From: a virus
Length of the DNA stretch: 64,000 nucleotides
IMG/VR virus record: IMGVR_UViG_3300032286_001304
Location: 33,941-97,940 of that record
Reading direction: 5' to 3' (one strand)
Below are positions 1 to 64,000 of this stretch, piece by piece (positions within the stretch are counted from its first letter, which is position 1; each line of letters starts with the position of its first letter). Both the position numbers and the translations under genes were made by a program. The notes under the pieces were generated by a model, which worked only from the letters and a program-made list of their open reading frames with translations, made no database searches and had not been told where the DNA came from.

Positions 1-1
1 A

Positions 2-430
2 GATATAGAATTTTTGATAAGCCTTTACACAATCAGGTTCTTCTTTTTCTAGTTGTTCCTTAAACTTTCCAAAGCAACGCGCAAATTGAGTTAAACCACT
101 ACTGGAAAAAGAAATTGATTTGTAATGATTTTTAATCCAATCAAGATGTTGCGCCGTGCCATGCTCACGTTTATAACGAATCTTATATTCATCTAATTGC
201 GCCTCAAAATGAGCTAGTCCCCATTCAAAATTATCTTTTGAACAGCGAAGCCATATTGAAGCGGGATGTTTATAATGAGCGTGCTTTGGAGAATTTTTGT
301 ATGGAGCAGTGCCTTCTGGAAAGCAAAAACAGAGCATTTGTAGAGACTCTGTTGGCATTTTAACTATATGCTTATTGCCTAATTGACGAGCAGCGATTTC
401 TGGGTCTTGGTTAATGGCAAATATGTTCAT
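2..430 (-). CDS. Pyrimidine dimer DNA glycosylase/endonuclease V family protein (3' end runs off the window)
   Basis: Hand translation MNIFAINQDPEIAARQLGNKHIVKMPTESLQML...HYKHPASIW matches the MNIF..D.DP..AA....KHVVKM..E..QML / HP...W pattern; not in ORF track because truncated. Confidence 0.8.
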   Translation of the reverse strand, partial: MNIFAINQDPEIAARQLGNKHIVKMPTESLQMLCFCFPEGTAPYKNSPKHAHYKHPASIWLRCSKDNFEWGLAHFEAQLDEYKIRYKREHGTAQHLDWIKNHYKSISFSSSGLTQFARCFGKFKEQLEKEEPDCVKAYQKFYI

Positions 431-491
431 GATTGACCTCTAACCTAAGTCAAAACGGACTCAAAAGCAAGCAAATTTTTTAGATTTTTCG

Positions 492-1475
492 CTATTTCAG
501 ACTGATTTCTGCATAAGTTGCTTTGACTGATTCCTCTAGCGAAGTGAATTCTTTCTTGTATCCTAACTGGTTACGGAGTTTTGTCAAGTCCGCAACTGTT
601 CTTGATTGGTATTGTTTTTGTAAATTATCTGGCAATGGTTCATATTTAAATAGATTATCTTTTGGTAATCCTCTTACATCCGCGCAAACTGAAGCTAATT
701 TTTCCCAAGAAGTTCCTTCGCCGGAACCAAGATTATAAATACCAGCTTTGCAATCATTGGTAAGGGTAAAATAAATTACATCGGCCAAATCATTGACCCA
801 TATGAAATCGCGTTCAAATACAGTATTTTTATCATCACGGAATAATACAAAGGGCGGTTTATCCGATAAGAAACGAGTTATCGGAGATGCCATTCTGCGC
901 TCAACCTTGTGGGATTCATCAGCACCAAAACAATTGAAAAATCTGAAACTGTAACATTTATGATTGCCAAAATATTGATTTAAATATTGCTCTATTTCTA
1001 TATCGCACAACTGCTTTGTCTTTCCATACAAGTGCGGAGGTCTTAATCCTTCCGTGCGCTCTGTAAAATCAGAGGAATTACCATAAACCGAAGCCGATGA
1101 AGCAAATATAAATTTAGAGTCTTTCTTTCCATGATGTTGAGAAAAATAAGCCCACATTCTCAAAAGGTCTTTTGTGTAGTAGAAATTTTGATATAAAACC
1201 TTTTCATAATCTTCTGGTTTTGTTGTAGTTGACGATGATGCGCCAAAATGAATGATATGGTCATAATCATCGACTTTGTTTGATATTAAAAGTTCTTTGT
1301 AATCATAAATGCCCTTAATGTCGCATGAAAGGATATTATGCATCTTTGAATGCAGAGTATCTAGTTTTTCATAAATATCTATGTTTATGTAACCTTCTTT
1401 ATTTAAACGCTTTATAACATTACTGGCAATAAATCCTGCGCCGCCTGTGCAAGCGATTTTTATATTTTTATTCAT
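492..1475 (-). CDS. hldD: ADP-L-glycero-D-manno-heptose 6-epimerase (extended SDR)
   Basis: TGGAGFIAS, GASSSTT, ASSASVYG, YGKTK and C-terminal LQKQYQSRTVADLTKLR typical of HldD/RfaD. Confidence 0.85.
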   Translation of the reverse strand: MNKNIKIACTGGAGFIASNVIKRLNKEGYINIDIYEKLDTLHSKMHNILSCDIKGIYDYKELLISNKVDDYDHIIHFGASSSTTTKPEDYEKVLYQNFYYTKDLLRMWAYFSQHHGKKDSKFIFASSASVYGNSSDFTERTEGLRPPHLYGKTKQLCDIEIEQYLNQYFGNHKCYSFRFFNCFGADESHKVERRMASPITRFLSDKPPFVLFRDDKNTVFERDFIWVNDLADVIYFTLTNDCKAGIYNLGSGEGTSWEKLASVCADVRGLPKDNLFKYEPLPDNLQKQYQSRTVADLTKLRNQLGYKKEFTSLEESVKATYAEISLK

Positions 1476-1812
1476 GTTTAATAATTGAAAATTTATCGTT
1501 TAAGCTCCATCCACCAGCAAATGCTTTACCATTTTTAATTCTAAGCGTTACAATGCAATCTTCGTCATCACGTTCAATAGCCTGACATTCAGTAGTATAG
1601 AATGTTTCTGTTTTATTTATTTCAACTTGTTCTAATTCTACAACTTCCCCGCCAAACATATCAACCCAATTTTTAGCACCTTCAAAGGTATTCCATTTTG
1701 CCGCATCTTCTATATTTCCTAAATAGGGAGAAGGAAGGTCTTCGCGGGAAAATTCCCCTGTATGATATTGAATATCATCACCAAATTCTGATTTTACCAA
1801 ATAAATTTTCAT
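1468..1812 (-). CDS. Hypothetical protein
   Basis: 114 aa ORF packed between co-oriented genes. Confidence 0.6.
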   Translation of the reverse strand: MKIYLVKSEFGDDIQYHTGEFSREDLPSPYLGNIEDAAKWNTFEGAKNWVDMFGGEVVELEQVEINKTETFYTTECQAIERDDEDCIVTLRIKNGKAFAGGWSLNDKFSIIKHE

Positions 1813-1823
1813 ACTAAATTTTA

Positions 1824-2306
1824 TTATAGTTTTTGTCCAATAGCTATTTTTCCTTGAAAGACACTCATTAATTCTTCGTTTTCTTTCATTTCTAATTTTT
1901 TAATTATATTAGTTGTAGAAATATTATCAATTCTATCTATAATACAAATATTACCACCCCATTCTTTACATTCGGGCCAACCGCGAACATTTTCTGCTTT
2001 GTAATCAGAACCTACAAAAATATATGTAGGTTTTAACATCATGATAATTGGAAGAGGGTCTGATTCAAAGCGAAGAACCTCATCGACAAACTGCGTATTA
2101 TATAAAGCCTCTATGCGTTTTGATTGCGTTAATAGTGGTTCCCGATTTTTCTTTTCACGAATATATTCATCTGAGTTACACGCAACAACAAGATAATCAC
2201 ACATACTTCTTGCTGTTTTAAGGATATGTAAATGTCCATCATGGGGACAGCGACCTTCTGGAGCGTCAAAAACCCCCGCAATGAATCCTATTTTTTTATT
2301 ATTCAT
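1824..2306 (-). CDS. Heptose 1-phosphate adenylyltransferase (stand-alone HldE/RfaE domain II-like nucleotidyltransferase)
   Basis: GVFD...HDGH (HxGH), VACNSDE, GSDY, ISTTNII motifs; close to hldD. Confidence 0.75.
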   Translation of the reverse strand: MNNKKIGFIAGVFDAPEGRCPHDGHLHILKTARSMCDYLVVACNSDEYIREKKNREPLLTQSKRIEALYNTQFVDEVLRFESDPLPIIMMLKPTYIFVGSDYKAENVRGWPECKEWGGNICIIDRIDNISTTNIIKKLEMKENEELMSVFQGKIAIGQKL

Positions 2307-2680
2307 TTCTTTTGAGAGTCACCAGCTAAAACGCGCAGAGAATCCATTTCATCATGATTTGTAGAGAATTCAAAAACTGTTGAATTAGTAATCGCACGAA
2401 TTTGATGAACTAATAAACGAGGGATTTCCACAATCTCACCCTTTTTCATAATTACTTTAGATTGTTCGGCATTAAGAGGATTAATTGTCATTAACTCAAT
2501 TTCGCCTTCCCATATTAAGAACACCTCACGCTTCTTAACATGTTGATGGGCGGAAAATTGAGCACCCGCATTAAAGCGCAAAATTTTCCCACAAAATTCC
2601 TCATTATTACATATCCAAGATTCTGAACCCCATCTTTTAGGGTGGAAAGTTGGTTTTAGAAAAATAGGTTCAATAGTCAT
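2303..2680 (-). CDS. Cupin-fold sugar isomerase-like protein
   Basis: KRWGSESWI..N.EFCGKIL, SAHQHVKKRE and HQIRA cupin metal motifs. Confidence 0.7.
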   Translation of the reverse strand: MTIEPIFLKPTFHPKRWGSESWICNNEEFCGKILRFNAGAQFSAHQHVKKREVFLIWEGEIELMTINPLNAEQSKVIMKKGEIVEIPRLLVHQIRAITNSTVFEFSTNHDEMDSLRVLAGDSQKK

Positions 2681-2724
2681 AGATAAATATGAACATAATA
2701 CCTTAGTTTAGTCAAGATTTTTTA

Positions 2725-3270
2725 TTAAGAATTTTTCAACTTATCAACTAACTCTCTTAACTCTTTCATGTAAATTCTTGCTTGTTCATCCCAATCATCA
2801 CTTAACTCTTTCCAATGAAAGAATGTTCCACCCTGTTCAGTCCATTCTTGCCCATTTATAACCTTGTCGTCAATTAAAATATCATATTTATTTCTGCAAA
2901 TTCTGGCTTTGGAGCCAGTCACTATCCATAAACGATTGATTTCTCTAGGCCAAAACTTCCGAATAGTGGAAAACTTTCCAGAAGCAGAACCAGAATCAAG
3001 AGAACTCTTTGTTAAAAATATCCAATCATCTGATAATTCATTAGCTAATTTTACACAGTCATCTGACCAACTATATTTATCCAAAGAAGACCAAAATGCA
3101 TGACCATTTATCTTTTTCCAAAAATACTTTTTACCACCAGCAATTTCATAAAGATTATCTTTAACGAAAGATTTTGATGGATATTCAACATTGAACTGAA
3201 CAGAGGCGGAACGATAAAAATTAATTAGCGTTCCGTCTAAGTCCCAAAACATTCTTATTTTTTTATCCAT
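2725..3270 (-). CDS. 5'(3')-deoxyribonucleotidase (HAD family)
   Basis: DLDGTL motif I, FW..L, ILIDD motif IV. Confidence 0.75.
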   Translation of the reverse strand: MDKKIRMFWDLDGTLINFYRSASVQFNVEYPSKSFVKDNLYEIAGGKKYFWKKINGHAFWSSLDKYSWSDDCVKLANELSDDWIFLTKSSLDSGSASGKFSTIRKFWPREINRLWIVTGSKARICRNKYDILIDDKVINGQEWTEQGGTFFHWKELSDDWDEQARIYMKELRELVDKLKNS

Positions 3271-3276
3271 TAAGTA

Positions 3277-4923
3277 TTAAGATTCGCAGGATTTGCAGGT
3301 CAAAATAGAACGAACAAGTTCTTGCGCTGGATTAGAGGAACGCTGATAATAAAGTCCCTTTACTCCATTTTCCCAAGCAAAAATCATCAATTGACTTACA
3401 TCTTTAGGTGAAGCTGTATGAGGAATAGTCAAATTAAGACTTTGACCTTGATCAATATGTTTCTGACGAGCACCAGCTTGAATTATAATTTCTTTCTGTG
3501 AGATTTCGCTAAATGTCTTAAATACATCTTTTTCATCTTCAGAAAGAAAATCTAAATGCTGGACGGAGCCACCACGAACAAGAATAGAATCCCAATTTTG
3601 TTTATTATTTTGACTTTTCTTTTCTAATAGTTCAATTAGATATGGATTCTTGTAGGTAAACTTACCCTTAGCCAAATCTTTAACAAAGTAATTGGAATTT
3701 AACGGTTCGATTGATGGACTTACTTGACCAAGAATGAAAGAGCTGGAAGTTGTCGGAGCTATCGCAATAGTAGTAACATTCCTACGACCATATCCTTTTA
3801 GTAACTCCGGTTCTCCAAATTTTTCAGATAGAGTTTTTGTTGCATTATCACACTTTTCTCTTATCACCTTAAAGATAGAAGAATTTAGTGATTTAGCACG
3901 CATTGATTCAAAACCAATCATCTTACTCTGCAAATAAGAATGCCAACCTAGAACGCCAAGACCTAAAGCTCTTTGGTTTTTTGCAAAATTATGAGCAGCA
4001 GACATATGCTTGATTCCATCGGTTTTATTTACGAACTCTTGATTTACTGCATCTAAGAAATAAACTAAGGTTTCAACCGCATCGGTATTTTTTATCTCAT
4101 CCCAATGTAATAGATTTACAGAAGAAAGGACACATACAAAACTTTCGGATTCAGAACTGCTTAAACAAATCTCATTGCAAAGATTAGATGCAAATACTTT
4201 TTTATTCTTATCTTTATAGACTTGTGGAGCATTGTTATTGATATTATCAATAAAGCTAATATATGGGAATCCAGTTTCAAATCTCTTTTTGATAATAGCA
4301 CCCCAAATCTCGCGCTTATCTTTATCTCCAGCAATCATTTCTTTCATCCACTCATCAGTAATTGTGACTGCAAAACTCATTTCTTGAATAGCATTGCCTT
4401 CATCTCTGATTCTTAGGAATTCTTTAATATCAGGATGTTCTACTGGTAAATAGGCAGCAAACGCACCTCTTCTAGCTGAACCTTGAGAAACAACAGTAGC
4501 AATTTTATCAAAAAGCTCCATGAAATGAACTGGGCCGCTTGATTCCCCTCCTACACTAATTTTAGCACCACGATTTCTTAGTTGTCCGAAATATCCAGAA
4601 GTTCCTCCTCCCATCTTTGACATTATTCCAACTTCAGAGGCTTTATCTAAAATGCCCTCCATTGTATCTGGAACAAAAGAACCAAAGCATGAAACTGGAA
4701 GTCCCCGCTTATTTCCAAAGTTAGTCCAAATAGGAGTAGCTAGGGAATAATAACCCTTATGCATATAGGATTCAAATTTATCAGCGAAACCATTGATACC
4801 TAGTATCTTTTCAGCGGCTTCGGATATTTGACGAATTCTTTTTTCTGGACTTACTCCCTTTTCGAGATAGTCTTTTGAAAGAAATTTGCGAGAATCTTCA
4901 TTTAGCCAGTAAATATTATTCAT
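3277..4923 (-). CDS. nrdA: Ribonucleotide reductase class Ia alpha subunit (short, no ATP cone)
   Basis: PVSCF, GGGTS, SNLCNEI, APTTSSS, DQGQSLN, LYY and C-terminal CKSCES. Confidence 0.95.
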   Translation of the reverse strand: MNNIYWLNEDSRKFLSKDYLEKGVSPEKRIRQISEAAEKILGINGFADKFESYMHKGYYSLATPIWTNFGNKRGLPVSCFGSFVPDTMEGILDKASEVGIMSKMGGGTSGYFGQLRNRGAKISVGGESSGPVHFMELFDKIATVVSQGSARRGAFAAYLPVEHPDIKEFLRIRDEGNAIQEMSFAVTITDEWMKEMIAGDKDKREIWGAIIKKRFETGFPYISFIDNINNNAPQVYKDKNKKVFASNLCNEICLSSSESESFVCVLSSVNLLHWDEIKNTDAVETLVYFLDAVNQEFVNKTDGIKHMSAAHNFAKNQRALGLGVLGWHSYLQSKMIGFESMRAKSLNSSIFKVIREKCDNATKTLSEKFGEPELLKGYGRRNVTTIAIAPTTSSSFILGQVSPSIEPLNSNYFVKDLAKGKFTYKNPYLIELLEKKSQNNKQNWDSILVRGGSVQHLDFLSEDEKDVFKTFSEISQKEIIIQAGARQKHIDQGQSLNLTIPHTASPKDVSQLMIFAWENGVKGLYYQRSSNPAQELVRSILTCKSCES

Positions 4924-4928
4924 AAAAA

Positions 4929-5894
4929 TTAAAATAGTTCGTCGTATGATTTGTTAGATTTGCTATATTCAACAGGACGAGATTTGAAGAAATCTGTCAT
5001 ATTATTTCCTAGCAACTCTTCATAGAACCAATCTGTATTAGATATTAGCTTATTGTCAATATCAAAAACTTCAGAATATCCAATTTGTTTTAAAGATTCA
5101 TTAATTCTAAATTTAATAAATTCTTTTAGAATAGTTTTTGAAATATTCTTTTCTGAAAAATCACCTAACATCCAATCTATAATCCTACATTCAGCAGCAT
5201 ATGCGTCAAGTGCTTCTTCTTTTACTTTTTCTTCAAGTTTAGAATCGAATAAGTCTGGATATTCTTCTCTAAGAACATTTATAATTTTAATACCTACTAA
5301 AGCATGAATATTCTCTTCATTTCTTGTATATCTAACTTGCTGATCTGTATCTTTTAATACATTTTTGTTGCGTGCAAACCAATTTACAATATAGAATTGG
5401 CTAAATAATGAAACATTTTCAACAAAAAGAGTAAATAATATTAAAGCGTAAATATATTGTTTTTTATTATCTTTATAAAATTTATGAGTATATTTTCTTA
5501 GATATTTTACCCTACCTTGAATCCAATCAAGTTTAAGATTTTCTTCAAATATATTTTCTATGCCTAAAACAGTTAAAAGACGCTCATATGCATTATTATG
5601 AATAACTTCTACATTTGCCATAACATAACCCATATCGGCTAGAGATGGATGCGGCAAATTTTCACCTAATTTAGCCCAAAATGTCTTGACTGCTACCTCA
5701 ATTTGTCCAATAGCAGATAATGCTCTAGTAATGACTTCTTTTTCTTCTGGAGATAAATTTACGTTAAAGTCTTGTATATCTTGAGTAAAAGAAAACTCTT
5801 TATCGCTCCAAAATCCATTATGCATTGCATCAATAAATTCTTTTGTCCAAGGATATAAATTAGGTTTGCGTGAAATTTGTTCGTCGAATAGCAT
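4929..5894 (-). CDS. nrdB: Ribonucleotide reductase class Ia beta subunit
   Basis: FW, EVIH..AY, ENVSLFSQF, EENIH di-iron motifs, DFF..RPVEY tail. Confidence 0.95.
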   Translation of the reverse strand: MLFDEQISRKPNLYPWTKEFIDAMHNGFWSDKEFSFTQDIQDFNVNLSPEEKEVITRALSAIGQIEVAVKTFWAKLGENLPHPSLADMGYVMANVEVIHNNAYERLLTVLGIENIFEENLKLDWIQGRVKYLRKYTHKFYKDNKKQYIYALILFTLFVENVSLFSQFYIVNWFARNKNVLKDTDQQVRYTRNEENIHALVGIKIINVLREEYPDLFDSKLEEKVKEEALDAYAAECRIIDWMLGDFSEKNISKTILKEFIKFRINESLKQIGYSEVFDIDNKLISNTDWFYEELLGNNMTDFFKSRPVEYSKSNKSYDELF

Positions 5895-6027
5895 AAAATT
5901 AAGTTTGTGGGAGCAAGATACACTTGTATCTTTGATTAAAAAAGAAATATTATAATTACTCTTTTTATATTAAAAGTCTATTAATTTTAGTGTAGAAACT
6001 CGTTATTGATTTTTTATAAAAAAATCT

Positions 6028-6279
6028 TTAATTGTTTTTAGTAAATCCAATAAATTTGAATATTTTTCTAAATTCAGATTCAGGCCCACACCAAGTAATT
6101 CCATTTTCATCATCGGTTAAATCTGACCAAGTATAAATTATTGGTTCATCTGTTAAATTATAATTATCTACATCTTCATCAGTTTCTATAAGTAAAACTT
6201 GATGTTTAGTTCCTTTTTTATTTTCCTTTGTTAATGCAAACCATCTTTGACCAACTTTTATCTCCTGATTATTCGACAT
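6028..6279 (-). CDS. Hypothetical protein
   Basis: 83 aa ORF in operon-like run. Confidence 0.55.
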   Translation of the reverse strand: MSNNQEIKVGQRWFALTKENKKGTKHQVLLIETDEDVDNYNLTDEPIIYTWSDLTDDENGITWCGPESEFRKIFKFIGFTKNN

Positions 6280-6463
6280 TATTATTGATTTCTTTTATTT
6301 TACAATTTAAGTAATCCGCTTCTTCGCGTGTGGCATCACGCCAATTATATGCAATAACAAAATCACCTCTATAACTAAAAAATTTTCTTTTTCCAGTTAA
6401 GACCTGTAAAATCTGTTTTCCAAATATATTTTGGCGAAATCCAAATTTAATTATTTTTCTCAT
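6269..6463 (-). CDS. Hypothetical protein
   Basis: 64 aa ORF tightly coupled to neighbours. Confidence 0.5.
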   Translation of the reverse strand: MRKIIKFGFRQNIFGKQILQVLTGKRKFFSYRGDFVIAYNWRDATREEADYLNCKIKEINNNVE

Positions 6464-6465
6464 AA

Positions 6466-7011
6466 TTAAGAGCCGCTACTTCCAAATCCACCATTACCAC
6501 GCTCTGTTTCATCTAAAGATAAGTATTCAGCAATAGAAACTGAATGTTGCATTGTTACAATTAATTGAGCAATTTTATCTCCAATTTTATAAATTCTATT
6601 TTCATCAATTTCAATTCCAAAATTAGGCCATTTTTCTGGATTTAGAAATATAAAATCTTGAGCCTGTGGAATATATTTATAACGAATCATTAGACTGCCA
6701 GTATATCCAGAATCAATTAAGCCATAACTATTAGATTGAATTAAATTAGTTTTACTAATAGATGAACGTGGTGCTAAATAAGTAAAGTAATCATGGCGTT
6801 CCCTAAGATTAGAAGTAAATGATATTGGCTGAATGCTAATTCCACAATCATATTCAATATAATCAATTCTTTTATACAAATTTGTAAATCCATCCAGTGT
6901 TTCGCCTACAATTTTCATTGAATAGGCATAAACATCTAGTCCAGCATCGCTTTCATTTGCGCGAGTTGGAATTTTTGAATCTTGATAATTTTTTTTTACT
7001 TTTAGTATCAT
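6466..7011 (-). CDS. dut: dUTPase (trimeric type)
   Basis: AGLD, PRSS, GLIDSGYTG, KIAQL, RGNGGFGSSG motifs I-V. Confidence 0.95.
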   Translation of the reverse strand: MILKVKKNYQDSKIPTRANESDAGLDVYAYSMKIVGETLDGFTNLYKRIDYIEYDCGISIQPISFTSNLRERHDYFTYLAPRSSISKTNLIQSNSYGLIDSGYTGSLMIRYKYIPQAQDFIFLNPEKWPNFGIEIDENRIYKIGDKIAQLIVTMQHSVSIAEYLSLDETERGNGGFGSSGS

Positions 7012-7037
7012 ATTATTTTAATATATTTTATATAATT

Positions 7038-7484
7038 TTATTTATTTTTTTTATTAACTTTTGTTTTTTTATTTTTAATAATATGCATTTTGTTAAATTC
7101 ATCTTCAAGTTCCTTATCAAAAACTAAATCTTTGCATTTATCAATGGCTAATAAGCAAACAAACGCCATAATACATTCTGAAGCTACATAAACAGGTTCG
7201 GATTCTAAAATATGATCTAAATCAAAACCCTCCTTATCTAAATATTTAACTTTTTCTGTTTTTACTACAACACCAAAAAATTTATTTTTCTTAGTTTTAT
7301 TTATACCGATAAATCCAACTCTTGGAGCTATAGAGTTTGGATAAATAACATAACTCAATGTTTCATCTTGTTTTTCACTATCTTTTGGATGATATTCGCA
7401 TTCAAATGGAATATTATTAGTTGTAAAACATTCTAAAATTTTGTTATGATATTTTTCGAGTGATATATTTTTTATATTTAACAT
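7038..7484 (-). CDS. Hypothetical protein
   Basis: 148 aa ORF in run. Confidence 0.55.
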   Translation of the reverse strand: MLNIKNISLEKYHNKILECFTTNNIPFECEYHPKDSEKQDETLSYVIYPNSIAPRVGFIGINKTKKNKFFGVVVKTEKVKYLDKEGFDLDHILESEPVYVASECIMAFVCLLAIDKCKDLVFDKELEDEFNKMHIIKNKKTKVNKKNK

Positions 7485-7485
7485 A

Positions 7486-8286
7486 TTAATAATTTGTAAT
7501 TAAAATTTCTTTATAATCTTTATTTTTCTTTCTGGCTACCTTTTCATAGTCAAATTCTAAATAATGGACTTTGTATTTAGATTCGATTAAAGACTCTAGT
7601 AATAGAGATTTCTCATCGCATAGGACGCCAGATACGGCGAAGGTTGCCCCAGCCTTATCTGCTTTATTTAGGTAGTTAGATAGATTGATTTCTTTTTCTA
7701 TACTCCAGTAAGCATTATATCCTGCCTCTGTTTGATAGTAAGGAGGGTCACAGTAAATAAAGGTCTTTGAAAGGTCAAATGGATGAACGCTCGAAAAATC
7801 TAAACTTGTATAATATAACTTATTTTTAAACTTCTCAATATGTTCAACCCATTTGTTTATTTTTAATTCTGTATTTTTATTAAAAGTTCTTTTTCCAAAA
7901 GTTTGATTGAAATAGAAAGACTTATTAAAACGCATCATGTTGTTTGTGCAACTCAACATTAACGCGAATAACTTTTCTGGAGATTTTTCTGAATTGTAAC
8001 TATCTCTTAGTGTATGATAAAGATTTTGGTCATCTTTAGCTGGACATAGCAGCTTTACTCTTTCTACAAAAGATTTATCATTAACTAATGAATAATGAAT
8101 TTCTACTAAATTCTTAATTATGTCATTAGCCCAGATTTTTTCATATTTATCTAAAATATTTGTGTAAACAGAACCTCCACCGCAAAATAAATCCAAAAAA
8201 TATGGTTTTGAATAATCAAATTTAGGTAGAATCTGTTCTAAAAGTTTATATTTAGAACCAGTATAATTAAAAGGTGTTTCTATCAT
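7486..8286 (-). CDS. DNA adenine methyltransferase (Dam/D12 class)
   Basis: PFNYTGSK, DLFCGGGSV (motif I), YCDPPY (motif IV). Confidence 0.9.
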   Translation of the reverse strand: MIETPFNYTGSKYKLLEQILPKFDYSKPYFLDLFCGGGSVYTNILDKYEKIWANDIIKNLVEIHYSLVNDKSFVERVKLLCPAKDDQNLYHTLRDSYNSEKSPEKLFALMLSCTNNMMRFNKSFYFNQTFGKRTFNKNTELKINKWVEHIEKFKNKLYYTSLDFSSVHPFDLSKTFIYCDPPYYQTEAGYNAYWSIEKEINLSNYLNKADKAGATFAVSGVLCDEKSLLLESLIESKYKVHYLEFDYEKVARKKNKDYKEILITNY

Positions 8287-8612
8287 GATTTATTTATATA
8301 AATTTTAAATCCAAACTCCATCAAAGTGCAGTGATTTAAGTTATCAATCAAATAATTTACGAACATATCATTGAATGTTCTTTTATCTAAAACTTTAAAA
8401 ATATTTTTATTTATTCTCTTATCATTGAAAACTTTGTAACATATTATAGAAATACATAAATCCTTTTGATATATGAATGATTCATGTGGATAAAAATTAG
8501 CTATATGTTTTTCTTTAGCTTTTTTAGGATTTTCTGCATAACTTAGATAAATATATTGGCTATATCCTTCTCCAGTAGCGCAATGCTCATGATAAGTTAA
8601 ATAATAATGCAT
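8283..8612 (-). CDS. Hypothetical protein
   Basis: 109 aa ORF, ATGA overlap with next gene. Confidence 0.55.
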   Translation of the reverse strand: MHYYLTYHEHCATGEGYSQYIYLSYAENPKKAKEKHIANFYPHESFIYQKDLCISIICYKVFNDKRINKNIFKVLDKRTFNDMFVNYLIDNLNHCTLMEFGFKIYINKS

Positions 8613-8614
8613 TT

Positions 8615-8863
8615 TTATTTTTTGGATTTATGAATCAAACATCCTTCACACGGAACCAAATATCCCATTTCTCTTCCTTGTATTGTATCTTCACGATATA
8701 TATTCAGTCCAGTTGCCGAACAACACTCCTGCGTCCCAAAATGTTTAGTGCGTAAAAATATACATATTTTCCCTTTGTTCCAATCAATCGCACAAGTTGG
8801 TTGTCCAAATGGAGTGTAAAAAGCTTTTAATTTTACATTAATTAGTTTTTCTTGTTTTTGCAT
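8615..8863 (-). CDS. Hypothetical Cys-rich protein
   Basis: 82 aa ORF. Confidence 0.5.
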   Translation of the reverse strand: MQKQEKLINVKLKAFYTPFGQPTCAIDWNKGKICIFLRTKHFGTQECCSATGLNIYREDTIQGREMGYLVPCEGCLIHKSKK

Positions 8864-9020
8864 GTTTTATGATTATCTTATCAGTATCTTTTATTGCATT
8901 ACCAGCTAATGCTCTAATGACAGACTCGGCTCCTTTGAATGCATATTCCCTTGTCAATTCGGGAACAGTATAAATAAATGTTTTAGTCCCGTTCCTATGT
9001 CTAATGACTTTAAGTGGCAT
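8838..9020 (-). CDS. Hypothetical protein
   Basis: 60 aa ORF overlapping dnaE stop. Confidence 0.4.
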   Translation of the reverse strand: MPLKVIRHRNGTKTFIYTVPELTREYAFKGAESVIRALAGNAIKDTDKIIIKHAKTRKTN

Positions 9021-11622
9021 TTTCTAGCTCCTTTCTGACCACACTTGCTTTCAATACGGTCGGAACCTCTTGTTCGACAATTTCTTTAACGAAATATATC
9101 TCATCTGTTTCACTAGTTACTTTTTTGGATAGGTGTATCACGGCGATTGAGTCTTCCTTCAAATTAACGAGTTCGTTCAGCAAGTCAAGCTGGAATAGCA
9201 TCACAACCAAAGAATCTGTGTCATCTTTTATTGTGTATCTGACATAATCTTTTTTATTCTTAGAAATTCTTTTTTCTATTTCTTTTATTTGACAAATACA
9301 TTTATAATCTCCTTGTGGCAGAGCTTTTAATGTTTTTAAATCATGCAATCCGATTATATGTTTACTATAAATAGATTTTAGCGAACCAGAATAAGAAAAT
9401 CCAACATATTCATTTTCAGCAATCCATTTTGTAAGTTCTTCAAATCTTGAATTTCTAATATATTTTTGCCAAAATGGAATATAATTCTTTTTTATTGTAT
9501 CTCTTCTTGATTCTTTTATAAAAGGTTTTCCTTTTAAGTCTTTTAAATCTTCAACACAAGCCTTTATACAAGCCTCTAGGTTATAATTATATTTTTCACC
9601 AATGCTATGAATGATTGGCTTTTCCTTTGGAGTTAAAAGTTTATATAATTCAAGTTGAGCAATTAATTTATTTCTAGTGCTATCTTTGTTATATTCATCA
9701 AAGCAACCAGACATAATTAGGGAAGACGCCAAATTAATTGGAATTCCTGCTTCTGTTATTCCAGAAAATAAAGAGAATTTATTTTCAACAGCAATTTTAA
9801 ATTCATGGATTTTATCAATTGCTTTTCCAGCAACACCCTTTACATTTGAAAGACCAATTCTGATTGCCCCATTTTCAATCACATGGTCATCTTTTGAGCA
9901 AGAAAGAGATGGAGGTAGTAATTTTATTCCTCTATCATCCATTTCCTTTTTTATTCTTGATACATTTATAATTCTATCTTTTGGAGAATCATAACGAGTC
10001 ATCTTCAAGCACGCCCAATAAAACTCGACTGGATATTTTATCTTTAACCATATCGTTTGCGCTGTAATCATCCCATACGAGATGGCGTGACATTTCGCAA
10101 ATTGATACCCACCAGACTCTTCCGCTATTTTTAGAAGAAGATCTACAACAGTTTTTTCTATACCATTCTTTTCGCAAATTTCTTCAATTTCTTTTTTTAC
10201 TTTTGGAATCTCATCAATTTTCTTTTTACCAAGAGTTCTTCTAGCCATTTCAGCTTTATTTGGGTCCATTCCTACATTAATCAACATCTTTAGATATTGT
10301 TCTTGAAACAAACAAATTCCGCCAGTTGGTTTAAGAACATCATCAATTACAGGATGAATAGTTTCATAAACTGAATTATGAACATAATTTAAATATTTCT
10401 TTAATCCGCTTATAGCACCGGGACGACTAATAGCAAGAGCATCTGCAATTTGAATAAAATTCTTTGGTTTTATTTGAATTGCAATTCTTCCTTGAGCCTC
10501 AGACTCAAATTGGAATATTCCATACATATCTTTGGCATCTTGAAGCCATTGATAAATAATATTATCTTCGCAATTTATATCTTCGACCTTGATTCCAGCC
10601 GCTTTACAACAATCATAAACGACAGATGCGGTTTTTAGTCCTAGTTCGTCAAATTTAAGAGTAAGCTCTTGTGCGGTATACATATCACAAGAATTTGAAA
10701 TGGCATATTCCCCTGTTTCTTCACCTTTTGTAAGCTGAAGGGGCATTAAATTAGCTATTTCATCATGTGAAATCAAAACAGCGGAAGCATGGCATCCGAC
10801 TGATTTTTTAAGACCTCTTAACTTTAATGACATCCTGATTACTTCAGAATGATTCTTAGCCCATTGTTTTAACTTTACATTTTCTTTATTTTTGTCATTT
10901 GAAAGGGCATCACCTAAGTCTTCGACTATGCCGAATTGCTTATCGACGAGGTCGCTTACATCATTTGCTTCGCTTTCAGAAGATTCCTCGTAACATTTTA
11001 AGACTTCTTTTAATAGAATCTTTGTAGTTAGGGAGCCAGTAGTTAGAAGTTTAGCCGTTCTATTTGGATATTTTTGATTTAGATATTCAATAACCTCACT
11101 TCTTCTGTAAAAACATAAATCTTGGTCAATATCGGGAGCAAGAGAACCGTCGATGTATTTTATTCCATCAATAAAACTTGTTTTTGCGCGGGCTGGATTT
11201 AGAAATCGGGTAAAGAAAAGTTCATTCTTAATTGAGTCAATCTTAGTAATTCCTACTAAATAACAAACAATACTTGAAGCTACTGAACCACGACCTGGAC
11301 CAGTTGGAATTTCATTTCTACGGCAAAAGTCACAAATATCCCAAACCATCAAGATGTAATCAATAAATCCAAGAGTCTCAATAACATTTAACTCTTCTTT
11401 TATTTGATTGGCATACTTTTGATTTAGCGATTTATCTATTTTGCCAACTATTTTATCACGAAATCCCTTTCTGCATAGTTCGGTTAAAAACTCTTTATTA
11501 GAAACTGATTCTGGCAGACCAACATATTCGTATTGAATCTTTGAAGGTTTGAATTCTGGTAAACGAACTCCGTTAAAAAGAACAGGAATTTCGTATGAAG
11601 TAAATTTTTTGGAAAAAGACAT
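9010..11622 (-). CDS. dnaE: DNA polymerase III alpha catalytic core (lacks N-terminal PHP domain)
   Basis: GPGRGS, PDIDQD, HASAV, KFDELGLK, GIFQFES, FQEQ, YQFAKCHA, GLSNVKG, C-terminal OB fold. Confidence 0.95.
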   Translation of the reverse strand: MSFSKKFTSYEIPVLFNGVRLPEFKPSKIQYEYVGLPESVSNKEFLTELCRKGFRDKIVGKIDKSLNQKYANQIKEELNVIETLGFIDYILMVWDICDFCRRNEIPTGPGRGSVASSIVCYLVGITKIDSIKNELFFTRFLNPARAKTSFIDGIKYIDGSLAPDIDQDLCFYRRSEVIEYLNQKYPNRTAKLLTTGSLTTKILLKEVLKCYEESSESEANDVSDLVDKQFGIVEDLGDALSNDKNKENVKLKQWAKNHSEVIRMSLKLRGLKKSVGCHASAVLISHDEIANLMPLQLTKGEETGEYAISNSCDMYTAQELTLKFDELGLKTASVVYDCCKAAGIKVEDINCEDNIIYQWLQDAKDMYGIFQFESEAQGRIAIQIKPKNFIQIADALAISRPGAISGLKKYLNYVHNSVYETIHPVIDDVLKPTGGICLFQEQYLKMLINVGMDPNKAEMARRTLGKKKIDEIPKVKKEIEEICEKNGIEKTVVDLLLKIAEESGGYQFAKCHAISYGMITAQTIWLKIKYPVEFYWACLKMTRYDSPKDRIINVSRIKKEMDDRGIKLLPPSLSCSKDDHVIENGAIRIGLSNVKGVAGKAIDKIHEFKIAVENKFSLFSGITEAGIPINLASSLIMSGCFDEYNKDSTRNKLIAQLELYKLLTPKEKPIIHSIGEKYNYNLEACIKACVEDLKDLKGKPFIKESRRDTIKKNYIPFWQKYIRNSRFEELTKWIAENEYVGFSYSGSLKSIYSKHIIGLHDLKTLKALPQGDYKCICQIKEIEKRISKNKKDYVRYTIKDDTDSLVVMLFQLDLLNELVNLKEDSIAVIHLSKKVTSETDEIYFVKEIVEQEVPTVLKASVVRKELENAT

Positions 11623-11623
11623 G

Positions 11624-12277
11624 TTAAATTTCTAGTAGCCAAATAAGTTTTTTATGTATTTCTACATTTTGGATTATATCATAGTCTGCTGTATGCAAAC
11701 GGCTTTCATCAACCGTGATTCCGAACTCCTTACTCATTGTGCTAATGCTAGTTTTAAGACCTTTCTCAACATAGTCAACAAGTCTATACTGGTGAGCAAG
11801 AAAATTATTCGATGAACTAGTATCTAATTTTATTTGTTTTTTATACGCTTTGCTTAAAGCAATCGTATCGTAAGTTTTAAAAGGTTGATATAGATAATCG
11901 TAAATAGGTTTCATTCCTAATGCTCTGCGCCAAGCATTAAGAATCATTGAATCATAACCAAGAAAATTTTGTGCAGCAATCTTATATTTAGGATTATGGA
12001 GATATGATTCAACTATCTCAAGAATTTCTTTTGGGTCTCTAGCTTTGGACTTGTATTCATCGTAATTGAATTTTGTGATAGCTGCCGCGCCTGCACTCAT
12101 ACGGAGGTTTTCCCACCAAACGAAGTAGTCGTGAAATTCTTTTTGGCCGTCTAAGGTCCAAACGGAAAAAGAAACTTGAAAAGGTTTTGCATAAACAGTA
12201 TTCAGGGACTCTGTTTCCGTGTCCAAGGTTATATACTCTTGTGTTTTATTATATCTTAAAAGTTCAACGCCAATCAT
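11624..12277 (-). CDS. DEDDh 3'-5' exonuclease (DnaQ/epsilon-like)
   Basis: LDTETE (ExoI), NFLGYD (ExoII), LHTADYD (ExoIII); start placed at ATG 12277 (ATGA overlap with upstream gene). Confidence 0.85.
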   Translation of the reverse strand: MIGVELLRYNKTQEYITLDTETESLNTVYAKPFQVSFSVWTLDGQKEFHDYFVWWENLRMSAGAAAITKFNYDEYKSKARDPKEILEIVESYLHNPKYKIAAQNFLGYDSMILNAWRRALGMKPIYDYLYQPFKTYDTIALSKAYKKQIKLDTSSSNNFLAHQYRLVDYVEKGLKTSISTMSKEFGITVDESRLHTADYDIIQNVEIHKKLIWLLEI

Positions 12278-13053
12278 TTTGTTAATTCCTTCCATTTTTC
12301 AAAACTAAAACTATCCGAACATAACCATCTTAGTTCTGGTTTTGAAAATTTACTTCTTTCTTGAATTGCCCTGTAAGTGATATATGAGGAACAATCACTT
12401 GATTTTTCGTAATAGCAAGTTTTTGTGTTTACTATGTTTCCTCCCCATTTTTCAATAACTTCATCAATTAATGGAGCAAAGGGTAAATCTGATTCAATCT
12501 CTTTAAAGAAAACTACATCATCTTTTGGCACGAAACCAAACTCTGGAACAATTGCAGAATCCATTACCAAACGGTTTTTAGCAAGAAAACTATCGACATA
12601 TGGAAAAGCTAATAATAGATTTTCAGTCCATAAGTTACGTAATTGTTTGAAATCATACCTCATTTTATAGTATTTATTCTCACGATTGCTGTAACAACTT
12701 GTATATATTTTGCCTAAATCATTGTAAGCCTTGCCATTTTTAGCAAAAATAATTATCTTATGTTCTTGTTTTAGGCTTTTGTCGGAATGATTGTTTATCG
12801 AATCATCTGTAAGCCACATCTGTAAACCGAAAATTAGTTGTAGATTTAATTTATTTGCATTTTTAAGAGCTTCACGAAAAGATTCAAAATTATTACTTAT
12901 GTAGTAAACTTCTTTAAGCCCAGATTCTTTTGCTAATTTTAAAAAAGACTGTGGGCCATTCTCATCTTTACATTCATCTGGAGACCAAGCAGTTAAAATA
13001 CTAAGCAGACTTGTATGGTCATAAAATAATGGAATTATCTCTTTATTTTTCAT
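12274..13053 (-). CDS. Stand-alone PHP domain of DNA polymerase III alpha
   Basis: DHTSLLS, AKESGL, LIFG, IIIFAKNGKAYNDL.KI.T pattern of DnaE PHP domains; adjacent to exonuclease and core. Confidence 0.8.
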   Translation of the reverse strand: MKNKEIIPLFYDHTSLLSILTAWSPDECKDENGPQSFLKLAKESGLKEVYYISNNFESFREALKNANKLNLQLIFGLQMWLTDDSINNHSDKSLKQEHKIIIFAKNGKAYNDLGKIYTSCYSNRENKYYKMRYDFKQLRNLWTENLLLAFPYVDSFLAKNRLVMDSAIVPEFGFVPKDDVVFFKEIESDLPFAPLIDEVIEKWGGNIVNTKTCYYEKSSDCSSYITYRAIQERSKFSKPELRWLCSDSFSFEKWKELTK

Positions 13054-13077
13054 TTAATGAATATCTATTAAGACTCA

Positions 13078-13332
13078 TCACTTCTTATTGAATATTCCGT
13101 CAAAAAAGTCAAGTCCATTTGAGGAGCTTGGTCTACTTTTTATCTTACTCTGGTTTCTCTCCCACTCCTGTCCATTTTTAAATCCAAACTCAGAGCCGTA
13201 TTTAAATGAAGTTTCGACTAGTTTTTTTATTTTAGCTGGATTAAGACAAACATTTTCTTCTCCTAAAAAATTTGGATTAATATCACAAAATTTTTCCCAA
13301 ACTTCTTCTTTATTCATAAAATTTATTCCCAA
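13078..13332 (-). CDS. Hypothetical protein
   Basis: 84 aa ORF; true start may be the second Met. Confidence 0.5.
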   Translation of the reverse strand: MGINFMNKEEVWEKFCDINPNFLGEENVCLNPAKIKKLVETSFKYGSEFGFKNGQEWERNQSKIKSRPSSSNGLDFFDGIFNKK

Positions 13333-13976
13333 TATTTAGATATTCTTTTGTCGTCTTTACTTGAATATTTACCTTTTAAAGTATCTTCATTTGTTTTATA
13401 TGGCAATGGTTTTTCAAAACCTAAATCACGCAAGACTTCTCTTACTCGCATAACATCCTTTTCCTCTTTCCAGTCTCTTGTAAAAACACATATAACATAT
13501 TCTTTGCCCTTTTCACCTTTCAATGTAGAAACTTTAGAATATCCACCCAGTAAACCTTGCTCGGTTGCATCCTTAATTTGTTCCCAAGCCTCATTTATAT
13601 ATTCTTTTGGAATAAAGATTAACCACTTTCCTGCGCGAGTAGTATAGTTAGATTTCTTGCCATAAGCATGAATCCAGTATTCGGAAGTGCATTCAGTTGG
13701 AGTATCTTGTCTATTAGAACGAAAATAAGATTTATATGACTGTTTTTTCTTTTGTTTTATAGAAATATTACTGGTTGGCGCGGCAGCAAACATTTCTTTT
13801 TTATTGATTTTTTTACCATTTAAAATATTATCTCCTTTTAGTATATCATCTTCAAATGGACTCGCCATATTATGGGCAACGCAATCCTCAAATACATGAT
13901 CATAATCTAAATCTGGATCGCTTAGTTCATCCCAAACCTGATCTGGCATATCTTCTGGATTAAATGGGTCAATCAT
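13323..13976 (-). CDS. DUF1917 / eIF4E-like fold protein
   Basis: GKWLIF...W..I..AT..G.LG...KVST...VICVFT.DW....DV.RV...LR.LG......YK; start moved to ATG 13976 to avoid long overlap. Confidence 0.7.
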   Translation of the reverse strand: MIDPFNPEDMPDQVWDELSDPDLDYDHVFEDCVAHNMASPFEDDILKGDNILNGKKINKKEMFAAAPTSNISIKQKKKQSYKSYFRSNRQDTPTECTSEYWIHAYGKKSNYTTRAGKWLIFIPKEYINEAWEQIKDATEQGLLGGYSKVSTLKGEKGKEYVICVFTRDWKEEKDVMRVREVLRDLGFEKPLPYKTNEDTLKGKYSSKDDKRISKYWE

Positions 13977-13981
13977 TTTAT

Positions 13982-14359
13982 TTAATAAGGTCGGTCGTCG
14001 TCGCCATTCATCTGTTCGTCCAAATCTCTTTGCTCTTCCGTCATGTTCCAAGGATCGCTCCAAGTCAAGCATTCTTTCTTTTTAAGAGTATGTAACTGCT
14101 CATTTAGAACGTCAACATAATCGCTCCGTCTTTTTATAGCCTTTTTAGTTGATTCTATTGATTCTTTTAGTGTCTTTTTATAATCTGTGGAATAAATTTG
14201 CTCAGATTCGCCCCATTGATCGGGAACAATAATAAAAGATTTTTCCTCCTCATTATAAATATATTGAGCATATTTAGACGGCCCTTCAATTGTTTTTTCT
14301 ACAAAATAACCATCTCCATCACAACGATAGATTTTAATTGGGTATTTAATATTATTCAT
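13982..14359 (-). CDS. Hypothetical protein
   Basis: 125 aa ORF. Confidence 0.55.
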   Translation of the reverse strand: MNNIKYPIKIYRCDGDGYFVEKTIEGPSKYAQYIYNEEEKSFIIVPDQWGESEQIYSTDYKKTLKESIESTKKAIKRRSDYVDVLNEQLHTLKKKECLTWSDPWNMTEEQRDLDEQMNGDDDRPY

Positions 14360-14369
14360 TTTGATTATG

Positions 14370-14621
14370 TTAAATTTTCACAATTTCATCTGCCTTAACT
14401 TTAGCCCGTGCTTTTTCGTATTTCTTAAACCATTTTTCAAATTCTGGCCAAACCCAATGCTTAGGAGATGGTTGTATTTTTAATGGTTCGCCATCTTTGC
14501 GTAAAAAGAAGGGGCCACAATAACGATGAAATTCCCAATGAATAGTGCGACCATTTTTAGTCGCGCTACCTTCTCCATCGTGATAATCGACACAGATTCC
14601 GTTAGAGATAAAGCCAGCCAT
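14370..14621 (-). CDS. Hypothetical protein
   Basis: 83 aa ORF with WEFH.YCGP motif. Confidence 0.55.
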   Translation of the reverse strand: MAGFISNGICVDYHDGEGSATKNGRTIHWEFHRYCGPFFLRKDGEPLKIQPSPKHWVWPEFEKWFKKYEKARAKVKADEIVKI

Positions 14622-14627
14622 AATGAT

Positions 14628-15512
14628 TTAACTTAACCACTTTTCTCTCCATTCATCAAGTCCATTCGTATCATTTTTCTCTAAATATTCAAGAAAATCT
14701 TTATATTTAGGAAGTGCAATTAATATTTTTTCTTCATCAAAATAATTTAATAAGACATTTTTAATTTTTTCAGCCGCTTTATTCCCTATATTATCATTAT
14801 CTGGTTCGTTATTTAATGCAATGAGTATTTTGCTTGGGTTATTTTTAATAATAAAAGATAACTGTTTAGAAGAAATTTTTGTTCCAAAGATACACATTGC
14901 ATTTTTAATGCCTTTTTCATGTAAAGCAAGAACATCGGCTGGTCCTTCGACAATAATTATTTTATTTATTTTTCTGATGATTTGTTCATCGCTACAAAAT
15001 ATACTATCATTTATATTTGATAAATGTTTCCATTTTGGAACTTTATTTTCCTTATGCCATTTGGTATATTTAATAAACCTACCAGTAAATGCAACAATTT
15101 TATTATTTTCTATCAAAGGAATAATGACTCTACCAGCAAGTTGACCTGTTAAGGCTACGCCAATTTTGAAATATTTTTGTGTTTCTGCTGAAATTCCTCT
15201 TCCTTCAAAATAAGAATAGTCTTTTATTAATTTATCTAAAATATCAATCGTCCAAGTTTTATTATATTCAATTTTTGGTTGTTCAATAGGGACATCTTTT
15301 ATTACTCCATCTGAACCAATACCAATTAACTGATAAATACCTTTATTATGTGAACTATCAGCAATACAATTATATTTTCCTGAAGATAGTATGCTTAAAT
15401 GATTTTTTGACCTATCTCTACCTTCTAATGCACAAACTGGACATCGACCTATGAAGTCTATTCCATTTTGTCTTATTCCTTCTATTTTTTCTAAATCAAT
15501 AATATGAGCCAT
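14628..15512 (-). CDS. DNA primase (Zn-finger + TOPRIM)
   Basis: CPVC...H...C, RVIIP..., AFTGR, PKWKH, VEGPADV; adjacent to DnaB. Confidence 0.85.
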   Translation of the reverse strand: MAHIIDLEKIEGIRQNGIDFIGRCPVCALEGRDRSKNHLSILSSGKYNCIADSSHNKGIYQLIGIGSDGVIKDVPIEQPKIEYNKTWTIDILDKLIKDYSYFEGRGISAETQKYFKIGVALTGQLAGRVIIPLIENNKIVAFTGRFIKYTKWHKENKVPKWKHLSNINDSIFCSDEQIIRKINKIIIVEGPADVLALHEKGIKNAMCIFGTKISSKQLSFIIKNNPSKILIALNNEPDNDNIGNKAAEKIKNVLLNYFDEEKILIALPKYKDFLEYLEKNDTNGLDEWREKWLS

Positions 15513-15515
15513 TGA

Positions 15516-17033
15516 TTAAAATGCAGGTTCACTATCTTCGTTATTATTTTCTGGTTTAAATCCAGCTTTACCATTTTTTACTAACCATTCTGAATATAAA
15601 CCACAATCCTCAACAGCAAAATTATTAATATCAAAATTTATAAAATTTGGTTTATAATAAATTTCTTTTCCATCTTTTACTCTAACATAATCTAAAAAAG
15701 CTGCGCCTTTTTCACCAAGATATCTTGTTTTTGTTGTAATTAGTTTATGTGTCGGTGCTTTTCTTTCTGGAGTTGAATCTGAAAGCATCTCGTCATGCGT
15801 TCTTTTTCTAAGAATACCCATGTAAGATACTAGCCAATTTAATCTATCTGACATACTTAATGAGTTCTCATTATCAGAAATTTCACTTGATGATTTTCCA
15901 TTAGTAATACCAGATCTATTTGTTTGCACCGCTGATAATACTGGACAATCACAATATTCAGCAGTTTCTTTTAGAGATTGTGTTTTATCATAAGCAGCTA
16001 TAAATTCTTGTGTATTTTTCCCATCTCTATCTGCACTTGTTATTTTTAAGTAATCATAAATTATTAAAAATGGATTTCCACGACCAACTTTATTTAAATA
16101 AAATCTTTTTATATACTTTTCTAATTCTGAACTATTTTTATTTCCAATTGATTCAAAATATAGATTTTTATTTTTTTGATTTTGAATTTTATGTATTTCT
16201 TCATTAATCTTTTTTGACCATTTTAAATCAAATTTCCATTTTCCTGAATCCATTAACCAATAGGGGACTCCGATTCTTCCAGAAATATAACGTAAAACAG
16301 CATCTTCTAAAAACATTTCTGAATCTAAATACAATATTTTTAATTCATCTGCTTTATTTGGATTTGCCTCTGGCATCCTACGCATAATATCTAAAAGAAA
16401 TGTGCTTTTATTTCCTCCAGATCTTGCAGCAAAAATACCTAAATTTTTACTTTTAAGTCTTCCAATATTTTCATGAAAAGATTTGTAAGGCATTATTAGA
16501 TCATTTTGATGAATATCTGTATTACTAAAATCCTCAAGAATTCTTGGTAATTCTTCTAAAAGATTTCTTGGCTCTGGATCGTCTCCGCTTAAACTAATTA
16601 AACTTTTTCCTAAATATTTATCTGTTATTTCAATTAATTCTTTAGCTGGTTTTTCTTCGTTATCTAATATTTCTTTTTGAACTTTAATAGAATTCTCATG
16701 AATTGTTCGCACTAAAGTCTTTTTCTTTAGAGCTTTTCCTAAATCTAGGATATTTCTCTTATCTACTGGACGAATTTTGAGTGAAGAACAGTAATCTCCT
16801 ATTTCAATTCCATCTAATGTAATTCCTAATGATTTTAGTTTTTCAGAAACAATTATTTCATCTGGTCTACCTTTATTTTCTATAATATTACTAATTACAG
16901 CAAAAATTGGAGAATTCTGCTTACTGAAATCCTTTGAGTTAATAAAAGGAATTTCTACGTAAGAGTCTGGATATTGTAATAATATTGCTATAATCGACTG
17001 TTCAATTTCTATACTATAAAGTGACTTTGCCAT
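15516..17033 (-). CDS. dnaB: Replicative DNA helicase
   Basis: N-terminal EQSII..LL, ARSGGNKST Walker A variant, DSEM, YDYLK Walker B, VQTNR, KTRY. Confidence 0.9.
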   Translation of the reverse strand: MAKSLYSIEIEQSIIAILLQYPDSYVEIPFINSKDFSKQNSPIFAVISNIIENKGRPDEIIVSEKLKSLGITLDGIEIGDYCSSLKIRPVDKRNILDLGKALKKKTLVRTIHENSIKVQKEILDNEEKPAKELIEITDKYLGKSLISLSGDDPEPRNLLEELPRILEDFSNTDIHQNDLIMPYKSFHENIGRLKSKNLGIFAARSGGNKSTFLLDIMRRMPEANPNKADELKILYLDSEMFLEDAVLRYISGRIGVPYWLMDSGKWKFDLKWSKKINEEIHKIQNQKNKNLYFESIGNKNSSELEKYIKRFYLNKVGRGNPFLIIYDYLKITSADRDGKNTQEFIAAYDKTQSLKETAEYCDCPVLSAVQTNRSGITNGKSSSEISDNENSLSMSDRLNWLVSYMGILRKRTHDEMLSDSTPERKAPTHKLITTKTRYLGEKGAAFLDYVRVKDGKEIYYKPNFINFDINNFAVEDCGLYSEWLVKNGKAGFKPENNNEDSEPAF

Positions 17034-17076
17034 GTTATTATCCCTTTACTATAGGGCATTTTGAAATAAGGTCAAG

Positions 17077-17104
17077 AAAAAAGCCACGCTTTTTGGCGCG
17101 GCTT
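17077..17104 (-). terminator. Rho-independent terminator
   Basis: Minus strand AAGCCGCGC-CAAAAA-GCGTGGCTT followed by T run; a TTGACC..TATAGT promoter for dnaB follows immediately. Confidence 0.7.
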
Positions 17105-17126
17105 GAGTATTGAGTTATATTTTTAG

Positions 17127-17300
17127 TTAAAATAATATAGCTCCAGCGATAAAGGTAGCGGCAACTACAATTAAAAAATTTAAAAGTGATATGTTTACTT
17201 TTTTTGTAAAAATATATGTTTTAAATCCACTTGATTGAATATTTGCAACTTCAATTTGCGCTTTATCTACTACTTCATTTACTTTTTCTATGTTTGACAT
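17127..17300 (-). CDS. Small membrane protein (57 aa)
   Basis: Hand translation MSNIEKVNEVVDKAQ...LLNFLIVVAATFIAGAILF; C-terminal hydrophobic helix; below ORF-track cutoff. Confidence 0.6.
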   Translation of the reverse strand: MSNIEKVNEVVDKAQIEVANIQSSGFKTYIFTKKVNISLLNFLIVVAATFIAGAILF

Positions 17301-17308
17301 AATTATTT

Positions 17309-18568
17309 TTATTTATAATCTTTATCCTCAATTGGTTGAGAATAAAATACTGCATCTAAGTTATCTTTGCTGCACACCATAGCAAGAGCTTGGCGGGTTG
17401 AACCCACGTAACCGTTTGCTTGGTGAAAATCATCACTACCTGAAATACTTGGAATCGTCCATATTTCTGTTCCTTGGATATTTTGAACTTTATGATGATG
17501 GGTATGACCTATCAACCAAAAACGTCTTTTAGCTGAACCCCATTCTTTTCCATATTCAACAATTCCCATTTGAACCAATTTATCAGATTTAATTTGGTCT
17601 CCATGAGTATAACCGAAAGCAATTTCACCATGACTGTAATACTTACGGAGTTTATCTTCATTATCTACCGTAACATTTTCGTCATTATGATACCAGCATT
17701 CTAAAGCATCACCTAAATGAAACATAGATGATCTATCATGATTTCCTGGCATTACAATAATATGAACAGGGGCGATTTGTTTTAAAATCTCGACTGTTTG
17801 AATTAATAATTTTCTACCTTCTCTAAAAATTTTGCTAAATCTAGTATCAACATCTTGCGGAGTTCCGCGAGTTGTCGTATTTTGTGGAGTATCAATTGTC
17901 AAATAGTCGTTTCCAACTACATACCAAATCTTCTCAATACCACCCTGTCTTTTTGCCTTTGCGACTAAATCAAGTAAAGTCTTAGTATAAACTTCACAAG
18001 CAATTTTTAAATCGTAATTATGTCCAGTTTGTTCTTTATTACAGAGTTTACCTATATGAGCATCTGGGATGTTTACAATTAGAAGTTTTCCATTTTCAAG
18101 AGTTGGGTATTTAATCTTATCTACATTTGGTGCAAAATTCAAAGCATCTTCTCTAAATTCTTCCAAAATATGTTTTAATGCTACTTCTTTTCTTCTTGTG
18201 AACTCAGCTTTAGCTTGAAAATTCTGACCATAAGAATTAGCAATGAAAGATTTAACAATCCATTCTTCCATATTTAATTTACTGACTTCAATTAGCTCAT
18301 CTAATGTATAAATTTGTGGGCTATTTTTAGTTTCTATAACTGCTTTATCTCCTTTTACGCTAACCTGTGGACAAGCTGCTTTTTTTATAAATTCTTTAGA
18401 AGTTTTATTTTCTAATTTAGAAAAAAGCTTTCTATATAGATTATTTCTAGCCGTTTTTTTAAGTCCCCAAATTTTTCCAATTTCTTTTCTAACTTGTGTG
18501 GGTATAGTTGATTTGCTATATTTTTTTATATAACTAACTTTTTCCCTTTCTGTTTTAAGCTTAATCAT
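17309..18568 (-). CDS. Calcineurin-like metallophosphoesterase with N-terminal extension
   Basis: DAHIG, GND, GNHD, HGD, GHTHH motifs. Confidence 0.85.
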   Translation of the reverse strand: MIKLKTEREKVSYIKKYSKSTIPTQVRKEIGKIWGLKKTARNNLYRKLFSKLENKTSKEFIKKAACPQVSVKGDKAVIETKNSPQIYTLDELIEVSKLNMEEWIVKSFIANSYGQNFQAKAEFTRRKEVALKHILEEFREDALNFAPNVDKIKYPTLENGKLLIVNIPDAHIGKLCNKEQTGHNYDLKIACEVYTKTLLDLVAKAKRQGGIEKIWYVVGNDYLTIDTPQNTTTRGTPQDVDTRFSKIFREGRKLLIQTVEILKQIAPVHIIVMPGNHDRSSMFHLGDALECWYHNDENVTVDNEDKLRKYYSHGEIAFGYTHGDQIKSDKLVQMGIVEYGKEWGSAKRRFWLIGHTHHHKVQNIQGTEIWTIPSISGSDDFHQANGYVGSTRQALAMVCSKDNLDAVFYSQPIEDKDYK

Positions 18569-18592
18569 AATTTTTTATTAACTAAGTTATAG

Positions 18593-18913
18593 TTACACTA
18601 TTTTAAGTTTAATGTCAACACCTAATTCATCTGGAATTGGTAAGTTTCTGTTTATATGTATTTTAAGTTGTCTCTTGATATCTGATTCTACTGCAAATAA
18701 TTGACTATTTATTTTGAACATAAGTTGATTCAAGTAACATTCTTTTTCATATTCTAGTAATGCATTATCATCATCAGATTGTAAAATAGAATTATAATGA
18801 CGAAAATCTTTCATTCGATTTGATTTGAAATCAAAGCATTTATTAGTATTATTAGCTGTAAGTGGCATTTTAAATTGCCAACCTAAATTAGTAAATTTAT
18901 TAAAATTAATCAT
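18593..18913 (-). CDS. Hypothetical protein
   Basis: 106 aa ORF. Confidence 0.5.
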   Translation of the reverse strand: MINFNKFTNLGWQFKMPLTANNTNKCFDFKSNRMKDFRHYNSILQSDDDNALLEYEKECYLNQLMFKINSQLFAVESDIKRQLKIHINRNLPIPDELGVDIKLKIV

Positions 18914-19326
18914 AAAGTTAAATCAAATATTTCTTTAAACATAGTTTTTGTTAAGTTAATCAAATGCTCATCATTTAGTTCTATAAATTTAAACCCATTT
19001 AATTCAGCTAATTGCATTTTTTCATAATCAGCTTTTATTTTTTTTGAAAATCCAGCTCTTGAGCCATGCATAAATTCATTATATTCCAAATGAACTGCAT
19101 CTGGTGATGTTTCTACAATTATTTTTCTAGATAAGTTTACTAAATCAAATCGCCACAAAGTTCTTGGCAGTCTCATTTCAGATAAAACTATATCATTTTT
19201 CCAGAATGGATAAAAAAATTTTTGAACTTTAAGTTGGGGACCAGATGGTGCTTCATTCCAATTAATAAGTTTATATTGTATTGGATTAAAATTTACATCT
19301 TTCCCCGACTTTAGTTTCCATTTCAT
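18910..19326 (-). CDS. Vsr/DUF559-like endonuclease
   Basis: RFDLV......VE.....H...F.H...D..K...AELNGF..IE pattern. Confidence 0.6.
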   Translation of the reverse strand: MKWKLKSGKDVNFNPIQYKLINWNEAPSGPQLKVQKFFYPFWKNDIVLSEMRLPRTLWRFDLVNLSRKIIVETSPDAVHLEYNEFMHGSRAGFSKKIKADYEKMQLAELNGFKFIELNDEHLINLTKTMFKEIFDLTL

Positions 19327-19327
19327 A

Positions 19328-20485
19328 TTAAGAATTCTCTGAAATCATATTTCTTAGTTTGATAAAAAGAAAATCAGTTACATTAGGATTTTCTTCAAGA
19401 AATAATCTTATACTTTCCATTCCTTGGAATTTTTCTGGAATCTCTATCTTAATTTTTTCTTTAACTTCATCTATAATATCTTTATCTACATAAAACCAAG
19501 CTCCAGCTTTTCTAATTTTCTCAAATTGAATAAGAACATCAACAATTTCATATTCTCGCCAGATACTTGTTCCATTTTTTCTACCATATCTAATTGGATA
19601 TGAGACTGGAATATTTGATTTTTCATTACTAGATTTTTTAATAATAATCTTACACCAGTGACCAAGTATTTTATTTTTGATAGGGTCTGGTTTTAATTTT
19701 GGATCTTGCAAAATCAAATCACTCATATATCTCGCTTCAAACTGTAATATCCAGTTAGAAAAGTGAAGTGCGGCATTTCCACCAGTTGCGGAAATTTGTC
19801 TTTGATCTTTTGGTGCATAAGGGTCAATTTCAACCTTTGCTGAAACTTGACCAATCATAAAGCATCTATGACCAAATTTATTCATAGCAGTTGATAAACG
19901 CTGCATGAATTTTTTTGTTAACATTGGAGCACCAGCAACGCGACCAGCAGATTCAATTGGTTTATCCATATCCTGTTCTAGAATAAGGCCATCCATTGAA
20001 TCTAGTAAGAAAAAATATTTATTCTTATGTTCTGGATTTTCTATCACAAGAGATCTCATTAGATTTACGACTGCATCATAAACATTTGTTTCTAGAACAA
20101 AGCAAGTTCCAGATTCCCATTCCTCAAATTTAGAAACGAATTTTAATCCTGATCGTTCTTGCATCTCTTTGCTTAATCTTCCTTCTGCTTTTACTAATAA
20201 TCCATAACCATTTGGAGTAACTTTAAGAAAATTTTTCATTACCTCCAGCCCCGCTGATGTTTTTCCTCCTTCAGTAAAACCAACGAAACGATGTAATCCA
20301 GCCCCAAATCCGCCACCAAGTTGACTATCTAAAATTAAACTTCCACTAGAAACTAGCGGAACATCAATTTCCTCTTGATCGTTATAATGCTTTCCTTCAT
20401 TTTCTTTTAAAATTCTAGATAAAATGTCTTTTGGAGAAGACTGTATTTGCTGATCTTGATCTTCTGTTTTTTTTGCTTTAGCCAT
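19328..20485 (-). CDS. recA: RecA/UvsX-like recombinase
   Basis: SSGSLILDSQLGGG, GFTEGGKTS Walker A, LLDSM Walker B, GGNAALHF, AGAWF. Confidence 0.9.
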   Translation of the reverse strand: MAKAKKTEDQDQQIQSSPKDILSRILKENEGKHYNDQEEIDVPLVSSGSLILDSQLGGGFGAGLHRFVGFTEGGKTSAGLEVMKNFLKVTPNGYGLLVKAEGRLSKEMQERSGLKFVSKFEEWESGTCFVLETNVYDAVVNLMRSLVIENPEHKNKYFFLLDSMDGLILEQDMDKPIESAGRVAGAPMLTKKFMQRLSTAMNKFGHRCFMIGQVSAKVEIDPYAPKDQRQISATGGNAALHFSNWILQFEARYMSDLILQDPKLKPDPIKNKILGHWCKIIIKKSSNEKSNIPVSYPIRYGRKNGTSIWREYEIVDVLIQFEKIRKAGAWFYVDKDIIDEVKEKIKIEIPEKFQGMESIRLFLEENPNVTDFLFIKLRNMISENS

Positions 20486-20523
20486 AAAATTAATGTAATG
20501 TGTTAAATATAGGTTTGAATAAA

Positions 20524-20778
20524 TTATTTATTACGTAGTGATCGCCATTGTTTTTGGCGAATAAACTCTTTTTCAATTACCTTTGCCTCATTTTCACTTA
20601 TCCCATACGAATGCCAATATTCTTTAGCCCAAGTTAATTCTGAATCATGCATAGCTTCTAAAACTTGCATGAATTTTTGCTTCCAAAAATTATCTGATTT
20701 AGCTTTATTTTGAGTGTATTTTAATTTTGGCATTTTTTTATAATTTGTATTTTTAGAATTTTCTTGAGTTGATTTCAT
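20524..20778 (-). CDS. Hypothetical protein
   Basis: 84 aa ORF. Confidence 0.5.
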   Translation of the reverse strand: MKSTQENSKNTNYKKMPKLKYTQNKAKSDNFWKQKFMQVLEAMHDSELTWAKEYWHSYGISENEAKVIEKEFIRQKQWRSLRNK

Positions 20779-20796
20779 ATTTTTAAAATTTAAATA

Positions 20797-21309
20797 TTAC
20801 GATAATAAATCTAATAAATTTTTAGGACGTTTTTTTTCTAAAATAATATCTTCAATTACTTTATTATTTTCTAATAAAACTAATTCTGTTTTAGTTGTCA
20901 AGTCTAAAGCCCATTTTTTATATAGATTTTCTACTTCAGGTCTATTTTCCCAGTAAAGTAAAGATTTTACTTTTATTGCTGGTTTAAAGCCATCTAGCCA
21001 AAAATCCTTATGTGGAAATTTTCTAATAAGTCTTGCTAGAATAATAATTTCTCTCTTAAAATTAACTTTAAGAGATTCGGATTCTATCAAACTTTTTAGA
21101 ATTAATCCTCTTTCTTCTCTTGTTATTTTTATTGGAGGTGGAGTTTTCTCTTTCTTGCTAGATTTCAACAAAGTTATTTTGTCTAATGGAAGTTCGCTAT
21201 CTTCGCGTGCATATTTTTTTCTTCCCCAATAAATTCCCATTAATTTTTGAGTTATTTTATACTGTTCTTCGTTAAATAACACCAAATCGCCTATATTATA
21301 AGATTTCAT
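20797..21309 (-). CDS. Hypothetical protein
   Basis: 170 aa ORF. Confidence 0.55.
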   Translation of the reverse strand: MKSYNIGDLVLFNEEQYKITQKLMGIYWGRKKYAREDSELPLDKITLLKSSKKEKTPPPIKITREERGLILKSLIESESLKVNFKREIIILARLIRKFPHKDFWLDGFKPAIKVKSLLYWENRPEVENLYKKWALDLTTKTELVLLENNKVIEDIILEKKRPKNLLDLLS

Positions 21310-22126
21310 TTCTTTTTATTGAGCAAGTTCCCTTTTTTGTAACAGAAATAGAAGCTGCTTTATTTGCAAATTTAATTGATTCTTCAATATTATTTTCACT
21401 TTCTATCATTTTTATAACAAAAGCTGCTAATGCAACATCACCAGCACCAACAACATCTCTTACTTCGACTCTTTCTCCAATGAAAGTTAGTCCCTTATTT
21501 ATCCAATGTATTCCCTTATCTCCATCTGTAACTAATAAATTTTTGCAAAATGATTCTGGAAATTTATTTGATAAAAGATTATTTTCATATTCTTTTTTAT
21601 TTATTTTTACAAAATCTATTTCCTTACTCCAGTCAGAAAGAATTTTTTTTGAGTCTAATGCAGTTAATATTCCATATTTTTTTGCTAAAATAGATATTTG
21701 TTCAATCCAATATTCATCAATAAATTGTTTATTATAGTCTGATATTACTATAAATTTGATTGTTTTATGATTAATTAGTATTTCTTCTAATTTTTTAAAT
21801 GTATCTCCACAAAAATATTCATGCTGTTTTGATATAATATCATCATTTTGATCTATTCTAAAAACAACATAATTTGATTTTTTATCAATAAATCTTTTTT
21901 TGATTATAGCAGTTAAATTACTTATAAAGCAAACATTATTTTGTTTTAAACCTAATGAAATTAAATTATTATATACATTTTCCGCCATTCCGCCTTTTAC
22001 ATCCATTCCAACAGGAACTCCAATTAAAGATGGAGCCTCTGGATTTACTCGATTAATATCAACATATTCAAAGATATCTATAGCTTTTTCTCCAATGATA
22101 ATAACTTTTGGCTCAAAATTTTCCAT
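21296..22126 (-). CDS. Heptose 7-phosphate kinase (stand-alone HldE/RfaE domain I, PfkB family)
   Basis: IIGE..ID, RVNPEAP, GMAENV..NL.SLG, ISDYNK, DVVGAGD. Confidence 0.8.
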   Translation of the reverse strand: MENFEPKVIIIGEKAIDIFEYVDINRVNPEAPSLIGVPVGMDVKGGMAENVYNNLISLGLKQNNVCFISNLTAIIKKRFIDKKSNYVVFRIDQNDDIISKQHEYFCGDTFKKLEEILINHKTIKFIVISDYNKQFIDEYWIEQISILAKKYGILTALDSKKILSDWSKEIDFVKINKKEYENNLLSNKFPESFCKNLLVTDGDKGIHWINKGLTFIGERVEVRDVVGAGDVALAAFVIKMIESENNIEESIKFANKAASISVTKKGTCSIKRNEIL

Positions 22127-22170
22127 ATAAAATTATACTAATATTAAATTAAATTATCAATTTTAATAAA

Positions 22171-23142
22171 CTAATAGTTTTCTGGATAAAAATGCTTACA
22201 ACCTTTATAAGATTTTTTTTCAACTAATTCTCCAATTTTTATACTAAAATCATTTTCAAAAGAAGTCTTTATAATATCGTTATTTTTATCTAAAAGAACA
22301 TAATAATCTAATGGCTTTTGATGTGGACAAATCCAACCAGATTTAGATGGGCCACAGAGAAATTTAGTTTTTTCATTTAATTTTCCATAATTTGAATCAA
22401 CATCTTTTTCCGAAAAACTATTTATTAATTGTTGAATATGACTTAGATAATATAAATAACCATTCAGAGCTGATTCATCAACTGGCGTATATACTTGGTA
22501 TGGATTCTCAGGAAACTTTAGAAAAATAAACTTAAAGTCCTTCATTTTTACATTTGGATATAAAAGACTAAGAGCAAGTTGATACATTAATGCTTGACCT
22601 GTTTCTAAATCGCTTTTATCTAATTTTTTAGAAGACGATTTGTAATCAGCAGCATAAATCACTAATGAGTTACTTTCTTTGACTAAATGGAATCTATCTA
22701 TAAATCCACGAATACGACAATCTATTCCATCATCTTCTATTTCTAAATCAAATTCTTTTTCTATAAAAGTATGAATAGTATTTTCTGGCCCCCAAAAATC
22801 ACATTTTAGTGCCGTAACTAAGAAACTATCTATCAGTTCTAAATTATCAGGATCGTCTACTTTGTATTTTTTTGCAACTAAGCATACGAATTTCCATAAT
22901 CCAGTTTCATTTCTAACTGTTTTGCTAATTAGGATTCTATCAACTTGTTTCTTTCTTCTTGGTTTATTTAGTAGTTCTAATACATCATGACATGTAGAAC
23001 CGCGAAGACTTCCTGAGTTTCCTTTGTCTGGAATCTTTAATATATAATTACAATAATAACTTTGGCTACAATGTTGGAATTTTTTTATTCTACTTGTAGA
23101 AAGAGCTATTTTATTTTTAAAGTCTTTTGTTCTTACGATCAT
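22171..23142 (-). CDS. PD-(D/E)xK RecB/Cas4-like exonuclease
   Basis: LSTSRI...C, G...H, E..F, GFIDR, DYKS, Q..MY; one N-terminal and three C-terminal Cys. Confidence 0.8.
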   Translation of the reverse strand: MIVRTKDFKNKIALSTSRIKKFQHCSQSYYCNYILKIPDKGNSGSLRGSTCHDVLELLNKPRRKKQVDRILISKTVRNETGLWKFVCLVAKKYKVDDPDNLELIDSFLVTALKCDFWGPENTIHTFIEKEFDLEIEDDGIDCRIRGFIDRFHLVKESNSLVIYAADYKSSSKKLDKSDLETGQALMYQLALSLLYPNVKMKDFKFIFLKFPENPYQVYTPVDESALNGYLYYLSHIQQLINSFSEKDVDSNYGKLNEKTKFLCGPSKSGWICPHQKPLDYYVLLDKNNDIIKTSFENDFSIKIGELVEKKSYKGCKHFYPENY

Positions 23143-23498
23143 TCTTTATTTATTAATTTTTTATCAGAAAGTTCTTTTTCATGCTCAATACACCATTTAA
23201 GTTTTTGTTCTGCACGTTCTAATGTTGGAAAAGACCAACCAAAATAACCAAAATCTTCATTACTAGGACCGTATTCAGCAGCTTCAAACTTAATAACTTG
23301 TCCTGTCTTTTTGATCACCATTTCTCCTGCCTCTCTTTCACGTATCTTTATTACTTCGTAAGCTAGGCAACCCTTTCCTTTATCAAGTCGTTGCTTATAG
23401 ATAGCCCAAAATCCTAGTCGTTTTAATTGTTCATAGTAAAATCCATTTTTTTGGAAGTCTTCTAATTTTTTCATAATTATTTTATTTGACTCATGCAT
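23139..23498 (-). CDS. Hypothetical protein
   Basis: 119 aa ORF with EYGPSNEDFG..GW motif. Confidence 0.6.
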   Translation of the reverse strand: MHESNKIIMKKLEDFQKNGFYYEQLKRLGFWAIYKQRLDKGKGCLAYEVIKIREREAGEMVIKKTGQVIKFEAAEYGPSNEDFGYFGWSFPTLERAEQKLKWCIEHEKELSDKKLINKE

Positions 23499-23525
23499 TC
23501 TTCTTACACCAATTCCTAAGTTTAG

Positions 23526-24398
23526 TCAAGGTTTGTTTTCAGGAAAATTTCTGGCCGATAAATTATTTAATCGTAAAAAATTATCTACCGCTTTAGCAGC
23601 CTCGATTTCCGTATCAAATGATCCCAAAAATTTTCGACGCTTTTCAAACCATATCATTGCATCATATTTTTTTCGATGTTCTCGAACACCATAATATGGA
23701 GACTTTCTGATTTTTTTTGATCGAAATGATTTTAATTTATCTTCGTCCCAGATATCGCTAGGAAAATTTATTGGCTCTAATTTGTTTCTAATTAAATAAA
23801 AGTCATAAGCGCGGGCGGCAGCCTCTTCTGTTAAATATGTTTCGGTAAGTCTTTTTCCTAAATTGTATATTTCGCATCTCCATTTCGATCCATCTTTAAC
23901 TACGCCCATAAATTTTGATGTTTTTTCTCTATTTCTAGACAGCCCTTTTCTTGTTTTGGAATTAAATTGGCCGCGTTTTGGTCTTTTTAATATTTCTGGA
24001 TTTATTTTTGCCGCTCTTTTATACCCATTCGCAGCATTGATTATATGATCCAAACTTTTGGGAACACCTTTTAATCTTTTACTAATTTTGTCTTTTGTTT
24101 CCTTCAGTAATGACCCACCATTACCACCCTCTAAAATATTATATCCATTTGGCAATCTAGAATTAAAAAACGAAATATAATATTTTTCGCTATTATCTAA
24201 TTGATTTTGATCTGAACAATCGCAAATTTTTTGAATAGAAAAATTTTCTTTTCCATATTTTTTAATAGCCCTAGTTATAGCCATTGTATTTTTATTACTA
24301 TCGGAGCAATGGCGATTCCATCTTTTATACAATGTTTCTATAGTTTGGCCTATGTAAATCTTTCCGTTTATATTATTAGTTATTTTATAAATAATCAT
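23526..24398 (-). CDS. GIY-YIG homing endonuclease with AP2-like C-terminal repeats
   Basis: IIYKITN.INGKIYIGQT, R, E, GYN; two S.(F/Y).GV...W/Y....TE.EAA AP2-like units. Confidence 0.85.
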   Translation of the reverse strand: MIIYKITNNINGKIYIGQTIETLYKRWNRHCSDSNKNTMAITRAIKKYGKENFSIQKICDCSDQNQLDNSEKYYISFFNSRLPNGYNILEGGNGGSLLKETKDKISKRLKGVPKSLDHIINAANGYKRAAKINPEILKRPKRGQFNSKTRKGLSRNREKTSKFMGVVKDGSKWRCEIYNLGKRLTETYLTEEAAARAYDFYLIRNKLEPINFPSDIWDEDKLKSFRSKKIRKSPYYGVREHRKKYDAMIWFEKRRKFLGSFDTEIEAAKAVDNFLRLNNLSARNFPENKP

Positions 24399-24916
24399 TT
24401 AATATTGACTTTGCAAAATTTTCTGAGTTTATTTATTTCGTTGTTTTTACCAAGATTAAAAATTTTTATATTATACTTTTTTGCGGTTTTAATTCCCATA
24501 GCGGTTCCTCCAGTTTCTTCGCCATTTGGTGTCCAACAAACAACCAAATCAGCTGGCGTTTTATTTTCTCTACCAAGAATAATCCCAACATTGCGAGCAT
24601 GAAAAATCTTAGAGTTTAAGTTGAGCTTATCCCATGTGGGATGATATTGCGCGGCTAAATCCCAGTTGAGTTGGCCCCATTCCACATGATATTCATATAA
24701 ATCATTATAGCCCGCCCACGGCAAATATAACTCTATTTTTGCGTTTTTAACTTTATTCGCCCCTGAAAATGCGGCCTCATCCGCGCCTTTTGCCCCGCCC
24801 GTTCTGATTATCCAACCTTTACGTGCGAAAAATTCAGAGATTGCGGAAATGGTTTCAAGCACATCTTTAGGTGTTTCGTGTGAACCGATAATCGAAACTA
24901 TTTTAGTCATTATCAA
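24395..24916 (-). CDS. DprA/SLOG-family Rossmann protein
   Basis: IIGS.ETP, RTGGAKGAD.A, ARN..I.LG, WT.....GGTA. Confidence 0.7.
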   Translation of the reverse strand: MIMTKIVSIIGSHETPKDVLETISAISEFFARKGWIIRTGGAKGADEAAFSGANKVKNAKIELYLPWAGYNDLYEYHVEWGQLNWDLAAQYHPTWDKLNLNSKIFHARNVGIILGRENKTPADLVVCWTPNGEETGGTAMGIKTAKKYNIKIFNLGKNNEINKLRKFCKVNIK

Positions 24917-25406
24917 AATATTCGTAAATAATTTCTTTAACTAGATAATCTGTATCCTCATGTAGTCTTGGCTTAATATTTTTATCATAATTTTCGTTAA
25001 ACCAAACCCACTCTTTTTTTGATTTTGGGTATTTTCCGCTATATGCTTTAGATGCACCAAGCCAATCTGCGACCATTTCTCTTACATACTTTTCTGTCAT
25101 TGGTAGCGGTTCTAAATCCTTATATCCACCGCGATTATGACCTGTAATTGGAATCCATGCTTCCCAATGATGTTTTTGTCTTTGATGATGTAGCCATGCG
25201 TATGTAAAACCTAATGGGTCGGATTTATCACCGAAAAACTGGCGACCATAATAGGGTGCTTCACATGGCAGAAACTTAACCCAATCGTGTATGATTAGTT
25301 GCCAGATTGGAACTTTTAATCTTAATCCAGCATTAAAAACGTAATATTTATGTTTAAGTGTTAAATTTAAGTATTTTATAGTTGGTATTATATTTTTAAG
25401 GTCCAT
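24903..25406 (-). CDS. HD-like protein (DUF5662 family)
   Basis: HKYYV, HDW.KF, AWLHH...HHWE.W, PM...Y..EMVADW.GA. Confidence 0.7.
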   Translation of the reverse strand: MDLKNIIPTIKYLNLTLKHKYYVFNAGLRLKVPIWQLIIHDWVKFLPCEAPYYGRQFFGDKSDPLGFTYAWLHHQRQKHHWEAWIPITGHNRGGYKDLEPLPMTEKYVREMVADWLGASKAYSGKYPKSKKEWVWFNENYDKNIKPRLHEDTDYLVKEIIYEYFDND

Positions 25407-25632
25407 AATTCAAATAATTTTCTTTATCAACTATAATAAGTTTCATTCCAGCAACTTCTTTTTTGCGCATAATATTATCATGTGCCGCTTGGGTTAAATT
25501 TGAAAGTTCTGTGTAAAATAAACTTTTTAATTTCCACCATTCATTTTCGCCAAGGTAAACAATTTTAGGTGAAATTCTATATTTCACAACAAATTTATGA
25601 GAACCTTGAATAATTTCATCAAGGATATCCAT
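25396..25632 (-). CDS. Hypothetical protein
   Basis: 78 aa ORF. Confidence 0.5.
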   Translation of the reverse strand: MDILDEIIQGSHKFVVKYRISPKIVYLGENEWWKLKSLFYTELSNLTQAAHDNIMRKKEVAGMKLIIVDKENYLNYGP

Positions 25633-25897
25633 TTACTTTAAAAGATGTTTTTTTGAAATTTGCGGTATCCTTTGAATCAGATATTTTATTTAATTTATAA
25701 TCTCTAAATGCGCGACTTTTAGGACTCCAAAATGCATATTCAGAATTAAAGAATAAAGAGTCATCATCTTGAATGCATTTAGAAGCTGCGGTTAATTCAA
25801 GATAAATACTATGTTTTTCTTTGTATTGATCAGTGATTATATCTATACGCATTCTATCAGATAGCTCTTCAGTATTGATTACGGTTCCGCCGATCAT
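25619..25897 (-). CDS. Hypothetical protein
   Basis: ORF; ATG at 25897 just after thyX stop chosen as start. Confidence 0.5.
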   Translation of the reverse strand: MIGGTVINTEELSDRMRIDIITDQYKEKHSIYLELTAASKCIQDDDSLFFNSEYAFWSPKSRAFRDYKLNKISDSKDTANFKKTSFKVNGYP

Positions 25898-25898
25898 A

Positions 25899-26543
25899 TT
25901 AAAACCCAAATGCCTCCATAGTAAATTTAAATGGCTCGCCGGGAATTTCTTTAACTAATCGAAGCATTTCCGTAACAACATCTCTAGTTTCTTTTTGGGT
26001 ATCAGATTTTAATCGCAAATTACAAAGATGGATAAAAGCCTGAAAGCTACCTGTCCAAATAAAAGTTGTTTCTAAACATAATGGTAAAATCGCTCGGGCC
26101 TGCTCTTTTGCTACGCCATTTTCGCATAATTTAGCATAAGTTTTTTGTGCTAAATCTACTACCTTTTGCATTTCTGCTACAAGCTCCTTATTTAGTTCTT
26201 CTGGTAAATCGCCTCCGCTTCCCTGTTTACTATCTTTGGACTGATAACGAAGCTGAGTAGGAATGTCGTAACTATCAGAGAAATCTACATATCTTCCAGA
26301 GATAGAATTTTTTGCAACACCGACCTCATGCTTGAATATTTGACGTTCGCAAAAAATTGAGCATTTAATGCGAAATTGTAAGTGAGCATGGCGAAAGGGG
26401 GAGGTATGTCCATGATTAACGAGATATTTAAGAAGTTTTTCATCTTTTTTATCAAAAACCTCCTTATTTTTTCCGTAGCTGACACGGGCTACATTCGCAG
26501 CCATTAAATCGTCACCAAAATATCCTAATAATTCAATTTTCAT
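25899..26543 (-). CDS. thyX: Flavin-dependent thymidylate synthase
   Basis: ARVSY, H.SPF.H, RQ..KH......SISGRY, KEQARAILP, LR....TQ.E. Confidence 0.92.
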   Translation of the reverse strand: MKIELLGYFGDDLMAANVARVSYGKNKEVFDKKDEKLLKYLVNHGHTSPFRHAHLQFRIKCSIFCERQIFKHEVGVAKNSISGRYVDFSDSYDIPTQLRYQSKDSKQGSGGDLPEELNKELVAEMQKVVDLAQKTYAKLCENGVAKEQARAILPLCLETTFIWTGSFQAFIHLCNLRLKSDTQKETRDVVTEMLRLVKEIPGEPFKFTMEAFGF

Positions 26544-26631
26544 TAATTTTAAATTTATTTTTTAATATATTTAAAATCAGATATGACAACTACTTTCATA
26601 TACAGTTATGTACCTGATTAATCAGGTAAAA

Positions 26632-27693
26632 TCAAGGATAAAGTTCAAAAACATTGGGTCGAACTGGAGTTTGACCCGATTCAAGCTCGTAGTCATATTG
26701 TGCCATAATTTCCATGTGTTTTTTGAAAGGCATCCGCTGTGGATTCCATCCAATCAGATTTTGTGCCTTTTTGCTACTACCAACCAGTTTCAAAACTTCA
26801 TTTGGGCGCTTGAGAGAATTGTCAATTTGAATATATTTTTTCCAGTCCAAATTAAAATACCCAAATGAATAATCAAGAAATTGCTCCCCATGATAACAAA
26901 CATCTGAACTTAAAACAACATCCTCTGGTTTGTCTAGTTGCAGTAGATTAAACATGCCTTCCACGCAAAAATCCGCATAAGTTTCATCTCGCCAATGGTC
27001 TATGTTACCGCAAATAATTTTATCCGTTTTGCCTAATGCAATTTTAGCCGCATAACTAGAGCACTTCCGGGCGAAAAACGATGGATGTCTATATATATTA
27101 CTATGATTGAAAGTGAATGCTGTTACGCAAAACATACCATAAGTTTGCCGGAAATACTTAACCCAATTATAGGCAAGATTTTTTGCAATCGAGTATGGGG
27201 AGCGAAATTCTAGGGGGGAATCCTCATTGAAGGGGCAGTTTCGGGGATCGCCGCCAAACATTTCACTAGTAGACGCTTGAAAAAATTTAACCTTTGGACA
27301 AAATTCGTAGCAAGAATCTAAGAGATAAAACACCGATACACCCGTGGCGAAAAGAGTGTAAGTTTCGTTTTTGAAGGAATCTCCTACATGACTTTGGGCC
27401 GCAAGGGAATATAGTTCGTCAGGTTCGCCGTAATTTTTGACAATTTCCCTAATCCCATTACGAACAGAAGAAGCGTCCGTAATATCCATGAATTGGAAGG
27501 ATAGTTTTGATTGGGGGTATTTTGATAAATCTACAGAAAATAGGGAGGAAATTTCCTCTATAATTTGCTTAGTGTTCCTGCGATATGTAAGAATCACATG
27601 ATAATTTTTTGATAGCAGTAGGTGGGTGATGGTTTTTGAATCCATTCCGGTCCCCGTTACCACTGCTAACTTAGATTTATTTTGAATATTCAT
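26632..27693 (-). CDS. gmd: GDP-mannose 4,6-dehydratase
   Basis: PDELY.LAAQSHV..SF, QASTSEMFG, RSPYSIAK, FNH, GN.D..RD, RP.EV..L.G. Confidence 0.9.
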   Translation of the reverse strand: MNIQNKSKLAVVTGTGMDSKTITHLLLSKNYHVILTYRRNTKQIIEEISSLFSVDLSKYPQSKLSFQFMDITDASSVRNGIREIVKNYGEPDELYSLAAQSHVGDSFKNETYTLFATGVSVFYLLDSCYEFCPKVKFFQASTSEMFGGDPRNCPFNEDSPLEFRSPYSIAKNLAYNWVKYFRQTYGMFCVTAFTFNHSNIYRHPSFFARKCSSYAAKIALGKTDKIICGNIDHWRDETYADFCVEGMFNLLQLDKPEDVVLSSDVCYHGEQFLDYSFGYFNLDWKKYIQIDNSLKRPNEVLKLVGSSKKAQNLIGWNPQRMPFKKHMEIMAQYDYELESGQTPVRPNVFELYP

Positions 27694-27695
27694 GA

Positions 27696-28961
27696 TTAAT
27701 TTTTAAATTCTTTCTTTTTTAATGTCCACCCATTATACTCTTTTATCTGGTCCCTTATCAAGAGAAAAAGTTTTTTCTTCGGAATTAGCCCAATCATAAA
27801 TTTCCATAGCTCGCTGGGGCTTTCGGCAGAAATCTCTTCGTTAGTATTTATATTTAAAAGAGATATATAACTATATTGTTTTCTTGGATGACTTTTTAAA
27901 ACGCTTATTAAATCAAATCTTTTATGATTTTTTAGTCGCCCATTAACGATTCTTCTAATTGATGGATCGCCCATCTCAAGTATAAATTGAGATAAATTTG
28001 TTATAGTTATTTCTATTTTATTTTTCTTGTCATATAAAACATATACTCCACATGGTTTTGTTTTATTCTTTAAACAAACAATATCCTCGTCCGTGATACT
28101 CGCGAGTCTCCACCCTTTTCGCTCTACAGCCTTACCCCGTATCAAAAAAGTTACATCTTCGCGCAATAATGGAGGATGAAGGCGAGCAAACTCCGTTGAA
28201 CTTCCTCCATATTTGTAAATTTTGCCATCTGGTCCCTTTAGCTCCATATCTTTTAGCTCTTGGCGCTTAAACCATTTTGAAATATCCATACCTTCTTTGA
28301 TATAATCACCACATGGAGTATTTGTCTTAAATCCATTAATCATTGCAGATAAATAATCTGGATTTAATTTTTTTTCTAAGGCGAATTCAGATATGTTTTT
28401 AAAATAAATAACTTCTTTTGTTTTATAATTAATTAATTTATATTCTTTGTTTGGATTTTTAATTAATTCTAACGGAGTTCCCTTTAGCGCGAAACCCTGA
28501 GATGAAATATTTTGTTTAGAAATAACAACTTTTAGACTTGGGTAAGACAACCCTCTTTCTTTGCAAAAATCTTTTAGATGGAAAATAATATATTCTTTTC
28601 CTTTGTAATCAACAAGATGATGCTCTTGGGATACTGACTCGGATAATTTTCTTTTTGAAATCTCCGAAAACTCAGGAGAATCTCCACCAGTTGTAAAATT
28701 ATAGCCATTGGGAACAAAAGTGTTATGTTTTGCTATATGAAATTTTTCTAATCTTTTCAGTTCTTCTTTTGATTGTACATTTGACTCAAGCAGTTCAACT
28801 TTAAAGTTTTTAGGACCGTATAAATTAACGGCATTTGACAGATATTGATTATGATGCTTTCTATACCAATTTCCATGATACCTTTCTCTTATATTTTTCT
28901 TTATACTCAAACCGATATAAGAATGTCCATTTATTTTGTTGGTAATTTTATAGATAATCAT
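27696..28961 (-). CDS. GIY-YIG homing endonuclease with repeated NUMOD-like C-terminal units
   Basis: MIIYKITNKINGHSYIG, PNGYN.T.GG; repeated F.....L.......GW units; start placed at ATG 28961. Confidence 0.8.
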   Translation of the reverse strand: MIIYKITNKINGHSYIGLSIKKNIRERYHGNWYRKHHNQYLSNAVNLYGPKNFKVELLESNVQSKEELKRLEKFHIAKHNTFVPNGYNFTTGGDSPEFSEISKRKLSESVSQEHHLVDYKGKEYIIFHLKDFCKERGLSYPSLKVVISKQNISSQGFALKGTPLELIKNPNKEYKLINYKTKEVIYFKNISEFALEKKLNPDYLSAMINGFKTNTPCGDYIKEGMDISKWFKRQELKDMELKGPDGKIYKYGGSSTEFARLHPPLLREDVTFLIRGKAVERKGWRLASITDEDIVCLKNKTKPCGVYVLYDKKNKIEITITNLSQFILEMGDPSIRRIVNGRLKNHKRFDLISVLKSHPRKQYSYISLLNINTNEEISAESPSELWKFMIGLIPKKKLFLLIRDQIKEYNGWTLKKKEFKN

Positions 28962-29035
28962 TGTTCGCCCTTTATCAAAATTACACCTGAGACGAACACT
29001 TTTATACACAAAAAGAATCCATATATACACTTAAA

Positions 29036-29290
29036 TCAAGTTAATTCCTGTTTATCCACCCATTCTTTTAAGCACTTTAATCCACAGAAATCCCATGCGT
29101 TAGGGCGTTGTAATTCCGCAAACCAAGTTCCCCTCGGAGTTCTTGTTAAATGATACCAGCCACCTTTAAAACTGCCGCCAATTAAGGTTTCGGCATGATC
29201 GCAAGTTTCTTTACCGCAATTATCACAGTTTAAAGTTGTTATTTGAACGAAAGTTTCGACTGTCTTTTTTAAGGTATTAACGTGTTTCAT
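29036..29290 (-). CDS. Small zinc-finger-like protein
   Basis: CDNCG ... DFCGLKC. Confidence 0.6.
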   Translation of the reverse strand: MKHVNTLKKTVETFVQITTLNCDNCGKETCDHAETLIGGSFKGGWYHLTRTPRGTWFAELQRPNAWDFCGLKCLKEWVDKQELT

Positions 29291-30216
29291 ACTTTTAATT
29301 CAAATGTTCCATTTCCAATAAATTTCGTTAAGCTATCATATCCCGAATAAGAGACGGCGCTTGATATACCTCCCCATAAATCATTCACCAACTCCTCAAG
29401 GGAAAAAATTTCTTGCTCTACGGATAAAACTTTGCCCTCGGAATGTCTTTTAACTTCCCCCTTCTGTTTTATTTGTTGATACTTGCTGGCCCCACCCCAA
29501 AACTTAAATTCTCCATCAATTATATTTTGAGCCTCTTTTGCATTCTTCCAATAGCCTCCTAACATCACGTAATCGGCCCCAGCCCCAAAAGCCTTGGCCG
29601 CATCTCCGGGAGAACGAACGCCGCCATCAGCACAAATTATCTGATCATCGGCATATCGCCCCTCTCGACACTCAATAATCTCGGTTATTTGCCCACGGTT
29701 TACGCCAGTCATTTTAGAGGTATCGCACCCGCTGCCAGAAGCTATGCCTATGCGGCAAAATACATCCCGATAAAGATTTAATCCTTTGGAAGTATGAATG
29801 TTACCTACCATTACGATATAACCTTTATGTAAAAGTTCATTTGTGAATCGAACCACATTATCTAAGTATCCGTTCGCAACATCAACTAAAACATGATTGT
29901 GTTGAAGTTTTTTAACTCTATCCCAGTCATTTAACCCAACGGAAACCCAGCATCTATCAACACGACTATATCGAGAGCGAATTTCATTAAGAATATCCAA
30001 TTGTGATTCTACCGTATCAAATCTATGAAGACAAATAGTTAATCCAAGTCGATAAGCTTCTAATGCAAATGTTTTGCCAATAATGGCTGACATTGGAGAA
30101 ATTATAAAACGATTTAGCTCTCGCGGAACATCTTCGCGAGATTTTACTGTATATTGCGGTTGAGCAATAAGGTTTACGTCGTCATAATAAATTGATTTTG
30201 AATTTAATATTTTCAT
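29287..30216 (-). CDS. GMP reductase / IMPDH-family protein
   Basis: YDDV, SPM, VDVANGY, GIASGSGC.T, ADGG...GD.AKAFGAGADYVMLG, SEGK; start placed at ATG 30216. Confidence 0.85.
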   Translation of the reverse strand: MKILNSKSIYYDDVNLIAQPQYTVKSREDVPRELNRFIISPMSAIIGKTFALEAYRLGLTICLHRFDTVESQLDILNEIRSRYSRVDRCWVSVGLNDWDRVKKLQHNHVLVDVANGYLDNVVRFTNELLHKGYIVMVGNIHTSKGLNLYRDVFCRIGIASGSGCDTSKMTGVNRGQITEIIECREGRYADDQIICADGGVRSPGDAAKAFGAGADYVMLGGYWKNAKEAQNIIDGEFKFWGGASKYQQIKQKGEVKRHSEGKVLSVEQEIFSLEELVNDLWGGISSAVSYSGYDSLTKFIGNGTFELKV

Positions 30217-30249
30217 GTATAAATAGCCTGATTTTCCGTGCAATAGAGA

Positions 30250-30564
30250 TTAAGTATGAATAAAAAATATATTAATATAGATAGAATTGTTAATTTGGTC
30301 ACTGACTTGGTTCCTGACTTGGAACTGGACTTTATCCCAGACTTGTTTCCAGACTTGCTCACTGACTTGGCTATGGACTTTATCCCAGACTTGGTCCCTG
30401 ACTTGGATCCAGACTTGGTCCACGACTTTATCCCAGACTTGGTCACGGACTTGATTCCTGACTTGGTCATGGACTTGGATCCTGACTTGGTCCCTGATTT
30501 GGTTCCAGACTTGGTCACTGACTTGGTCACTGACTTGGAGCTCGACTTTATTTTGTAAGTTCAT
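30250..30564 (-). CDS. xxQV-repeat mini-protein 6 (104 aa)
   Basis: MNLQNKVELQVSDQV...; 21 tetrapeptide units; ATG at 30564. Confidence 0.65.
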   Translation of the reverse strand: MNLQNKVELQVSDQVSDQVWNQIRDQVRIQVHDQVRNQVRDQVWDKVVDQVWIQVRDQVWDKVHSQVSEQVWKQVWDKVQFQVRNQVSDQINNSIYINIFFIHT

Positions 30565-30757
30565 TTTGAATTGGAATCCCGACTTGGTCATAGACTTGGT
30601 CCCTGACTTGGTTATAGACTTGGTTCCTGACTTGGACCCTGACTTGGTTATAGACTTGGTTCCAGACTTGGTTATCGACTTGGTTCCAAACTTGGTTCCA
30701 GACTTGGATCTTGACTTGGTCCCTGACGTGTTTCCTGACTTTATTTTCTAAGTTCAT
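30548..30757 (-). CDS. xxQV-repeat mini-protein 5 (69 aa)
   Basis: MNLENKVRKHVRDQV...IQNELTK; ATG at 30757. Confidence 0.65.
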   Translation of the reverse strand: MNLENKVRKHVRDQVKIQVWNQVWNQVDNQVWNQVYNQVRVQVRNQVYNQVRDQVYDQVGIPIQNELTK

Positions 30758-30848
30758 TGCGGATTTGGTTCCTGACTTGGTCCCTGACTTGCTCATTGAC
30801 TTGGAACATGACTTGGCCTTGGTCGCGTACTTTATTTTTCAAGTTCAT
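30741..30848 (-). CDS. xxQV-repeat mini-protein 4 (35 aa)
   Basis: Hand translation MNLKNKVRDQGQVMFQVNEQVRDQVRNQIRNELRK; not in ORF track. Confidence 0.6.
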   Translation of the reverse strand: MNLKNKVRDQGQVMFQVNEQVRDQVRNQIRNELRK

Positions 30849-31053
30849 TGTGGATTTTATCCCAGACTTGGTTCCTGACTTGGTCCCAAACTTGGTTCCT
30901 GACTTGGCTCAAGACTTGGTCATAGACTTGTTTCCGGACTTGGTCCCTGACTTGGTCATGGACTTGGTCATGGACTTGGTCATGGACTTGGTCATGGACT
31001 TGGTCATGGACTTGGTCATGGACTTGGAGCTCGACTTTATTTCGTAAGTTCAT
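30832..31053 (-). CDS. xxQV-repeat mini-protein 3 (73 aa)
   Basis: MNLRNKVELQV(HDQV)x6...IHNELEK; ATG at 31053. Confidence 0.65.
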   Translation of the reverse strand: MNLRNKVELQVHDQVHDQVHDQVHDQVHDQVHDQVRDQVRKQVYDQVLSQVRNQVWDQVRNQVWDKIHNELEK

Positions 31054-31186
31054 TGCGGATAGGATTCCTGACTTGGTTATAGACTTGGTTCCTGACTTGG
31101 TTCCAGACTTGGTTATCGACTTGGTTCCAGACTTGGATACAGACTTGGTCATAGACTTGGTTCAAGACTTTATTTCGTAAGTTCAT
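31037..31186 (-). CDS. xxQV-repeat mini-protein 2 (49 aa)
   Basis: MNLRNKVLNQVYDQV...PIRNELTK; ATG at 31186. Confidence 0.65.
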   Translation of the reverse strand: MNLRNKVLNQVYDQVCIQVWNQVDNQVWNQVRNQVYNQVRNPIRNELTK

Positions 31187-31361
31187 TGCGGATAGGATTC
31201 CTGATTTGGCTATGGACTTGTTTCCAGACTTGGTTCCTGACTTGGCTCCAGACTTGGCTCCAGACTTGGTTACTGACTTGGCTATGGACTTGTTTCCAGA
31301 CTTGGATACTGACTTGGTCACTGACTTGGAGCTCGACTTTATTTTGAAAAATGTTCTTCAT
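31170..31361 (-). CDS. xxQV-repeat mini-protein 1 (63 aa)
   Basis: MKNIFQNKVELQVSDQV...PIRNELTK. Confidence 0.65.
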   Translation of the reverse strand: MKNIFQNKVELQVSDQVSIQVWKQVHSQVSNQVWSQVWSQVRNQVWKQVHSQIRNPIRNELTK

Positions 31362-31363
31362 AT

Positions 31364-31390
31364 AAAAAGGGAGACCGATAATGGTCTCCC
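31364..31390 (-). terminator. Rho-independent terminator after the DUF6745-like gene
   Basis: Minus strand GGGAGACC-ATTATC-GGTCTCCC-TTTTT (perfect 8-bp stem). Confidence 0.8.
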
Positions 31391-31396
31391 CTTGAG

Positions 31397-32293
31397 TTAA
31401 GCAATGGCTACAATTTTCATTTCCTTACCACCAAATCGCTCCTTAATTGCATCCTTCAGAGTTCGGCAAGTGGGAGATACAGCCTCAACGTGCCAGATAC
31501 CAGTGGTCTGATTCTTCATCTTGAGATAAGGCTGATATTCGAGACCTTCAAAGAGCACCGCCATATCCCAGAGTTCATATTCCGACTTCCACCACCAAGG
31601 CTGTTCTTCTTGGTCATAGTTCTCGTAGGAATCAATCTTCTTGCCGAGGTCGAGCATTCGTTCTACGCCATATTTGCGAACGAACTCAGCCTTTACGTCC
31701 GCATTGGTTTCCTTCTTGAAGAAGTCCATTGAAAGTTCCTCAGCAGGAGTCATCACCAGATATTCTGGAACAGTGACTCCGTTCAGCGAATAGAATCCCC
31801 AGCCTTCATATTCGAGAGCCATACCATTCTCGCAATGAAGACGACCACGAGCATCAGTGATAATCTTTTTTGGTTTCTTGGTCACAACACAAATATCGTC
31901 AAGGGGATAAATCAATCCCAGTTTTGCCGTATCAGACCAAGCCTTAAACTTTTCCTGAAGCTCAGGATTCACTTTTACAATTCCCTCAGTGAAGAAGAAA
32001 TCATAGAACGCAAAGATATGAGCCGAGAATGAACCATCCTGATAAGGAAATACAAACGATTCATCAGAATTAGTATGTTTCTGTATGAAAGCCCAAGCCT
32101 CTTTTGGATTATCCTTAACCACGACCGGAGTAGGATTGACCTTCAGAATAAGTTTCTGATAGTTGTGAATGATCTCAGTGGTCTCGGCAAGACCCAACGA
32201 TACCGTATCCTTACCAATTGCAACCCACTTGGCGGTATAATCCGCCATGCGAGCTTCCTGTTCGGGAGTCAGTTTTTCAAGCTTGTTTGACAT
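31397..32293 (-). CDS. DUF6745-like protein
   Basis: N-terminal KLTPEQEA.M..Y..KW..IG, AFYDFF, and GRLHCENGMALEYEGWGFY.LNGV.VP, E.NA.V, YELW, M...TTG..H...V.P motifs (family recognised from memory). Confidence 0.7.
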   Translation of the reverse strand: MSNKLEKLTPEQEARMADYTAKWVAIGKDTVSLGLAETTEIIHNYQKLILKVNPTPVVVKDNPKEAWAFIQKHTNSDESFVFPYQDGSFSAHIFAFYDFFFTEGIVKVNPELQEKFKAWSDTAKLGLIYPLDDICVVTKKPKKIITDARGRLHCENGMALEYEGWGFYSLNGVTVPEYLVMTPAEELSMDFFKKETNADVKAEFVRKYGVERMLDLGKKIDSYENYDQEEQPWWWKSEYELWDMAVLFEGLEYQPYLKMKNQTTGIWHVEAVSPTCRTLKDAIKERFGGKEMKIVAIA

Positions 32294-32311
32294 AATAAAA
32301 GAAGTTAAAGG

Positions 32312-32644
32312 TTAGTCACGAACTTTATTCATACGAGCAGTAAAGGGGTCATACTCCTGCTGGAATCCAAATTCATAAGTGCCAGGAGGAAGAACGATGG
32401 CATCATGCCGTTCGGTCAGGACACAGCGAATTTGAGTCTCAACAGTAGACTCCATGTATTTGGTTTCGCCGTCCTGATAGAAATCCACACCATCAAGAAC
32501 ATCAACAACGTGATGATTGCCGGTAGTTTCCGAATCAGCAACGATGACATGAGTGCCTACATTGGTGAGTTTCTTGGCAGACTTTGGAAGAGCAGAGAGA
32601 AACACGGTGCATTCGCCGTGGAGAATTACTTCATTAGTTTTCAT
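32312..32644 (-). CDS. Small His-rich beta protein, habitual partner of DUF6745 genes
   Basis: HGE, ADSETTGNHH, H..I.LPPG.Y....Q.EYDP......V.D. Confidence 0.65.
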   Translation of the reverse strand: MKTNEVILHGECTVFLSALPKSAKKLTNVGTHVIVADSETTGNHHVVDVLDGVDFYQDGETKYMESTVETQIRCVLTERHDAIVLPPGTYEFGFQQEYDPFTARMNKVRD

Positions 32645-32692
32645 TTTTTTTATTTTACTGAATCTTTAATAAGCTGATTATTGCTAATCATA

Positions 32693-32983
32693 TTAGTAAT
32701 CAAATACAAATCCATCTGGAAAGTCAAGCTGATCTTTTAATTTTTCCTTAAAAAGTGCATCATCTGGAAATCCATCATAATCATCGCCAATTTTTTCAGA
32801 GTAAACATAGGAAGATGGGATATATTCATCCTTTTGAACAAACCCCCATTTTAAATTTCCCCATCTGTAACGCAAATAAATCTCATTACCGCATTCCGTC
32901 AAAGCAGACAATTGATATGGAGCCGCCCCGCCTGATTCTGTAATTTCTTTAATTTTTACCTTGTCCATTAGACTAATGAACAT
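32693..32983 (-). CDS. Hypothetical protein
   Basis: 96 aa ORF with AP.Q......G..IYLRYRWG.L motif. Confidence 0.55.
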   Translation of the reverse strand: MFISLMDKVKIKEITESGGAAPYQLSALTECGNEIYLRYRWGNLKWGFVQKDEYIPSSYVYSEKIGDDYDGFPDDALFKEKLKDQLDFPDGFVFDY

Positions 32984-33004
32984 ATATTATTAGCAAAAGT
33001 CAAC

Positions 33005-33033
33005 AAAAAACCCGTAACTTTTCTGGTTACGGG
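33005..33033 (-). terminator. Rho-independent terminator
   Basis: CCCGTAAC...GTTACGGG stem with T6 on minus strand, followed directly by TTGACT. Confidence 0.75.
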
Positions 33034-33060
33034 ATCTACTGCGCATGTAGATTAAATATT

Positions 33061-33498
33061 TTATAAACCAATCATTTTATTGAAAAATGTTGCTAATTCT
33101 GGTGTTTTTACGATTTTTATTAAACCAAAAAATAATACAAATAAAATAATTAAAATATATTTATTTAATAGATATTTTTCTATAAAAAGTTTTGTTGAAA
33201 CAATTTTTTTAATTTCAATATCTGATTCTTTATCTGCTTCATTTTTACTTTCTAGTGCATGAATTTGTAGAATTGCATTGCCAATTTTTCCATTTGTATA
33301 TTTTAATTTATCATCAAGTTCAGAAACTTTACCATCTACAATTTCAAGCTTATTAGATTGTTTAATAGTCTGATCAACAAGCCATTCTTGCGTTTGTCCT
33401 ATGACGCTAAGTTGCTCAATAATATACTTATCTTTCTCAGATACCTTTTCCAAGAGGTATTCTGGAACTTTTGATTCAAAAGATGGGCGCGTTAGCAT
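33061..33498 (-). CDS. Coiled-coil protein with C-terminal transmembrane helix (possibly lysis related)
   Basis: YILIILFVLFFGLI segment; preceded by GTGTA-N9-ATG. Confidence 0.5.
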   Translation of the reverse strand: MLTRPSFESKVPEYLLEKVSEKDKYIIEQLSVIGQTQEWLVDQTIKQSNKLEIVDGKVSELDDKLKYTNGKIGNAILQIHALESKNEADKESDIEIKKIVSTKLFIEKYLLNKYILIILFVLFFGLIKIVKTPELATFFNKMIGL

Positions 33499-33587
33499 AT
33501 GGATAAATACACAGAATTATATCAATAATAATAGTTTTTTTTAAAAAAATAAACTATTGATTACTAATTATTAGTAAGAAATTTAAT

Positions 33588-33794
33588 CTAATTTACATTA
33601 GATGCTTTATTTTCTGTATAACTATCGCCAACTGCTTCAAAAATCAAATTTTTAATAAAATCTCCTATCTTGTTATTATTAGGCATTTTATCATTTGTTA
33701 CATTTATGTAATAACGAATAAATTCATTATCTATATTAAATGTGTAGTTAGCTGTTCCATCTTCAAATTCTTTTACTTTTCTTAGTTGTATCAT
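33588..33794 (-). CDS. Hypothetical protein
   Basis: 68 aa ORF. Confidence 0.5.
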   Translation of the reverse strand: MIQLRKVKEFEDGTANYTFNIDNEFIRYYINVTNDKMPNNNKIGDFIKNLIFEAVGDSYTENKASNVN

Positions 33795-33829
33795 AGTGTA
33801 TTATTACATATAAAAATAAACACTATTAG

Positions 33830-34639
33830 TCAAGAAGAAATTTTAATAATAGATGGAATTTTTTGTGAAGTCTTTATATAGTATTCTTTATTAAATTCTA
33901 AGCAATTTTCTGTTTCACTCCATTTAAAACTACATCCGTTTTCACCCCATCTTTTAGTCTGATATATTATCTTGCGCTTACTATTTTCGTTAGATAACCA
34001 TGAATAATGTTTAATATTCACTAATTTAGTAGGAATTGTCTTTGATGGAAGTTCTTTATCTGCGATAGTTATTTCTTTAAAAGAACTTGAATTATTTATG
34101 ATTCCTTTGTAAGAAAAATCATTATCATAGATGCATTCATTAAGTTTATATTCGTTAGTATAAATTTTCCAAATTCTTGGTGGACAAAATTTATCCTCAA
34201 GTATAGTTTTTTTATCAAAGACGTAATTCGTCAATGGAATGCGGAACCAACTACAAAAACGCTCTAATTCAATATATTTTAATATATTACTTATGGATTT
34301 TTCATCATAAATTTCATCTGAATCAACAAGCCACAGATGTGTTATCCCTTGATTTATCAACCATTGAGCAGCAGTATTTCGCGCTTCTTTTTCTGAGACA
34401 TATTCTGGCTGAGTAATTAGATTGTCGATTAATCTACGATTATAATATTCTAATAGAATATCTTGTGTTTTATCTTTAAATTTTTCTTCTTTATACTCTA
34501 AGAATGGAACTGATACGGCGCAAATAAGAAATTCATTTCCATTTAATTTATTGCCTTGTGCATTAATCCAAGGGTAAAGTGAATCATGGATATGTTCCTC
34601 TGTATTGTAGCCGCAGTATATAATGCCGATTTTGCTCAT
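33830..34639 (-). CDS. GT-A fold glycosyltransferase (GT2-like)
   Basis: E..ARN, WLVDSDE (DxD), PPRIW, IKHYSW. Confidence 0.7.
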
Positions 34640-35010
34640 TTTTTGCCCTCAAATATGTTACCAACAACTTCCATTGTTTCGTGAATAAATACAGAATCAT
34701 TTCTCGCAAACCCAAATGAACGATCAAATGAAAACATTGCCATCTCTTCATCCCAAAACACTTCTCCGATAGTTTCTTCTATATCTTCAGCTGGATTCAT
34801 CCATTTGAATTTAATAATATCGCCTTCATATATTTCATTTCCATTTTTATCTTTTAGACCAGTATATTGCTGAAGGACATATTCTTCGCCACCCGAACCA
34901 TTCTGTAAATTATAAACAGATCCTTTTAAATCTATTGTGATATGATAATTGTAATCATATCTAGCAGCAAGTCTATCCCACGCTCTAAATTTTATTTTTC
35001 TATAATTCAT
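34636..35010 (-). CDS. YopX family protein
   Basis: [32 protein letters not shown]. Confidence 0.9.
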
Positions 35011-35027
35011 AAGATGAATAAATCAAG

Positions 35028-35777
35028 TTATTTAAAAAAAGTCAAATCATTTATTGGATTTATGTTAGAAAAATTTATGTATTTTGCGCGACATTGTTCA
35101 TTTTCCCAGTATTCATCTGTAAAATGATATTTCCAAGATGGATAATATAAATCATCTGAATTAGGATGATAGACTAAAATTTTTCCACCAACTGCTAACA
35201 TCAAATGAGGTGGACCAGATTCACTTCCAATATATTTTCCAATTAATTTATAACAAGCTGCCATATTTCTTATATCTAAATCTAGAATTTTTATGACACC
35301 ATCTATATTGTCAGTATTATGAGATAATCCAAAATTTATAGGAGTATAACCAAAATCAATTAAATGTTTTACAAGTAACTTTATTTGTTCATAATTAAAA
35401 CATCTAAGAGATGAAGCTAGATCGCCTCCTTTATTAGAAGTAGTAAAATTTACAGCGATTGGATTTTGTATTCCTTTTACAATATTTTGTGCAAACTCTA
35501 ATTCTTCATCTTTAATAATAATGTATGGAATTGGTGATTTATTACAATTAAAATATTTTAAATGAGCTGCTGACCGATGAATTCTATCATTTGTTTCTGG
35601 ACAATGATCGTAATCTAAATTACTAAATTCAATATCTCCTAGTCCATCAAAAATTTTTGCGACATTTCTGCATACTTTATCATCAGGCAAAATAATTTTT
35701 TTAGCTATTCCATGTTTAAAAAATGGAGTTAACCAAAGATTATCTCCTAAATTACCAATTTTAGAATTTATTGTCAT
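35028..35777 (-). CDS. GT9 (heptosyltransferase)-like glycosyltransferase
   Basis: LGDNLWLTP and YIGSESGPPHLMLAVG. Confidence 0.7.
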   Translation of the reverse strand: MTINSKIGNLGDNLWLTPFFKHGIAKKIILPDDKVCRNVAKIFDGLGDIEFSNLDYDHCPETNDRIHRSAAHLKYFNCNKSPIPYIIIKDEELEFAQNIVKGIQNPIAVNFTTSNKGGDLASSLRCFNYEQIKLLVKHLIDFGYTPINFGLSHNTDNIDGVIKILDLDIRNMAACYKLIGKYIGSESGPPHLMLAVGGKILVYHPNSDDLYYPSWKYHFTDEYWENEQCRAKYINFSNINPINDLTFFK

Positions 35778-35798
35778 AATGATGTTATTAGTATATTA

Positions 35799-36692
35799 TT
35801 ATGATAATTTTTCTTTAATTTTGTCAATCACTAAATTAATATCTATATTATCATTGCCTCCATGAGAATAGAAAGAATAATTATTTGGATTATTAGTAGA
35901 TAAAGCAGTTGGATTATTATCGTTACCCCAATGAATTGGCGTAAGGGAGATTTGATTTAGTCTGTAAGCACCGCAAACAAGCGACATTCCTGAGTCAGAA
36001 CCAATTATTAAATCACATTCATTTGCAATTTGAATTTGTTCAAAAAATGATTTTTCATTTATTCTTATGTAATTAGTTTTCAGTTTATTCTTAAAAGAAT
36101 CACTTAAATTCCAATTAGAAAACCAAGATTCATCTTGTTCACCGCCACTTTGGATGACGCAATAATCTAAGTTAATTAGTATTTCTATAAGATTTTCTAA
36201 ATACTTTTTAGTTACCCATCTTTTAGATTCTTTACCAAAATTCGGCATTCCAGTAAAAAAAATAGTTTTTCTATCACCAAATAGTTTTTTAACTGGACTC
36301 CACCATTTTACTAATTTTGGTATCTTTTCCTCTTCGGTTAGTAAAGTCCATTGGTCTTCTGAAAAACCTGCCATCAGAAATGATTCAAGATAAATATTTC
36401 TTTGAGATGGATAAATAGAATCAGGATGTTGTGGATTTAAATCTAATCTATGATTACAAGAATTAAATTTATTAAAATCATTTTTAGATTCTAATCCTTC
36501 ATATCCATCTGTAATAAATATTGAATCTAAATCTGGATGATTTAATAAAAGTGGAGCGAATGAAGACGATTTTTTACCAATTGCCCATGTTATATGAGAA
36601 TTAAGATCATATTTTTTTACTAATCTAGCAGTAGGAAGTGCAGCTAGATTGTCTCCAATCATTGAAGCTCGACCCATGAACCATTTATTCAT
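35799..36692 (-). CDS. GT9 (heptosyltransferase)-like glycosyltransferase
   Basis: IGDNLAALP, LLNHPDLD, KRW, IIGSDSGM. Confidence 0.75.
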   Translation of the reverse strand: MNKWFMGRASMIGDNLAALPTARLVKKYDLNSHITWAIGKKSSSFAPLLLNHPDLDSIFITDGYEGLESKNDFNKFNSCNHRLDLNPQHPDSIYPSQRNIYLESFLMAGFSEDQWTLLTEEEKIPKLVKWWSPVKKLFGDRKTIFFTGMPNFGKESKRWVTKKYLENLIEILINLDYCVIQSGGEQDESWFSNWNLSDSFKNKLKTNYIRINEKSFFEQIQIANECDLIIGSDSGMSLVCGAYRLNQISLTPIHWGNDNNPTALSTNNPNNYSFYSHGGNDNIDINLVIDKIKEKLS

Positions 36693-36700
36693 AATAGATT

Positions 36701-37402
36701 TTAACTAAAAAATTTCTCGGAACCTTGAATATTTGGTTCTCCAAGATGAAGAACATTTTTATTAATCCTTCTTAATTTACCAGTATATTCAAAATCTCCA
36801 TTAATACAATCACCCCATAAATTTCTCCAAATCCAATCATGTTCTCCGATTTCATGATTTTCAGAATACCTATTACCAGATTTAACTATAGAACTTTTTG
36901 AATTCCAGATTTGTAAATATCCAAATCCTATTCCTGGATAAGATACAAATTCAGACTCATCTTTTTCCCCACTAAGAACTAATTCAAAATCTTTTTTATT
37001 AGGAATAATTACTCTTCTTGAAGAATAAAAATTTTCAATATCTATAAGTTCTTTTTCTAAGATATTTCTATAATTTTCAGTAAGAGCAATATCACAATCA
37101 ATATGACAAATCCAATCTTGGAATTTAAAATGATCGATACAACTATTTATTGCAGCACCTTTATTAAAATTCTTTCCATTTTTAAAAAAAGAATCAGTTT
37201 CAAAAAAAGTTATATTATTTTCAATACAAAAATCTTTAATATCATAATCTGTATTTTTTGTAATTACAATAAAGTTATTAAAAATTTTTTTTGAGAATAG
37301 ATAAGTTATATTTAACATTCTCAAGGCTGATTTACCAGAACATGTAGTTATAGCATCAATTTTCATATAAAATTTTTTTAAAGGCTGAATAAAAAGTTTC
37401 AA
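36701..37402 (-). CDS. GT-A fold glycosyltransferase
   Basis: FNKGAAIN, HIDCDI, GYLQIW, VLHLG; true start probably second Met. Confidence 0.7.
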   Translation of the reverse strand: MKLFIQPLKKFYMKIDAITTCSGKSALRMLNITYLFSKKIFNNFIVITKNTDYDIKDFCIENNITFFETDSFFKNGKNFNKGAAINSCIDHFKFQDWICHIDCDIALTENYRNILEKELIDIENFYSSRRVIIPNKKDFELVLSGEKDESEFVSYPGIGFGYLQIWNSKSSIVKSGNRYSENHEIGEHDWIWRNLWGDCINGDFEYTGKLRRINKNVLHLGEPNIQGSEKFFS

Positions 37403-38345
37403 TCATTTTTTTATGAGAAAATCTTTTAGCACTTTCCCATACTTTTGTTCTATCTAATTGCAAACATTTATTATAAATATCTAAAATATTATCATTATTA
37501 TTGTTTAAATAATATCCATTTTCTCCTTCGATTAAAAGATATTCAAAACATCCTTTATTATATGCAATAATTGGAGTTCCCATAGCTAAAGATTCTACTA
37601 CGCTTAAATTAAAAGCGGTATTCCATGTATGCGGATATATTGAAAGAGAAGATTTTTTTAAATATTCATTTTTTTCTTTTTCACTTATTAAGCCCAAATA
37701 GAAAGTTGTTTTTTTATCTATATAATCTAAAAGAGGATAATTATCAAATATAGGTCCAGCAAAAATACCTTTTATATTATTTTCTAAACAAAATTTTGCA
37801 GTAAAAATAGAATTTTGATGATTATCATGTCTAGAGCATACGAAAATAGATCCATCTCTTTCTGAATCTATGAATTCATCTGGAACATATTTACCGATAA
37901 CTACTGGAAATCCTTTACCGAATTTAGCTTTTTCATTTGGCCTATATAAAAGAGTGTATGGAGTATAAGGATGTTGAGCACCACAATCTCCCATAAGTGA
38001 CCAATGAACAAGTTTTGATTTTAATTTTCCTATATTAATAAATAAGCAATCATGATGATATAAGAAAATATCAAATTCTTCAGCATTTTTTATAATTTCA
38101 CTTATTCTAATACCATTTCTTAGTCTTATTAAGTCATCTAAAGAAAGAGTTATGCACGCTTTTTTATTTTCATGTTCTTCTAAATTTTCAAAATTAGATG
38201 AACTTCCAAATATATAAAATTCATCTTTTCCATTATTTAAATATTCTTTTGCATATCTTGCAAAACATGCAGCACCTCCATACTTTTTTGCATTTATAGA
38301 ATAATCTTCTGTTTGAATATTTAAATCTAAATAACCTATTTTCAT
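37356..38345 (-). CDS. GT4 (GT-B) glycosyltransferase
   Basis: YGGA, FNLSVVESLAMGTPII, EGENGY. Confidence 0.8.
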   Translation of the reverse strand: MKIGYLDLNIQTEDYSINAKKYGGAACFARYAKEYLNNGKDEFYIFGSSSNFENLEEHENKKACITLSLDDLIRLRNGIRISEIIKNAEEFDIFLYHHDCLFINIGKLKSKLVHWSLMGDCGAQHPYTPYTLLYRPNEKAKFGKGFPVVIGKYVPDEFIDSERDGSIFVCSRHDNHQNSIFTAKFCLENNIKGIFAGPIFDNYPLLDYIDKKTTFYLGLISEKEKNEYLKKSSLSIYPHTWNTAFNLSVVESLAMGTPIIAYNKGCFEYLLIEGENGYYLNNNNDNILDIYNKCLQLDRTKVWESAKRFSHKKMIETFYSAFKKILYEN

Positions 38346-38358
38346 TAAAAATTATTTA

Positions 38359-39597
38359 TTACAATTTTGATAATTCTAAGGCTAATTGTTTAGCTATTTC
38401 CGCTTTAATTCCAGTATGTAATCCAATATAGATTGAATTATAATGTAAGTAATCAGCATTTGGGTAATCTTTAGGATTTCCATATTCTTTAAATGCAGTA
38501 TGACGGAGAAGATTTGAACCTACAAGTCCACGATAACCAACTCCAGCAGCATTTAAATATCCTTTAACTTTTTGAATAAGTTCCTTGTCTGGATATTTTG
38601 GATCACGAATAATTGGTAGAGAAAGAAGCATATGACCACTTTCACTATTAATATGTTGATTTAAATATTTATATACTTTTTTACAGACTTTTGAATCATA
38701 TGAATTAAGGTTAGAATAAAATACTTTACTGATAGAGCGACGATTTTCTTCTGACCATTTTAGAGAACGATCAAAATCTAATGAATGCATGTATGCAATC
38801 AAATTAGTGCTTCGGTAATTAGAACCGACTAAATTAAAATCAAAACTTGGATCTACATCTGGGTTCTTATATTCTTCCGGCATCCCGCGAGTCATGCCAT
38901 GATTACGCGCCATTCTATACCAATTAGCTTCTTCTAAGGTTTGACAGAAAATTAATCCACCTTCCTGCATACCACTTGTAAAATGGCTTGCATAAACAGA
39001 AGTTGATGAAGTTGTAATATTACAAAAATGTCTATTGTAACTATCAAAAGGATGGGTTTTATTAAAAGCTTCCCATGAAAAAGACGATTCACAATTATCT
39101 AATAAAAGTTTTACACCACGTTTTTGACATTCTTTTGCTAGGGTTTCTAAATTGCAAGATTGACCTAGAAGAGTAGTATAAAAAACGGTATCAATATCCT
39201 TATCTTTATCAAGTTTTTCTAAGATTTGTTTTACCGATGGATTCAAATTTACTAAATCTACATCAACAAATACAGGCTTAAAAGAAAAATTAATCCAAAC
39301 ACTGACACTTGAAATCCAATTAACTACATTAAATAAAACTTTATTTTTACCACAATTCCATAAACCTTGTTTTTTAAGTTCTTCTTTTCTATGCAAAGCA
39401 ATTAGTTCATTTGCTTCACTTCCAGATCCAACCATAACAACATATGGAGATCCAGTATATTTAGACCATTTATTTTCATATTTCTCTATCTCAGGGCCAA
39501 GAGTCCATTTATCATTAGTTAAAATAAATTTACTGATTTTGAGTTTATCAAGCACTGTCATGCTTGAATATCCAAGTTGCCAATTATATTTTTTCAT
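38359..39597 (-). CDS. DegT/DnrJ-family PLP enzyme, ColD/E1-type 3-dehydratase
   Basis: SGSEAN, PVFVD, DNCES, YASHF...EGG (His at the usual Lys site), RNHG, G.NYR; start placed at ATG 39597. Confidence 0.75.
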   Translation of the reverse strand: MKKYNWQLGYSSMTVLDKLKISKFILTNDKWTLGPEIEKYENKWSKYTGSPYVVMVGSGSEANELIALHRKEELKKQGLWNCGKNKVLFNVVNWISSVSVWINFSFKPVFVDVDLVNLNPSVKQILEKLDKDKDIDTVFYTTLLGQSCNLETLAKECQKRGVKLLLDNCESSFSWEAFNKTHPFDSYNRHFCNITTSSTSVYASHFTSGMQEGGLIFCQTLEEANWYRMARNHGMTRGMPEEYKNPDVDPSFDFNLVGSNYRSTNLIAYMHSLDFDRSLKWSEENRRSISKVFYSNLNSYDSKVCKKVYKYLNQHINSESGHMLLSLPIIRDPKYPDKELIQKVKGYLNAAGVGYRGLVGSNLLRHTAFKEYGNPKDYPNADYLHYNSIYIGLHTGIKAEIAKQLALELSKL

Positions 39598-39952
39598 TAT
39601 ATCCAAATTTTTTTTCGCTATATTCATTTTTTGGGAAGAATTTATCTTGAAGAGCTTTTTTTAATTGAAATCTTTTATAGTTAAGATTATCTACAATAGA
39701 TGCTGGTAAATTAGAGTTTACCTTTATTTCATCTACTAAGTCAAATATTTTTTCATTACAATCAAGAAGTTCTTTGTATTCAGTAGAGTCAATTATACTT
39801 GATAAAATATTCTCGTTTATTTGATTTGAAATTTCAGATTTTATTTGTAAAAAATTATTAAATGCAGTTACGTTTTTCGTTTTATTATATTTGACTTCAG
39901 ATATCGAAAGAAGATCGAAACAAAAAGCTTCATCTAGTTGTAATTTAATCAT
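39584..39952 (-). CDS. Hypothetical protein (phage family found with glycan genes)
   Basis: DEA..FD.LSI.EVK ... N..RF..K. Confidence 0.55.
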   Translation of the reverse strand: MIKLQLDEAFCFDLLSISEVKYNKTKNVTAFNNFLQIKSEISNQINENILSSIIDSTEYKELLDCNEKIFDLVDEIKVNSNLPASIVDNLNYKRFQLKKALQDKFFPKNEYSEKKFGYNEKI

Positions 39953-39955
39953 ATT

Positions 39956-40747
39956 TTAATTATCTAAAGCATTTAATTCTAAACCTATTTTATCTTCTTC
40001 GTTTAGAAGAGAGCCTATGTGATAGGATCTTGCTTTGTTTGGATAAAAGCAAGATAAACTTTCTTGAGGATTACTAAAATATTTAACTGCGCGTCCAAAG
40101 TCATGTTCAACATGTGGGCCAAAAGAGTTTTGATTTTTAATAATTAATAATGTTGCATTTCGTAAATCGCGGGTTCTAAAAATAGATGGATTTAGAGAAA
40201 AATCAGAATGAACAAAAAAATCATCATCATGATGGCGGGAATATGTATCTATTCCATGTCTTTCCTTTAAATTATTAATTCTTTTAAATTCATCATTAAA
40301 TCTTGGAAATCTAACTTGTAGTATATTTGGATTTTTTTCAAGTAAATTTATTGCTTTATTAATCCATTTAAGCAAATCACCATCTTCAGCACGAATAAGC
40401 CAGTCGTCCTCTAGATGTAAAACATACTGACTCTCAAGAACTTTTGGATTATTATACATTCTAAAGATATCGGATAAATAACCTACTTGATGAGATACAT
40501 CAAAATGCTTCCAATCTTGAACTTCTAAATGGTTATTAAATCCATATAGAGATTTGAGTTCTTCAGCTATTTCATTTCCGAAAGATATTTCTTCATTATT
40601 TGTTACTTTTATATTGCTAAAAAGCGCAGAAAAGTTACCTAATGGAATTTGAGAGTTTAAATCATTTACAGTTTCTCGCCATCTTGTATTTATTCCCCAG
40701 TGTCCTTTTGTAGTTGCAAATAAAGCTATTGCTAATGGTATTTTCAT
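39956..40747 (-). CDS. GT-A fold glycosyltransferase
   Basis: YVLHLEDDW, FSLNPS, HIG. Confidence 0.7.
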   Translation of the reverse strand: MKIPLAIALFATTKGHWGINTRWRETVNDLNSQIPLGNFSALFSNIKVTNNEEISFGNEIAEELKSLYGFNNHLEVQDWKHFDVSHQVGYLSDIFRMYNNPKVLESQYVLHLEDDWLIRAEDGDLLKWINKAINLLEKNPNILQVRFPRFNDEFKRINNLKERHGIDTYSRHHDDDFFVHSDFSLNPSIFRTRDLRNATLLIIKNQNSFGPHVEHDFGRAVKYFSNPQESLSCFYPNKARSYHIGSLLNEEDKIGLELNALDN

Positions 40748-40751
40748 AAAA

Positions 40752-41651
40752 TTAAAATTTTGGCATATTATCCCAACTTTCTTGAGTATGAGAGTCCGTT
40801 ACCGTGTCGTCTTTTAAGATAAAGTATCTATAAAAATCATTTACCTGTTTATGACCATTTATAATTGGTCTAGTTACTTCATTCAAACCATTGCTTAATA
40901 GTTTTTTTACACCATCGGTAGTTCGTGGCAAATTATTATCACGTAATGCTTTTAATAAAGATTTTCTTAAAAATTCTAATTTTGGTAATACATTTATTCC
41001 ACCATGATGCTCTAATCCTAAGAAATTTTGATTTGAATTCGGTTGTAATAAATATTTAATATAATGATTTACAAAATGTTTTGGATCGTTTGCTCTCTTA
41101 ATTGGACGAAGATTTATTCTTATATCAGATTCATTTTTAAACGAAGGATCGTTTGATAACTCTATTATTCTTAAACGATTTTCTTTTTCTAAACAAGGAT
41201 CAATTAAGGTTATCAAAGATTCATGTGGAGTTCCAACATAAATCAAATCTTCGCGATAACGAACTAAGTATGGTTTAACATGATAACGAATAATATCTAT
41301 ATTACTATCATTCATATACTCACACCATCTACTAAGATTTAATGCAAATTTATTTCCAACTCTTTCTAATGTATCAATAATCAATAAAAAGTCGTTATCT
41401 TTAATTCCAGTTTCTCTAAAAATACGATTTCTCGACAAAGAATGATCGCCTGTATATGGGCCAAAGATAATATTACCTGCGCCTAATTCGTTATTTATTT
41501 TTAATAAATATTCTACACCTTTATCAAATTCATTAGAGTCATGAATTAAAGCACAAACTCCACGAATGTAAGGTTTGATTGGATCGACCAATTCAAATAT
41601 GTTTTCATATTCATTTGGTCCAGACATAAAAACTAAGTAAGGTTTATTCAT
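40752..41651 (-). CDS. GT2-like glycosyltransferase (divergent DxD)
   Basis: HS.SRN, LIIDTLERV, YVGTPHE. Confidence 0.55.
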   Translation of the reverse strand: MNKPYLVFMSGPNEYENIFELVDPIKPYIRGVCALIHDSNEFDKGVEYLLKINNELGAGNIIFGPYTGDHSLSRNRIFRETGIKDNDFLLIIDTLERVGNKFALNLSRWCEYMNDSNIDIIRYHVKPYLVRYREDLIYVGTPHESLITLIDPCLEKENRLRIIELSNDPSFKNESDIRINLRPIKRANDPKHFVNHYIKYLLQPNSNQNFLGLEHHGGINVLPKLEFLRKSLLKALRDNNLPRTTDGVKKLLSNGLNEVTRPIINGHKQVNDFYRYFILKDDTVTDSHTQESWDNMPKF

Positions 41652-41851
41652 AAAATATTTTTTATTTTTTTGTATTTTTTAATAGCTATTTCTAAATCTG
41701 AATCTTCAAAATAGAATAAATCATTTGATTTGTATTCAGAATACATTTTTGCAAGAATACTCATTAATTGATTAAGTCTTAAATCTGGAGAATTATACCA
41801 AATTTTTTCAATATCTTCTAGAATTGATTTTATACGTTCTTTATTTCTCAT
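41648..41851 (-). CDS. Small protein of the MR...RI..IL.....W...PDLRL.QL family
   Basis: Motif match; 67 aa. Confidence 0.6.
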   Translation of the reverse strand: MRNKERIKSILEDIEKIWYNSPDLRLNQLMSILAKMYSEYKSNDLFYFEDSDLEIAIKKYKKIKNIL

Positions 41852-42648
41852 GATAATAAAAGATTATGAAAGCATATCGGATTATTTTCAAGTTCAGTTT
41901 TTGAAATAATAACATTTTCTTGATTACCAGATCTTAACTCCCAATGTTCTTTCCATAATTTATTATTTATGTTCAATCTATGCTCAAATGAAAGATAACC
42001 AAGATGAACTGTAAATATATAATCACTTAATTGATCAACAAACATCGGATTCAAAACCATTTGATTAACAAAACTATGGCATCTAGCTAACTCTCCATTG
42101 ATATCAATTAACTCACAAGTATCTGACATAGATGTGTTTATTTTTCCATCTCCTCTTTTAGCATGTCGTATTACGCCACGATAAAAACCTGATTTATGCA
42201 TTCTAAATTTTTGTCCAATTTGCTGATCTGATCGAATTTTTTCGATAGATCCATAAACATCAAGAGAAGGAATCATCCAGCAATCAATTTGTGGATTTTC
42301 TAATAATGCTTTTGCATATAATTCCCATTTAGATTTTTGACTAAGTGGAATATACTCATCAGCATCCATCTGGATTTTTACTGGTTTAGTTGTAGCTTGT
42401 AGTGCTTCATTTTTGATTTTTCCATCCATTTCGATATCGTCATAAAGAAAAGATGTTTCAATTATTTTTATATTTTGATTAGCACCAATAAAATCTTTTA
42501 TTATCTGCAAAGTATTATCTTCTGATTTATTTATTGCAATAACTAATTCGCCATCTGAACCAATGAATTCAATAAAATTTTCAATACTTTGCTTCCAAGG
42601 GAAGTTATGTTTTTCTACATGGTAAAGTGAGGTATAAATACTAAACAT
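41848..42648 (-). CDS. GT2 glycosyltransferase
   Basis: SEDNT, KNEAL, QMDADE, VHLGYL. Confidence 0.75.
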   Translation of the reverse strand: MFSIYTSLYHVEKHNFPWKQSIENFIEFIGSDGELVIAINKSEDNTLQIIKDFIGANQNIKIIETSFLYDDIEMDGKIKNEALQATTKPVKIQMDADEYIPLSQKSKWELYAKALLENPQIDCWMIPSLDVYGSIEKIRSDQQIGQKFRMHKSGFYRGVIRHAKRGDGKINTSMSDTCELIDINGELARCHSFVNQMVLNPMFVDQLSDYIFTVHLGYLSFEHRLNINNKLWKEHWELRSGNQENVIISKTELENNPICFHNLLLS

Positions 42649-42650
42649 AA

Positions 42651-43529
42651 TTAATTTGCTTTATTTTTAAATCTTTCTCTAACTTTGTCAATGTATTCTT
42701 TTTCTCTTTTTGTTACATCTAAACTACCCCAACAATTAAAGCTATGTAGTTTTTCTTTTTCTGGAATTCTACCATCTTCCCATTCACCACGAAACATAAT
42801 AATAAACTCTTCTGATGTTACATTTGGATATGAATTATTCTGAACTTTTGGAGCAATAATAACCCATGCTGCTTTTGTATCAGTTCTATGAACAAAAACT
42901 CCACCATCTCCCATATCTCTTACCGAATAAATTCCAAAATCTTGAAAAAATTTAGGATCTATATGTGCAATTTTTAATCCTCTTTGCTCAAAAATTTCTT
43001 GTAAATAATTTTCATTCCATCTTAATTCATGAAATTCACCCGGACCTCCATTTGGAAATGGACCAAGATTATTAAATACATCTGTTTTCATCATATGTGC
43101 CCTATCTGTCCAAACTCCTCTGCCTGATTGATCGCCGTTTAAGTCTATGCATGAATAGCCATTATCTAATAAACTTTTAAATTGATTAAAAGAATTTTCA
43201 TTTATTGGATATTGTAACCATTGGTCATTTTGAACAAATAAAAAATATTTAGTATCGCAGAATCTAATCAAATCAGTTTGACCATATCCGCCACCTCCAC
43301 CTCTTTTTTTGCTAATTAAAACATCACATAATCCTTCTTTATATATCTGCCAACAATAATCTTCAGAACAGCCATTATCAAGAAGAATTACTTTATGTGG
43401 TATATTTACATAGTTTTTTATAGAATTTAAACATAATCTTGTTTCAAACTCTTTGAGATAATCTAATACTAAAATAGATAACTCAGGATTGTATTCTTTC
43501 ATATATTTTAATAATCCTATTAGAAACAT
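42651..43529 (-). CDS. GT2 glycosyltransferase
   Basis: LSILVL, CLNSI, ILLDNGC, FLFVQND; start probably internal Met. Confidence 0.7.
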   Translation of the reverse strand: MFLIGLLKYMKEYNPELSILVLDYLKEFETRLCLNSIKNYVNIPHKVILLDNGCSEDYCWQIYKEGLCDVLISKKRGGGGGYGQTDLIRFCDTKYFLFVQNDQWLQYPINENSFNQFKSLLDNGYSCIDLNGDQSGRGVWTDRAHMMKTDVFNNLGPFPNGGPGEFHELRWNENYLQEIFEQRGLKIAHIDPKFFQDFGIYSVRDMGDGGVFVHRTDTKAAWVIIAPKVQNNSYPNVTSEEFIIMFRGEWEDGRIPEKEKLHSFNCWGSLDVTKREKEYIDKVRERFKNKAN

Positions 43530-44370
43530 TTACTTTGTCAAGCTTTTCTTGAATGTAAGATTGTAATTTTTTAATATCAAAAGAATTTCTATCTTTACGT
43601 AAGAAAAATGATATTGAGTGTGGATTTGGATAATTTCCAAACTCATAAGTGAAAAATTCATTAAAAGTTGTTAAATCATGACAAACAACGGGGATTGCTC
43701 CAGCAAGAACTCCTTCACAAGCTGGTAGTCCCAATCCTTCCCCTAAACTAGTCATTACAACATAATCAACCGAATTATATAAATCATTTAGCTTTTCGTC
43801 AGAAACTATACCTTCATAAGATCCCCATCCGATAGATTCCGAACCAACAATAGCTACTTCAGACTCTTGAAATCCAGCAAAAATTAATGAATTAATACCT
43901 AATTCAACTCGTTTTGATGGATCTCTTAATCGTCCAACCATCATTGCTTTATATTGAGGAAATTTTTTTATTCCATTTATTCTTTGAGAATCATTGATAT
44001 CTTTAGCTGGGTTATATATGATTGATGAATTTATTCTAAGATATCTATATAACTGAGATTGAACATATTTGCTAATGCATGTGACATGATCAGCTTCTAT
44101 TAATTCTCTATATGTAGCATTTAAGTCATAATTAGGAAAACACCACTCTGGAATATCCAGAACATTAAAAATAATTTTGCAATCTTTTTTAAGCTTTCCA
44201 TCTTTTTTATCTTTTATAATCTGAAACCTAGATGGTGATGGATTATTTGAATAAACTAAGTCTGCCTCTGTAATATGCTTTGTTATTTCATGTCCAAGAA
44301 TTATGAATCCATTCTCAATACGAGAAATTTGATCTCCATAAAATCTTGAGCCATCAGTAAAAATTTTCAT
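43483..44370 (-). CDS. GT4 (GT-B) glycosyltransferase
   Basis: CISKY, VGR....KR, LYNSVD..V.TS..EGLGLP..E. Confidence 0.8.
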   Translation of the reverse strand: MKIFTDGSRFYGDQISRIENGFIILGHEITKHITEADLVYSNNPSPSRFQIIKDKKDGKLKKDCKIIFNVLDIPEWCFPNYDLNATYRELIEADHVTCISKYVQSQLYRYLRINSSIIYNPAKDINDSQRINGIKKFPQYKAMMVGRLRDPSKRVELGINSLIFAGFQESEVAIVGSESIGWGSYEGIVSDEKLNDLYNSVDYVVMTSLGEGLGLPACEGVLAGAIPVVCHDLTTFNEFFTYEFGNYPNPHSISFFLRKDRNSFDIKKLQSYIQEKLDKVNVSNRIIKIYERIQS

Positions 44371-44397
44371 TTAAAATATTTTGCTATTTAATTTATT

Positions 44398-44577
44398 CTA
44401 ATTATTTATTAATTTATATTCTTCTAATAATTTTAGGATTTTACTCTTACTTAATTCATCTAGATCATCAATTAAAACATGATTCACAATATCCTTCCAT
44501 TTTACCCAAACAACTCCTTTATTTTTAGATAAACCATAAAATTCTAATTTAGTTCCATTTGAGGTCGTAAGTTCCAT
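44398..44577 (-). CDS. Hypothetical protein (59 aa)
   Basis: Hand translation MELTTSNGTKLEFYGL...; first gene after the divergent promoter. Confidence 0.45.
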   Translation of the reverse strand: MELTTSNGTKLEFYGLSKNKGVVWVKWKDIVNHVLIDDLDELSKSKILKLLEEYKLINN

Positions 44578-44591
44578 TAGTAATAAAACAC

Positions 44592-44656
44592 ATAATTACT
44601 AGTTTTCATAAAAAAGTCAAATTTTTATTGACAAATTTATTAAAATAAAGAATACT
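44592..44656. promoter_or_regulatory. Back-to-back sigma70-type promoters at the strand switch
   Basis: Minus: TTGACT(44620-44615)-N17-AATTAT; plus: TTGACA(44628-44633)-N17-AATACT. Confidence 0.6.
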
Positions 44657-44661
44657 TAGAT

Positions 44662-44859
44662 ATGAAAGTTGAATTCGTATCAGTAGATGAAAAAGAAAAA
44701 CATTATTCTTTAAGGACTTCTGATGGTCATGTCTATTTTGGACTAGATTATCTTAATTGCTGTTTTTTAAAGAGAGTTGGCAATAGATTTGATTTGTATT
44801 TAGATTTGTCTAGAGCAAAAGTTAAGATAGAAAAAAGAAGTCTTAGTAAGAAATTTTGA
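44662..44859 (+). CDS. Hypothetical protein
   Basis: 65 aa ORF directly after promoter. Confidence 0.5.
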   Translation: MKVEFVSVDEKEKHYSLRTSDGHVYFGLDYLNCCFLKRVGNRFDLYLDLSRAKVKIEKRSLSKKF

Positions 44860-44884
44860 CTTTTTCTTTTTATATCGGTATAAT
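44856..44884 (+). promoter_or_regulatory. Near-consensus sigma70 promoter in front of the non-coding region
   Basis: TTGACT-N17-TATAAT; a second TTGACT-N18-TATAAG begins at 44927. Confidence 0.75.
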
Positions 44885-44954
44885 TCAGTGTATCAATTTT
44901 ATCTGTTTTTGCTTAATTTATTTTCCTTGACTCAATCAGCAGAAACTTCCTATA

Positions 44955-45600
44955 AGTAATTATTCCACTATCCATATTCGCTAAAAATTTCTCATAACTA
45001 AAATCTAGTGGAATACTTTAAATTTAGCGCAGAACATTACAAAAAAAATTGGGTCCAATCCCCTATCCCCCGACAATGGTTAAAACTGTAAAGTCGGGGG
45101 TTATTTGCATACACTTGGTAATGATCAAAATCTATTAAGTCCAAGGGTCTTTAGCGGAGACTCAATGGTATGCAATCTTGAAAATTCGTTACGATTCGCG
45201 TCGTCTAAAAAACAGATCAGAGTAAAATCTGATGGGATAGCCCGCCGTGCATTTTGTAATTTTTATGAAATGGCTTGGAGTTGGGTTAAGTTGCCTTTGG
45301 CAGTTTAATCGGTTTTTTCGCACACGTTTCCTTCTGGCTAGAACCCAGAAACCAACTCTGTATTAGATTACATTACGCGATAAGTCTTGCTTCTCCCTAA
45401 GCTATCCAACTCTAATGGTGACATTAGATAGGTGAATAAAAAAACGGGCCTCAAGAAGTTTTGTCTTACAAATTAGCCTCTTATTAATACAGGGGCTAAT
45501 TGTTGTCATTTATTGCCTAAGAAGTTATCATCTTACATTAAAAACGTATTAAAGCGCGAAAGCGCAGCGAATGAATTTCCATAGGAAAATCATGAGCTTA
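44955..45600 (+). ncRNA. Candidate large structured non-coding RNA, class not recognised
   Basis: No credible ORF; raised GC; at least 10 nested or long-range helices, two GNRA tetraloops and G-U pairs favouring the plus strand; upstream promoter. Confidence 0.55.
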
Positions 45601-45632
45601 TCGAACATGTTCTTGTATCTATTAAAAATAAC

Positions 45633-45661
45633 TTGACATTTTCTAGAAATAAACGAATACT
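45633..45661 (+). promoter_or_regulatory. Sigma70-type promoter for the sigma-factor operon
   Basis: TTGACA-N17-AATACT. Confidence 0.6.
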
Positions 45662-45677
45662 CAATAAAGATTAAGTT

Positions 45678-45944
45678 ATGCTAACTCCATTTTTACTAAG
45701 CCTCTCTATATATTTTTTCTTCTGGTTAATTAACTATGGTGGACTATTAGGAGATTTTATTCAGTCTAAGATACTGCCAAAACTTCCTGAAAAAGTTCAA
45801 TACGCCATGAAATGTGTTTTTTGTTTCATGTTTTGGGTTTCTATTTTTATAGTTCCATTTAGTTCTCTAGCTTGGTGGATAATTTTTGTGACACCAGTTT
45901 ATGGTTTATTCATAAATTTAACATATCTATCCTTAAATAAATAA
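45678..45944 (+). CDS. Small membrane protein with CxxC (DUF1360-like)
   Basis: Hydrophobic segments and CVFCFMFW. Confidence 0.55.
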   Translation: MLTPFLLSLSIYFFFWLINYGGLLGDFIQSKILPKLPEKVQYAMKCVFCFMFWVSIFIVPFSSLAWWIIFVTPVYGLFINLTYLSLNK

Positions 45945-45963
45945 AAAATTAAAAATTATTGTT

Positions 45964-46542
45964 ATGTTGCCACAACAAGTTCAAGAAGCATCTGACTCGG
46001 AATTAGCAAAATTAGTAAAAGATAATCAATCTAACGAAGCAATATCTGAAATAATCAATCGGCATACTGGCATTTATTTATCAGTTGTTAATTCTTTTAA
46101 AATACCATCTTTGCAAAAGAGTGAACTTTTAGATTCAAAAAATACAAATATATATAAATATACATTAAAATTTGATGATACTAAAAATTGCAAGTTATCA
46201 TCTTATCTTTATCAAAGCACATATTTTGATTGCTTAAAAATTTTAGATAGAACTGCAAAAACAGAGGAGATAGATGAAAATCAGTTTTCTGAGTCATTTC
46301 AATTCAATGATGATGAATCTGTTAAAAATATTTCGTTGCAAATAGCCAGAAACGTAGGAGGAAGAGATTTCGAGAAGATAATTGAAGCAAGACATTTTGG
46401 AGATTCTATTGGAAAACTTTCTTGGCATTTAATTCCTGCTAAAATAGGTAAATCTCATGAATGGGCAAGAAATATTTATAATACATACATTGAAAAATAT
46501 AAAGTAGAAATAAAAAACAAATTTAATTATATAAAATTTTAA
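45964..46542 (+). CDS. Phage sigma70-family sigma factor
   Basis: SDSEL..., A...II.RH, KFD..K.CKLSSY (region 2), II.ARH......SW..I...IG.S.E..R (region 4 HTH). Confidence 0.75.
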   Translation: MLPQQVQEASDSELAKLVKDNQSNEAISEIINRHTGIYLSVVNSFKIPSLQKSELLDSKNTNIYKYTLKFDDTKNCKLSSYLYQSTYFDCLKILDRTAKTEEIDENQFSESFQFNDDESVKNISLQIARNVGGRDFEKIIEARHFGDSIGKLSWHLIPAKIGKSHEWARNIYNTYIEKYKVEIKNKFNYIKF

Positions 46543-46543
46543 A

Positions 46544-47605
46544 ATGAGTCAAATAACATTTAACACGGCCTTAAACTCGCTAAGTTTTGGACAAACATCA
46601 ATTGCTATTCTAAGAGAAGCATACAAGGCAAATTTAGATTGTTGTATATTTCCAATAGGTCAACAAATTGATATTTCCGCACAAGTTCAGGATGAAGGAT
46701 TTAATAAATGGCTTCAACAAACAATTCAGCTATCTCCTAAAAAACAATCTAGGGATAATAGAGTTATTAAACTTTGGCATATAAATGGTTCGCTTGAATC
46801 ATATGGGAAAGAACAAGAATTAATCACTTTTCTAGAAACTGATCAAATTACAGAGTATGAATTAAATACTTTAAAAAATCAAAAAACTGTATGGGTAACT
46901 AGCAAATATACCAAACAAGTAATGGAAGATGCTGGTTTGAATAATGTTAAATATTTACAATTAGGCTTTGATACTCATAATTTCAAAAAATTAAATAAGC
47001 GTTATTATGATGATGGAATTACTGTAATTGGTTTAGGCGGAAAGTTTGAAGACAAGAGAAAAGCCCACGGTCAAACAATCAGAGCATTGTTAGATAATTA
47101 TGGCAATAACCCAAAGTTTATGCTTCACTTTGCGGTTACGAATCCATTCTTTAAACCGGAAGATAACGAACGAATAGTTCAACAACTAACTCAGGGCAAA
47201 AAATATACGAATGTTGTTTGGGTTCCGCTAATGGCTACAAATCAACAATATAATGATTTTCAAAACAGTTGTGATATTTGGTGCGCCACATCTAACGCCG
47301 AAGGTTATGATCTTCCAGCCTATCAAGCACTGTCTCTAGGCAAAAAAGTTGTTGCTGTTAACGCTCACGTTTATCCAGATTACTTAAATAATGAAAATTC
47401 TTTTCTTTTTGAGGCTTCTGGCAAGCAAACTTGTTACGATGGAGTATTTTTCCATAATGGACATCCATTTAATCAAGGTAATTTCTTCAGTTGGAAAACA
47501 GAAGATTTTATAAATAAACTAAACGAAGCTATTAGTTCTCCTAATAAGCCTCAAATAACTCCTAGAACTTATAAAGAAGTTTTTAATGAATTAATTACAA
47601 GTTAA
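46544..47605 (+). CDS. GT4 (GT-B) glycosyltransferase
   Basis: LETD, VTSKY, LGFD, GKFE..RK, AEGYDLP..QAL..GK. Confidence 0.8.
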   Translation: MSQITFNTALNSLSFGQTSIAILREAYKANLDCCIFPIGQQIDISAQVQDEGFNKWLQQTIQLSPKKQSRDNRVIKLWHINGSLESYGKEQELITFLETDQITEYELNTLKNQKTVWVTSKYTKQVMEDAGLNNVKYLQLGFDTHNFKKLNKRYYDDGITVIGLGGKFEDKRKAHGQTIRALLDNYGNNPKFMLHFAVTNPFFKPEDNERIVQQLTQGKKYTNVVWVPLMATNQQYNDFQNSCDIWCATSNAEGYDLPAYQALSLGKKVVAVNAHVYPDYLNNENSFLFEASGKQTCYDGVFFHNGHPFNQGNFFSWKTEDFINKLNEAISSPNKPQITPRTYKEVFNELITS

Positions 47606-47610
47606 GTGTA
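47606..47610 (+). promoter_or_regulatory. GTGTA motif, putative phage late promoter (representative copy)
   Basis: GTGTA-N9-ATG here and on minus strand before 33498 and 55449; further copies before 5894, 18568, 28961, 63522. Confidence 0.55.
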
Positions 47611-47619
47611 AATAAATAT

Positions 47620-48405
47620 ATGACAACCCTTCAAGAAATACTAAATAAAGATGATGTTTTTGCCGCTGTTGACTATAAAGACCAATCTCTTTTAGATAAC
47701 GTCAAAAAAGCTGCTGATAAAAAATTTGGAACTAATCGTTCTTATGTAAAGAATCTATGGATTCTACGTGAATATAAAAAGCGTGGTGGTAAAGTAAAGT
47801 ATTCTGGAAAACGTCCATCTAGCGATATTATTAAGAAAAATGTCCAAAAAGATGTTGAACGTATACGTCGCGAAAAAGCAAAAGGTGGAGTTGAAGTAGA
47901 TTTGAGCGGAATTGCCCGCGCTGTTTTTTTTGAACAAGAAGAAATTCTATTGGCCCATTTAATTGAAATAGACGAAGAAGTTCAAGACTTAGCTTCCGAT
48001 TTGATTTATTTATCTTCTACTGATTACGACACCTTTGAAGAATATATTTGCGAGGATGATTTATTTGAGACACAAGCAAAAGATAATTCTGATAAAATCT
48101 CAGAAGTATATAAAAAATATCACGAAATAGTTAATATGGGTTATGAGGCTCTCAAAAAATGGGCCGAAAATCCATGTTCACACGTTGCCTCGTTGAGTCG
48201 TGGCCCTATTAATCGTAATCTACGCTTGCTTTCTAAAAAACGCGATGAGTGGACGATGAGCGATGTTCGTAGCGCGAATAGAACAATTTCTTTTGTTAGT
48301 CGCATGAAAGGCGCGGAACAGGGCAATCCTACTAAAAGTAAAGATGGCAAATCTTGCCCATCTAAACGTGACATTTCTTTAAAAAATTGGGCATATTCTC
48401 CATAA
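47620..48405 (+). CDS. Hypothetical basic protein (probably late)
   Basis: 261 aa ORF after GTGTA motif; YKKRGG and NM...L..W...RNLRLL...WT...ISF..RM...SLKNW segments. Confidence 0.6.
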   Translation: MTTLQEILNKDDVFAAVDYKDQSLLDNVKKAADKKFGTNRSYVKNLWILREYKKRGGKVKYSGKRPSSDIIKKNVQKDVERIRREKAKGGVEVDLSGIARAVFFEQEEILLAHLIEIDEEVQDLASDLIYLSSTDYDTFEEYICEDDLFETQAKDNSDKISEVYKKYHEIVNMGYEALKKWAENPCSHVASLSRGPINRNLRLLSKKRDEWTMSDVRSANRTISFVSRMKGAEQGNPTKSKDGKSCPSKRDISLKNWAYSP

Positions 48406-48443
48406 TATGGAATACTATGTTTATGCTTTAAATTTATATAAAA

Positions 48444-48653
48444 ATGCCAATTCCATTCCCGAATAAAAAAGAAAAAAGGTCAGAATTTCTTTCTCGCTGT
48501 ATGGGTGATAAAGTTATGAATGATGAATTTAATAATATATCACAACGATATGCGATTTGTTTTAAAAAATGGGAAGACAAAAAAAAAGCTGCATCTGCAA
48601 TAATTGAATCAAAAGACGATGAAGTAGCATATTTTATGGAGGATAATAACTAA
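48444..48653 (+). CDS. Small phage protein (MPIP.P...E...F..RCM family)
   Basis: Motif MPIPFP..KEK.SEFLSRCMGD..M..EF....QR.AIC...W. Confidence 0.6.
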   Translation: MPIPFPNKKEKRSEFLSRCMGDKVMNDEFNNISQRYAICFKKWEDKKKAASAIIESKDDEVAYFMEDNN

Positions 48654-49057
48654 TGCCTGTCTATCTATTTGAGTCAGTAAATAAAGAAGGTTTATATACA
48701 GATATATTCTTTACTTTTAAAGATGCGCCAAGAATAGGCACAATCATTGAACATGAAGAAAAAAAATGGCGAAGGATTCCTACTTTGCCATATACAGCAA
48801 GTGATACACAAGCAATAGATCCATTCGACAATAAAGCTTTTGTAGAAAAAACAGGAAAGATGAAAGGCACTTGGGGAGATATGGAAAAATTTTCTGGTGA
48901 GCTATCAGAAAAGAGAGCTAAATTAGCAGGTGGTGAAGATCCAATCTTAAATAGATACGAAGACCAAAAACAGAAAGCTACTGGATTGGAATCATTTAGG
49001 CGCAAAAAGAATAAAGCTAAAGAAAAATTAGCAAAAAAAGGCATTATTCTAGAATAA
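48653..49057 (+). CDS. Hypothetical protein (FmdB-like MP.Y start, Cys absent)
   Basis: MPVYLF; TAATG coupling to upstream gene. Confidence 0.55.
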   Translation: MPVYLFESVNKEGLYTDIFFTFKDAPRIGTIIEHEEKKWRRIPTLPYTASDTQAIDPFDNKAFVEKTGKMKGTWGDMEKFSGELSEKRAKLAGGEDPILNRYEDQKQKATGLESFRRKKNKAKEKLAKKGIILE

Positions 49058-49214
49058 TCATTGACAATAGTGGTGGATTGCTAGATAAGTTATTATCAGC
49101 AATCTATCTCTATAAAATGACTAGAAATAGTGTAATTAATTTTCTAAACAAGTTAAAGTATTGAAAAAAAGTAAATATTGGAACTAGTTAAATAATAAAA
49201 ACAAGTAAAATAAT

Positions 49215-49892
49215 ATGGCATACGGTAAAAAAACTGGTGGTAATTCGGACTACAAACTTCTTGTATTCCGACTAAAAAACAAAGATGAGAACTCTAAAGA
49301 ATTAGTTCCTAATCTTTTTCAAGTTAGCGAAAAAGTAAATGATGAATGGGTAGCCAAAAAAGAAATGGTTTCTAATGTTAGTGGAAATCTAACAAAGCTT
49401 GAACTAGATACCAAAGAATATAATAATGAACCTTACAAAGTTATTAAGTTATTCTTACAGGATGAAGAATCAAAGGAAACTTATCTTATCGACCTAAGAT
49501 ACGGAAGGTTAACAAGAAATCTATTTAACTCTCTACTAGCTTTAGAATCATTTGATAATCTAGAAATTTCTAATTACGCTAAGGAATCTAAATCAGATGG
49601 TAAAACTTATCCAAATATCTCTCTATGGCAACGTGCGGCTGGAGCAGAAAAGGGAACTTTAATTAAGGGTAAATTTAACCTTAAAGAAATTCCACCTGCT
49701 GAAGAAGTAAAAGATAAGAAAGGCAAAGTTATTAAGAGAGACTATGCTGAAGTCGATGATTTCTTTGAAAAGCATCTTAAAGAATTTTCTGAGAAAATAG
49801 GTAAGAATAAGACAACTAAACCAGCAGCACCATCAAAAAAAGTCCAGAAAGATACTGATAATGAAGCTGGAGATGATGATATTCCATTCTAA
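49215..49892 (+). CDS. Single-stranded DNA-binding protein (putative)
   Basis: Beta-rich core, flexible linker and acidic DDDIPF C-terminus. Confidence 0.65.
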   Translation: MAYGKKTGGNSDYKLLVFRLKNKDENSKELVPNLFQVSEKVNDEWVAKKEMVSNVSGNLTKLELDTKEYNNEPYKVIKLFLQDEESKETYLIDLRYGRLTRNLFNSLLALESFDNLEISNYAKESKSDGKTYPNISLWQRAAGAEKGTLIKGKFNLKEIPPAEEVKDKKGKVIKRDYAEVDDFFEKHLKEFSEKIGKNKTTKPAAPSKKVQKDTDNEAGDDDIPF

Positions 49893-49915
49893 TTTAGAAT
49901 AAAATCTAAATAATC

Positions 49916-49956
49916 AATACTCAATAGAGATTAAGTTCTTTATTGAGTATTTTTTT
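49916..49956 (+). terminator. Rho-independent terminator
   Basis: AATACTCAATAGAG...CTTTATTGAGTATT stem followed by T run. Confidence 0.7.
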
Positions 49957-50004
49957 GTCTAAAATAAATTGACAAATTATTCATCTAAGTAAATAATAGT
50001 CGAT

Positions 50005-51915
50005 ATGTCTCAAAAGAAAAGGGTTTTAATTCATACAAATGCACCTTGGCTTAAAACAGGTTTAGCTGAAAATGGAAAAATTCTAGCCAAATATTTATTC
50101 AAAACAAATAAGTATGAATTATTTTATTACTGCTCTCAGACATATGAAAATGATCCACAGCTTCAAACGACACCTTGGAAGTCATTTGGTTGCATTCCCG
50201 CAGACCCTCATATTCAAAGTCAGTTAAATCAAGATCCATCAAAAGCGCGAGATACTGCTTATGGAGCTTATTTTATAGATAAAATTATCAAGGAAAATAA
50301 AATTGATGTCTATATTGGTTCAGATGATATATGGTCATTTAATGGATATGTAGATAAGCCTTGGTGGAATAAAATAAATTCATGTTTACATATAACTGTA
50401 GATTCACTTCCAATTTTAGAGTCCGCAATCGATCAAGCTTCAAAAACAAAGAATTACTTTACTTGGACAAAATTTCCACTAGAAGAATTTCGTCAAAAAA
50501 ATCTTCATAATGTTAAAAATATTTATGGAGTCATGGATACAGAAATATATTCTCCAATAACTAAAGAGAACAAACAGCATTTAAGAAATCTTTTTAACAT
50601 AGACCAAAATACAATTATCTTTGGATATGTTTTTAGAAATCAACTAAGAAAAAGAACTCTACAACTTTTAAAAGCATTTTCTGAGTTTAAGAAAAAGAAT
50701 CCTGATGTAAAAGCTAAAATTCATTTACATACAAGTTTCTCTGAAAATGGACATGGATGGAATATCCCTAAGATGATTAGATATTTCAATATTAAAAATG
50801 AAGATATTCTATGCACTTATGTATGTAAAAAATGCGGAAAATGGATAGTAGCTCCATATCAGGGAGAAGATATAAATTGTCCAATTTGCAAAGCGGAAAA
50901 ATCAATGATTACTCCAACTATTGCCACTGGAGTTCCGCATGAAGAAATGAAATTTCTCTATGGAATATGGGATGCTGGAGTTAGTCCTATGAATTCCGGT
51001 GGTCTAGAATACCATAATTGCAATACTTTACTATGCGGACTTCCTCTTGCATCAACAAATTACTCATCCGGTGAAGATTTTTGTGAACAATCTTTTGTAT
51101 TTCCTATTAATTGGGAAATGGATTTTGAACCAGGAACAAATTTCATAAAAGCGGCCCCATGTATTAAATCAATAGTTGGATTCATGGAAAAGATTTCAAG
51201 AATGACAGAGTCAGAAAGAAAATCAATCGGTGAAAAGGGCAGAACTTGGGCCAAAGCTACCTTCTCAATAGATACAGTTGGTAAACAATGGGAGGAAGTA
51301 ATCGACTCATCTGCTTTTGTTGATTGGGATAATATAAATTTAGAACAACCCAAATCTAATGAAAATTATGTTCTTCCAAATAATTATAAAGAAATTCCTG
51401 ATAATGATTTCGTAAAACTTCTTTATAATAATATCTTAAATAGAGATCCAGATGAAAATGGATTTAAGAACTGGATGACTCAACTTAATAATAAAGCACC
51501 TAGAGAAAAGCTTTATGAATATTTTATAGACGTTGCAAGAAAAGAAAATATAGAAAAGAAAACTATTTCAGCATTTGATTTGATAGATAAGAATAGAAGT
51601 AATAAAAGGCTAATATTTGTAACTCCTCAAAGTGCGGGTGATATATTTATTGTATCTTCAATATTAAAAGCTGTAAAAGAACAGTATTTTAATTACGATA
51701 TATATTTCATGTGCGACCAAAAGTTCCATGAGATACTAGAAGGAAATCCATATATTCATAAAATCTTGCCTTGGATTCCACAATTTGATAATGAAATGTT
51801 TGCTATTGGAGCAGGTCAAACTGAACAACTTTTTCATGCATATTTAAATCCAACAGTTGCAACTCAAGCAAAATTAGCATATCTAGGAAATACTAACCCA
51901 AAATTTAATAAATAA
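50005..51915 (+). CDS. Multidomain glycosyltransferase: GT4 with Zn-ribbon insert + DUF4214-like + GT9 N-terminal lobe
   Basis: TGLA, RNQ.RK, CKKC..CPIC, SGGLE.....LLCGLP; FV..LY.NIL.RDPD..G...W; SAGDIF.VSS....K..Y...IY. Confidence 0.75.
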   Translation: MSQKKRVLIHTNAPWLKTGLAENGKILAKYLFKTNKYELFYYCSQTYENDPQLQTTPWKSFGCIPADPHIQSQLNQDPSKARDTAYGAYFIDKIIKENKIDVYIGSDDIWSFNGYVDKPWWNKINSCLHITVDSLPILESAIDQASKTKNYFTWTKFPLEEFRQKNLHNVKNIYGVMDTEIYSPITKENKQHLRNLFNIDQNTIIFGYVFRNQLRKRTLQLLKAFSEFKKKNPDVKAKIHLHTSFSENGHGWNIPKMIRYFNIKNEDILCTYVCKKCGKWIVAPYQGEDINCPICKAEKSMITPTIATGVPHEEMKFLYGIWDAGVSPMNSGGLEYHNCNTLLCGLPLASTNYSSGEDFCEQSFVFPINWEMDFEPGTNFIKAAPCIKSIVGFMEKISRMTESERKSIGEKGRTWAKATFSIDTVGKQWEEVIDSSAFVDWDNINLEQPKSNENYVLPNNYKEIPDNDFVKLLYNNILNRDPDENGFKNWMTQLNNKAPREKLYEYFIDVARKENIEKKTISAFDLIDKNRSNKRLIFVTPQSAGDIFIVSSILKAVKEQYFNYDIYFMCDQKFHEILEGNPYIHKILPWIPQFDNEMFAIGAGQTEQLFHAYLNPTVATQAKLAYLGNTNPKFNK

Positions 51916-53126
51916 TGTCATCTTTAGCAACAACTTATGCAAATGCGTTAGGGCTTCCTCTTAACGAAATGTATGTTAGAAAACAATTTTATCCTCTTGA
52001 TTTTCAGAGCTACATAACGATACAGCCATTCAGTTCAAATCAGAATTCAAAAAATTATGATTATTGGAATGAAGTTTTATCAGTATTATCACCTTTATTA
52101 AATTCTTGTGGTATTAAAATAGTTCAAATTGGCGCAAAAGATGAACCTCCACTAAATGGATGCTTTCATACTATGGGTAAGACTAATTTCCCACAAGCAT
52201 CTTATTTAATAAGTAATGCTTTACTGCATCTTGGCGCAGATTCCTTTGGTCAACATGTTGCTGGTGCATGTGGAATTCCATTGGTAGTTATTTTTGGTTC
52301 AACAAATCCAGATTGTCATGGCGCGAAATGGAAGAAAGACTATATTTTTATTGAATCTCATAGATTTGGAAGAAATCCTTCTTTTGGTAATGAAGGAGAA
52401 AAAACAATTAATCTAATTCCACCAGAAGAAATAATAAATTCTACTATTTCTCTTCTTAAAATAAATGCAAAAATAAATTCTAAATCTACTTATATAGGTC
52501 CAAAATATAACCAAGCAGTTATTGAATGGATTCCTGATGCTCCTCTTGGATCGGAATTCATGAAAGGAATACCTGTTGTTGCCAGACTTGATTGGGGAGG
52601 TAATGAAGAAATTTTTCTGAATACTTTATCTTTAAGAAAATTAAATATATATATTAATTCTGATATTAATATTGATAAATTACATCAATTTAAAGAAAAT
52701 ATAGATCAAATAATTATTGAATTTGATAATAAAAATTTTATTTCCGTAGATTTTATAAGAAGATTAAAGTCATTAGGCGTGAAGATAACCTCTATTTGTT
52801 ATGAACTTGAAGGTGATAAATTAAATGAAAAGAGATTTGAATTCTTCGATCATTGTCAGATTATAAAAATTAATCATAAAACAATTATTGATTTTGAAAA
52901 TAATGTTAGAAAATATCTGAATGATAAGTCATATATATTCAATGAAAATAAAAGAAATATATTTAAGACAAATAAGATAATTTTATCTAAAGGTAAATTT
53001 TATCTATCAAAATATAATTTATCTAATAATTTACCAACAAATGACTTAAATAAAAATTTTTCTAACGTAGTAAATGACAATGAATTTTGGAAAGAACAAG
53101 AACATTTTTACTTTGTTCAAGAATAA
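51915..53126 (+). CDS. GT9-like glycosyltransferase (C-terminal lobe plus extension)
   Basis: KNYDYW.EV, IVQIG, LHLGADSFGQHVA...G.P.V.IFG. Confidence 0.75.
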   Translation: MSSLATTYANALGLPLNEMYVRKQFYPLDFQSYITIQPFSSNQNSKNYDYWNEVLSVLSPLLNSCGIKIVQIGAKDEPPLNGCFHTMGKTNFPQASYLISNALLHLGADSFGQHVAGACGIPLVVIFGSTNPDCHGAKWKKDYIFIESHRFGRNPSFGNEGEKTINLIPPEEIINSTISLLKINAKINSKSTYIGPKYNQAVIEWIPDAPLGSEFMKGIPVVARLDWGGNEEIFLNTLSLRKLNIYINSDINIDKLHQFKENIDQIIIEFDNKNFISVDFIRRLKSLGVKITSICYELEGDKLNEKRFEFFDHCQIIKINHKTIIDFENNVRKYLNDKSYIFNENKRNIFKTNKIILSKGKFYLSKYNLSNNLPTNDLNKNFSNVVNDNEFWKEQEHFYFVQE

Positions 53127-53165
53127 TTACTTGACTTTCCATCAGCATTATCTAACCATGTAGTA

Positions 53166-53924
53166 ATGACTGCAAAACTAATTACACGTAATGAATATGG
53201 TCTCCGTTCAGATTTAGAATATTCTTTTAGAGAAGATGGCACTATAGATTGGGCCAAGATGCTTCTTCCAAATCATTTTGTCATAAATAAGAGTTATGAA
53301 AATCAAATCGTTGAAAAACTCGGAAAACCACTTTCTGAGGTTATACCAAGTGAAGTTGAAGATCATCAAAAACTAACTCTTCTTGCTGGTTCTAGATATC
53401 TTCTTGATTTGCGTGGATATTCTAAATTGAAATATTCAAGACCTGTTTATGGAAGCAATGGCTCTGTTTCCGTGGAATGTGAAATTACTTTTATTCCAAA
53501 CTTTGAAACAGATATGAAAGAACTTGTTTTTTCAGGAATAGGTGAAGCTACCACAAATAATTCTGGTCCAATAGGAAAAAATAAAAATGGTGAATGGGCT
53601 TATTATTTAGCAGCAATTGCTGAAAATAGAGCATTTGTAAGATGCCTAAGAAATGCTTTAAGAATAACCATTCTAAGCAAAGAAGAAGCTCAGTTTGAAA
53701 CTGTATCTGCCCCTGTTATTCAAAACTCTACAGTAGATCCACATTCAATGTTAAAGGCTATTATGGACTCAAGAAAACCAAAAGTAACTTTTGATTTACT
53801 TAAATCAACAGTAGTTAAATATCATAGCGATAAAATCAAGAGCGATCCAAACAGCTGGAATTCTCTAAAAGATATTCCACCTAATGAAGTATTTACGTTA
53901 ATTGGACTTCTTAAAAAGAATTAA
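53166..53924 (+). CDS. Rad52/Sak-like ssDNA annealing protein (putative)
   Basis: V.C.I.F...FSG.GEA....AIAENRAFVR..R.AL.I....KEE. Confidence 0.55.
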   Translation: MTAKLITRNEYGLRSDLEYSFREDGTIDWAKMLLPNHFVINKSYENQIVEKLGKPLSEVIPSEVEDHQKLTLLAGSRYLLDLRGYSKLKYSRPVYGSNGSVSVECEITFIPNFETDMKELVFSGIGEATTNNSGPIGKNKNGEWAYYLAAIAENRAFVRCLRNALRITILSKEEAQFETVSAPVIQNSTVDPHSMLKAIMDSRKPKVTFDLLKSTVVKYHSDKIKSDPNSWNSLKDIPPNEVFTLIGLLKKN

Positions 53925-54334
53925 TCAGTAAGAAGAGCATTAAATTGCTCATCAGATAATCCAATTTGATTCTTAATTATTACAGAATATTGAGTAAAAA
54001 TTGGATCATCTGTTCTTAATGATTGAGCAAGCCAAAATTCATCATCAACAGATGGAATTGTAGATAAAAATGTTTTAAAAGAATTCCATTTTCCATAAGA
54101 TTCTAATTTACGTTTTATACTTAGTTTAGATATTTCTTTTGATACTATATTAAGTGGTTCTTGCTCTTGAATTAATTCAAAATCATTTGGATTAACAAGT
54201 GATGATTCTGGTTTAACAGTTACACTATCATCTAATGCATGTAAAATACCATGCTGTCCATCTGTTTTTCTAATATAATTACCATTTGCTTTTTTTATAA
54301 ATATATATTTCATAATTAAGTTATTATTGTCCAT
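53921..54334 (-). CDS. Tail-fibre assembly/chaperone-like protein
   Basis: W..A..L...DP.........GLS.EQ...L C-terminus; last gene of tail module. Confidence 0.45.
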   Translation of the reverse strand: MDNNNLIMKYIFIKKANGNYIRKTDGQHGILHALDDSVTVKPESSLVNPNDFELIQEQEPLNIVSKEISKLSIKRKLESYGKWNSFKTFLSTIPSVDDEFWLAQSLRTDDPIFTQYSVIIKNQIGLSDEQFNALLTD

Positions 54335-55449
54335 CCTCCACCTATCAGTAAATCTCTTGCATCAAAAGATGCATTAGTAGGTTGACCACTATTCGTAGAA
54401 CAATTAATAGTTCCAGCATTATTATATATCATATATGCTATATCATTAAATAAAGTATCTAATACTTGACTACTTAAAAGATTATTATATATAGAAATTA
54501 TAGTTAATTGACTAGATTGTAAATTTGAAAATGCATTTAATTGACAATTACTAAGATCAATTGTATTTAAATTTGTTAATCCATTTCCATTAAATTGTTG
54601 AATAGGATTACTATTTAAATCTAATTCTATTAAATTTGTAAGACCAGTTTTATCAAATTGTGTAATATTATTTGACGCTAAAAATAGAGATAATAAATTA
54701 GTTAGATTAGGTGCTGAAAATGAAGATAATCCATTCGCAACAAGACTTAATTGTGTTAATGAATTTAGTCCAGTAGATGAAAAATTTTTAATTTGATTTC
54801 CATTTAAATATAAATGAACTAAAGAAGATAAATTACTTCCATCAAAACTTTTTAATTTATTATTAACTAAATAAAGTGAAGTTAAACTTGTCAAAGAAGA
54901 TACATTTAAACTACTTAATTGATTATTTCCTAAATTAAGATATGTTAAACTAGTTAAAGAAGATGCATCAAAAGTAATAATTCTTTTTGCATATGCATAT
55001 ATATAAAGAATATTTCCATTTCTAACACTTCCATTACTTGTCGTTGACACAACTCCAAAGCATCTCGTTCCACCACCTTCTGGGACTACTACATTAATTT
55101 CAGCACTCGGATTTCCAGAACCTACTACACTATTAAGAGTACCCTTACCGTCAATAAGTCTAGCATAACCAGTAGAAGTTTTTACTACTATAGTTTGTGA
55201 TACAATAGATGTTGTCGCAAAGTGAAAAGTTCCAGCATTACTAGGCCAAACTTCTTTTAATGAGTTAACTAAAGATTCTCCAACTTTAGAGGTTACTGAA
55301 TATGAATTAGTATCTTCTATATTAGCAAGCGAATCCGAGCAATCTAACATTACTTCTCGTAAGTCAGTTGCGGTAATTTTTTCTGGTTTTGCAGACGCAA
55401 AATTAGTATTAATTTTATTTACTAATTCTTGTTTTGTTAAATATGACAT
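54316..55449 (-). CDS. Leucine-rich repeat protein
   Basis: About 8 repeats of LxxLxxLxLxxNxL, 21 aa period. Confidence 0.85.
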   Translation of the reverse strand: MSYLTKQELVNKINTNFASAKPEKITATDLREVMLDCSDSLANIEDTNSYSVTSKVGESLVNSLKEVWPSNAGTFHFATTSIVSQTIVVKTSTGYARLIDGKGTLNSVVGSGNPSAEINVVVPEGGGTRCFGVVSTTSNGSVRNGNILYIYAYAKRIITFDASSLTSLTYLNLGNNQLSSLNVSSLTSLTSLYLVNNKLKSFDGSNLSSLVHLYLNGNQIKNFSSTGLNSLTQLSLVANGLSSFSAPNLTNLLSLFLASNNITQFDKTGLTNLIELDLNSNPIQQFNGNGLTNLNTIDLSNCQLNAFSNLQSSQLTIISIYNNLLSSQVLDTLFNDIAYMIYNNAGTINCSTNSGQPTNASFDARDLLIGGGWTIIT

Positions 55450-55463
55450 ATTTTATATTACAC

Positions 55464-56840
55464 TTAAATTAATGGATAAGAGTATAAACCACTATTTTGA
55501 TAATTACTTATTTTATCTAAATCTATTCCACTTTTAGCATATCCTGATATTTCATTATTAGTTTTAGACCCAGACCAAAATCTAAATTCATCAAACTCAA
55601 GATTACCAGTTATGTTTATTTTAGAATAATCTAAATATCCTGTATAGATATTATTTATTGTATTTGTTTGTAATAAATTTCCATTTTTATAAAATTGTAT
55701 TTTTTTATTTTGAGTATATATCGTATCAAAAGAAATATGATATAATAAATTTGGATCGTTATATAAAAATGGATCTGATTGTAATTCTTTAAATTTTAAA
55801 TTATTTATTTCTCCAGATGATTTTGCACCAGACCACATTCTTATTTCATCTAAAAATTTTGCAGAATTATTCCGTCCATTAAAACTATATCCAGCTATAT
55901 CTAATCCGCTTATTGGTAATGAAGCCCCATAATTAAATGATCCAGTTAATGCTGTATAAGTAGCTACTAAAATACCATTTTTATATCCAGAGAAATAATG
56001 GTTACTTCCAACTCTATTTGATGTTATGCAAAAATGATCCCAGTCATTTCCACTTGTAGTAAATCGAAGTCTTGCATTATAATTATGATATAATGATATT
56101 ATATAATATTTTTCAAAAGAAGCAGAAAACTCTTGATGAAAAATTAATGAATTTGTATGATTGATACTTGGATAATTTAATCCTGTCATTGTTCTAGTGG
56201 CCATAAATGACATATTAAGACCAGTAGTTCCAGTCATTTTAAGCAAAAAATCTAATGTAAATGAATCTAAATTAAAACTTTTGTTAAATTGATTATCATA
56301 TGCGGATACTATTATGTTATTCATTCCAGTATAAGAAAGTTGATTATCAATAAATAAACCACTTCCGAAATATCCAGATGATGTTTTAGCTCTAGCATCA
56401 CTATATACTAATTTCGCATTACCTTGTCCAAAAAGATTAACTGGACTGATTCCAGTATTATTAAAATTAAAAGAATAAAATCCAGTAGCTCCTGTTTCTG
56501 AAAAAGAAGTAGGATATCCACGATAATTAATTAAAAATCCACCATTAGAATTACCAGTTCTTTCTATAGATAAATTACTTTGTTCATTTTTAGTAAAATC
56601 AACCTCGTAATTATTTCCAGTTCCATAAAACTCAACTAAAAAATCATCAAATCTATTATCGCTATTACTACCAAAAGATTTTTTAAAATAATCTTTTCCA
56701 CTTAAAATAAATCCACTTTGATAAAATGAAACTGGATCAATTTTTATCTTTTTATTTGCACGCCATTTTCCTGAACTAGATCCATAATCTATGAATGATA
56801 AATCATTAATAGTTTGCGATATATTATTATGCGGATACAT
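55464..56840 (-). CDS. LamG/concanavalin A-like virion protein
   Basis: W.H.CIT, Y.NG, LDEIRMWS and FDEFRFWS motifs; follows gene J. Confidence 0.7.
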   Translation of the reverse strand: MYPHNNISQTINDLSFIDYGSSSGKWRANKKIKIDPVSFYQSGFILSGKDYFKKSFGSNSDNRFDDFLVEFYGTGNNYEVDFTKNEQSNLSIERTGNSNGGFLINYRGYPTSFSETGATGFYSFNFNNTGISPVNLFGQGNAKLVYSDARAKTSSGYFGSGLFIDNQLSYTGMNNIIVSAYDNQFNKSFNLDSFTLDFLLKMTGTTGLNMSFMATRTMTGLNYPSINHTNSLIFHQEFSASFEKYYIISLYHNYNARLRFTTSGNDWDHFCITSNRVGSNHYFSGYKNGILVATYTALTGSFNYGASLPISGLDIAGYSFNGRNNSAKFLDEIRMWSGAKSSGEINNLKFKELQSDPFLYNDPNLLYHISFDTIYTQNKKIQFYKNGNLLQTNTINNIYTGYLDYSKINITGNLEFDEFRFWSGSKTNNEISGYAKSGIDLDKISNYQNSGLYSYPLI

Positions 56841-56843
56841 ATT

Positions 56844-59800
56844 TTATGTTACCTCGTAACCAAATAATCCTATACTAATTTTTTGTGATGAATTAGCTAA
56901 TGATGTTAAATTATAACCAATTTTTCTAGAAGCTGGAATATTTACAAAAGGAAGTCCTTGCGTTCTATTAGTTTGACCCGCAACTAATCCAAATTCACCA
57001 AGAGAAACAGTGCTTGAATTATCTAGCCCGCAATAATAGAAACTTCCACTTAAATTTGAACTTCCAACGGTTCTACAACTAACTGAATAACCAGTAAAAA
57101 TAAATGGTCTTGATGAAATTAACTCTCCAATCGCAACCCCTGTTTCATCTGGCATTTCATTTAAGAAAAATCCTAAATTAAAATAAGGTCTTTCTCCACT
57201 AACTAGAATTGTATTAGTTATATTACTTTGTGTTATCTTTACTCCACCAACTCCGCTAAAATTAACTCCTCCTTTTAGCATGGATGAGTTTGGAGAACTA
57301 ATTCCTGTTACTAAATAAATAGATTGTGGAACTAGAATAGGACCATAAATAGTAGATCCAGTAATTCCAAAAGTATCAACTAACGAGAACCATGTATAAA
57401 AATCATCGGAAAATGAATTTTTCAAAAATCCTTTTGTGAAATCAAAAGAACTTGTTGCATTAGTAAATGTTGGTATAAAAGAAGGACTTGAATTTAACCA
57501 TAGATAGCAACCACTTATATCTGTATCTAATTTATCTTGATTTATTTCAAATTGCAATCCACCTGGCACTTGATAAAATCCACTATTAATTGGTGGTCTT
57601 GGTGGTGGATTATTAAATACAGTATCAACTGGAGATGTTTGGCCTCCAAATATATCAGTAGAAATTACTCTTGTTTTTATTAATCTTCCAGACAAACCTA
57701 ATCCATTTAAAATATCTTGTGAAGTTCCATATAATCTTGATGTTATATTATTTATTACCTCTGTTTTTAATACGGCATTTGTAGTTGGATTAAGCAATGA
57801 AACTTTATATCCTGAAAAAAATACAGTTTTTGGTGAATAATAGCCACTTATTCCACTTTCTAATTCCCATGAAAATAAAAGATTAGTTCCAAAATATCCA
57901 GTAGTTCCATATGAACCATTTTGTCCTTCATCTAAACTTTTTACATTATATACTGCTGGTGGTCCACCAAGAGGATTATCTGTTAATGAAAATAATATTC
58001 CACCAGTAATAAATGAAGAATAAGATCCCTCATCGCTTATCGCTCCAACTCTATATTGATAATATCCACTATCTTTAAAGTCATCAAGATAACTTAGATT
58101 TGATGTTTCAGCTAAATCATAAAAATCTCCAGTTCCTACTTTTCCTGATATTATATAACCAATAACATTAGAAGAATTAGATCCACTCCATTGTAAATAC
58201 GGATTATATTGAAAACTTCCATTAGTGATTCCACTATAAATAGATACTTTTAGTCCAGAAGGCGGATTTATTGGTTGTAATATTGGTTCTTCATAAAAAA
58301 TATTTTCAGACGAATATCCTGTTGAAGAATTATATACTAAACCAGTATTAGCTTCAACGCCTAAAATCTCAATTATGCCTGGTTGAACTTCGGCTGTTGC
58401 TAAACATCTAAATAAACGAGAATATTCATTATTTTCTCCAGTCGAATTACAATTGACTATCCAAATTGCCCCATTTTGCACTCCATTACTAAAAGCAGAA
58501 GATACAGTAATTTCAAAAGATCCTGAATTATAACTTTGAATATTCTTTGTTTCTGTTTGTGAATTTCTTATTAAAGCAAATTGATCTGATCCAGTTATTC
58601 CAGTTGGAGAATCTACATTAAAAACTGGATTAATTAAACTTAACTCATAAGTCCTTTGATTATTTATTGAAATATCTCTATCTAATTTAATTAATTTATT
58701 TCCACTAGATATTGAAATTATTCTTCCTCCTTGATTTTTATTATTTACAAAATTATCATAAATATTAAAATTATCCCCAGGTCTAATATACATTCCTTCA
58801 AAGGCTGTTTGGAATGTAACTGTTTCAGTTAATAACTTTTCTGAATCTAAAATAAATTGAGAAGCCCTTATAGCCTGACCTCTAGATGTGCAAGCAAAAG
58901 ATTCAATTGCTTTTTCTATATAACCATATTTTTGAATTCCATTTACATCTTCTAATTTTATTATATCTTCTCTATATAATAAATCTGGATCACGCCATTT
59001 TACTTTTATAACAGTAGATCTTGTATTTCTTGCTGTATCAGAATACAAAAATCTTCCATCTATTACATTTGCATTTGTAAAATTATAAACTGTAGGATAT
59101 AACTTAGATGTATTTACCCATATCTTACCATTTCCCCAATACATCATTCCTTGAAAAATAGAAACTAAATCTTGCAATAAATCATAAGCTGATTTAGATC
59201 CTTGAATTACTGTATTACATGTAAATCTTGGTTCTAATCCACCTTTACCATCATCAATCATCTCATCACAATATTTTGCTATTTCATAAAGAGACCATTT
59301 ATCTATTAAGTTTTCATTAAAATAATTTCCTAAACCATATCTTTTATTAGTCAAAAGATCGTAAAAAATCCATGCTGGATTATTAGTCCATTTTTTCTCA
59401 CTTGAGAAAGTTCCATTCCAAATAGCTGGATATATAGCAGCAGTATAACTTCCATTTGTATTTATTTTTGTTGGTGTATATCCTTCTGGAACTAAAATCA
59501 TCAATCCCATAACATCATAAGCTCTTGCTGGAACTTGTGAAAAACTATCACTATTAATATTCATTGCTGCCAAAGCAGTATTTGGATATGAATATCTATT
59601 TATTCCAATAACAGCAATTGAAGATACAAATAATTCATTTGCAGTTCTTTCGCTTACAATATTTTCGCTTTCTCTTACTATTCTTATTTTATAATTTTTC
59701 CAATTTTCAGATAAAGATTTATGAAAAACAGATCTTGTTACAACATATTCAGAATTTGCAATTCCAAGTATAACTCCAACTCTTTCTTTTTCTTCATAAT

Positions 59801-60548
59801 ATGTTTTTGTCTTACTATTATATTTTGTTACAGGTCTAAGCGGAAGAATATCAAATTCTGGACCATTATCTTTAGCTGCTTTTATTGAATATTTTAATTG
59901 TATACCATTTTTATCGCCTTTATCATTAATACTAAATAAAGAAGGGACTCTAAATGTTATTTTTATTCCCTGTATATCAGGAAATTCTTTTTTTTGTATT
60001 AAAGTAACTACATCTTTTGTTCCGCCTAATCCAGCAGGCATCTTAGCAATTCTTGTATTAGATGGAAGTGGTATAAAAACTTCATTTTTTTCATATCCAC
60101 TAATAGGTAATTGATTTTCTGTTCCTAATGTATAATTAAAACTAAAAGCATCAATTCCATTTAGTGGAATTCCAGTTAAATTAAAATTATAACTTCCATC
60201 TAAATTTCTTCCTTTAACTCCATCAAAATACATTGATGTAAGTGGATCTTTTCCATAAGTTCCACTATTAACAAAAAAACCACTTATTGGACCTTCTCCA
60301 ATTAAATCAACTATTTTATAAGTTGATCTAGATAAAAGTGTTGATTTTTTTTCTTTATCATAAAGAATTGTTGCCGCACCAGCATAACCAGTTGACTCTA
60401 AATTAGCATACGTTCCTCCATTCTTGACTAATGAAATAAACTGTTGACTATTTTGATCTATTATCTCTACCCATTCATAATTAATACATTTCCATGTATA
60501 ACCTGGGCGAGCTTGTGGTGCTGTATACCACCAATTACATTCTGCCAT
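56844..60548 (-). CDS. Tail tip / host-specificity protein J (lambda gpJ-like)
   Basis: DLIGEGPI.G, GT..Q..I.G, YPNTA, WTNNPAWIFYDLLT..RYGLG, EPRFTCN, CTSRGQA.R, PGD; FN3-like C-terminus. Confidence 0.95.
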   Translation of the reverse strand: MAECNWWYTAPQARPGYTWKCINYEWVEIIDQNSQQFISLVKNGGTYANLESTGYAGAATILYDKEKKSTLLSRSTYKIVDLIGEGPISGFFVNSGTYGKDPLTSMYFDGVKGRNLDGSYNFNLTGIPLNGIDAFSFNYTLGTENQLPISGYEKNEVFIPLPSNTRIAKMPAGLGGTKDVVTLIQKKEFPDIQGIKITFRVPSLFSINDKGDKNGIQLKYSIKAAKDNGPEFDILPLRPVTKYNSKTKTYYEEKERVGVILGIANSEYVVTRSVFHKSLSENWKNYKIRIVRESENIVSERTANELFVSSIAVIGINRYSYPNTALAAMNINSDSFSQVPARAYDVMGLMILVPEGYTPTKINTNGSYTAAIYPAIWNGTFSSEKKWTNNPAWIFYDLLTNKRYGLGNYFNENLIDKWSLYEIAKYCDEMIDDGKGGLEPRFTCNTVIQGSKSAYDLLQDLVSIFQGMMYWGNGKIWVNTSKLYPTVYNFTNANVIDGRFLYSDTARNTRSTVIKVKWRDPDLLYREDIIKLEDVNGIQKYGYIEKAIESFACTSRGQAIRASQFILDSEKLLTETVTFQTAFEGMYIRPGDNFNIYDNFVNNKNQGGRIISISSGNKLIKLDRDISINNQRTYELSLINPVFNVDSPTGITGSDQFALIRNSQTETKNIQSYNSGSFEITVSSAFSNGVQNGAIWIVNCNSTGENNEYSRLFRCLATAEVQPGIIEILGVEANTGLVYNSSTGYSSENIFYEEPILQPINPPSGLKVSIYSGITNGSFQYNPYLQWSGSNSSNVIGYIISGKVGTGDFYDLAETSNLSYLDDFKDSGYYQYRVGAISDEGSYSSFITGGILFSLTDNPLGGPPAVYNVKSLDEGQNGSYGTTGYFGTNLLFSWELESGISGYYSPKTVFFSGYKVSLLNPTTNAVLKTEVINNITSRLYGTSQDILNGLGLSGRLIKTRVISTDIFGGQTSPVDTVFNNPPPRPPINSGFYQVPGGLQFEINQDKLDTDISGCYLWLNSSPSFIPTFTNATSSFDFTKGFLKNSFSDDFYTWFSLVDTFGITGSTIYGPILVPQSIYLVTGISSPNSSMLKGGVNFSGVGGVKITQSNITNTILVSGERPYFNLGFFLNEMPDETGVAIGELISSRPFIFTGYSVSCRTVGSSNLSGSFYYCGLDNSSTVSLGEFGLVAGQTNRTQGLPFVNIPASRKIGYNLTSLANSSQKISIGLFGYEVT

Positions 60549-60550
60549 AT

Positions 60551-61207
60551 TTATTTGCTATAATCATAATAAAAAGAACCATCTGAATTTTCTACTAAAA
60601 TTGGATTTTTAATAGTTGATTTGCTTGTGCTATCCGCTTGATAATTATCAAGAGATAGCGAGATGGGCATTGGAGCCACTAGCACTCTTCCATAAATTAA
60701 ACCTACTGGTGTATTTTGGGCAATTACAGAAGCGTTTCCTTGAAAAACACTGGAAGTTCTATTATCTTCTTTTTGCATTTTTGGAATTGGCGTCATTAAT
60801 TCAATAATACCTCCAACTATTAATCCAAGTCCAGTAGAAATTAATGCATATCCTATCATTGGATTACCAGTTAAAGAAAGATAAATACCAGCAACAACTA
60901 AAAGTGCTCCAACAATAATTTTTGCAACTGCACCTGACATTTTTATAACTGGAATGATATATATATCAGATTTTCCAGTTCTTCCAGTTAATTCATCGGA
61001 AGATAAAGTATTTTTTTTATTACCAACGCATACTTTGTAATATTTATTTCTACCCTCTGTATCTAAATATTCTAAAAATTTTCCAGCTGTGTTTATTGAA
61101 ATAGCTCTTATTGCTTCAGCTGGACTAGAAACATTAAGATTCCAAAGTTTTCCAAACATTTTTCCTAACTTGCCGCCAAGATGTATTGTTACAAGATTTT
61201 CATTCAT
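60551..61207 (-). CDS. Tail assembly protein I (lambda gpI-like)
   Basis: I.LGG.LG..FG, SPAEAIRA, I.I.PV..G, PV.L.YGR. Confidence 0.9.
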   Translation of the reverse strand: MNENLVTIHLGGKLGKMFGKLWNLNVSSPAEAIRAISINTAGKFLEYLDTEGRNKYYKVCVGNKKNTLSSDELTGRTGKSDIYIIPVIKMSGAVAKIIVGALLVVAGIYLSLTGNPMIGYALISTGLGLIVGGIIELMTPIPKMQKEDNRTSSVFQGNASVIAQNTPVGLIYGRVLVAPMPISLSLDNYQADSTSKSTIKNPILVENSDGSFYYDYSK

Positions 61208-61886
61208 TTAATCTAAATCCTCCTATAAAATTTTCACCTAAACTTCCTATCTCTTCTATTACAGAAAGTTTTCCAATAGGATGATGAAGAATTTTTCCAT
61301 CTCCATAATAAATTGCTAAATGTTTTGCATTACCTCTTTGTGAAAATACAAATAAATCACCAAATTTAAAATCATCAATTTTTTTAGTAAATTTATTTAT
61401 TTCTTTAATCATTATATCAAAATTACTTGTTCTGAATGATTCATCTCTTATATAGTCAGGTAATAAAAAATTTTTTTCTTTTTTATAAAAATCTCTAATT
61501 AAACCATAACAATCATTAAATCCCCATATATATCTCTTACCTTGAAAATCTCCATAATCATAAGATAAAGGAATATATGAATTTATTTTTTTATCTATTT
61601 TAGAATAAACATAAATAGGTAAACATGACTCTTCAGATATTTCTAAATCTTGTTCGCTAAAATTATAATCTGAATTTACATGAGAATGATATATAGCATA
61701 TAAGTTTCTTTTTAAGTTTTTAATATAATCATCAGCAGATACTTCAAAAAAATTTTTTTTATCTAATGCTATATTTTCGCATTTATCTATTTTTGCTTGA
61801 GATCCTTCAAAATAAATAAAACCACCAATTTCTTCATCCGAAGATTCAGCTTGACTAATAATTTCTTGATATATATTATTTGTCAT
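61200..61886 (-). CDS. Tail assembly protein K (JAB + NlpC/P60)
   Basis: EE.GG, YHSH....S..D (JAB); DCY.L.RD.Y, H..IY.G...ILHH (NlpC/P60). Confidence 0.9.
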   Translation of the reverse strand: MTNNIYQEIISQAESSDEEIGGFIYFEGSQAKIDKCENIALDKKNFFEVSADDYIKNLKRNLYAIYHSHVNSDYNFSEQDLEISEESCLPIYVYSKIDKKINSYIPLSYDYGDFQGKRYIWGFNDCYGLIRDFYKKEKNFLLPDYIRDESFRTSNFDIMIKEINKFTKKIDDFKFGDLFVFSQRGNAKHLAIYYGDGKILHHPIGKLSVIEEIGSLGENFIGGFRLNE

Positions 61887-62785
61887 ACTAAATATTCTCC
61901 TCTTGATGCTCCTGGAAATCCACCAAATCTTAATACTTGTGGGGCTGGATATCTTTTTCTACATCCAGCAAGATTTTTTGAACAAAAATCAGCTATCCAT
62001 TTATCTGGAGATTGAATTGGTCCATTTTCGATTCCTTTAATTCCATTGTTTTTAGCTACATAAAAAATTGATTCCCCAACTGTTTCCCTTATTTGACTAA
62101 TCAAATAAATATAATCTCCTATATTATAAGTATTAGATTCGCTATATTGACCTCTATTATTAAGTGTAAATCCATAACCACCAACACCCATAACTTTATT
62201 GTTTTTATCAGCAACTGGAATACCAGTATATCCACATGAAGAATCTCTATATTTAAATCCACATATATTTGCAAAAATCATTCTAGTTGGAAGTTTTACA
62301 TTATCTATTTCTAATGGAGTTGCTAATTCAAATTCTACATAATCTTTATTTTCTGTTATTTTTCTATTTATAAAAAATATATCATCAGGATAAGCTGCTT
62401 CTGGATCTGCTAATCCATATGGATTTATTCCATTATCAAAATTTATACCATCTATAAATCTAGCAAAAACTCTTTTTCTTGAAAATTTAGCACCTATTAA
62501 ATTTTGCCCATTAAGAATATAATAAGATACAAATCCGTTTATATTAGCCGCTCTGAGCTTTGGTCTTGGTAAAGAACCTTTTCCATCATATTCAAAACCT
62601 TCTAAAAATACAGGAAAAGCAATATATTCAATTCCATCAAAAGTTATATTTTTATAATTATTTGATGAACCATCATGAAAATACAAAGTTGGACCTCCCA
62701 AACTTGATGCATCTAATTTATATAATGATAATAATGCACTTGGATTAAACTTTGTTGCTTCTAGATTTGTTACTGTTTTGCTCAT
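61883..62785 (-). CDS. Minor tail protein L (lambda gpL-like)
   Basis: G..Y..FP....GFE....G.LPRP.L, VEFELA.P, C...YR...CGY.G, D.C.K.L.GC..R, FGGFPG. Confidence 0.92.
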   Translation of the reverse strand: MSKTVTNLEATKFNPSALLSLYKLDASSLGGPTLYFHDGSSNNYKNITFDGIEYIAFPVFLEGFEYDGKGSLPRPKLRAANINGFVSYYILNGQNLIGAKFSRKRVFARFIDGINFDNGINPYGLADPEAAYPDDIFFINRKITENKDYVEFELATPLEIDNVKLPTRMIFANICGFKYRDSSCGYTGIPVADKNNKVMGVGGYGFTLNNRGQYSESNTYNIGDYIYLISQIRETVGESIFYVAKNNGIKGIENGPIQSPDKWIADFCSKNLAGCRKRYPAPQVLRFGGFPGASRGEYLV

Positions 62786-63522
62786 ACGTCAAATACTTGT
62801 TGAATATCAACAGATATTGAATTTAGATTATAGGAATTAGTTGTTATTTGTGCTGAGTTAGCAATATACCTATTATCAGTATTATTTGTCAAATTATTTA
62901 TTGGAATTAATAAACTAAACCAATCAACACCTGCTTTATTTTCAATAAAAGTAGAAATAGCTCTTGTTTCTCTATCACTTCTATTATCAAAATTTAATTT
63001 CCAATTATAATTTACTGTATTCAAACCATCTCTTTGTCTTTGAGAATATCCATCACCAAATTTTGCTTCATTTTTTATTATTTTTATTTCTTGCGATGAA
63101 GAATAAGATGGTATAAACATAAAACCACTTGTCCAGCAAGGATTAATAGAACAAGTAACTACTCCTCCAGCACCACCATTTCCATATTGATTTTCGTTTA
63201 TAAATTGTATAAAAGAATTTCCACCATTTATCACCATTCCAGTGAAATCTGCTCCATTTGATAATGTTCCATTAACTCTAACTAATGAACCAGCTACAAA
63301 ATTCGGACCAGAGCCAGTTTTTGTAAAATTAACAGTAGTTTTATTATCATCTGTAACGTAAGAAGTTACATTATATGAAAATACATAATTTGGATTCTGA
63401 TTTAACGAGTCCTGCGTTGCATAAAGATAATATGCATCAGAAATAGAAGTTCCTCTGATTACATCAAATTTTTTGTAATTTACAGAACTTGAATATGGAA
63501 AAAATGTATTTTGAACTGGCAT
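62782..63522 (-). CDS. Minor tail protein M (lambda gpM-like) with N-terminal extension
   Basis: KFGDGY.QR..DGLN, W.L.F, F.....G..WF, QVF. Confidence 0.85.
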   Translation of the reverse strand: MPVQNTFFPYSSSVNYKKFDVIRGTSISDAYYLYATQDSLNQNPNYVFSYNVTSYVTDDNKTTVNFTKTGSGPNFVAGSLVRVNGTLSNGADFTGMVINGGNSFIQFINENQYGNGGAGGVVTCSINPCWTSGFMFIPSYSSSQEIKIIKNEAKFGDGYSQRQRDGLNTVNYNWKLNFDNRSDRETRAISTFIENKAGVDWFSLLIPINNLTNNTDNRYIANSAQITTNSYNLNSISVDIQQVFDV

Positions 63523-63549
63523 TCCTTAATCCTTTTCATTTAATACACT

Positions 63550-64000
63550 TTATTTTGTTCTTCTTATCTGAGAATTTATACCACCAACGCGAGATTGCTG
63601 AACCATCTCATCTTTAACTATATCCCTAACCTGACGAGATAACTTTTGTCCAAAATCTTCACCAAACGGTGAATTTTTTTGCTTGCTTTTATCTTCTTCT
63701 GTTTTTGCTGAAACTTCACCATTATTATTTATATCAATCTTAATATAAACGGATGGATTTGATGCAATCTCTTCTGGAGAACTTTTAGATTTAGATGTTG
63801 AAACTGTTGAAGGCATTTCAGAAACATCACCTCCATCTGCATATCTAGATCTAATTGAGCCAATATTCATGCTGTCGGTAACACTTCCACCCATTGCATA
63901 CATTCTTGGAACTGAAGCTATTTCATTTGTAACACTTCCACCCATTGCATACATTCTTGGAACTGAAGCTATTTCATTTGTAACACTTCCACCCATTGCA
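63550..64000 (-). CDS. Tape measure protein, C-terminal end (5' part outside window)
   Basis: YAMGG/YADGG motifs and Q.R.GG terminus; directly upstream of gene M. Confidence 0.75.
   Translation of the reverse strand, partial: AMGGSVTNEIASVPRMYAMGGSVTNEIASVPRMYAMGGSVTDSMNIGSIRSRYADGGDVSEMPSTVSTSKSKSSPEEIASNPSVYIKIDINNNGEVSAKTEEDKSKQKNSPFGEDFGQKLSRQVRDIVKDEMVQQSRVGGINSQIRRTK
63878..64000. repeat. Perfect 51-bp tandem repeat (at least 2.4 copies) in TMP
   Basis: Units start at 63878, 63929, 63980; encode MGGSVTNEIASVPRMYA. Confidence 0.95.

Follow-up and report, generated by a model that had tools for sequence, protein, structure and literature searches.

An array of six overlapping mini-genes was found on the minus strand of a viral DNA, and sequence comparison identified these genes as detached copies of the inter-domain tetrapeptide tract of the DUF6745 protein family. 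The stretch analysed (64,000 nucleotides, approximately 30% G+C, hereafter the window) comes from a 97.9-kb IMG/VR record that was 63% complete by CheckV. We slightly favour the explanation that the mini-genes encode free-standing hypervariable DUF6745 tracts, which would act in trans on a tract-less core protein encoded next to them, probably in phage-host conflict. The original prediction had described an expandable set of free helical peptides and had missed their kinship to the repeat between the domains of DUF6745 proteins, the family of the neighbouring gene product. Because the peptides appear to be detached tract copies, they would more likely act as partners of a core protein than as free peptides. 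The roles that had been proposed for them (decoys, anti-defence inhibitors, specificity subunits) are speculative.

The array was composed of a 12-nt unit encoding x-x-Q-V, and the ORFs were chained by five start/stop overlaps of the same 17-nt type. Six minus-strand ORFs of 63, 49, 73, 35, 69 and 104 aa were located at 31361-30250, and their coordinates, strand and lengths all matched those first described. Mini-gene 1 (31170..31361, minus strand, 63 aa) carried the head MKNIFQNKV and the tail IRNELTK, and its product was the partner used in the complex model. It was followed by mini-gene 2 (31037..31186, minus strand, 49 aa) and by mini-gene 3 (30832..31053, minus strand, 73 aa), in which six HDQV units stood in succession with identical 12-mers. 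Mini-gene 4 (30741..30848, minus strand, 35 aa) showed a register break of 6 nt (2 residues). Look-alikes of the mini-gene 5 product (30548..30757, minus strand, 69 aa) in the ESM Atlas were unnamed clusters of small viral proteins. Mini-gene 6 (30250..30564, minus strand, 104 aa, approximately 22 units) was without the NELTK tail and had an A/T-rich 3' end; a promoter-like TTAACA-16-TATATT within this end, at 30293-30266, putatively serves the next gene. The heads MNLxNKV (MKNIFQNKV in gene 1) and the tails NEL[T/E/R]K-stop (absent from gene 6) were as described in the original prediction. Heads and tails were in tetrad register with V, I or L at every fourth residue, and each mini-protein could be written as (x-x-[Q/K/P/E]-[V/I/L])n throughout, heads and tails included.

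The repeat was then characterised at the DNA level. TRF gave a 12-nt period with 84.8 copies at 30302-31329, and in the 97.9-kb record the 12-nt periodicity was confined to this array. The 68 xxQ[V/I] units of the array came in 33 versions as tetrapeptides and in 37 as 12-mers. The Q and V codons were nearly invariant, third positions too, and the variation was found at positions 1-2 of both x codons. The invariant codons and the few distinct 12-mers indicated young units homogenised at the DNA level that vary chiefly at the two x residues. The run of identical HDQV units in mini-gene 3 was attributed to recent slippage. A higher-order repeat of 133 nt with 84% identity was also present, and together with the HDQV run it pointed to the same turnover processes in the window as in its relatives. 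The GC content of the array was 44%, compared with 30.6% for the genome. In Pfam, PHROGs and PADLOC, the mini-proteins had sub-threshold, low-complexity matches only (such as DUF4816, phrog_5189 and Cas2), which were taken as noise. No match was obtained by megablast of the locus against GenBank phages.

Some of these features would also be expected if the array were a by-product of runaway expansion and unequal recombination of a DUF6745-derived tract, with ORFs that are open and perhaps translated and have no selected function. The Q and V codons fixed down to the third position, the six identical 12-mers and the raised GC content are consistent with such very young, DNA-homogenised repeats, and so are the long open stretches in every frame. 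The last point bears on the original prediction, which had argued for coding from the absence of stop codons. That argument proved weak, because every frame on both strands had open stretches of 74-165 codons, approximately the length of whole repeat blocks. When positions were treated as independent, ~8 stops were expected in the array (P ~2.5e-4), and this expectation overstates the coding case, since x1 is drawn from a small number of codon families (xGG, xAT).

Stronger evidence for coding came from the junctions and from other arrays. Junction 1 (31170..31186, minus strand) was a 17-nt overlap of the form ATG-N11-TAA, which codes for the tail of one gene and the head of the next at once. 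The same structure was found on the minus strand at 31037-31053, 30832-30848, 30741-30757 and 30548-30564. The claim that all five overlaps are exactly 17 nt was borne out, with the ATG of the next gene starting 17 nt before the end of the preceding TAA. The junction sequence AATGAACTTnnnAAATAAAGT occurred 5 times with 0 mismatches. With up to 3 mismatches allowed, 100 dinucleotide-preserving shuffles contained 0.85 matches on average, and 0/100 reached 6. The identical ATG-N11-TAA overlap was present at 16 junctions. These came from five contigs that have diverged from each other (the window, L007, L014/L132, L046 and L089), across which the heads M[N/T/I][L/S]xNKV and the tails N[E/D][L/I][T/R/E]K were kept. 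The Asn codon that gives the A and T of the junction ATG was AAT in 16/16 cases, though AAC was the commoner Asn codon within the repeats. The last junction of L007 led into a 64-aa non-repetitive ORF (L007:3819-4013, minus strand) with the head MNLQNKV followed only by degenerate xxKV/xxEV units; this ORF may represent either an old mini-gene that has diverged or the ancestral terminus of the array.

Arrays in other phages showed the same period-4 pattern with different codons and residues (xDSV, xNSV, xNQL and xxQV). Because these arrays use different codons and peptides (xxQV, xDSV, xNQL), the period-4 pattern appears to be kept at the protein level. Each of the other array types had its own conserved head and tail, with overlaps of 1, 4, 11 or 14 nt or gaps of 2 or 6 nt. 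In addition, full-length proteins contained the repeat in the same frame and orientation. The conserved junctions, the recoded period-4 arrays, the in-frame internal tracts and the pattern of variation among the window units, which was like that of Tweety gene 54, were stronger evidence for coding than the lack of stop codons, and the six ORFs were accepted on this evidence as real, separately framed protein-coding mini-genes. The opposite-strand reading, which would give DLVP repeats, and the TKSG frame were both rejected, since they had no conserved start and lay on the wrong strand or in the wrong frame compared with the tracts inside DUF6745 proteins.

These observations made an unselected by-product improbable. 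Such an array would not be expected to keep heads, tails, ATG and TAA at 16/16 junctions in diverged contigs, or AAT wherever the ATG requires it. It would also not account for unrelated codon sets that give the same period-4 pattern in other phages, or for indels between strains that comprised whole units or whole genes and left the architecture intact. Another reading of the junctions is that programmed +1 frameshifting at AAA-TAA-A fuses the six ORFs into one long repeat protein. If the T were skipped, the product would read ...NELTK-KV... and hold the tetrad register with V at every fourth residue, and AAA TAA A was indeed present at 16/16 junctions of this array type. However, a frameshift has no need of the overlapping-frame ATG, which was conserved in 16/16 junctions. 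The same-family arrays with 1-, 4-, 11- and 14-nt overlaps or 2- and 6-nt gaps had no common slippery site, and no stimulatory element was identified. We therefore regard the fused protein as very improbable.

A role of the repeats as DNA or RNA, with incidental ORFs, was also weighed. Protein-binding iterons, a recombination hotspot or a structured RNA would fit the constant 7-8-nt core (CCAAGTC), the strict 12-nt spacing and the open frames on both strands. However, the family had no DNA core in common, whereas the protein pattern and the start/stop architecture were common to it. The arrays always lay on the coding strand of DUF6745, and the repeat was found in frame inside bona fide DUF6745 proteins. 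This gave a nucleic-acid role hardly any probability. For separately translated mini-genes, translation of genes 2-6 would most likely proceed by termination-reinitiation at the conserved ATG-N11-TAA overlaps. Mini-gene 1 had no clear Shine-Dalgarno sequence. A terminator-like hairpin ending in a U-run (31366..31393, minus strand) was located between the DUF6745 gene and the array, 4 nt ahead of the first mini-gene ATG. It had an 11-bp stem and a 6-nt loop; the 81-nt stretch around it folded at -24 kcal/mol (z -4.05), and 0/200 shuffles were as stable. Partial terminator, RNA end and processing site are its candidate roles. When the window hairpin was used in a metagenome scan for sister strains, 0 matches were obtained.

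The gene directly upstream of the array (31397..32293, minus strand) encoded a tract-less DUF6745 protein of 298 aa, the presumed core partner. Its product matched Pfam PF20530 with 42.1 bits (cut-off 27) and an E-value of 7.7e-11, and a six-frame search of the 97.9-kb record gave a DUF6745 match at 31397-32293 only. Tblastn of this protein returned one weak match only, and no paper mentioning the family was found in the literature collection searched. In many DUF6745 proteins (PF20530, phrog_31813), a tetrapeptide tract lies between an N-terminal helical domain and a C-terminal domain. The tract of these homologues mapped to one fixed site, between residues ~72 and ~79 of the window protein, where the window protein had a linker of only ~7 residues; it would have lost the tract or never had it. 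The protein of L133 was 56% identical to the window DUF6745 and 428 aa long, with ~130 residues of xTNL/xNKL repeats at this site. Tracts of xxQV or xNEV were found at the same site in P0073, P0037, P0063, P0030 and P0019. Among these, P0073 is a metagenomic DUF6745 of 408 aa with an xxQV tract, and mini-protein 6 was 56% identical to this tract (residues 95-193), with an E-value that was inflated by repetition. In P0037, the N-terminal flank of the internal tract (residues ~74-85) read ..NELFKNGNQV.., like the window junction with its tail NELTK and head ..NKV; this may be a trace of interconversion between mini-genes and internal tracts, or chance.

The internal tracts and the window repeat were alike in period 4, a hydrophobic fourth residue, Q/S at the third position, W/R/Y/G/S/D at the first and N/D/S at the second. 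The mini-genes thus matched the DUF6745 tract type in period, fourth residue and sequence likeness. They differed in their location. In tract-bearing proteins the tract was part of a single polypeptide, in frame and flanked by its two domains, whereas the window repeat was six separately framed, overlapping ORFs with their own heads and tails, downstream of a tract-less DUF6745 and beyond its stop codon and the hairpin. In L132, a DUF6745 gene whose product was 76% identical to that of the window preceded 4 mini-genes; these shared the 17-nt overlap type and differed in content, and the gene downstream of them was also a different one.

To see how the two forms are distributed, 44 viral loci chosen by DUF6745 homology alone were surveyed. 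DNA with a 12-nt period was present within 4 kb of DUF6745 in 27/44 loci. In a control of 112 kb of phage DNA, the sole 12-nt periodic segment was the window array. After truncated loci had been corrected by hand, 11 loci had an internal tract and 27 were tract-less. Detached arrays were found at 0/11 tract-bearing and 14/27 tract-less loci (Fisher p = 0.0026); approximately half of the tract-less loci were without an array within 4 kb. Among the 44 loci surveyed, internal tract and detached array were, as read from these loci, mutually exclusive forms. In all detached arrays that were translated, mini-ORFs with their own conserved heads and tails were present on the DUF6745 strand. Both complete array-bearing genomes (2/2) had exactly one DUF6745, of tract-less size. 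The window array showed the same traits as this class, namely the same strand, proximity to a tract-less DUF6745, conserved heads and tails, and coupled starts. The L007 and L089 arrays had no DUF6745 within these short contigs. In L105 (reverse strand, ~1483-4043), two DUF6745 paralogues flanked two mini-genes, an arrangement absent from the window.

Comparison of related strains showed how such arrays change. L097 and L128 differed over 9.7 kb by ~6 point changes outside the arrays and by indels of 12 nt (one unit), 194 nt and 170 nt (single mini-gene periods), all of which were inside the arrays. In the case of L143 and L144, the flanks were ~96% identical and the arrays differed by ~1.8 kb. 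The description of the array as an expandable cassette library was fair in this respect, because in relatives entire units and entire genes are gained, lost and recombined. Fast turnover at the level of units and genes was shown in relatives by their sequences, and we infer it for the window from the six identical HDQV units. The array would change through slippage of 12 nt and through unequal crossing-over in which entire mini-genes take part.

Structure models were used to examine how the mini-proteins might act. The AF2 model of the window DUF6745 had a pLDDT of 93.6 and showed an N-terminal helical domain (helices 10-27, 35-50, 63-74, 87-102 and 110-124) and an alpha/beta C-terminal domain. 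Neither Foldseek with the fold nor a sequence profile gave a match in the PDB, and a wide VIA-align search gave helical bundles at Z <=5.1, within noise. Since these fold searches used the whole model, not the C-terminal domain alone, we do not claim that the fold is without a known counterpart. In BFVD, the fold matched other DUF6745 proteins only, such as that of Microcystis phage LMM01. The internal tract of P0073 was modelled with moderate confidence (pLDDT 56-73) as a hairpin of two long helices (76-127 and 135-187).

The complex of the window DUF6745 with mini-protein 1 was modelled with a score of 0.82, which was reached by 58/80 solved complexes and by 2/110 mismatched pairs (rough counts, own alignment used). 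The best control gave 0.01. The score is a model confidence, to which likeness to tract-bearing family members may contribute. At least 90% of contacts were common to the runs, and the partner had a pLDDT of at least 78. When an unrelated protein was put in place of the core, the pLDDT of mini-protein 1 dropped to 46. The modelled contacts on the core were at residues 3-28, 63-67, 79-119, 141-174, flanking the insertion point of the tract. On mini-protein 1, they included every V- and Q-position within residues 17-61, 9/12 of the first variable positions and 3/11 of the second. A helical peptide with a constant Q/V stripe and a variable face had been predicted; in the complex model the stripe was buried and the second variable position was mostly exposed, in support of this prediction. 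The trans form docked on the core and the cis form paired with itself in a hairpin showed no obvious match between their models. The complex model supports binding of the mini-protein to DUF6745 as a prediction.

A different possibility is that the mini-proteins are real and act alone as free helical peptides, as decoys, inhibitors of host proteins or mutual partners like the arms of the cis hairpin, and that their DUF6745 origin is merely historical. The cis tract, modelled as a self-paired helical hairpin, fits this possibility, as do arrays that lie kilobases from DUF6745 or in a short contig without it. However, detached arrays were seen only with tract-less DUF6745, both complete array-bearing genomes kept a DUF6745 gene, and the complex-model score far exceeded the controls. 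Free action was considered unlikely on these grounds.

For the favoured partnership with the core, the following mechanism is proposed. The tract would be encoded beside the tract-less DUF6745 as a chain of small genes. The mini-proteins are predicted to be helical, and in the model the Q/V stripe would lie against the N-terminal helical domain of the core and leave the variable positions partly free. A single core could in this way take on any one of six surfaces. The hairpin between the DUF6745 gene and the array, the lack of a clear Shine-Dalgarno sequence in mini-gene 1, the tract-less loci without an array, the L007 and L089 arrays and the mismatch of the cis and trans models speak against this mechanism. 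A more specific form of this mechanism, which we put forward tentatively and hold to be less probable than partnership itself, is a split combinatorial diversity system without a reverse transcriptase. Each mini-protein would dock on one core and show a different face, which would allow several specificities at once. New specificities would arise by slippage and crossing-over and could serve, for example, to keep pace with variable defence or receptor proteins of the host. If the detached peptides do bind the core in trans, this would be a new viral means to diversify the surface of one protein.

Phage proteins with hypervariable tetrapeptide tracts are known, and the variant described here would be a tract detached as mini-genes. 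One such tract has been studied in Tweety gp54 (also Che8 gp57 and PMC gp51), where unique N- and C-terminal parts flank 15-48 copies of a tetrapeptide encoded by 12 nt (PMC2884959). The third codon positions of the Tweety gene 54 repeats are invariant, the first and second vary, and the GC content is locally raised (PMC2884959). The window array was similar to this gene in the 12-nt unit, the fixed third and variable first and second codon positions and the locally raised GC content. It differed in the repeat, which is AAxx in Tweety and xxQV in the window, and in being an array of mini-genes compared with a single gene. Homology of Tweety gp54 to DUF6745 was rejected, since it had no Pfam DUF6745 match and the hhalign probability was 0.15%. 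Changes in the repeat number of Tweety gp54 tune counter-defence against Phrann gp29/gp30 (PMC9262239). By analogy, the mini-genes probably take part in phage-host conflict, for example by tunable recognition or by counter-defence; this suggestion draws only on the Tweety comparison and on the location of the array among replication-type and auxiliary genes of the same strand.

Variable region 2 of bbp36 in Bordetella phage BMP-1, cited as a parallel in PMC2884959, has 9-20 short in-frame tandem repeats. Judged by description, it resembles the array as a phage gene with a variable number of short in-frame repeats and differs in its 24-bp unit and single gene. Diversity-generating retroelements resemble the array in targeting hypervariability to the surface of a phage protein. 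However, they work by adenine-directed substitution, whereas the array varied by indels of units and genes, and a retroelement was rejected because no reverse transcriptase (RVT_1) match was obtained in the 97.9-kb record, which is 63% complete. A literature search for such mini-gene arrays found no paper.

DUF6745 proteins present a tract in two exclusive forms, either built in or detached as chains of coupled mini-genes, in a viral family that is much larger than the Tweety gp54 example. The locus adds a sizeable class of phage proteins of 4-12 kDa, whose genes are mis-started or missed by gene callers. An internal-tract homologue was found in a culturable host and offers an experimental entry point. 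This protein, gp38 of the Mycobacterium abscessus prophage prophiGD102-1 (QSM05137.1, 481 aa), matched DUF6745 with an E-value of 6e-29 and contained ~190 aa of xxQL repeats. Its gene (L182:2429-3871, plus strand) was annotated as 'hypothetical protein' and lay near a RepA-like initiator gene, with two small ORFs between them.

The surroundings of the array were also examined. Among the products encoded in the window are a DNA polymerase of family B, a helicase similar to DnaB, a UvsX-like recombinase, a ribonucleotide reductase and a J-like central tail fibre. No tRNA genes were found in the window, and a prokaryote genome scan returned 5 MAG contigs only and no host clue. From ~1 to 46 kb, nearly all genes were on the minus strand. 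At ~46000, gene orientation and GC/AT skew flipped sign and reverted near 54 kb, which marked a plus-strand glycosyltransferase block in the minus-strand arm. Many sugar-modification genes (NDP-sugar dehydratase/epimerase, DegT-type aminotransferase and glycosyltransferases) were present at 26632-27693, 33830-39627 and 46544-51915, and this gene set suggests modification of phage DNA or of surface glycans. A 444-aa ORF at 27696-29030 (minus strand) had homing-endonuclease PHROG matches of the GIY-YIG and HNH types. It was located between a GDP-mannose 4,6-dehydratase-like gene (26632-27693) and an IMPDH/GMP-reductase-like gene (29287-30216), and is possibly a mobile insertion near the array.

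Follow-up and report, generated by a model that had tools for sequence, protein, structure and literature searches.

Tetrapeptide repeats inside or beside DUF6745: a candidate split form of a phage module

Why should a phage carry a row of small overlapping genes, each little more than a run of four-residue repeats, directly next to a gene whose homologues can hold such a repeat within their own coding sequence? The locus described here lies in a 64,000-nucleotide stretch of DNA (the window) from an uncultured freshwater phage whose virus record is 97.9 kb long and 63% complete; the setting is that of a lytic-type phage genome. This phage shares with about 20 further lineages a DUF6745 protein that lacks the insert, with a repeat of the same kind encoded immediately downstream and on the same strand. 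We put at about even the chance that the locus represents the split version of a widespread phage module with three parts (a DUF6745 core, a His-motif partner and a hypervariable tetrapeptide segment), and that the detached segment acts with the core.

The core gene (31397–32293, minus strand) encodes a 298-residue protein that matches PF20530 over residues 124–288 (E 7.7e-11, 42.1 bits against a cut-off of 27; seen again on the virus record) as well as phrog_31813. A helical N-domain (approximately residues 1–75) is followed by a linker of 9 residues, QKHTNSDES, and a C-domain (approximately residues 85–298). This linker is all that lies between ...AWAFI and FVFPYQDG and it contains no repeat, in agreement with the short repeat-free segment described in the original prediction. 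There are 385 homologues, many of them with 99–100% query coverage such that the N- and C-domains are both collinear, and an alignment of DUF6745 homologues (A1) has 35 invariant columns, with many invariant polar residues in the C-domain. The AF2 model of the core has a pLDDT of 91.2 and a pTM of 0.76; Foldseek finds no solved fold for DUF6745 at E ≤ 0.001, and a VIA-wide fold search gives nothing convincing, with a best Z of 3.8 that covers one sub-domain. The family contains 8472 clusters at 50% identity (E ≤ 0.001) and is nearly all viral among the matches seen. A DNA-level search of 30200–32700 against 50,697 phage records gave no match; tblastn with the core returned a single uncultured record, and a second query brought in Mycobacterium phage prophiGD102-1. 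PADLOC and NCBIfam gave no match for the module, and the term DUF6745 is not mentioned in the literature searched. We know of no member of the family with a known function.

The small adjoining gene (32312–32644, minus strand) is a 110-residue ORF with the motifs GE.TG.HH, ..RH.., EYD and, at the C-terminus, V.D. Residues E39, H45 and H80 together with the C-terminal D110 are invariant in 30 sequences (alignment A2), and from these the protein is inferred to be a putative metal-binding partner, the role given to it in the original prediction. Relatives of the partner adjoin DUF6745 in most of about 80 loci found by tblastn. Its AF2 model (pLDDT 89.6) is all-beta with a C-terminal helix, and the protein is weakly matched to phrog_27831 (E 1.6e-4). 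Its profile has no match in Pfam or among PDB sequences, and fold searches gave no match (best Z 2.9). Longer proteins with the partner as a fused domain were looked for and not found, a result that the tool itself grades as weak evidence. An Atlas hint is that a 366-residue DUF6745 cluster may structurally resemble the His-motif partner.

The array consists of exactly six predicted mini-ORFs in the xxQV frame, all on the minus strand from 31361 to 30250; it, the DUF6745 gene and the His-motif gene all lie where predicted. Mini-gene 1 (31170–31361; 63 residues) begins with MKNIFQNKV, continues with xxQV units and ends with ...IRNELTK. Mini-gene 2 (31037–31186; 49 residues) extends from MNLRNKV to NELTK, and its ATG is 17 nt before the mini-gene 1 stop codon in the +1 frame; every following mini-gene likewise starts 17 nt ahead of the preceding stop. 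Mini-gene 3 (30832–31053; 73 residues) contains six identical HDQV units, mini-gene 4 (30741–30848; 35 residues) is the shortest, and mini-gene 5 (30548–30757) encodes 69 residues. Mini-gene 6 (30250–30564) is the longest at 104 residues and has a divergent hydrophobic tail with no NELTK. The number of units varies among the mini-genes, and all three frames of this strand are open.

Beneath the six mini-genes lies a 12-nt tandem repeat identified by TRF (30302–31329, 84.8 copies). The 97.9-kb record has 38 occurrences of the pattern (CAAGTC N6)x3, always within the array, and none of its reversed control. Among 78 units counted the CAAGTC core, coding for Gln-Val, is nearly invariant, silent sites included, and bases 1–5 of the unit vary; 96% of the Val codons in the units are GTC, compared with 9% in the long ORFs of the window. 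The variable half encodes mostly R, W, H, S or Y, followed by D or N. A scan with (CAAGTC N6)x5 also matched stretches of low complexity, VQVQ tracts of giant-virus bins among them, which we set aside as unrelated. Glycosyltransferase genes near the module led us to consider a link to freshwater glycofibrils with tetrapeptide-repeat cores, but glycofibril repeats require dihydroxyproline plus Ser/Thr (bioRxiv 10.1101/2025.09.30.679562), which the xxQV units do not have, and the link was rejected.

Between the DUF6745 gene and mini-gene 1 there is a G+C-rich hairpin of 11 bp (31366–31393, minus strand), followed by a T-run that extends into the mini-gene 1 ATG. It folds at -18.8 kcal/mol (z -4.14) and none of 200 shuffles does as well. 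The hairpin is either terminator-like or an RNA-stability element; it is absent from the list produced by a consensus terminator scan, and upstream of the array we see neither a clear promoter nor a clear site for ribosome binding. Transcription could stop at this position, and we count this against a split module.

The original prediction stated that many DUF6745 proteins carry a tetrapeptide tract where the window protein has its short linker, and of the 150 best representatives of the family (from the 8472 clusters at E ≤ 0.001) 56 bear this out. The tract lies between the N-domain helix and FVxPY, as in P0036, P0062 and P0072 (xxQV), P0018 (xxEV) and L003 (xxNL). Among 73 distinct viral loci, 35 have the tract inside DUF6745, 22 have an external array on the same strand, and 16 show neither, four of these being cut at a contig end and others short-flanked. 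No locus (0/73) has both. Every array thus accompanies a repeat-less allele and tract-bearing alleles lack arrays, as the idea of a split system had anticipated. In each of the three complete genomes with an array, a DUF6745 gene has no tract and is directly followed by the array downstream, as it is in a record that is 79% complete; the complete phage genomes with split arrays are 149–197 kb long. Homologues thus do have tracts and arrays are not independent of DUF6745, so the split system withstands both of the observations that might have told against it.

A tree of the C-domain has at least four changes between the internal and external states. The window and L002, both external, are sister to the internal L017, and the external L076 is nested within an internal clade. 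The states are partly clustered by clade, and the 57 loci with a tract or an array (35 + 22) are therefore not 57 independent events. In these comparisons the two layouts exclude each other and have been interconverted several times. Elsewhere the genes of an array start and stop in ways particular to the lineage, and so do the conserved termini differ (NDLTK/MTSQNKV in L002, DYFEQK/MNKIN in L015, NELQQSTIK in L037), and they reach at least 15 genes in several clades. The fixed third residue of the unit also differs by lineage, being Q, S, E, N, K or A. In the nearest fused relative (L017/P0036) the left boundary of the tract is LNELFKNGNQVETQV, which resembles the RNELTK-stop overlapping MNLRNKVELQV at a mini-gene junction; this likeness suggests that they share an origin in which boundary and tract were duplicated.

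The either-inside-or-beside rule leads to a testable hypothesis, namely that the repeat segment works detached from its core. A complex model of the core with mini-protein 2 has a median score of 0.55 compared with 0.00 for the best of three controls, with at least 32% of contacts in agreement between runs and a mini-protein pLDDT of at least 60. In the calibration 58 of 80 solved complexes attained the mark, as did 2 of 110 mismatched pairs; among those attaining it, scores of 0.60 or below belong to only 7 of the 80 solved complexes and to both mismatched pairs. By the tool's calibration the model thus weakly supports docking of the mini-protein on the core, and with it the trans pairing of the original prediction.

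In a split module the mini-proteins would be translated in turn, with re-initiation coupled to termination at each 17-nt overlap, and would act with the core, probably by docking, such that six repeat surfaces would be interchangeable on one core. The fixed half of the unit would be kept homogeneous, and unit number changed, by slippage or unequal recombination. A bolder version, which seems to us possible though rather doubtful, is a new combinatorial protein system: a genome-encoded, fast-evolving library of repeat micro-proteins, any of which completes in trans a conserved core made up of DUF6745 and the His-motif partner, so that one virus makes several to dozens of versions of the complex, perhaps in order to bind variable host factors or neutralise them. 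If true, it would match cassette diversity at the level of protein, without DNA rearrangement.

Among the alternatives we have weighed a RiPP-like system, in which DUF6745, perhaps with the partner as a metal cofactor protein, would modify the repeat peptides, the fused forms being their own substrates and the arrays precursor libraries. Borosins exist in both fused and split systems, and the fused/split dichotomy seen here, the tandem short peptide genes beside two conserved proteins, the invariant His, Glu and Asp of the partner and the invariant polar residues of the DUF6745 C-domain would all fit such a system. It is nonetheless unlikely in our estimation: searches of Pfam, PHROGs, NCBIfam and PADLOC, which a novel enzyme could escape, reveal no domain of a known RiPP enzyme, of a protease or of an exporter, the units are not separated by cleavage motifs, the genome is of the lytic type, and a single chemistry does not suit a fixed third residue that differs among lineages.

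A quite different view is that the array is a DNA element (a recombination hot spot or a set of protein-binding repeats) or the decaying remnant of a tract, and that the mini-ORFs are incidental. The fixed silent sites of CAAGTC and the open frames would be expected on this view, and the hairpin upstream could stop transcription. But distant lineages whose junction DNA differs preserve the start and stop codons and the terminal motifs of the xxQV frame, the fused proteins use the same frame with none of the 56 tract-bearing representatives having a KS or PS flavour, and arrays persist and grow as described above, all of which makes an incidental origin of the mini-ORFs very improbable.

We give still less credence to a cassette pool, in which array units recombine into the DUF6745 gene and switch its insert, even though the mini-gene junction resembles the left tract boundary of L017/P0036. 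At its insertion site the core gene retains neither a repeat nor a homologue of the boundary with which to recombine, no locus has both states, and in contigs from four runs joints occur only inside the array and none into 32050–32100, although contigs drop rare variants and rare recombinants could escape. The suggestion in the original prediction that the array is a donor pool for the core is thus not supported. Contigs of the probable source sample break up inside the array, and in a related strain (run X2) with 98% identity over DUF6745 the contigs on the array are approximately 83–92% identical, with joints inside 30544–31335; this divergence is only a hint of turnover, as short repeat contigs fit several places. 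Programmed +1 frameshifting at A-AAA-TAA-A junctions, joining the six ORFs into one polyprotein, is hardly credible and we judge it unlikely, for although every junction in the window and in L002 has the +1 shift at the same AAA TAA A motif, each also has an ATG and a conserved N-terminal motif, and adjoining mini-genes of L015 are in one frame with a stop between and then a new ATG, which a frameshift cannot join.

Returning to a split module acting with its core, the closest known counterparts are the DUF6745 proteins that hold a tract internally, an example being gp38 of prophiGD102-1, a Mycobacterium abscessus prophage (MW584211). Its N- and C-domains are homologous to those of the window core (E 6e-29), but it has about 50 xxQL units at the tract site where the window core has its 9-residue linker and the repeat is in six downstream genes, and unlike the window it has no adjoining His-motif partner. 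This fused gp38 and the split arrays of the complete 149–197 kb genomes are tractable entry points.

The nearest analogue that has been studied is the counter-defense protein gp54 of mycobacteriophage Tweety, which we take together with Che8 gp57 and PMC gp51. We know of no split form described for gp54. Its period is 12 nt, two residues of each unit are fixed and two vary (the latter include W, G, S and Y), silent sites are fixed, the gene is non-essential, and repeat number varies in its relatives (PMC2884959); escape mutants with a changed repeat number overcome Phrann gp29/gp30 (PMC9262239). The window units share the 12-nt in-frame period, the two fixed and two variable residues and the fixed silent sites, but gp54 has a 140-residue N-terminal part and a 45-residue C-terminal part, unlike DUF6745, and no homology is detected between the two: gp54 has no PF20530 match, belongs to phrog_3416, and gives a probability of 0.1% when aligned with A1 by hhalign. 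Tweety gp55 similarly has no detectable homology to the His-motif partner. A counter-defense role is thus drawn from analogy alone, and the most speculative part of our proposal is that the module may be a tunable factor, for binding or for counter-defense, in the arms race between phage and host. The gp54 repeat has been proposed to set domain spacing, and if a tract does no more than space two DUF6745 domains, then a free peptide could not replace it.

Another variable repeat is VR2 of bbp36 in the Bordetella phage that PMC2884959 names BMP-1; as cited there, the gene is non-essential and its short in-frame repeats vary in number. Compared by that description only, its unit is 24 bp rather than the 12 nt of the window. 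We are aware of no link between bbp36 VR2 and DUF6745. A diversity-generating retroelement would bring a reverse transcriptase and a template repeat close to its variable region; no RVT_1 match is present in the 97.9-kb record, which is 63% complete. Completion of the core in trans by the mini-proteins, if it does occur, would be a new viral route to diversifying one protein complex, and it would extend Tweety gp54, the single studied case of a tunable tetrapeptide repeat, to thousands of phages.

All parts of the module are encoded on the minus strand, with a small His-motif gene (32312-32644; 110 aa; hereafter the partner) followed by the DUF6745 gene (31397-32293; 298 aa; the core), which matches Pfam DUF6745 with 42.1 bits (cut-off 27) and is assigned to phrog_31813, and an array of six mini-ORFs of 63, 49, 73, 35, 69, and 104 aa between 31361 and 30250. 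There is an 11-bp hairpin at 31366-31393 (-18.8 kcal/mol, z -4.1) whose T-run extends into the ATG of the first mini-gene. The mini-ORFs begin with MNLxNKV (MKNIFQNKV in the first) followed by xxQV units, and all except the last end with NELxK; each later mini-ORF starts at an ATG placed 17 nt before the stop of the one preceding it, in the +1 frame and within the conserved junction AATGAACTTACGAAATAAAGTC. The array includes 84.8 copies of a 12-nt unit (TRF), and all 38 occurrences of a triple-unit pattern in the record are within it (reversed control, 0). The observation in the original prediction is borne out in all details, including a 9-residue linker without repeats in DUF6745.

A search of 5.8 billion proteins identified 385 DUF6745 homologues, several of which have a tetrapeptide tract positioned exactly between the N-domain helix (NPxxAW) and the FVxPYxDGSF motif. 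The tract is composed of about 9 to 40 xxQV units in homologues P0036, P0062, and P0072, of xxEV in P0018, and of xxNL in viral locus L003. With a DUF6745 profile, 1.84 billion representatives yield 8472 clusters at E <= 0.001 and 4868 at E <= 1e-10; the tract is present in 56 of the 150 best representatives, most commonly in the QV flavour, and starts at residue 50-80 in the full-length members among these 150. The earlier statement that many DUF6745 proteins have a tetrapeptide tract at this position is thus correct. Among prophages, gp38 of Mycobacterium phage prophiGD102-1 belongs to Pfam DUF6745 and has a tract of about 50 xxQL units.

We fetched 80 viral loci with DUF6745 relatives, corresponding to 73 distinct C-domains, and scored each for the presence of a His-motif gene and of 12-nt repeats, either internal or external to the DUF6745 ORF. 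An internal tract with no array within the fetched flanks is found for 35 of the 73, and 22 (including the window) have a tract-less ORF with a nearby mini-ORF array on the same strand; 16 have neither, four of them being cut at a contig end and others having short flanks. None of the 73 has both an internal tract and an external array. A C-domain tree requires at least four changes between the internal and external states (maximum-likelihood), with L017 (internal) the sister of the window and L002 (both external), and external L076 nested in an otherwise internal clade; because the states are partly clade-bound, these represent a handful of independent events rather than 57. The His-motif gene adjoins DUF6745 in most of the 80 loci, usually on its immediate downstream side; in the window, L002, and a few other loci it is immediately upstream. 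In L063 (4823-5666) a DUF6745 relative with an xxKL/xxKF tract is interrupted by several in-frame stops and is apparently a pseudogene; the partner gene there likewise seems disrupted.

The arrays in other lineages are likewise rows of genes. L002, whose core is 76% identical to that of the window, has the same order of partner, core, and mini-genes (four), and its junction is similarly overlapped but with different DNA (AATGACCTCACAAAATAAAGTC, encoding NDLTK-stop overlapping MTSQNKV). More distant arrays have their own conserved terminal motifs and repeat flavours, including L015 (MNKINxSV...DYFEQK, xxSV units, at least 15 genes), L037 (MNFTKPIK...NELQQSTIK, xxQL units), and L043 (MKPIKEQL...KDEID). 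Adjacent mini-genes in L015 share a frame and are separated by a stop and then a new ATG, so that a single frameshifted polyprotein is unlikely, and separate initiation of each mini-gene is the simplest reading. The fused proteins and mini-ORFs use a common reading frame, and the KS or PS flavours expected from other frames are present in none of the 56 tract-bearing representatives.

Scanning viral contigs for five consecutive CAAGTC-N6 units gave 119 loci, 34 of which have DUF6745 in the fetched DNA; the remainder comprises genuine mini-gene arrays located on short fragments and low-complexity sequence unrelated to them. When the whole records of 40 such arrays were searched, DUF6745 was found elsewhere in nine, including all three with a completeness of at least 90% and one of 79%; completeness is 2-29% for the 31 records that lack it. 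The three complete phage genomes (G002, G017, and G022, 149-197 kb, reached from L092, L133, and L156) have a tract-less DUF6745 (297-304 aa) with an array directly downstream and further xxQV arrays 5-40 kb away. The alternative that QV arrays occur independently of DUF6745 is therefore not upheld, with both linked in all three complete genomes. In G022, whose record has direct terminal repeats, arrays lie at each end. Loci L093, L120, L124, L140, and L160 (mostly giant-virus bins) contain VQVQ, VKQV, or similar low-complexity runs with a CAAGTC period, which do not resemble mini-gene arrays and are probably unrelated to them; DUF6745 is absent from their fetched DNA.

In the 78 units examined, the second half (bases 7-12, CAAGTC) hardly varies, and GTC provides 96% of their Val codons, compared with 9% of Val codons in the long ORFs of the window. 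At base 6, 78% of units have C, which yields GAC or AAC, codons that elsewhere account for only 15% of Asp and 11% of Asn codons, respectively. Bases 1-5 are the variable part, with R, W, H, S, or Y predominating at residue 1 and D or N at residue 2. The pattern is consistent with slippage or unequal recombination homogenizing the units while two residues are under selection to vary. A search for a reverse transcriptase in the record, which is about 63% complete, found none. The mini-gene junction (RNELTK-stop overlapping MNLRNKVELQV) resembles the left tract boundary of the nearest fused relative (LNELFKNGNQVETQV in L017/P0036), a similarity suggesting that the array may have arisen by tandem duplication of boundary plus tract. 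In population data consisting of assembled contigs, the assembly of the probable source sample breaks up within the array. A second sample of the same study contains a strain with 98% identity over DUF6745; its contigs align to the array at far lower identity, with joints inside it, which hints weakly at array turnover. No contig joins into the insertion site of the core, and the proposal that the array is a donor pool for the core is unsupported.

The window belongs to a 97.9 kb IMG/VR virus record. The phage encodes a lambda-J-like central tail fibre, DNA polymerase, ribonucleotide reductase, DnaB-like helicase, and UvsX-like recombinase, and is thus a large tailed phage, although this gene set does not identify it as T4-like. 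The module (43-45% G+C) is a G+C island at 30250-32650 between flanks of 26-33%; the GACCAAGTC repeats account for part of this, and the DUF6745 and partner genes are also G+C-richer. Directly downstream of the array is an IMPDH/GMP-reductase family gene (29287-30243, minus strand), with a start that almost touches the mini-gene 6 stop (30250). Sugar-nucleotide, glycosyltransferase, heptosyltransferase-like, and aminotransferase genes flank the module (26632-27693 and 33830-39627, minus strand; 50005-51915, plus strand) in an unusually AT-rich cluster (23-30% G+C), suggesting that the phage encodes glycan modification. A free-standing 444-aa GIY-YIG homing endonuclease of the group I intron endonuclease family (27696-29030, minus strand; TIGR01453, 56.3 bits, barely above the cut-off of 56.05; no Pfam match) is flanked by a sugar-nucleotide dehydratase-like gene and a small Zn-ribbon ORF.

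AlphaFold2 models of the core (pLDDT 91.2, pTM 0.76) and partner (pLDDT 89.6) are confident, with no solved-fold match for either (best VIA Z 3.8 and 2.9, respectively), and Pfam, NCBIfam, PADLOC, and PDB sequence searches gave no further clue to function. The partner has invariant E39, H45, H80, and C-terminal Asp residues, compatible with a putative metal site; members of its family always end in Asp (V.D). An ESM Atlas model of the partner aligns with a 366-aa DUF6745 cluster (TM 0.67), which hints at possible fused forms or a shared sub-fold, and a word-based search recovered no relatives of greater length. The modelled complex of the core with mini-protein 2 has a median score of 0.55 (best of three controls, 0.00), with at least 32% of contacts in agreement between runs and a partner-chain pLDDT of at least 60, and is graded as weak support. 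In calibration, 58 of the 80 solved complexes attain the mark, but only 7 of the 80 do so at scores of 0.60 or below; 2 of the 110 mismatched pairs attain it, both in that lower range. The split system originally predicted is supported by comparative evidence, and its pairing in trans is plausible, if weakly modelled. In the likeliest mechanism, to which we give roughly even credence, the repeat micro-proteins would be translated separately and complete the DUF6745-partner core, with repeat instability diversifying them and the completed core serving phage-host conflict; this arms-race role is the least secure step.

The term DUF6745 is absent from the literature searched, where we also found no described precedent for the detached mini-gene layout. 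The closest studied system is Tweety gp54, which has 40-48 tetrapeptide repeats, and the Phrann gp29/gp30 defence is overcome by escape mutants with changed repeat number (PMC9262239, PMC2884959). Gene 54 also has fixed silent sites beside variable first and second codon positions (PMC2884959). Membership of gp54 in the DUF6745 family is ruled out by domain, PHROG, and profile tests (no DUF6745 match, a different PHROG, and 0.1% in profile comparison), and Tweety gp55 is not the His-motif partner. Tweety gp54 is instead an analogue of DUF6745, sharing with the module its repeat grammar and perhaps its role rather than its ancestry.

Follow-up and report, generated by a model that had tools for sequence, protein, structure and literature searches.

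The ORF-poor gap at positions 44860-45677 of the window (the whole 64,000-nt stretch of DNA that was analysed) is best explained as a stand-alone non-coding RNA (ncRNA) gene on the plus strand. The predicted RNA spans about 620 nt, of which about 430 nt form a closed core, and host polymerase would read it from a promoter at 44856; judged from the sequence, the probability of this reading is about 50%. The candidate RNA matches no catalogued family. An earlier note on this DNA had proposed a new class of ncRNA of the size of ROOL or GOLLD. The part of the proposal that stood is a structured, uncatalogued ncRNA of roughly the right size; the class goes further than the data allow, as the RNA has one relative about 93% identical to it. 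Because only two near-identical members are at hand, we regard the candidate as a credible orphan ncRNA gene, and a "new class" is not established. Possibly it represents a new family among the large structured RNAs of phages that have no known function, a loosely defined kind.

The window comprises bases 33941-97940 of a 97,940-nt virus record in IMG/VR; CheckV rated this record 63% complete. The phage is uncultured and AT-rich (window G+C 30.4%), and no cultured phage is close to it, DnaE matching cultured phages at only 25-30% identity. The gap is 818 nt long, contains no conserved ORF and is located at a divergent strand switch within a glycosyltransferase gene cluster. Genes to the left of the switch are on the minus strand. 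Genes 3' of the gap encode, in order, an 88-aa membrane protein, a 192-aa sigma-like protein and further glycosyltransferases. The genes and promoters around the gap are listed below.

44662-44859: 65-aa ORF, right of the switch and just before the gap.
44856-44884, plus strand: near-consensus sigma-70-type promoter TTGACT-N17-TATAAT (11 of 12 positions), predicted start near 44891, no ORF behind it.
44927-44956, plus strand: second promoter-like element TTGACT-N18-TATAAG, inside a 48-nt block identical in the relative.
45633-45661, plus strand: operon promoter TTGACA-N17-AATACT, serving the 88-aa membrane protein, the sigma factor and glycosyltransferases; its type is shared with the promoter at 44628.
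45964-46542, plus strand: predicted phage sigma-70-family factor, 192 aa, second gene downstream of the gap, identified by fold.

The 192-aa protein had no Pfam match and a weak match to phrog_351. Its AlphaFold2 model (pLDDT 81.6) showed a two-domain fold, and the top Foldseek matches in the PDB were all sigma factors, with a best E-value of 1e-3. From this modelled structure we identify the protein as a sigma-70-family factor. The 88-aa membrane-protein and sigma genes are only 19 nt apart in the window; in the close relative L002 an additional 242-aa gene (L002 3269-3997) separates them.

The promoter that the earlier note had placed ahead of the gap was present as described. Only three sites with at most one mismatch to TTGACA-N17-TATAAT were found in the 64-kb window (44856 plus, 22132 minus and 49969 plus). 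The other two are located directly before genes in the correct orientation, which suggests that near-consensus sites are genuine promoters in this phage. The promoter at 44856-44884 was kept in L002 except for one spacer base, and it has the 10-mer TTGACTTTTT in common with the leftward promoter at 44620-44592. The element at 44927-44956 falls in the perfectly conserved block 44926-44973 and may be either an alternative start near 44963 or a portion of the RNA. Two promoter types were observed in the divergent region. The first, with TTGACTTTTT and an A/T-rich -10 element, precedes the leftward operon and the RNA; the second, TTGACA-N17-AATACT with GAATACT in common, precedes the 65-aa gene and the 88-aa/sigma operon. 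The two types suggest two temporal or regulatory classes.

Coding potential of the gap was low. No ORF of at least 70 aa was found in 44371-45677, and the sole ORF of at least 50 aa in 44860-45677 was a 67-aa TTG frame (45105-45308). That frame and those at 45402-45509 and 45037-45144 were frameshifted in L002, and a stop was present in 45189-45323, so that four of the five small ORFs of the gap were broken in the relative. The substitutions in the gap showed no codon phase, whereas 13 of the 23 in the flanking 65-aa ORF were at third codon positions. That the gap encodes one or more small proteins is therefore very improbable. The only frame to suggest it was the fifth, a 39-aa GTG frame at 45247-45366 that is intact in both phages; all four of its differing positions were non-synonymous, and it had no evident ribosome-binding site.

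The composition of the region is distinct. The core (45036-45468) has a G+C content of 39.5%, compared with 30.4% for the window and 26-30% for the flanking genes, and long intergenic regions of raised G+C in AT-rich genomes are what the GC-IGR method uses to find structured RNAs (PMC6429828). The folding z-score of the core was -3.42 on the plus strand and -2.03 on the minus strand, and separate dinucleotide shuffles gave -3.1 and -2.7; coding control windows (n = 22, both strands) ranged from -2.1 to +1.3. The comparison with shuffles suggested by the earlier note thus gave -3.1 to -3.4 for the plus strand of the core. Folding energy alone is not distinctive for the core, because two other intergenic regions folded comparably well. 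These are on the minus strand at 33499-33829 (20% G+C; z = -2.7 alone and -5.1 in the surrounding 433 nt) and at 17034-17308 (28% G+C; z = -2.6 alone and -3.5 in the surrounding 433 nt), and in both there are strong terminator hairpins and perhaps small ORFs.

The predicted fold consists of the following elements, given as RNA.

44962-45014, plus strand: 5' hairpin with a 9-bp stem AUUCCACUA/UAGUGGAAU and a 35-nt loop, present in the predicted folds and also as an inverted repeat.
45039-45066, plus strand: 5' strands of the long-range helices that close the core (GGUCC/GGGCC and CCUAU/AUAGG), pairing with 45428-45464.
45067-45100, plus strand: G+C-rich hairpin CCCCCGAC/GUCGGGGG with an inner 5-bp stem; one U-G pair is C-G in L002.
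45105-45175, plus strand: three-way domain with closing stem UUGCAUAC/GUAUGCAA and two inner hairpins, in the MFE and alifold structures.
45216-45233, plus strand: hairpin AUCAGA/UCUGAU; two pairs become G-U and U-G wobbles in L002, which works on the plus strand only.
45235-45407, plus strand: largest domain, closing stem GGAUAGC/GCUAUCC, holding a hairpin at 45244-45274 and a three-way junction.
45277-45359, plus strand: three-way junction GGAGUUGG/CCAACUCU, holding hairpins at 45285-45309 and UUCUGG/CCAGAA.
45284-45318, plus strand: terminator-like 12-bp hairpin followed by GG and U6, within the three-way junction.
45411-45428, plus strand: GNRA hairpin, loop GUGA in the window and GCAA in L002.
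45428-45464, plus strand: 3' strands of the core-closing helices, in the MFE, centroid and alifold structures.
45471-45515, plus strand: 11-bp hairpin AAUUAGCCUCU/AGGGGCUAAUU with a U-rich tail, in the predicted folds.
45554-45598, plus strand: GCGC-GNRA-GCGC hairpin (GAAA in the window, GUAA in L002) and a neighbouring hairpin, in a less conserved spacer.

The helices listed in the earlier note were all recovered in both the MFE fold and the two-sequence RNAalifold consensus (44961/45006, 45067/45093, 45105/45168, 45216/45228, 45235/45401, 45278/45352, 45332/45345, 45411-45428, 45471/45491 and 45554-45565). The core-closing helices were recovered in the window's MFE and centroid folds, in the folds of L002 and in the alifold consensus, and their 5' strands (45039-45066) were free of substitutions in L002. 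Within the closed core are the G+C-rich hairpin, the three-way domain, two small hairpins, the domain 45235-45407 and the GNRA hairpin. When the window and L002 were folded separately, the same closing helices and the same domain layout were obtained. The 11-bp hairpin and its tail lie directly 3' of the closed core and form the probable 3' end of the full-length RNA. This hairpin is a weak terminator that fell short of the U-run rule of the terminator scan, and its tail is richer in U in L002. The hairpins at 45554-45598 may or may not be part of the RNA.

The structural comparison was made with two sequences, the window and L002, which are about 93% identical over the RNA region. The core was 94.0% identical to L002, above the genome mean (89.1% in 700-nt windows), the flanking genes (84-91%) and other intergenic regions (77-92%), and a 51-nt block of the largest domain (45324-45374) was identical. 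The highest conservation in the shared region was at 39597-40300 (95-99% identity), which may reflect recent exchange. No pair was altered on both sides in L002, because the sole relative is so similar. RNAalifold counted 14 substitutions in pairs, all one-sided and all 14 wobble-compatible; this count was rejected as evidence, as column-shuffled alignments gave the same.

We used a substitution test in which the fold was fixed from one sequence and the 57 substitutions of L002 were re-placed randomly on bases of the same kind. With the window fold on the plus strand, 9 pair-breaking changes were observed versus 19.6 expected (P = 0.0002), and 14 kept the pair versus 10.1. On the minus strand the numbers were 22 broken versus 20.6 expected (P = 0.74) and 4 kept versus 12.5. 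For plus-strand pairs with a probability of at least 0.8, 2 were broken versus 9.3 expected (P = 0.0006) and 7 kept versus 4.9. With the fold of L002 on the plus strand, the test gave the same direction and was not significant (17 broken versus 20.2 expected, P = 0.17; 16 kept versus 13.1). The test with the window fold supports the earlier statement that GNRA loops and G-U pairs function on the plus strand alone. The asymmetry between strands is the pattern that G-U-compatible transitions in a plus-strand RNA would produce, and regional differences in substitution rate cannot account for it.

Individual elements showed the same kind of change. The hairpin at 45253-45269 has three adjacent pairs that were each altered on one side and are all still paired, and the hairpins at 45216-45233 and 45285-45309 only gained wobbles in L002. 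Both GNRA loops were altered, and all three substitutions keep GNRA. All four single-base indels between the two sequences were at unpaired positions. The covariance model of the largest domain (R1, 45233-45410) contained 53 pairs, of which seven had one-sided wobble-compatible changes and none was broken.

Homologs of the RNA were found only in the close relative. Neither 44856-45640 (blastn, distant mode) nor the sigma-like protein (tblastn) matched any of 50,697 phage records. In IMG/VR the sigma-like protein retrieved one close relative, L002, and an alignment of 15 sigma members added one 52%-identical relative (L009/G003); DnaE alone retrieved nothing there, and a DnaE alignment brought in nine relatives that were 25-38% identical. 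Scanning metagenomes yielded only a relative already found (L010 and L008 share 99.98% identity), and the genome-collection scan returned nothing. Five DNA patterns from conserved RNA blocks matched only L002/L005 and some further sequences, which were rejected as chance matches by the covariance models R1 and R2 (45060-45178) and by direct reading. R1, R2 and nhmmer found no RNA homolog in G003 or in the nine DnaE relatives, all but two of these records being fragments. G003, a 46-kb record that is 22% complete, has the same sigma gene without a comparable gap, and no paralog of the RNA was found elsewhere in the virus record. The protein database contained closer relatives: 14 sigma homologs at 47-71% identity on uncultured-phage contigs, several of them 60-177 kb long, and six DnaE homologs at 72-96%, mostly on contigs of 9-26 kb and one on a contig of 177 kb.

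The small number of sequences bears on the possibility that the gap has no specific function, being a spacer or the remnant of a decayed or acquired gene whose structure results from raised G+C and a short time of divergence. The absence of homologs in the more distant phages searched, the absence of pairs altered on both sides in two close sequences and the good folding of other intergenic regions would all fit a gap of this kind. However, the region is more conserved than the flanking genes and most other intergenic regions, a near-consensus promoter points at it, pair-breaking substitutions are depleted on one strand only, and the GNRA loops are maintained. Chance or decay is unlikely in view of the conservation and the strand asymmetry.

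It is also rather improbable that the region acts at the DNA level, as a replication origin or a cluster of protein sites and promoters at the divergent switch in which the hairpins are incidental. The strand switch coincides with the minimum of the cumulative GC skew, four promoter-like sites are located within 1.1 kb, and a loose TATYCCAYYA-like motif recurs, as might be expected of such a control region. No iterons, tandem repeats or DnaA-box cluster were found in it, however, TATCC was not enriched relative to other windows, and the region is G+C-enriched and not A+T-rich. The strand-specific preservation of G-U-compatible pairs fits RNA and not duplex DNA sites.

The main rival to a stand-alone ncRNA is a cis-acting leader or attenuator of the operon that starts at 45678, in which the hairpin at 45284-45318 and alternative CCAACUC partners would set read-through and time the switch to the phage sigma factor. 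We consider this somewhat unlikely. The candidate resembles structured leaders and attenuators in its terminator-like hairpin with a U run, its alternative pairings and the operon downstream on the same strand; the orientation is right, the terminator scan found no strong terminator before 45678, and the second gene downstream encodes the sigma factor. The terminator-like hairpin is conserved, with two changes in L002 that are both wobble-compatible, and it could yield a short form of about 430 nt or serve as an attenuator. Two CCAACUC segments (45352 and 45406) are available as partners for GGAGUUGG, and the second has an A to G change in L002 with which pairing is possible as U-G.

Several features differ from what such a leader would need. 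A separate promoter at 45633, which shares its type with that at 44628, serves the operon, and the candidate matches no known aptamer. The conserved fold extends past the terminator: the most conserved block (45324-45374), which pairs into the core, and the closing helices are located 3' of the terminator-like hairpin, where an expression platform does not need them and where they are not expected of an attenuator. Identity to L002 falls from 94% to 85.5% past 45515 (45516-45632), between the fold and the operon. A leader here would be at least 700 nt long, which far exceeds typical bacterial leaders. The change of G45277 to A in L002 strengthens the local helix and weakens a possible pairing between GGAGUUGG and the beginning of the 88-aa ORF, and that pairing was rejected for this reason. 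A 7-nt complementarity between 44976 and 45566 was rejected as within chance expectation.

Known RNA families were searched with cmscan against Rfam 15, as the earlier note had advised. There was no match at the gathering score in the whole window and none at E <= 10 in 44400-46000, where known aptamer families were likewise unmatched at that threshold. ARAGORN found no tRNA or tmRNA in the window, and no Rfam model of RNase P RNA, SRP RNA, 6S RNA or group I and II introns matched, in agreement with the lack of tRNA, tmRNA, RNase P, SRP and intron hallmarks reported before. An AAGUCC at 45138 that resembles P4 of RNase P was rejected; its U, a base that is invariant in RNase P RNA, is C in L002. 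A 444-aa GIY-YIG/HNH-type homing endonuclease gene is present inside the replication-gene block of the window (27696-29030, minus strand), and no intron was found with it by the Rfam scan.

The nearest comparisons for the stand-alone RNA are ROOL and GOLLD. The candidate is similar in size to ROOL (RF03087; mean 581 nt, PMC5737381), and both have multi-stem junctions, are phage-borne, have no explanatory protein gene nearby and are of unknown function. However, the candidate did not match the RF03087 model even at E <= 10. ROOL is usually located near tRNA genes or in prophages and is found in at least three phyla (PMC5737381), whereas the candidate is not beside tRNAs, the tRNA cluster of the phage being about 73 kb off (G000:C1:3625-4728), and is found in two near-identical phages. 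ROOL is defined by conserved junctions and pseudoknots; the comparison of the candidate is limited to two sequences. GOLLD (RF01998) is about 800 nt long, and the candidate is smaller, is not beside tRNAs and gave no RF01998 match. They are alike as large ornate RNAs, GOLLD being often phage-borne (PMC5737381, PMC12286853); its name records its lake origin (PMC12286853). Recent work showed that ROOL and GOLLD assemble into multimers made of RNA alone; what they do is still unknown (PMC12286853). The phage described here may likewise come from a lake, going by its sample identifier.

From these elements we infer transcription of the region, the ends of the RNA and its function. As a stand-alone ncRNA gene, the region would be read by host sigma-70 RNA polymerase from the promoter at 44856-44884; transcripts would begin near 44891 and possibly also near 44963. 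The transcript would fold into the core of about 430 nt (45039-45464), closed by long-range pairing of its 5' and 3' strands around five hairpins or multi-helix domains. Termination would occur mainly at the 11-bp hairpin with its U-rich tail (45471-45515), giving the RNA of about 620 nt, and termination at the embedded hairpin with U6 (45284-45318) may yield a shorter form. Our best guess at function, by analogy, is a stand-alone RNA of early infection that would act in trans. Its shape would matter, either as a scaffold that binds proteins or as a particle made of RNA alone, as has been proposed for ROOL and GOLLD, and it would not act by antisense pairing. A further step, which we propose only tentatively, is that it represents the first member of a large-RNA class new to phages, expressed early from a host-type promoter beside the sigma-factor operon, and is either a ROOL/GOLLD-like particle or a gate that times the change from host to phage sigma factor. 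Large, intricately folded RNAs of bacteria and phages are rare, and a further unrelated one in an AT-rich uncultured phage would add to the case for phages as their reservoir. The position of the RNA at the head of a sigma-factor operon suggests a link to the timing of phage transcription.

The gap had been described as the only long ORF-poor stretch. This holds for the window and not for the whole record, which contains a second one of 2.4 kb outside the window (G000:C1:3652-6101, equal to L052 1153-3602). This stretch carries four minus-strand tRNAs (Arg-tct, Leu-caa, Met-cat and Gly-tcc), and segments of about 600 nt (z = -4.43) and about 860 nt (z = -1.75) in it had no Rfam match. A T-arm-like GGTTCGATTCC was present that ARAGORN did not call. 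A U-rich spacer motif, AUUUUUGUU(C/A)UUU, recurs after hairpins and tRNA-like ends; it was rejected as a general terminator of the phage, being confined to the tRNA cluster. The stretch could hold further tRNA-like or novel RNAs, and a tRNA context is typical of ROOL and GOLLD.
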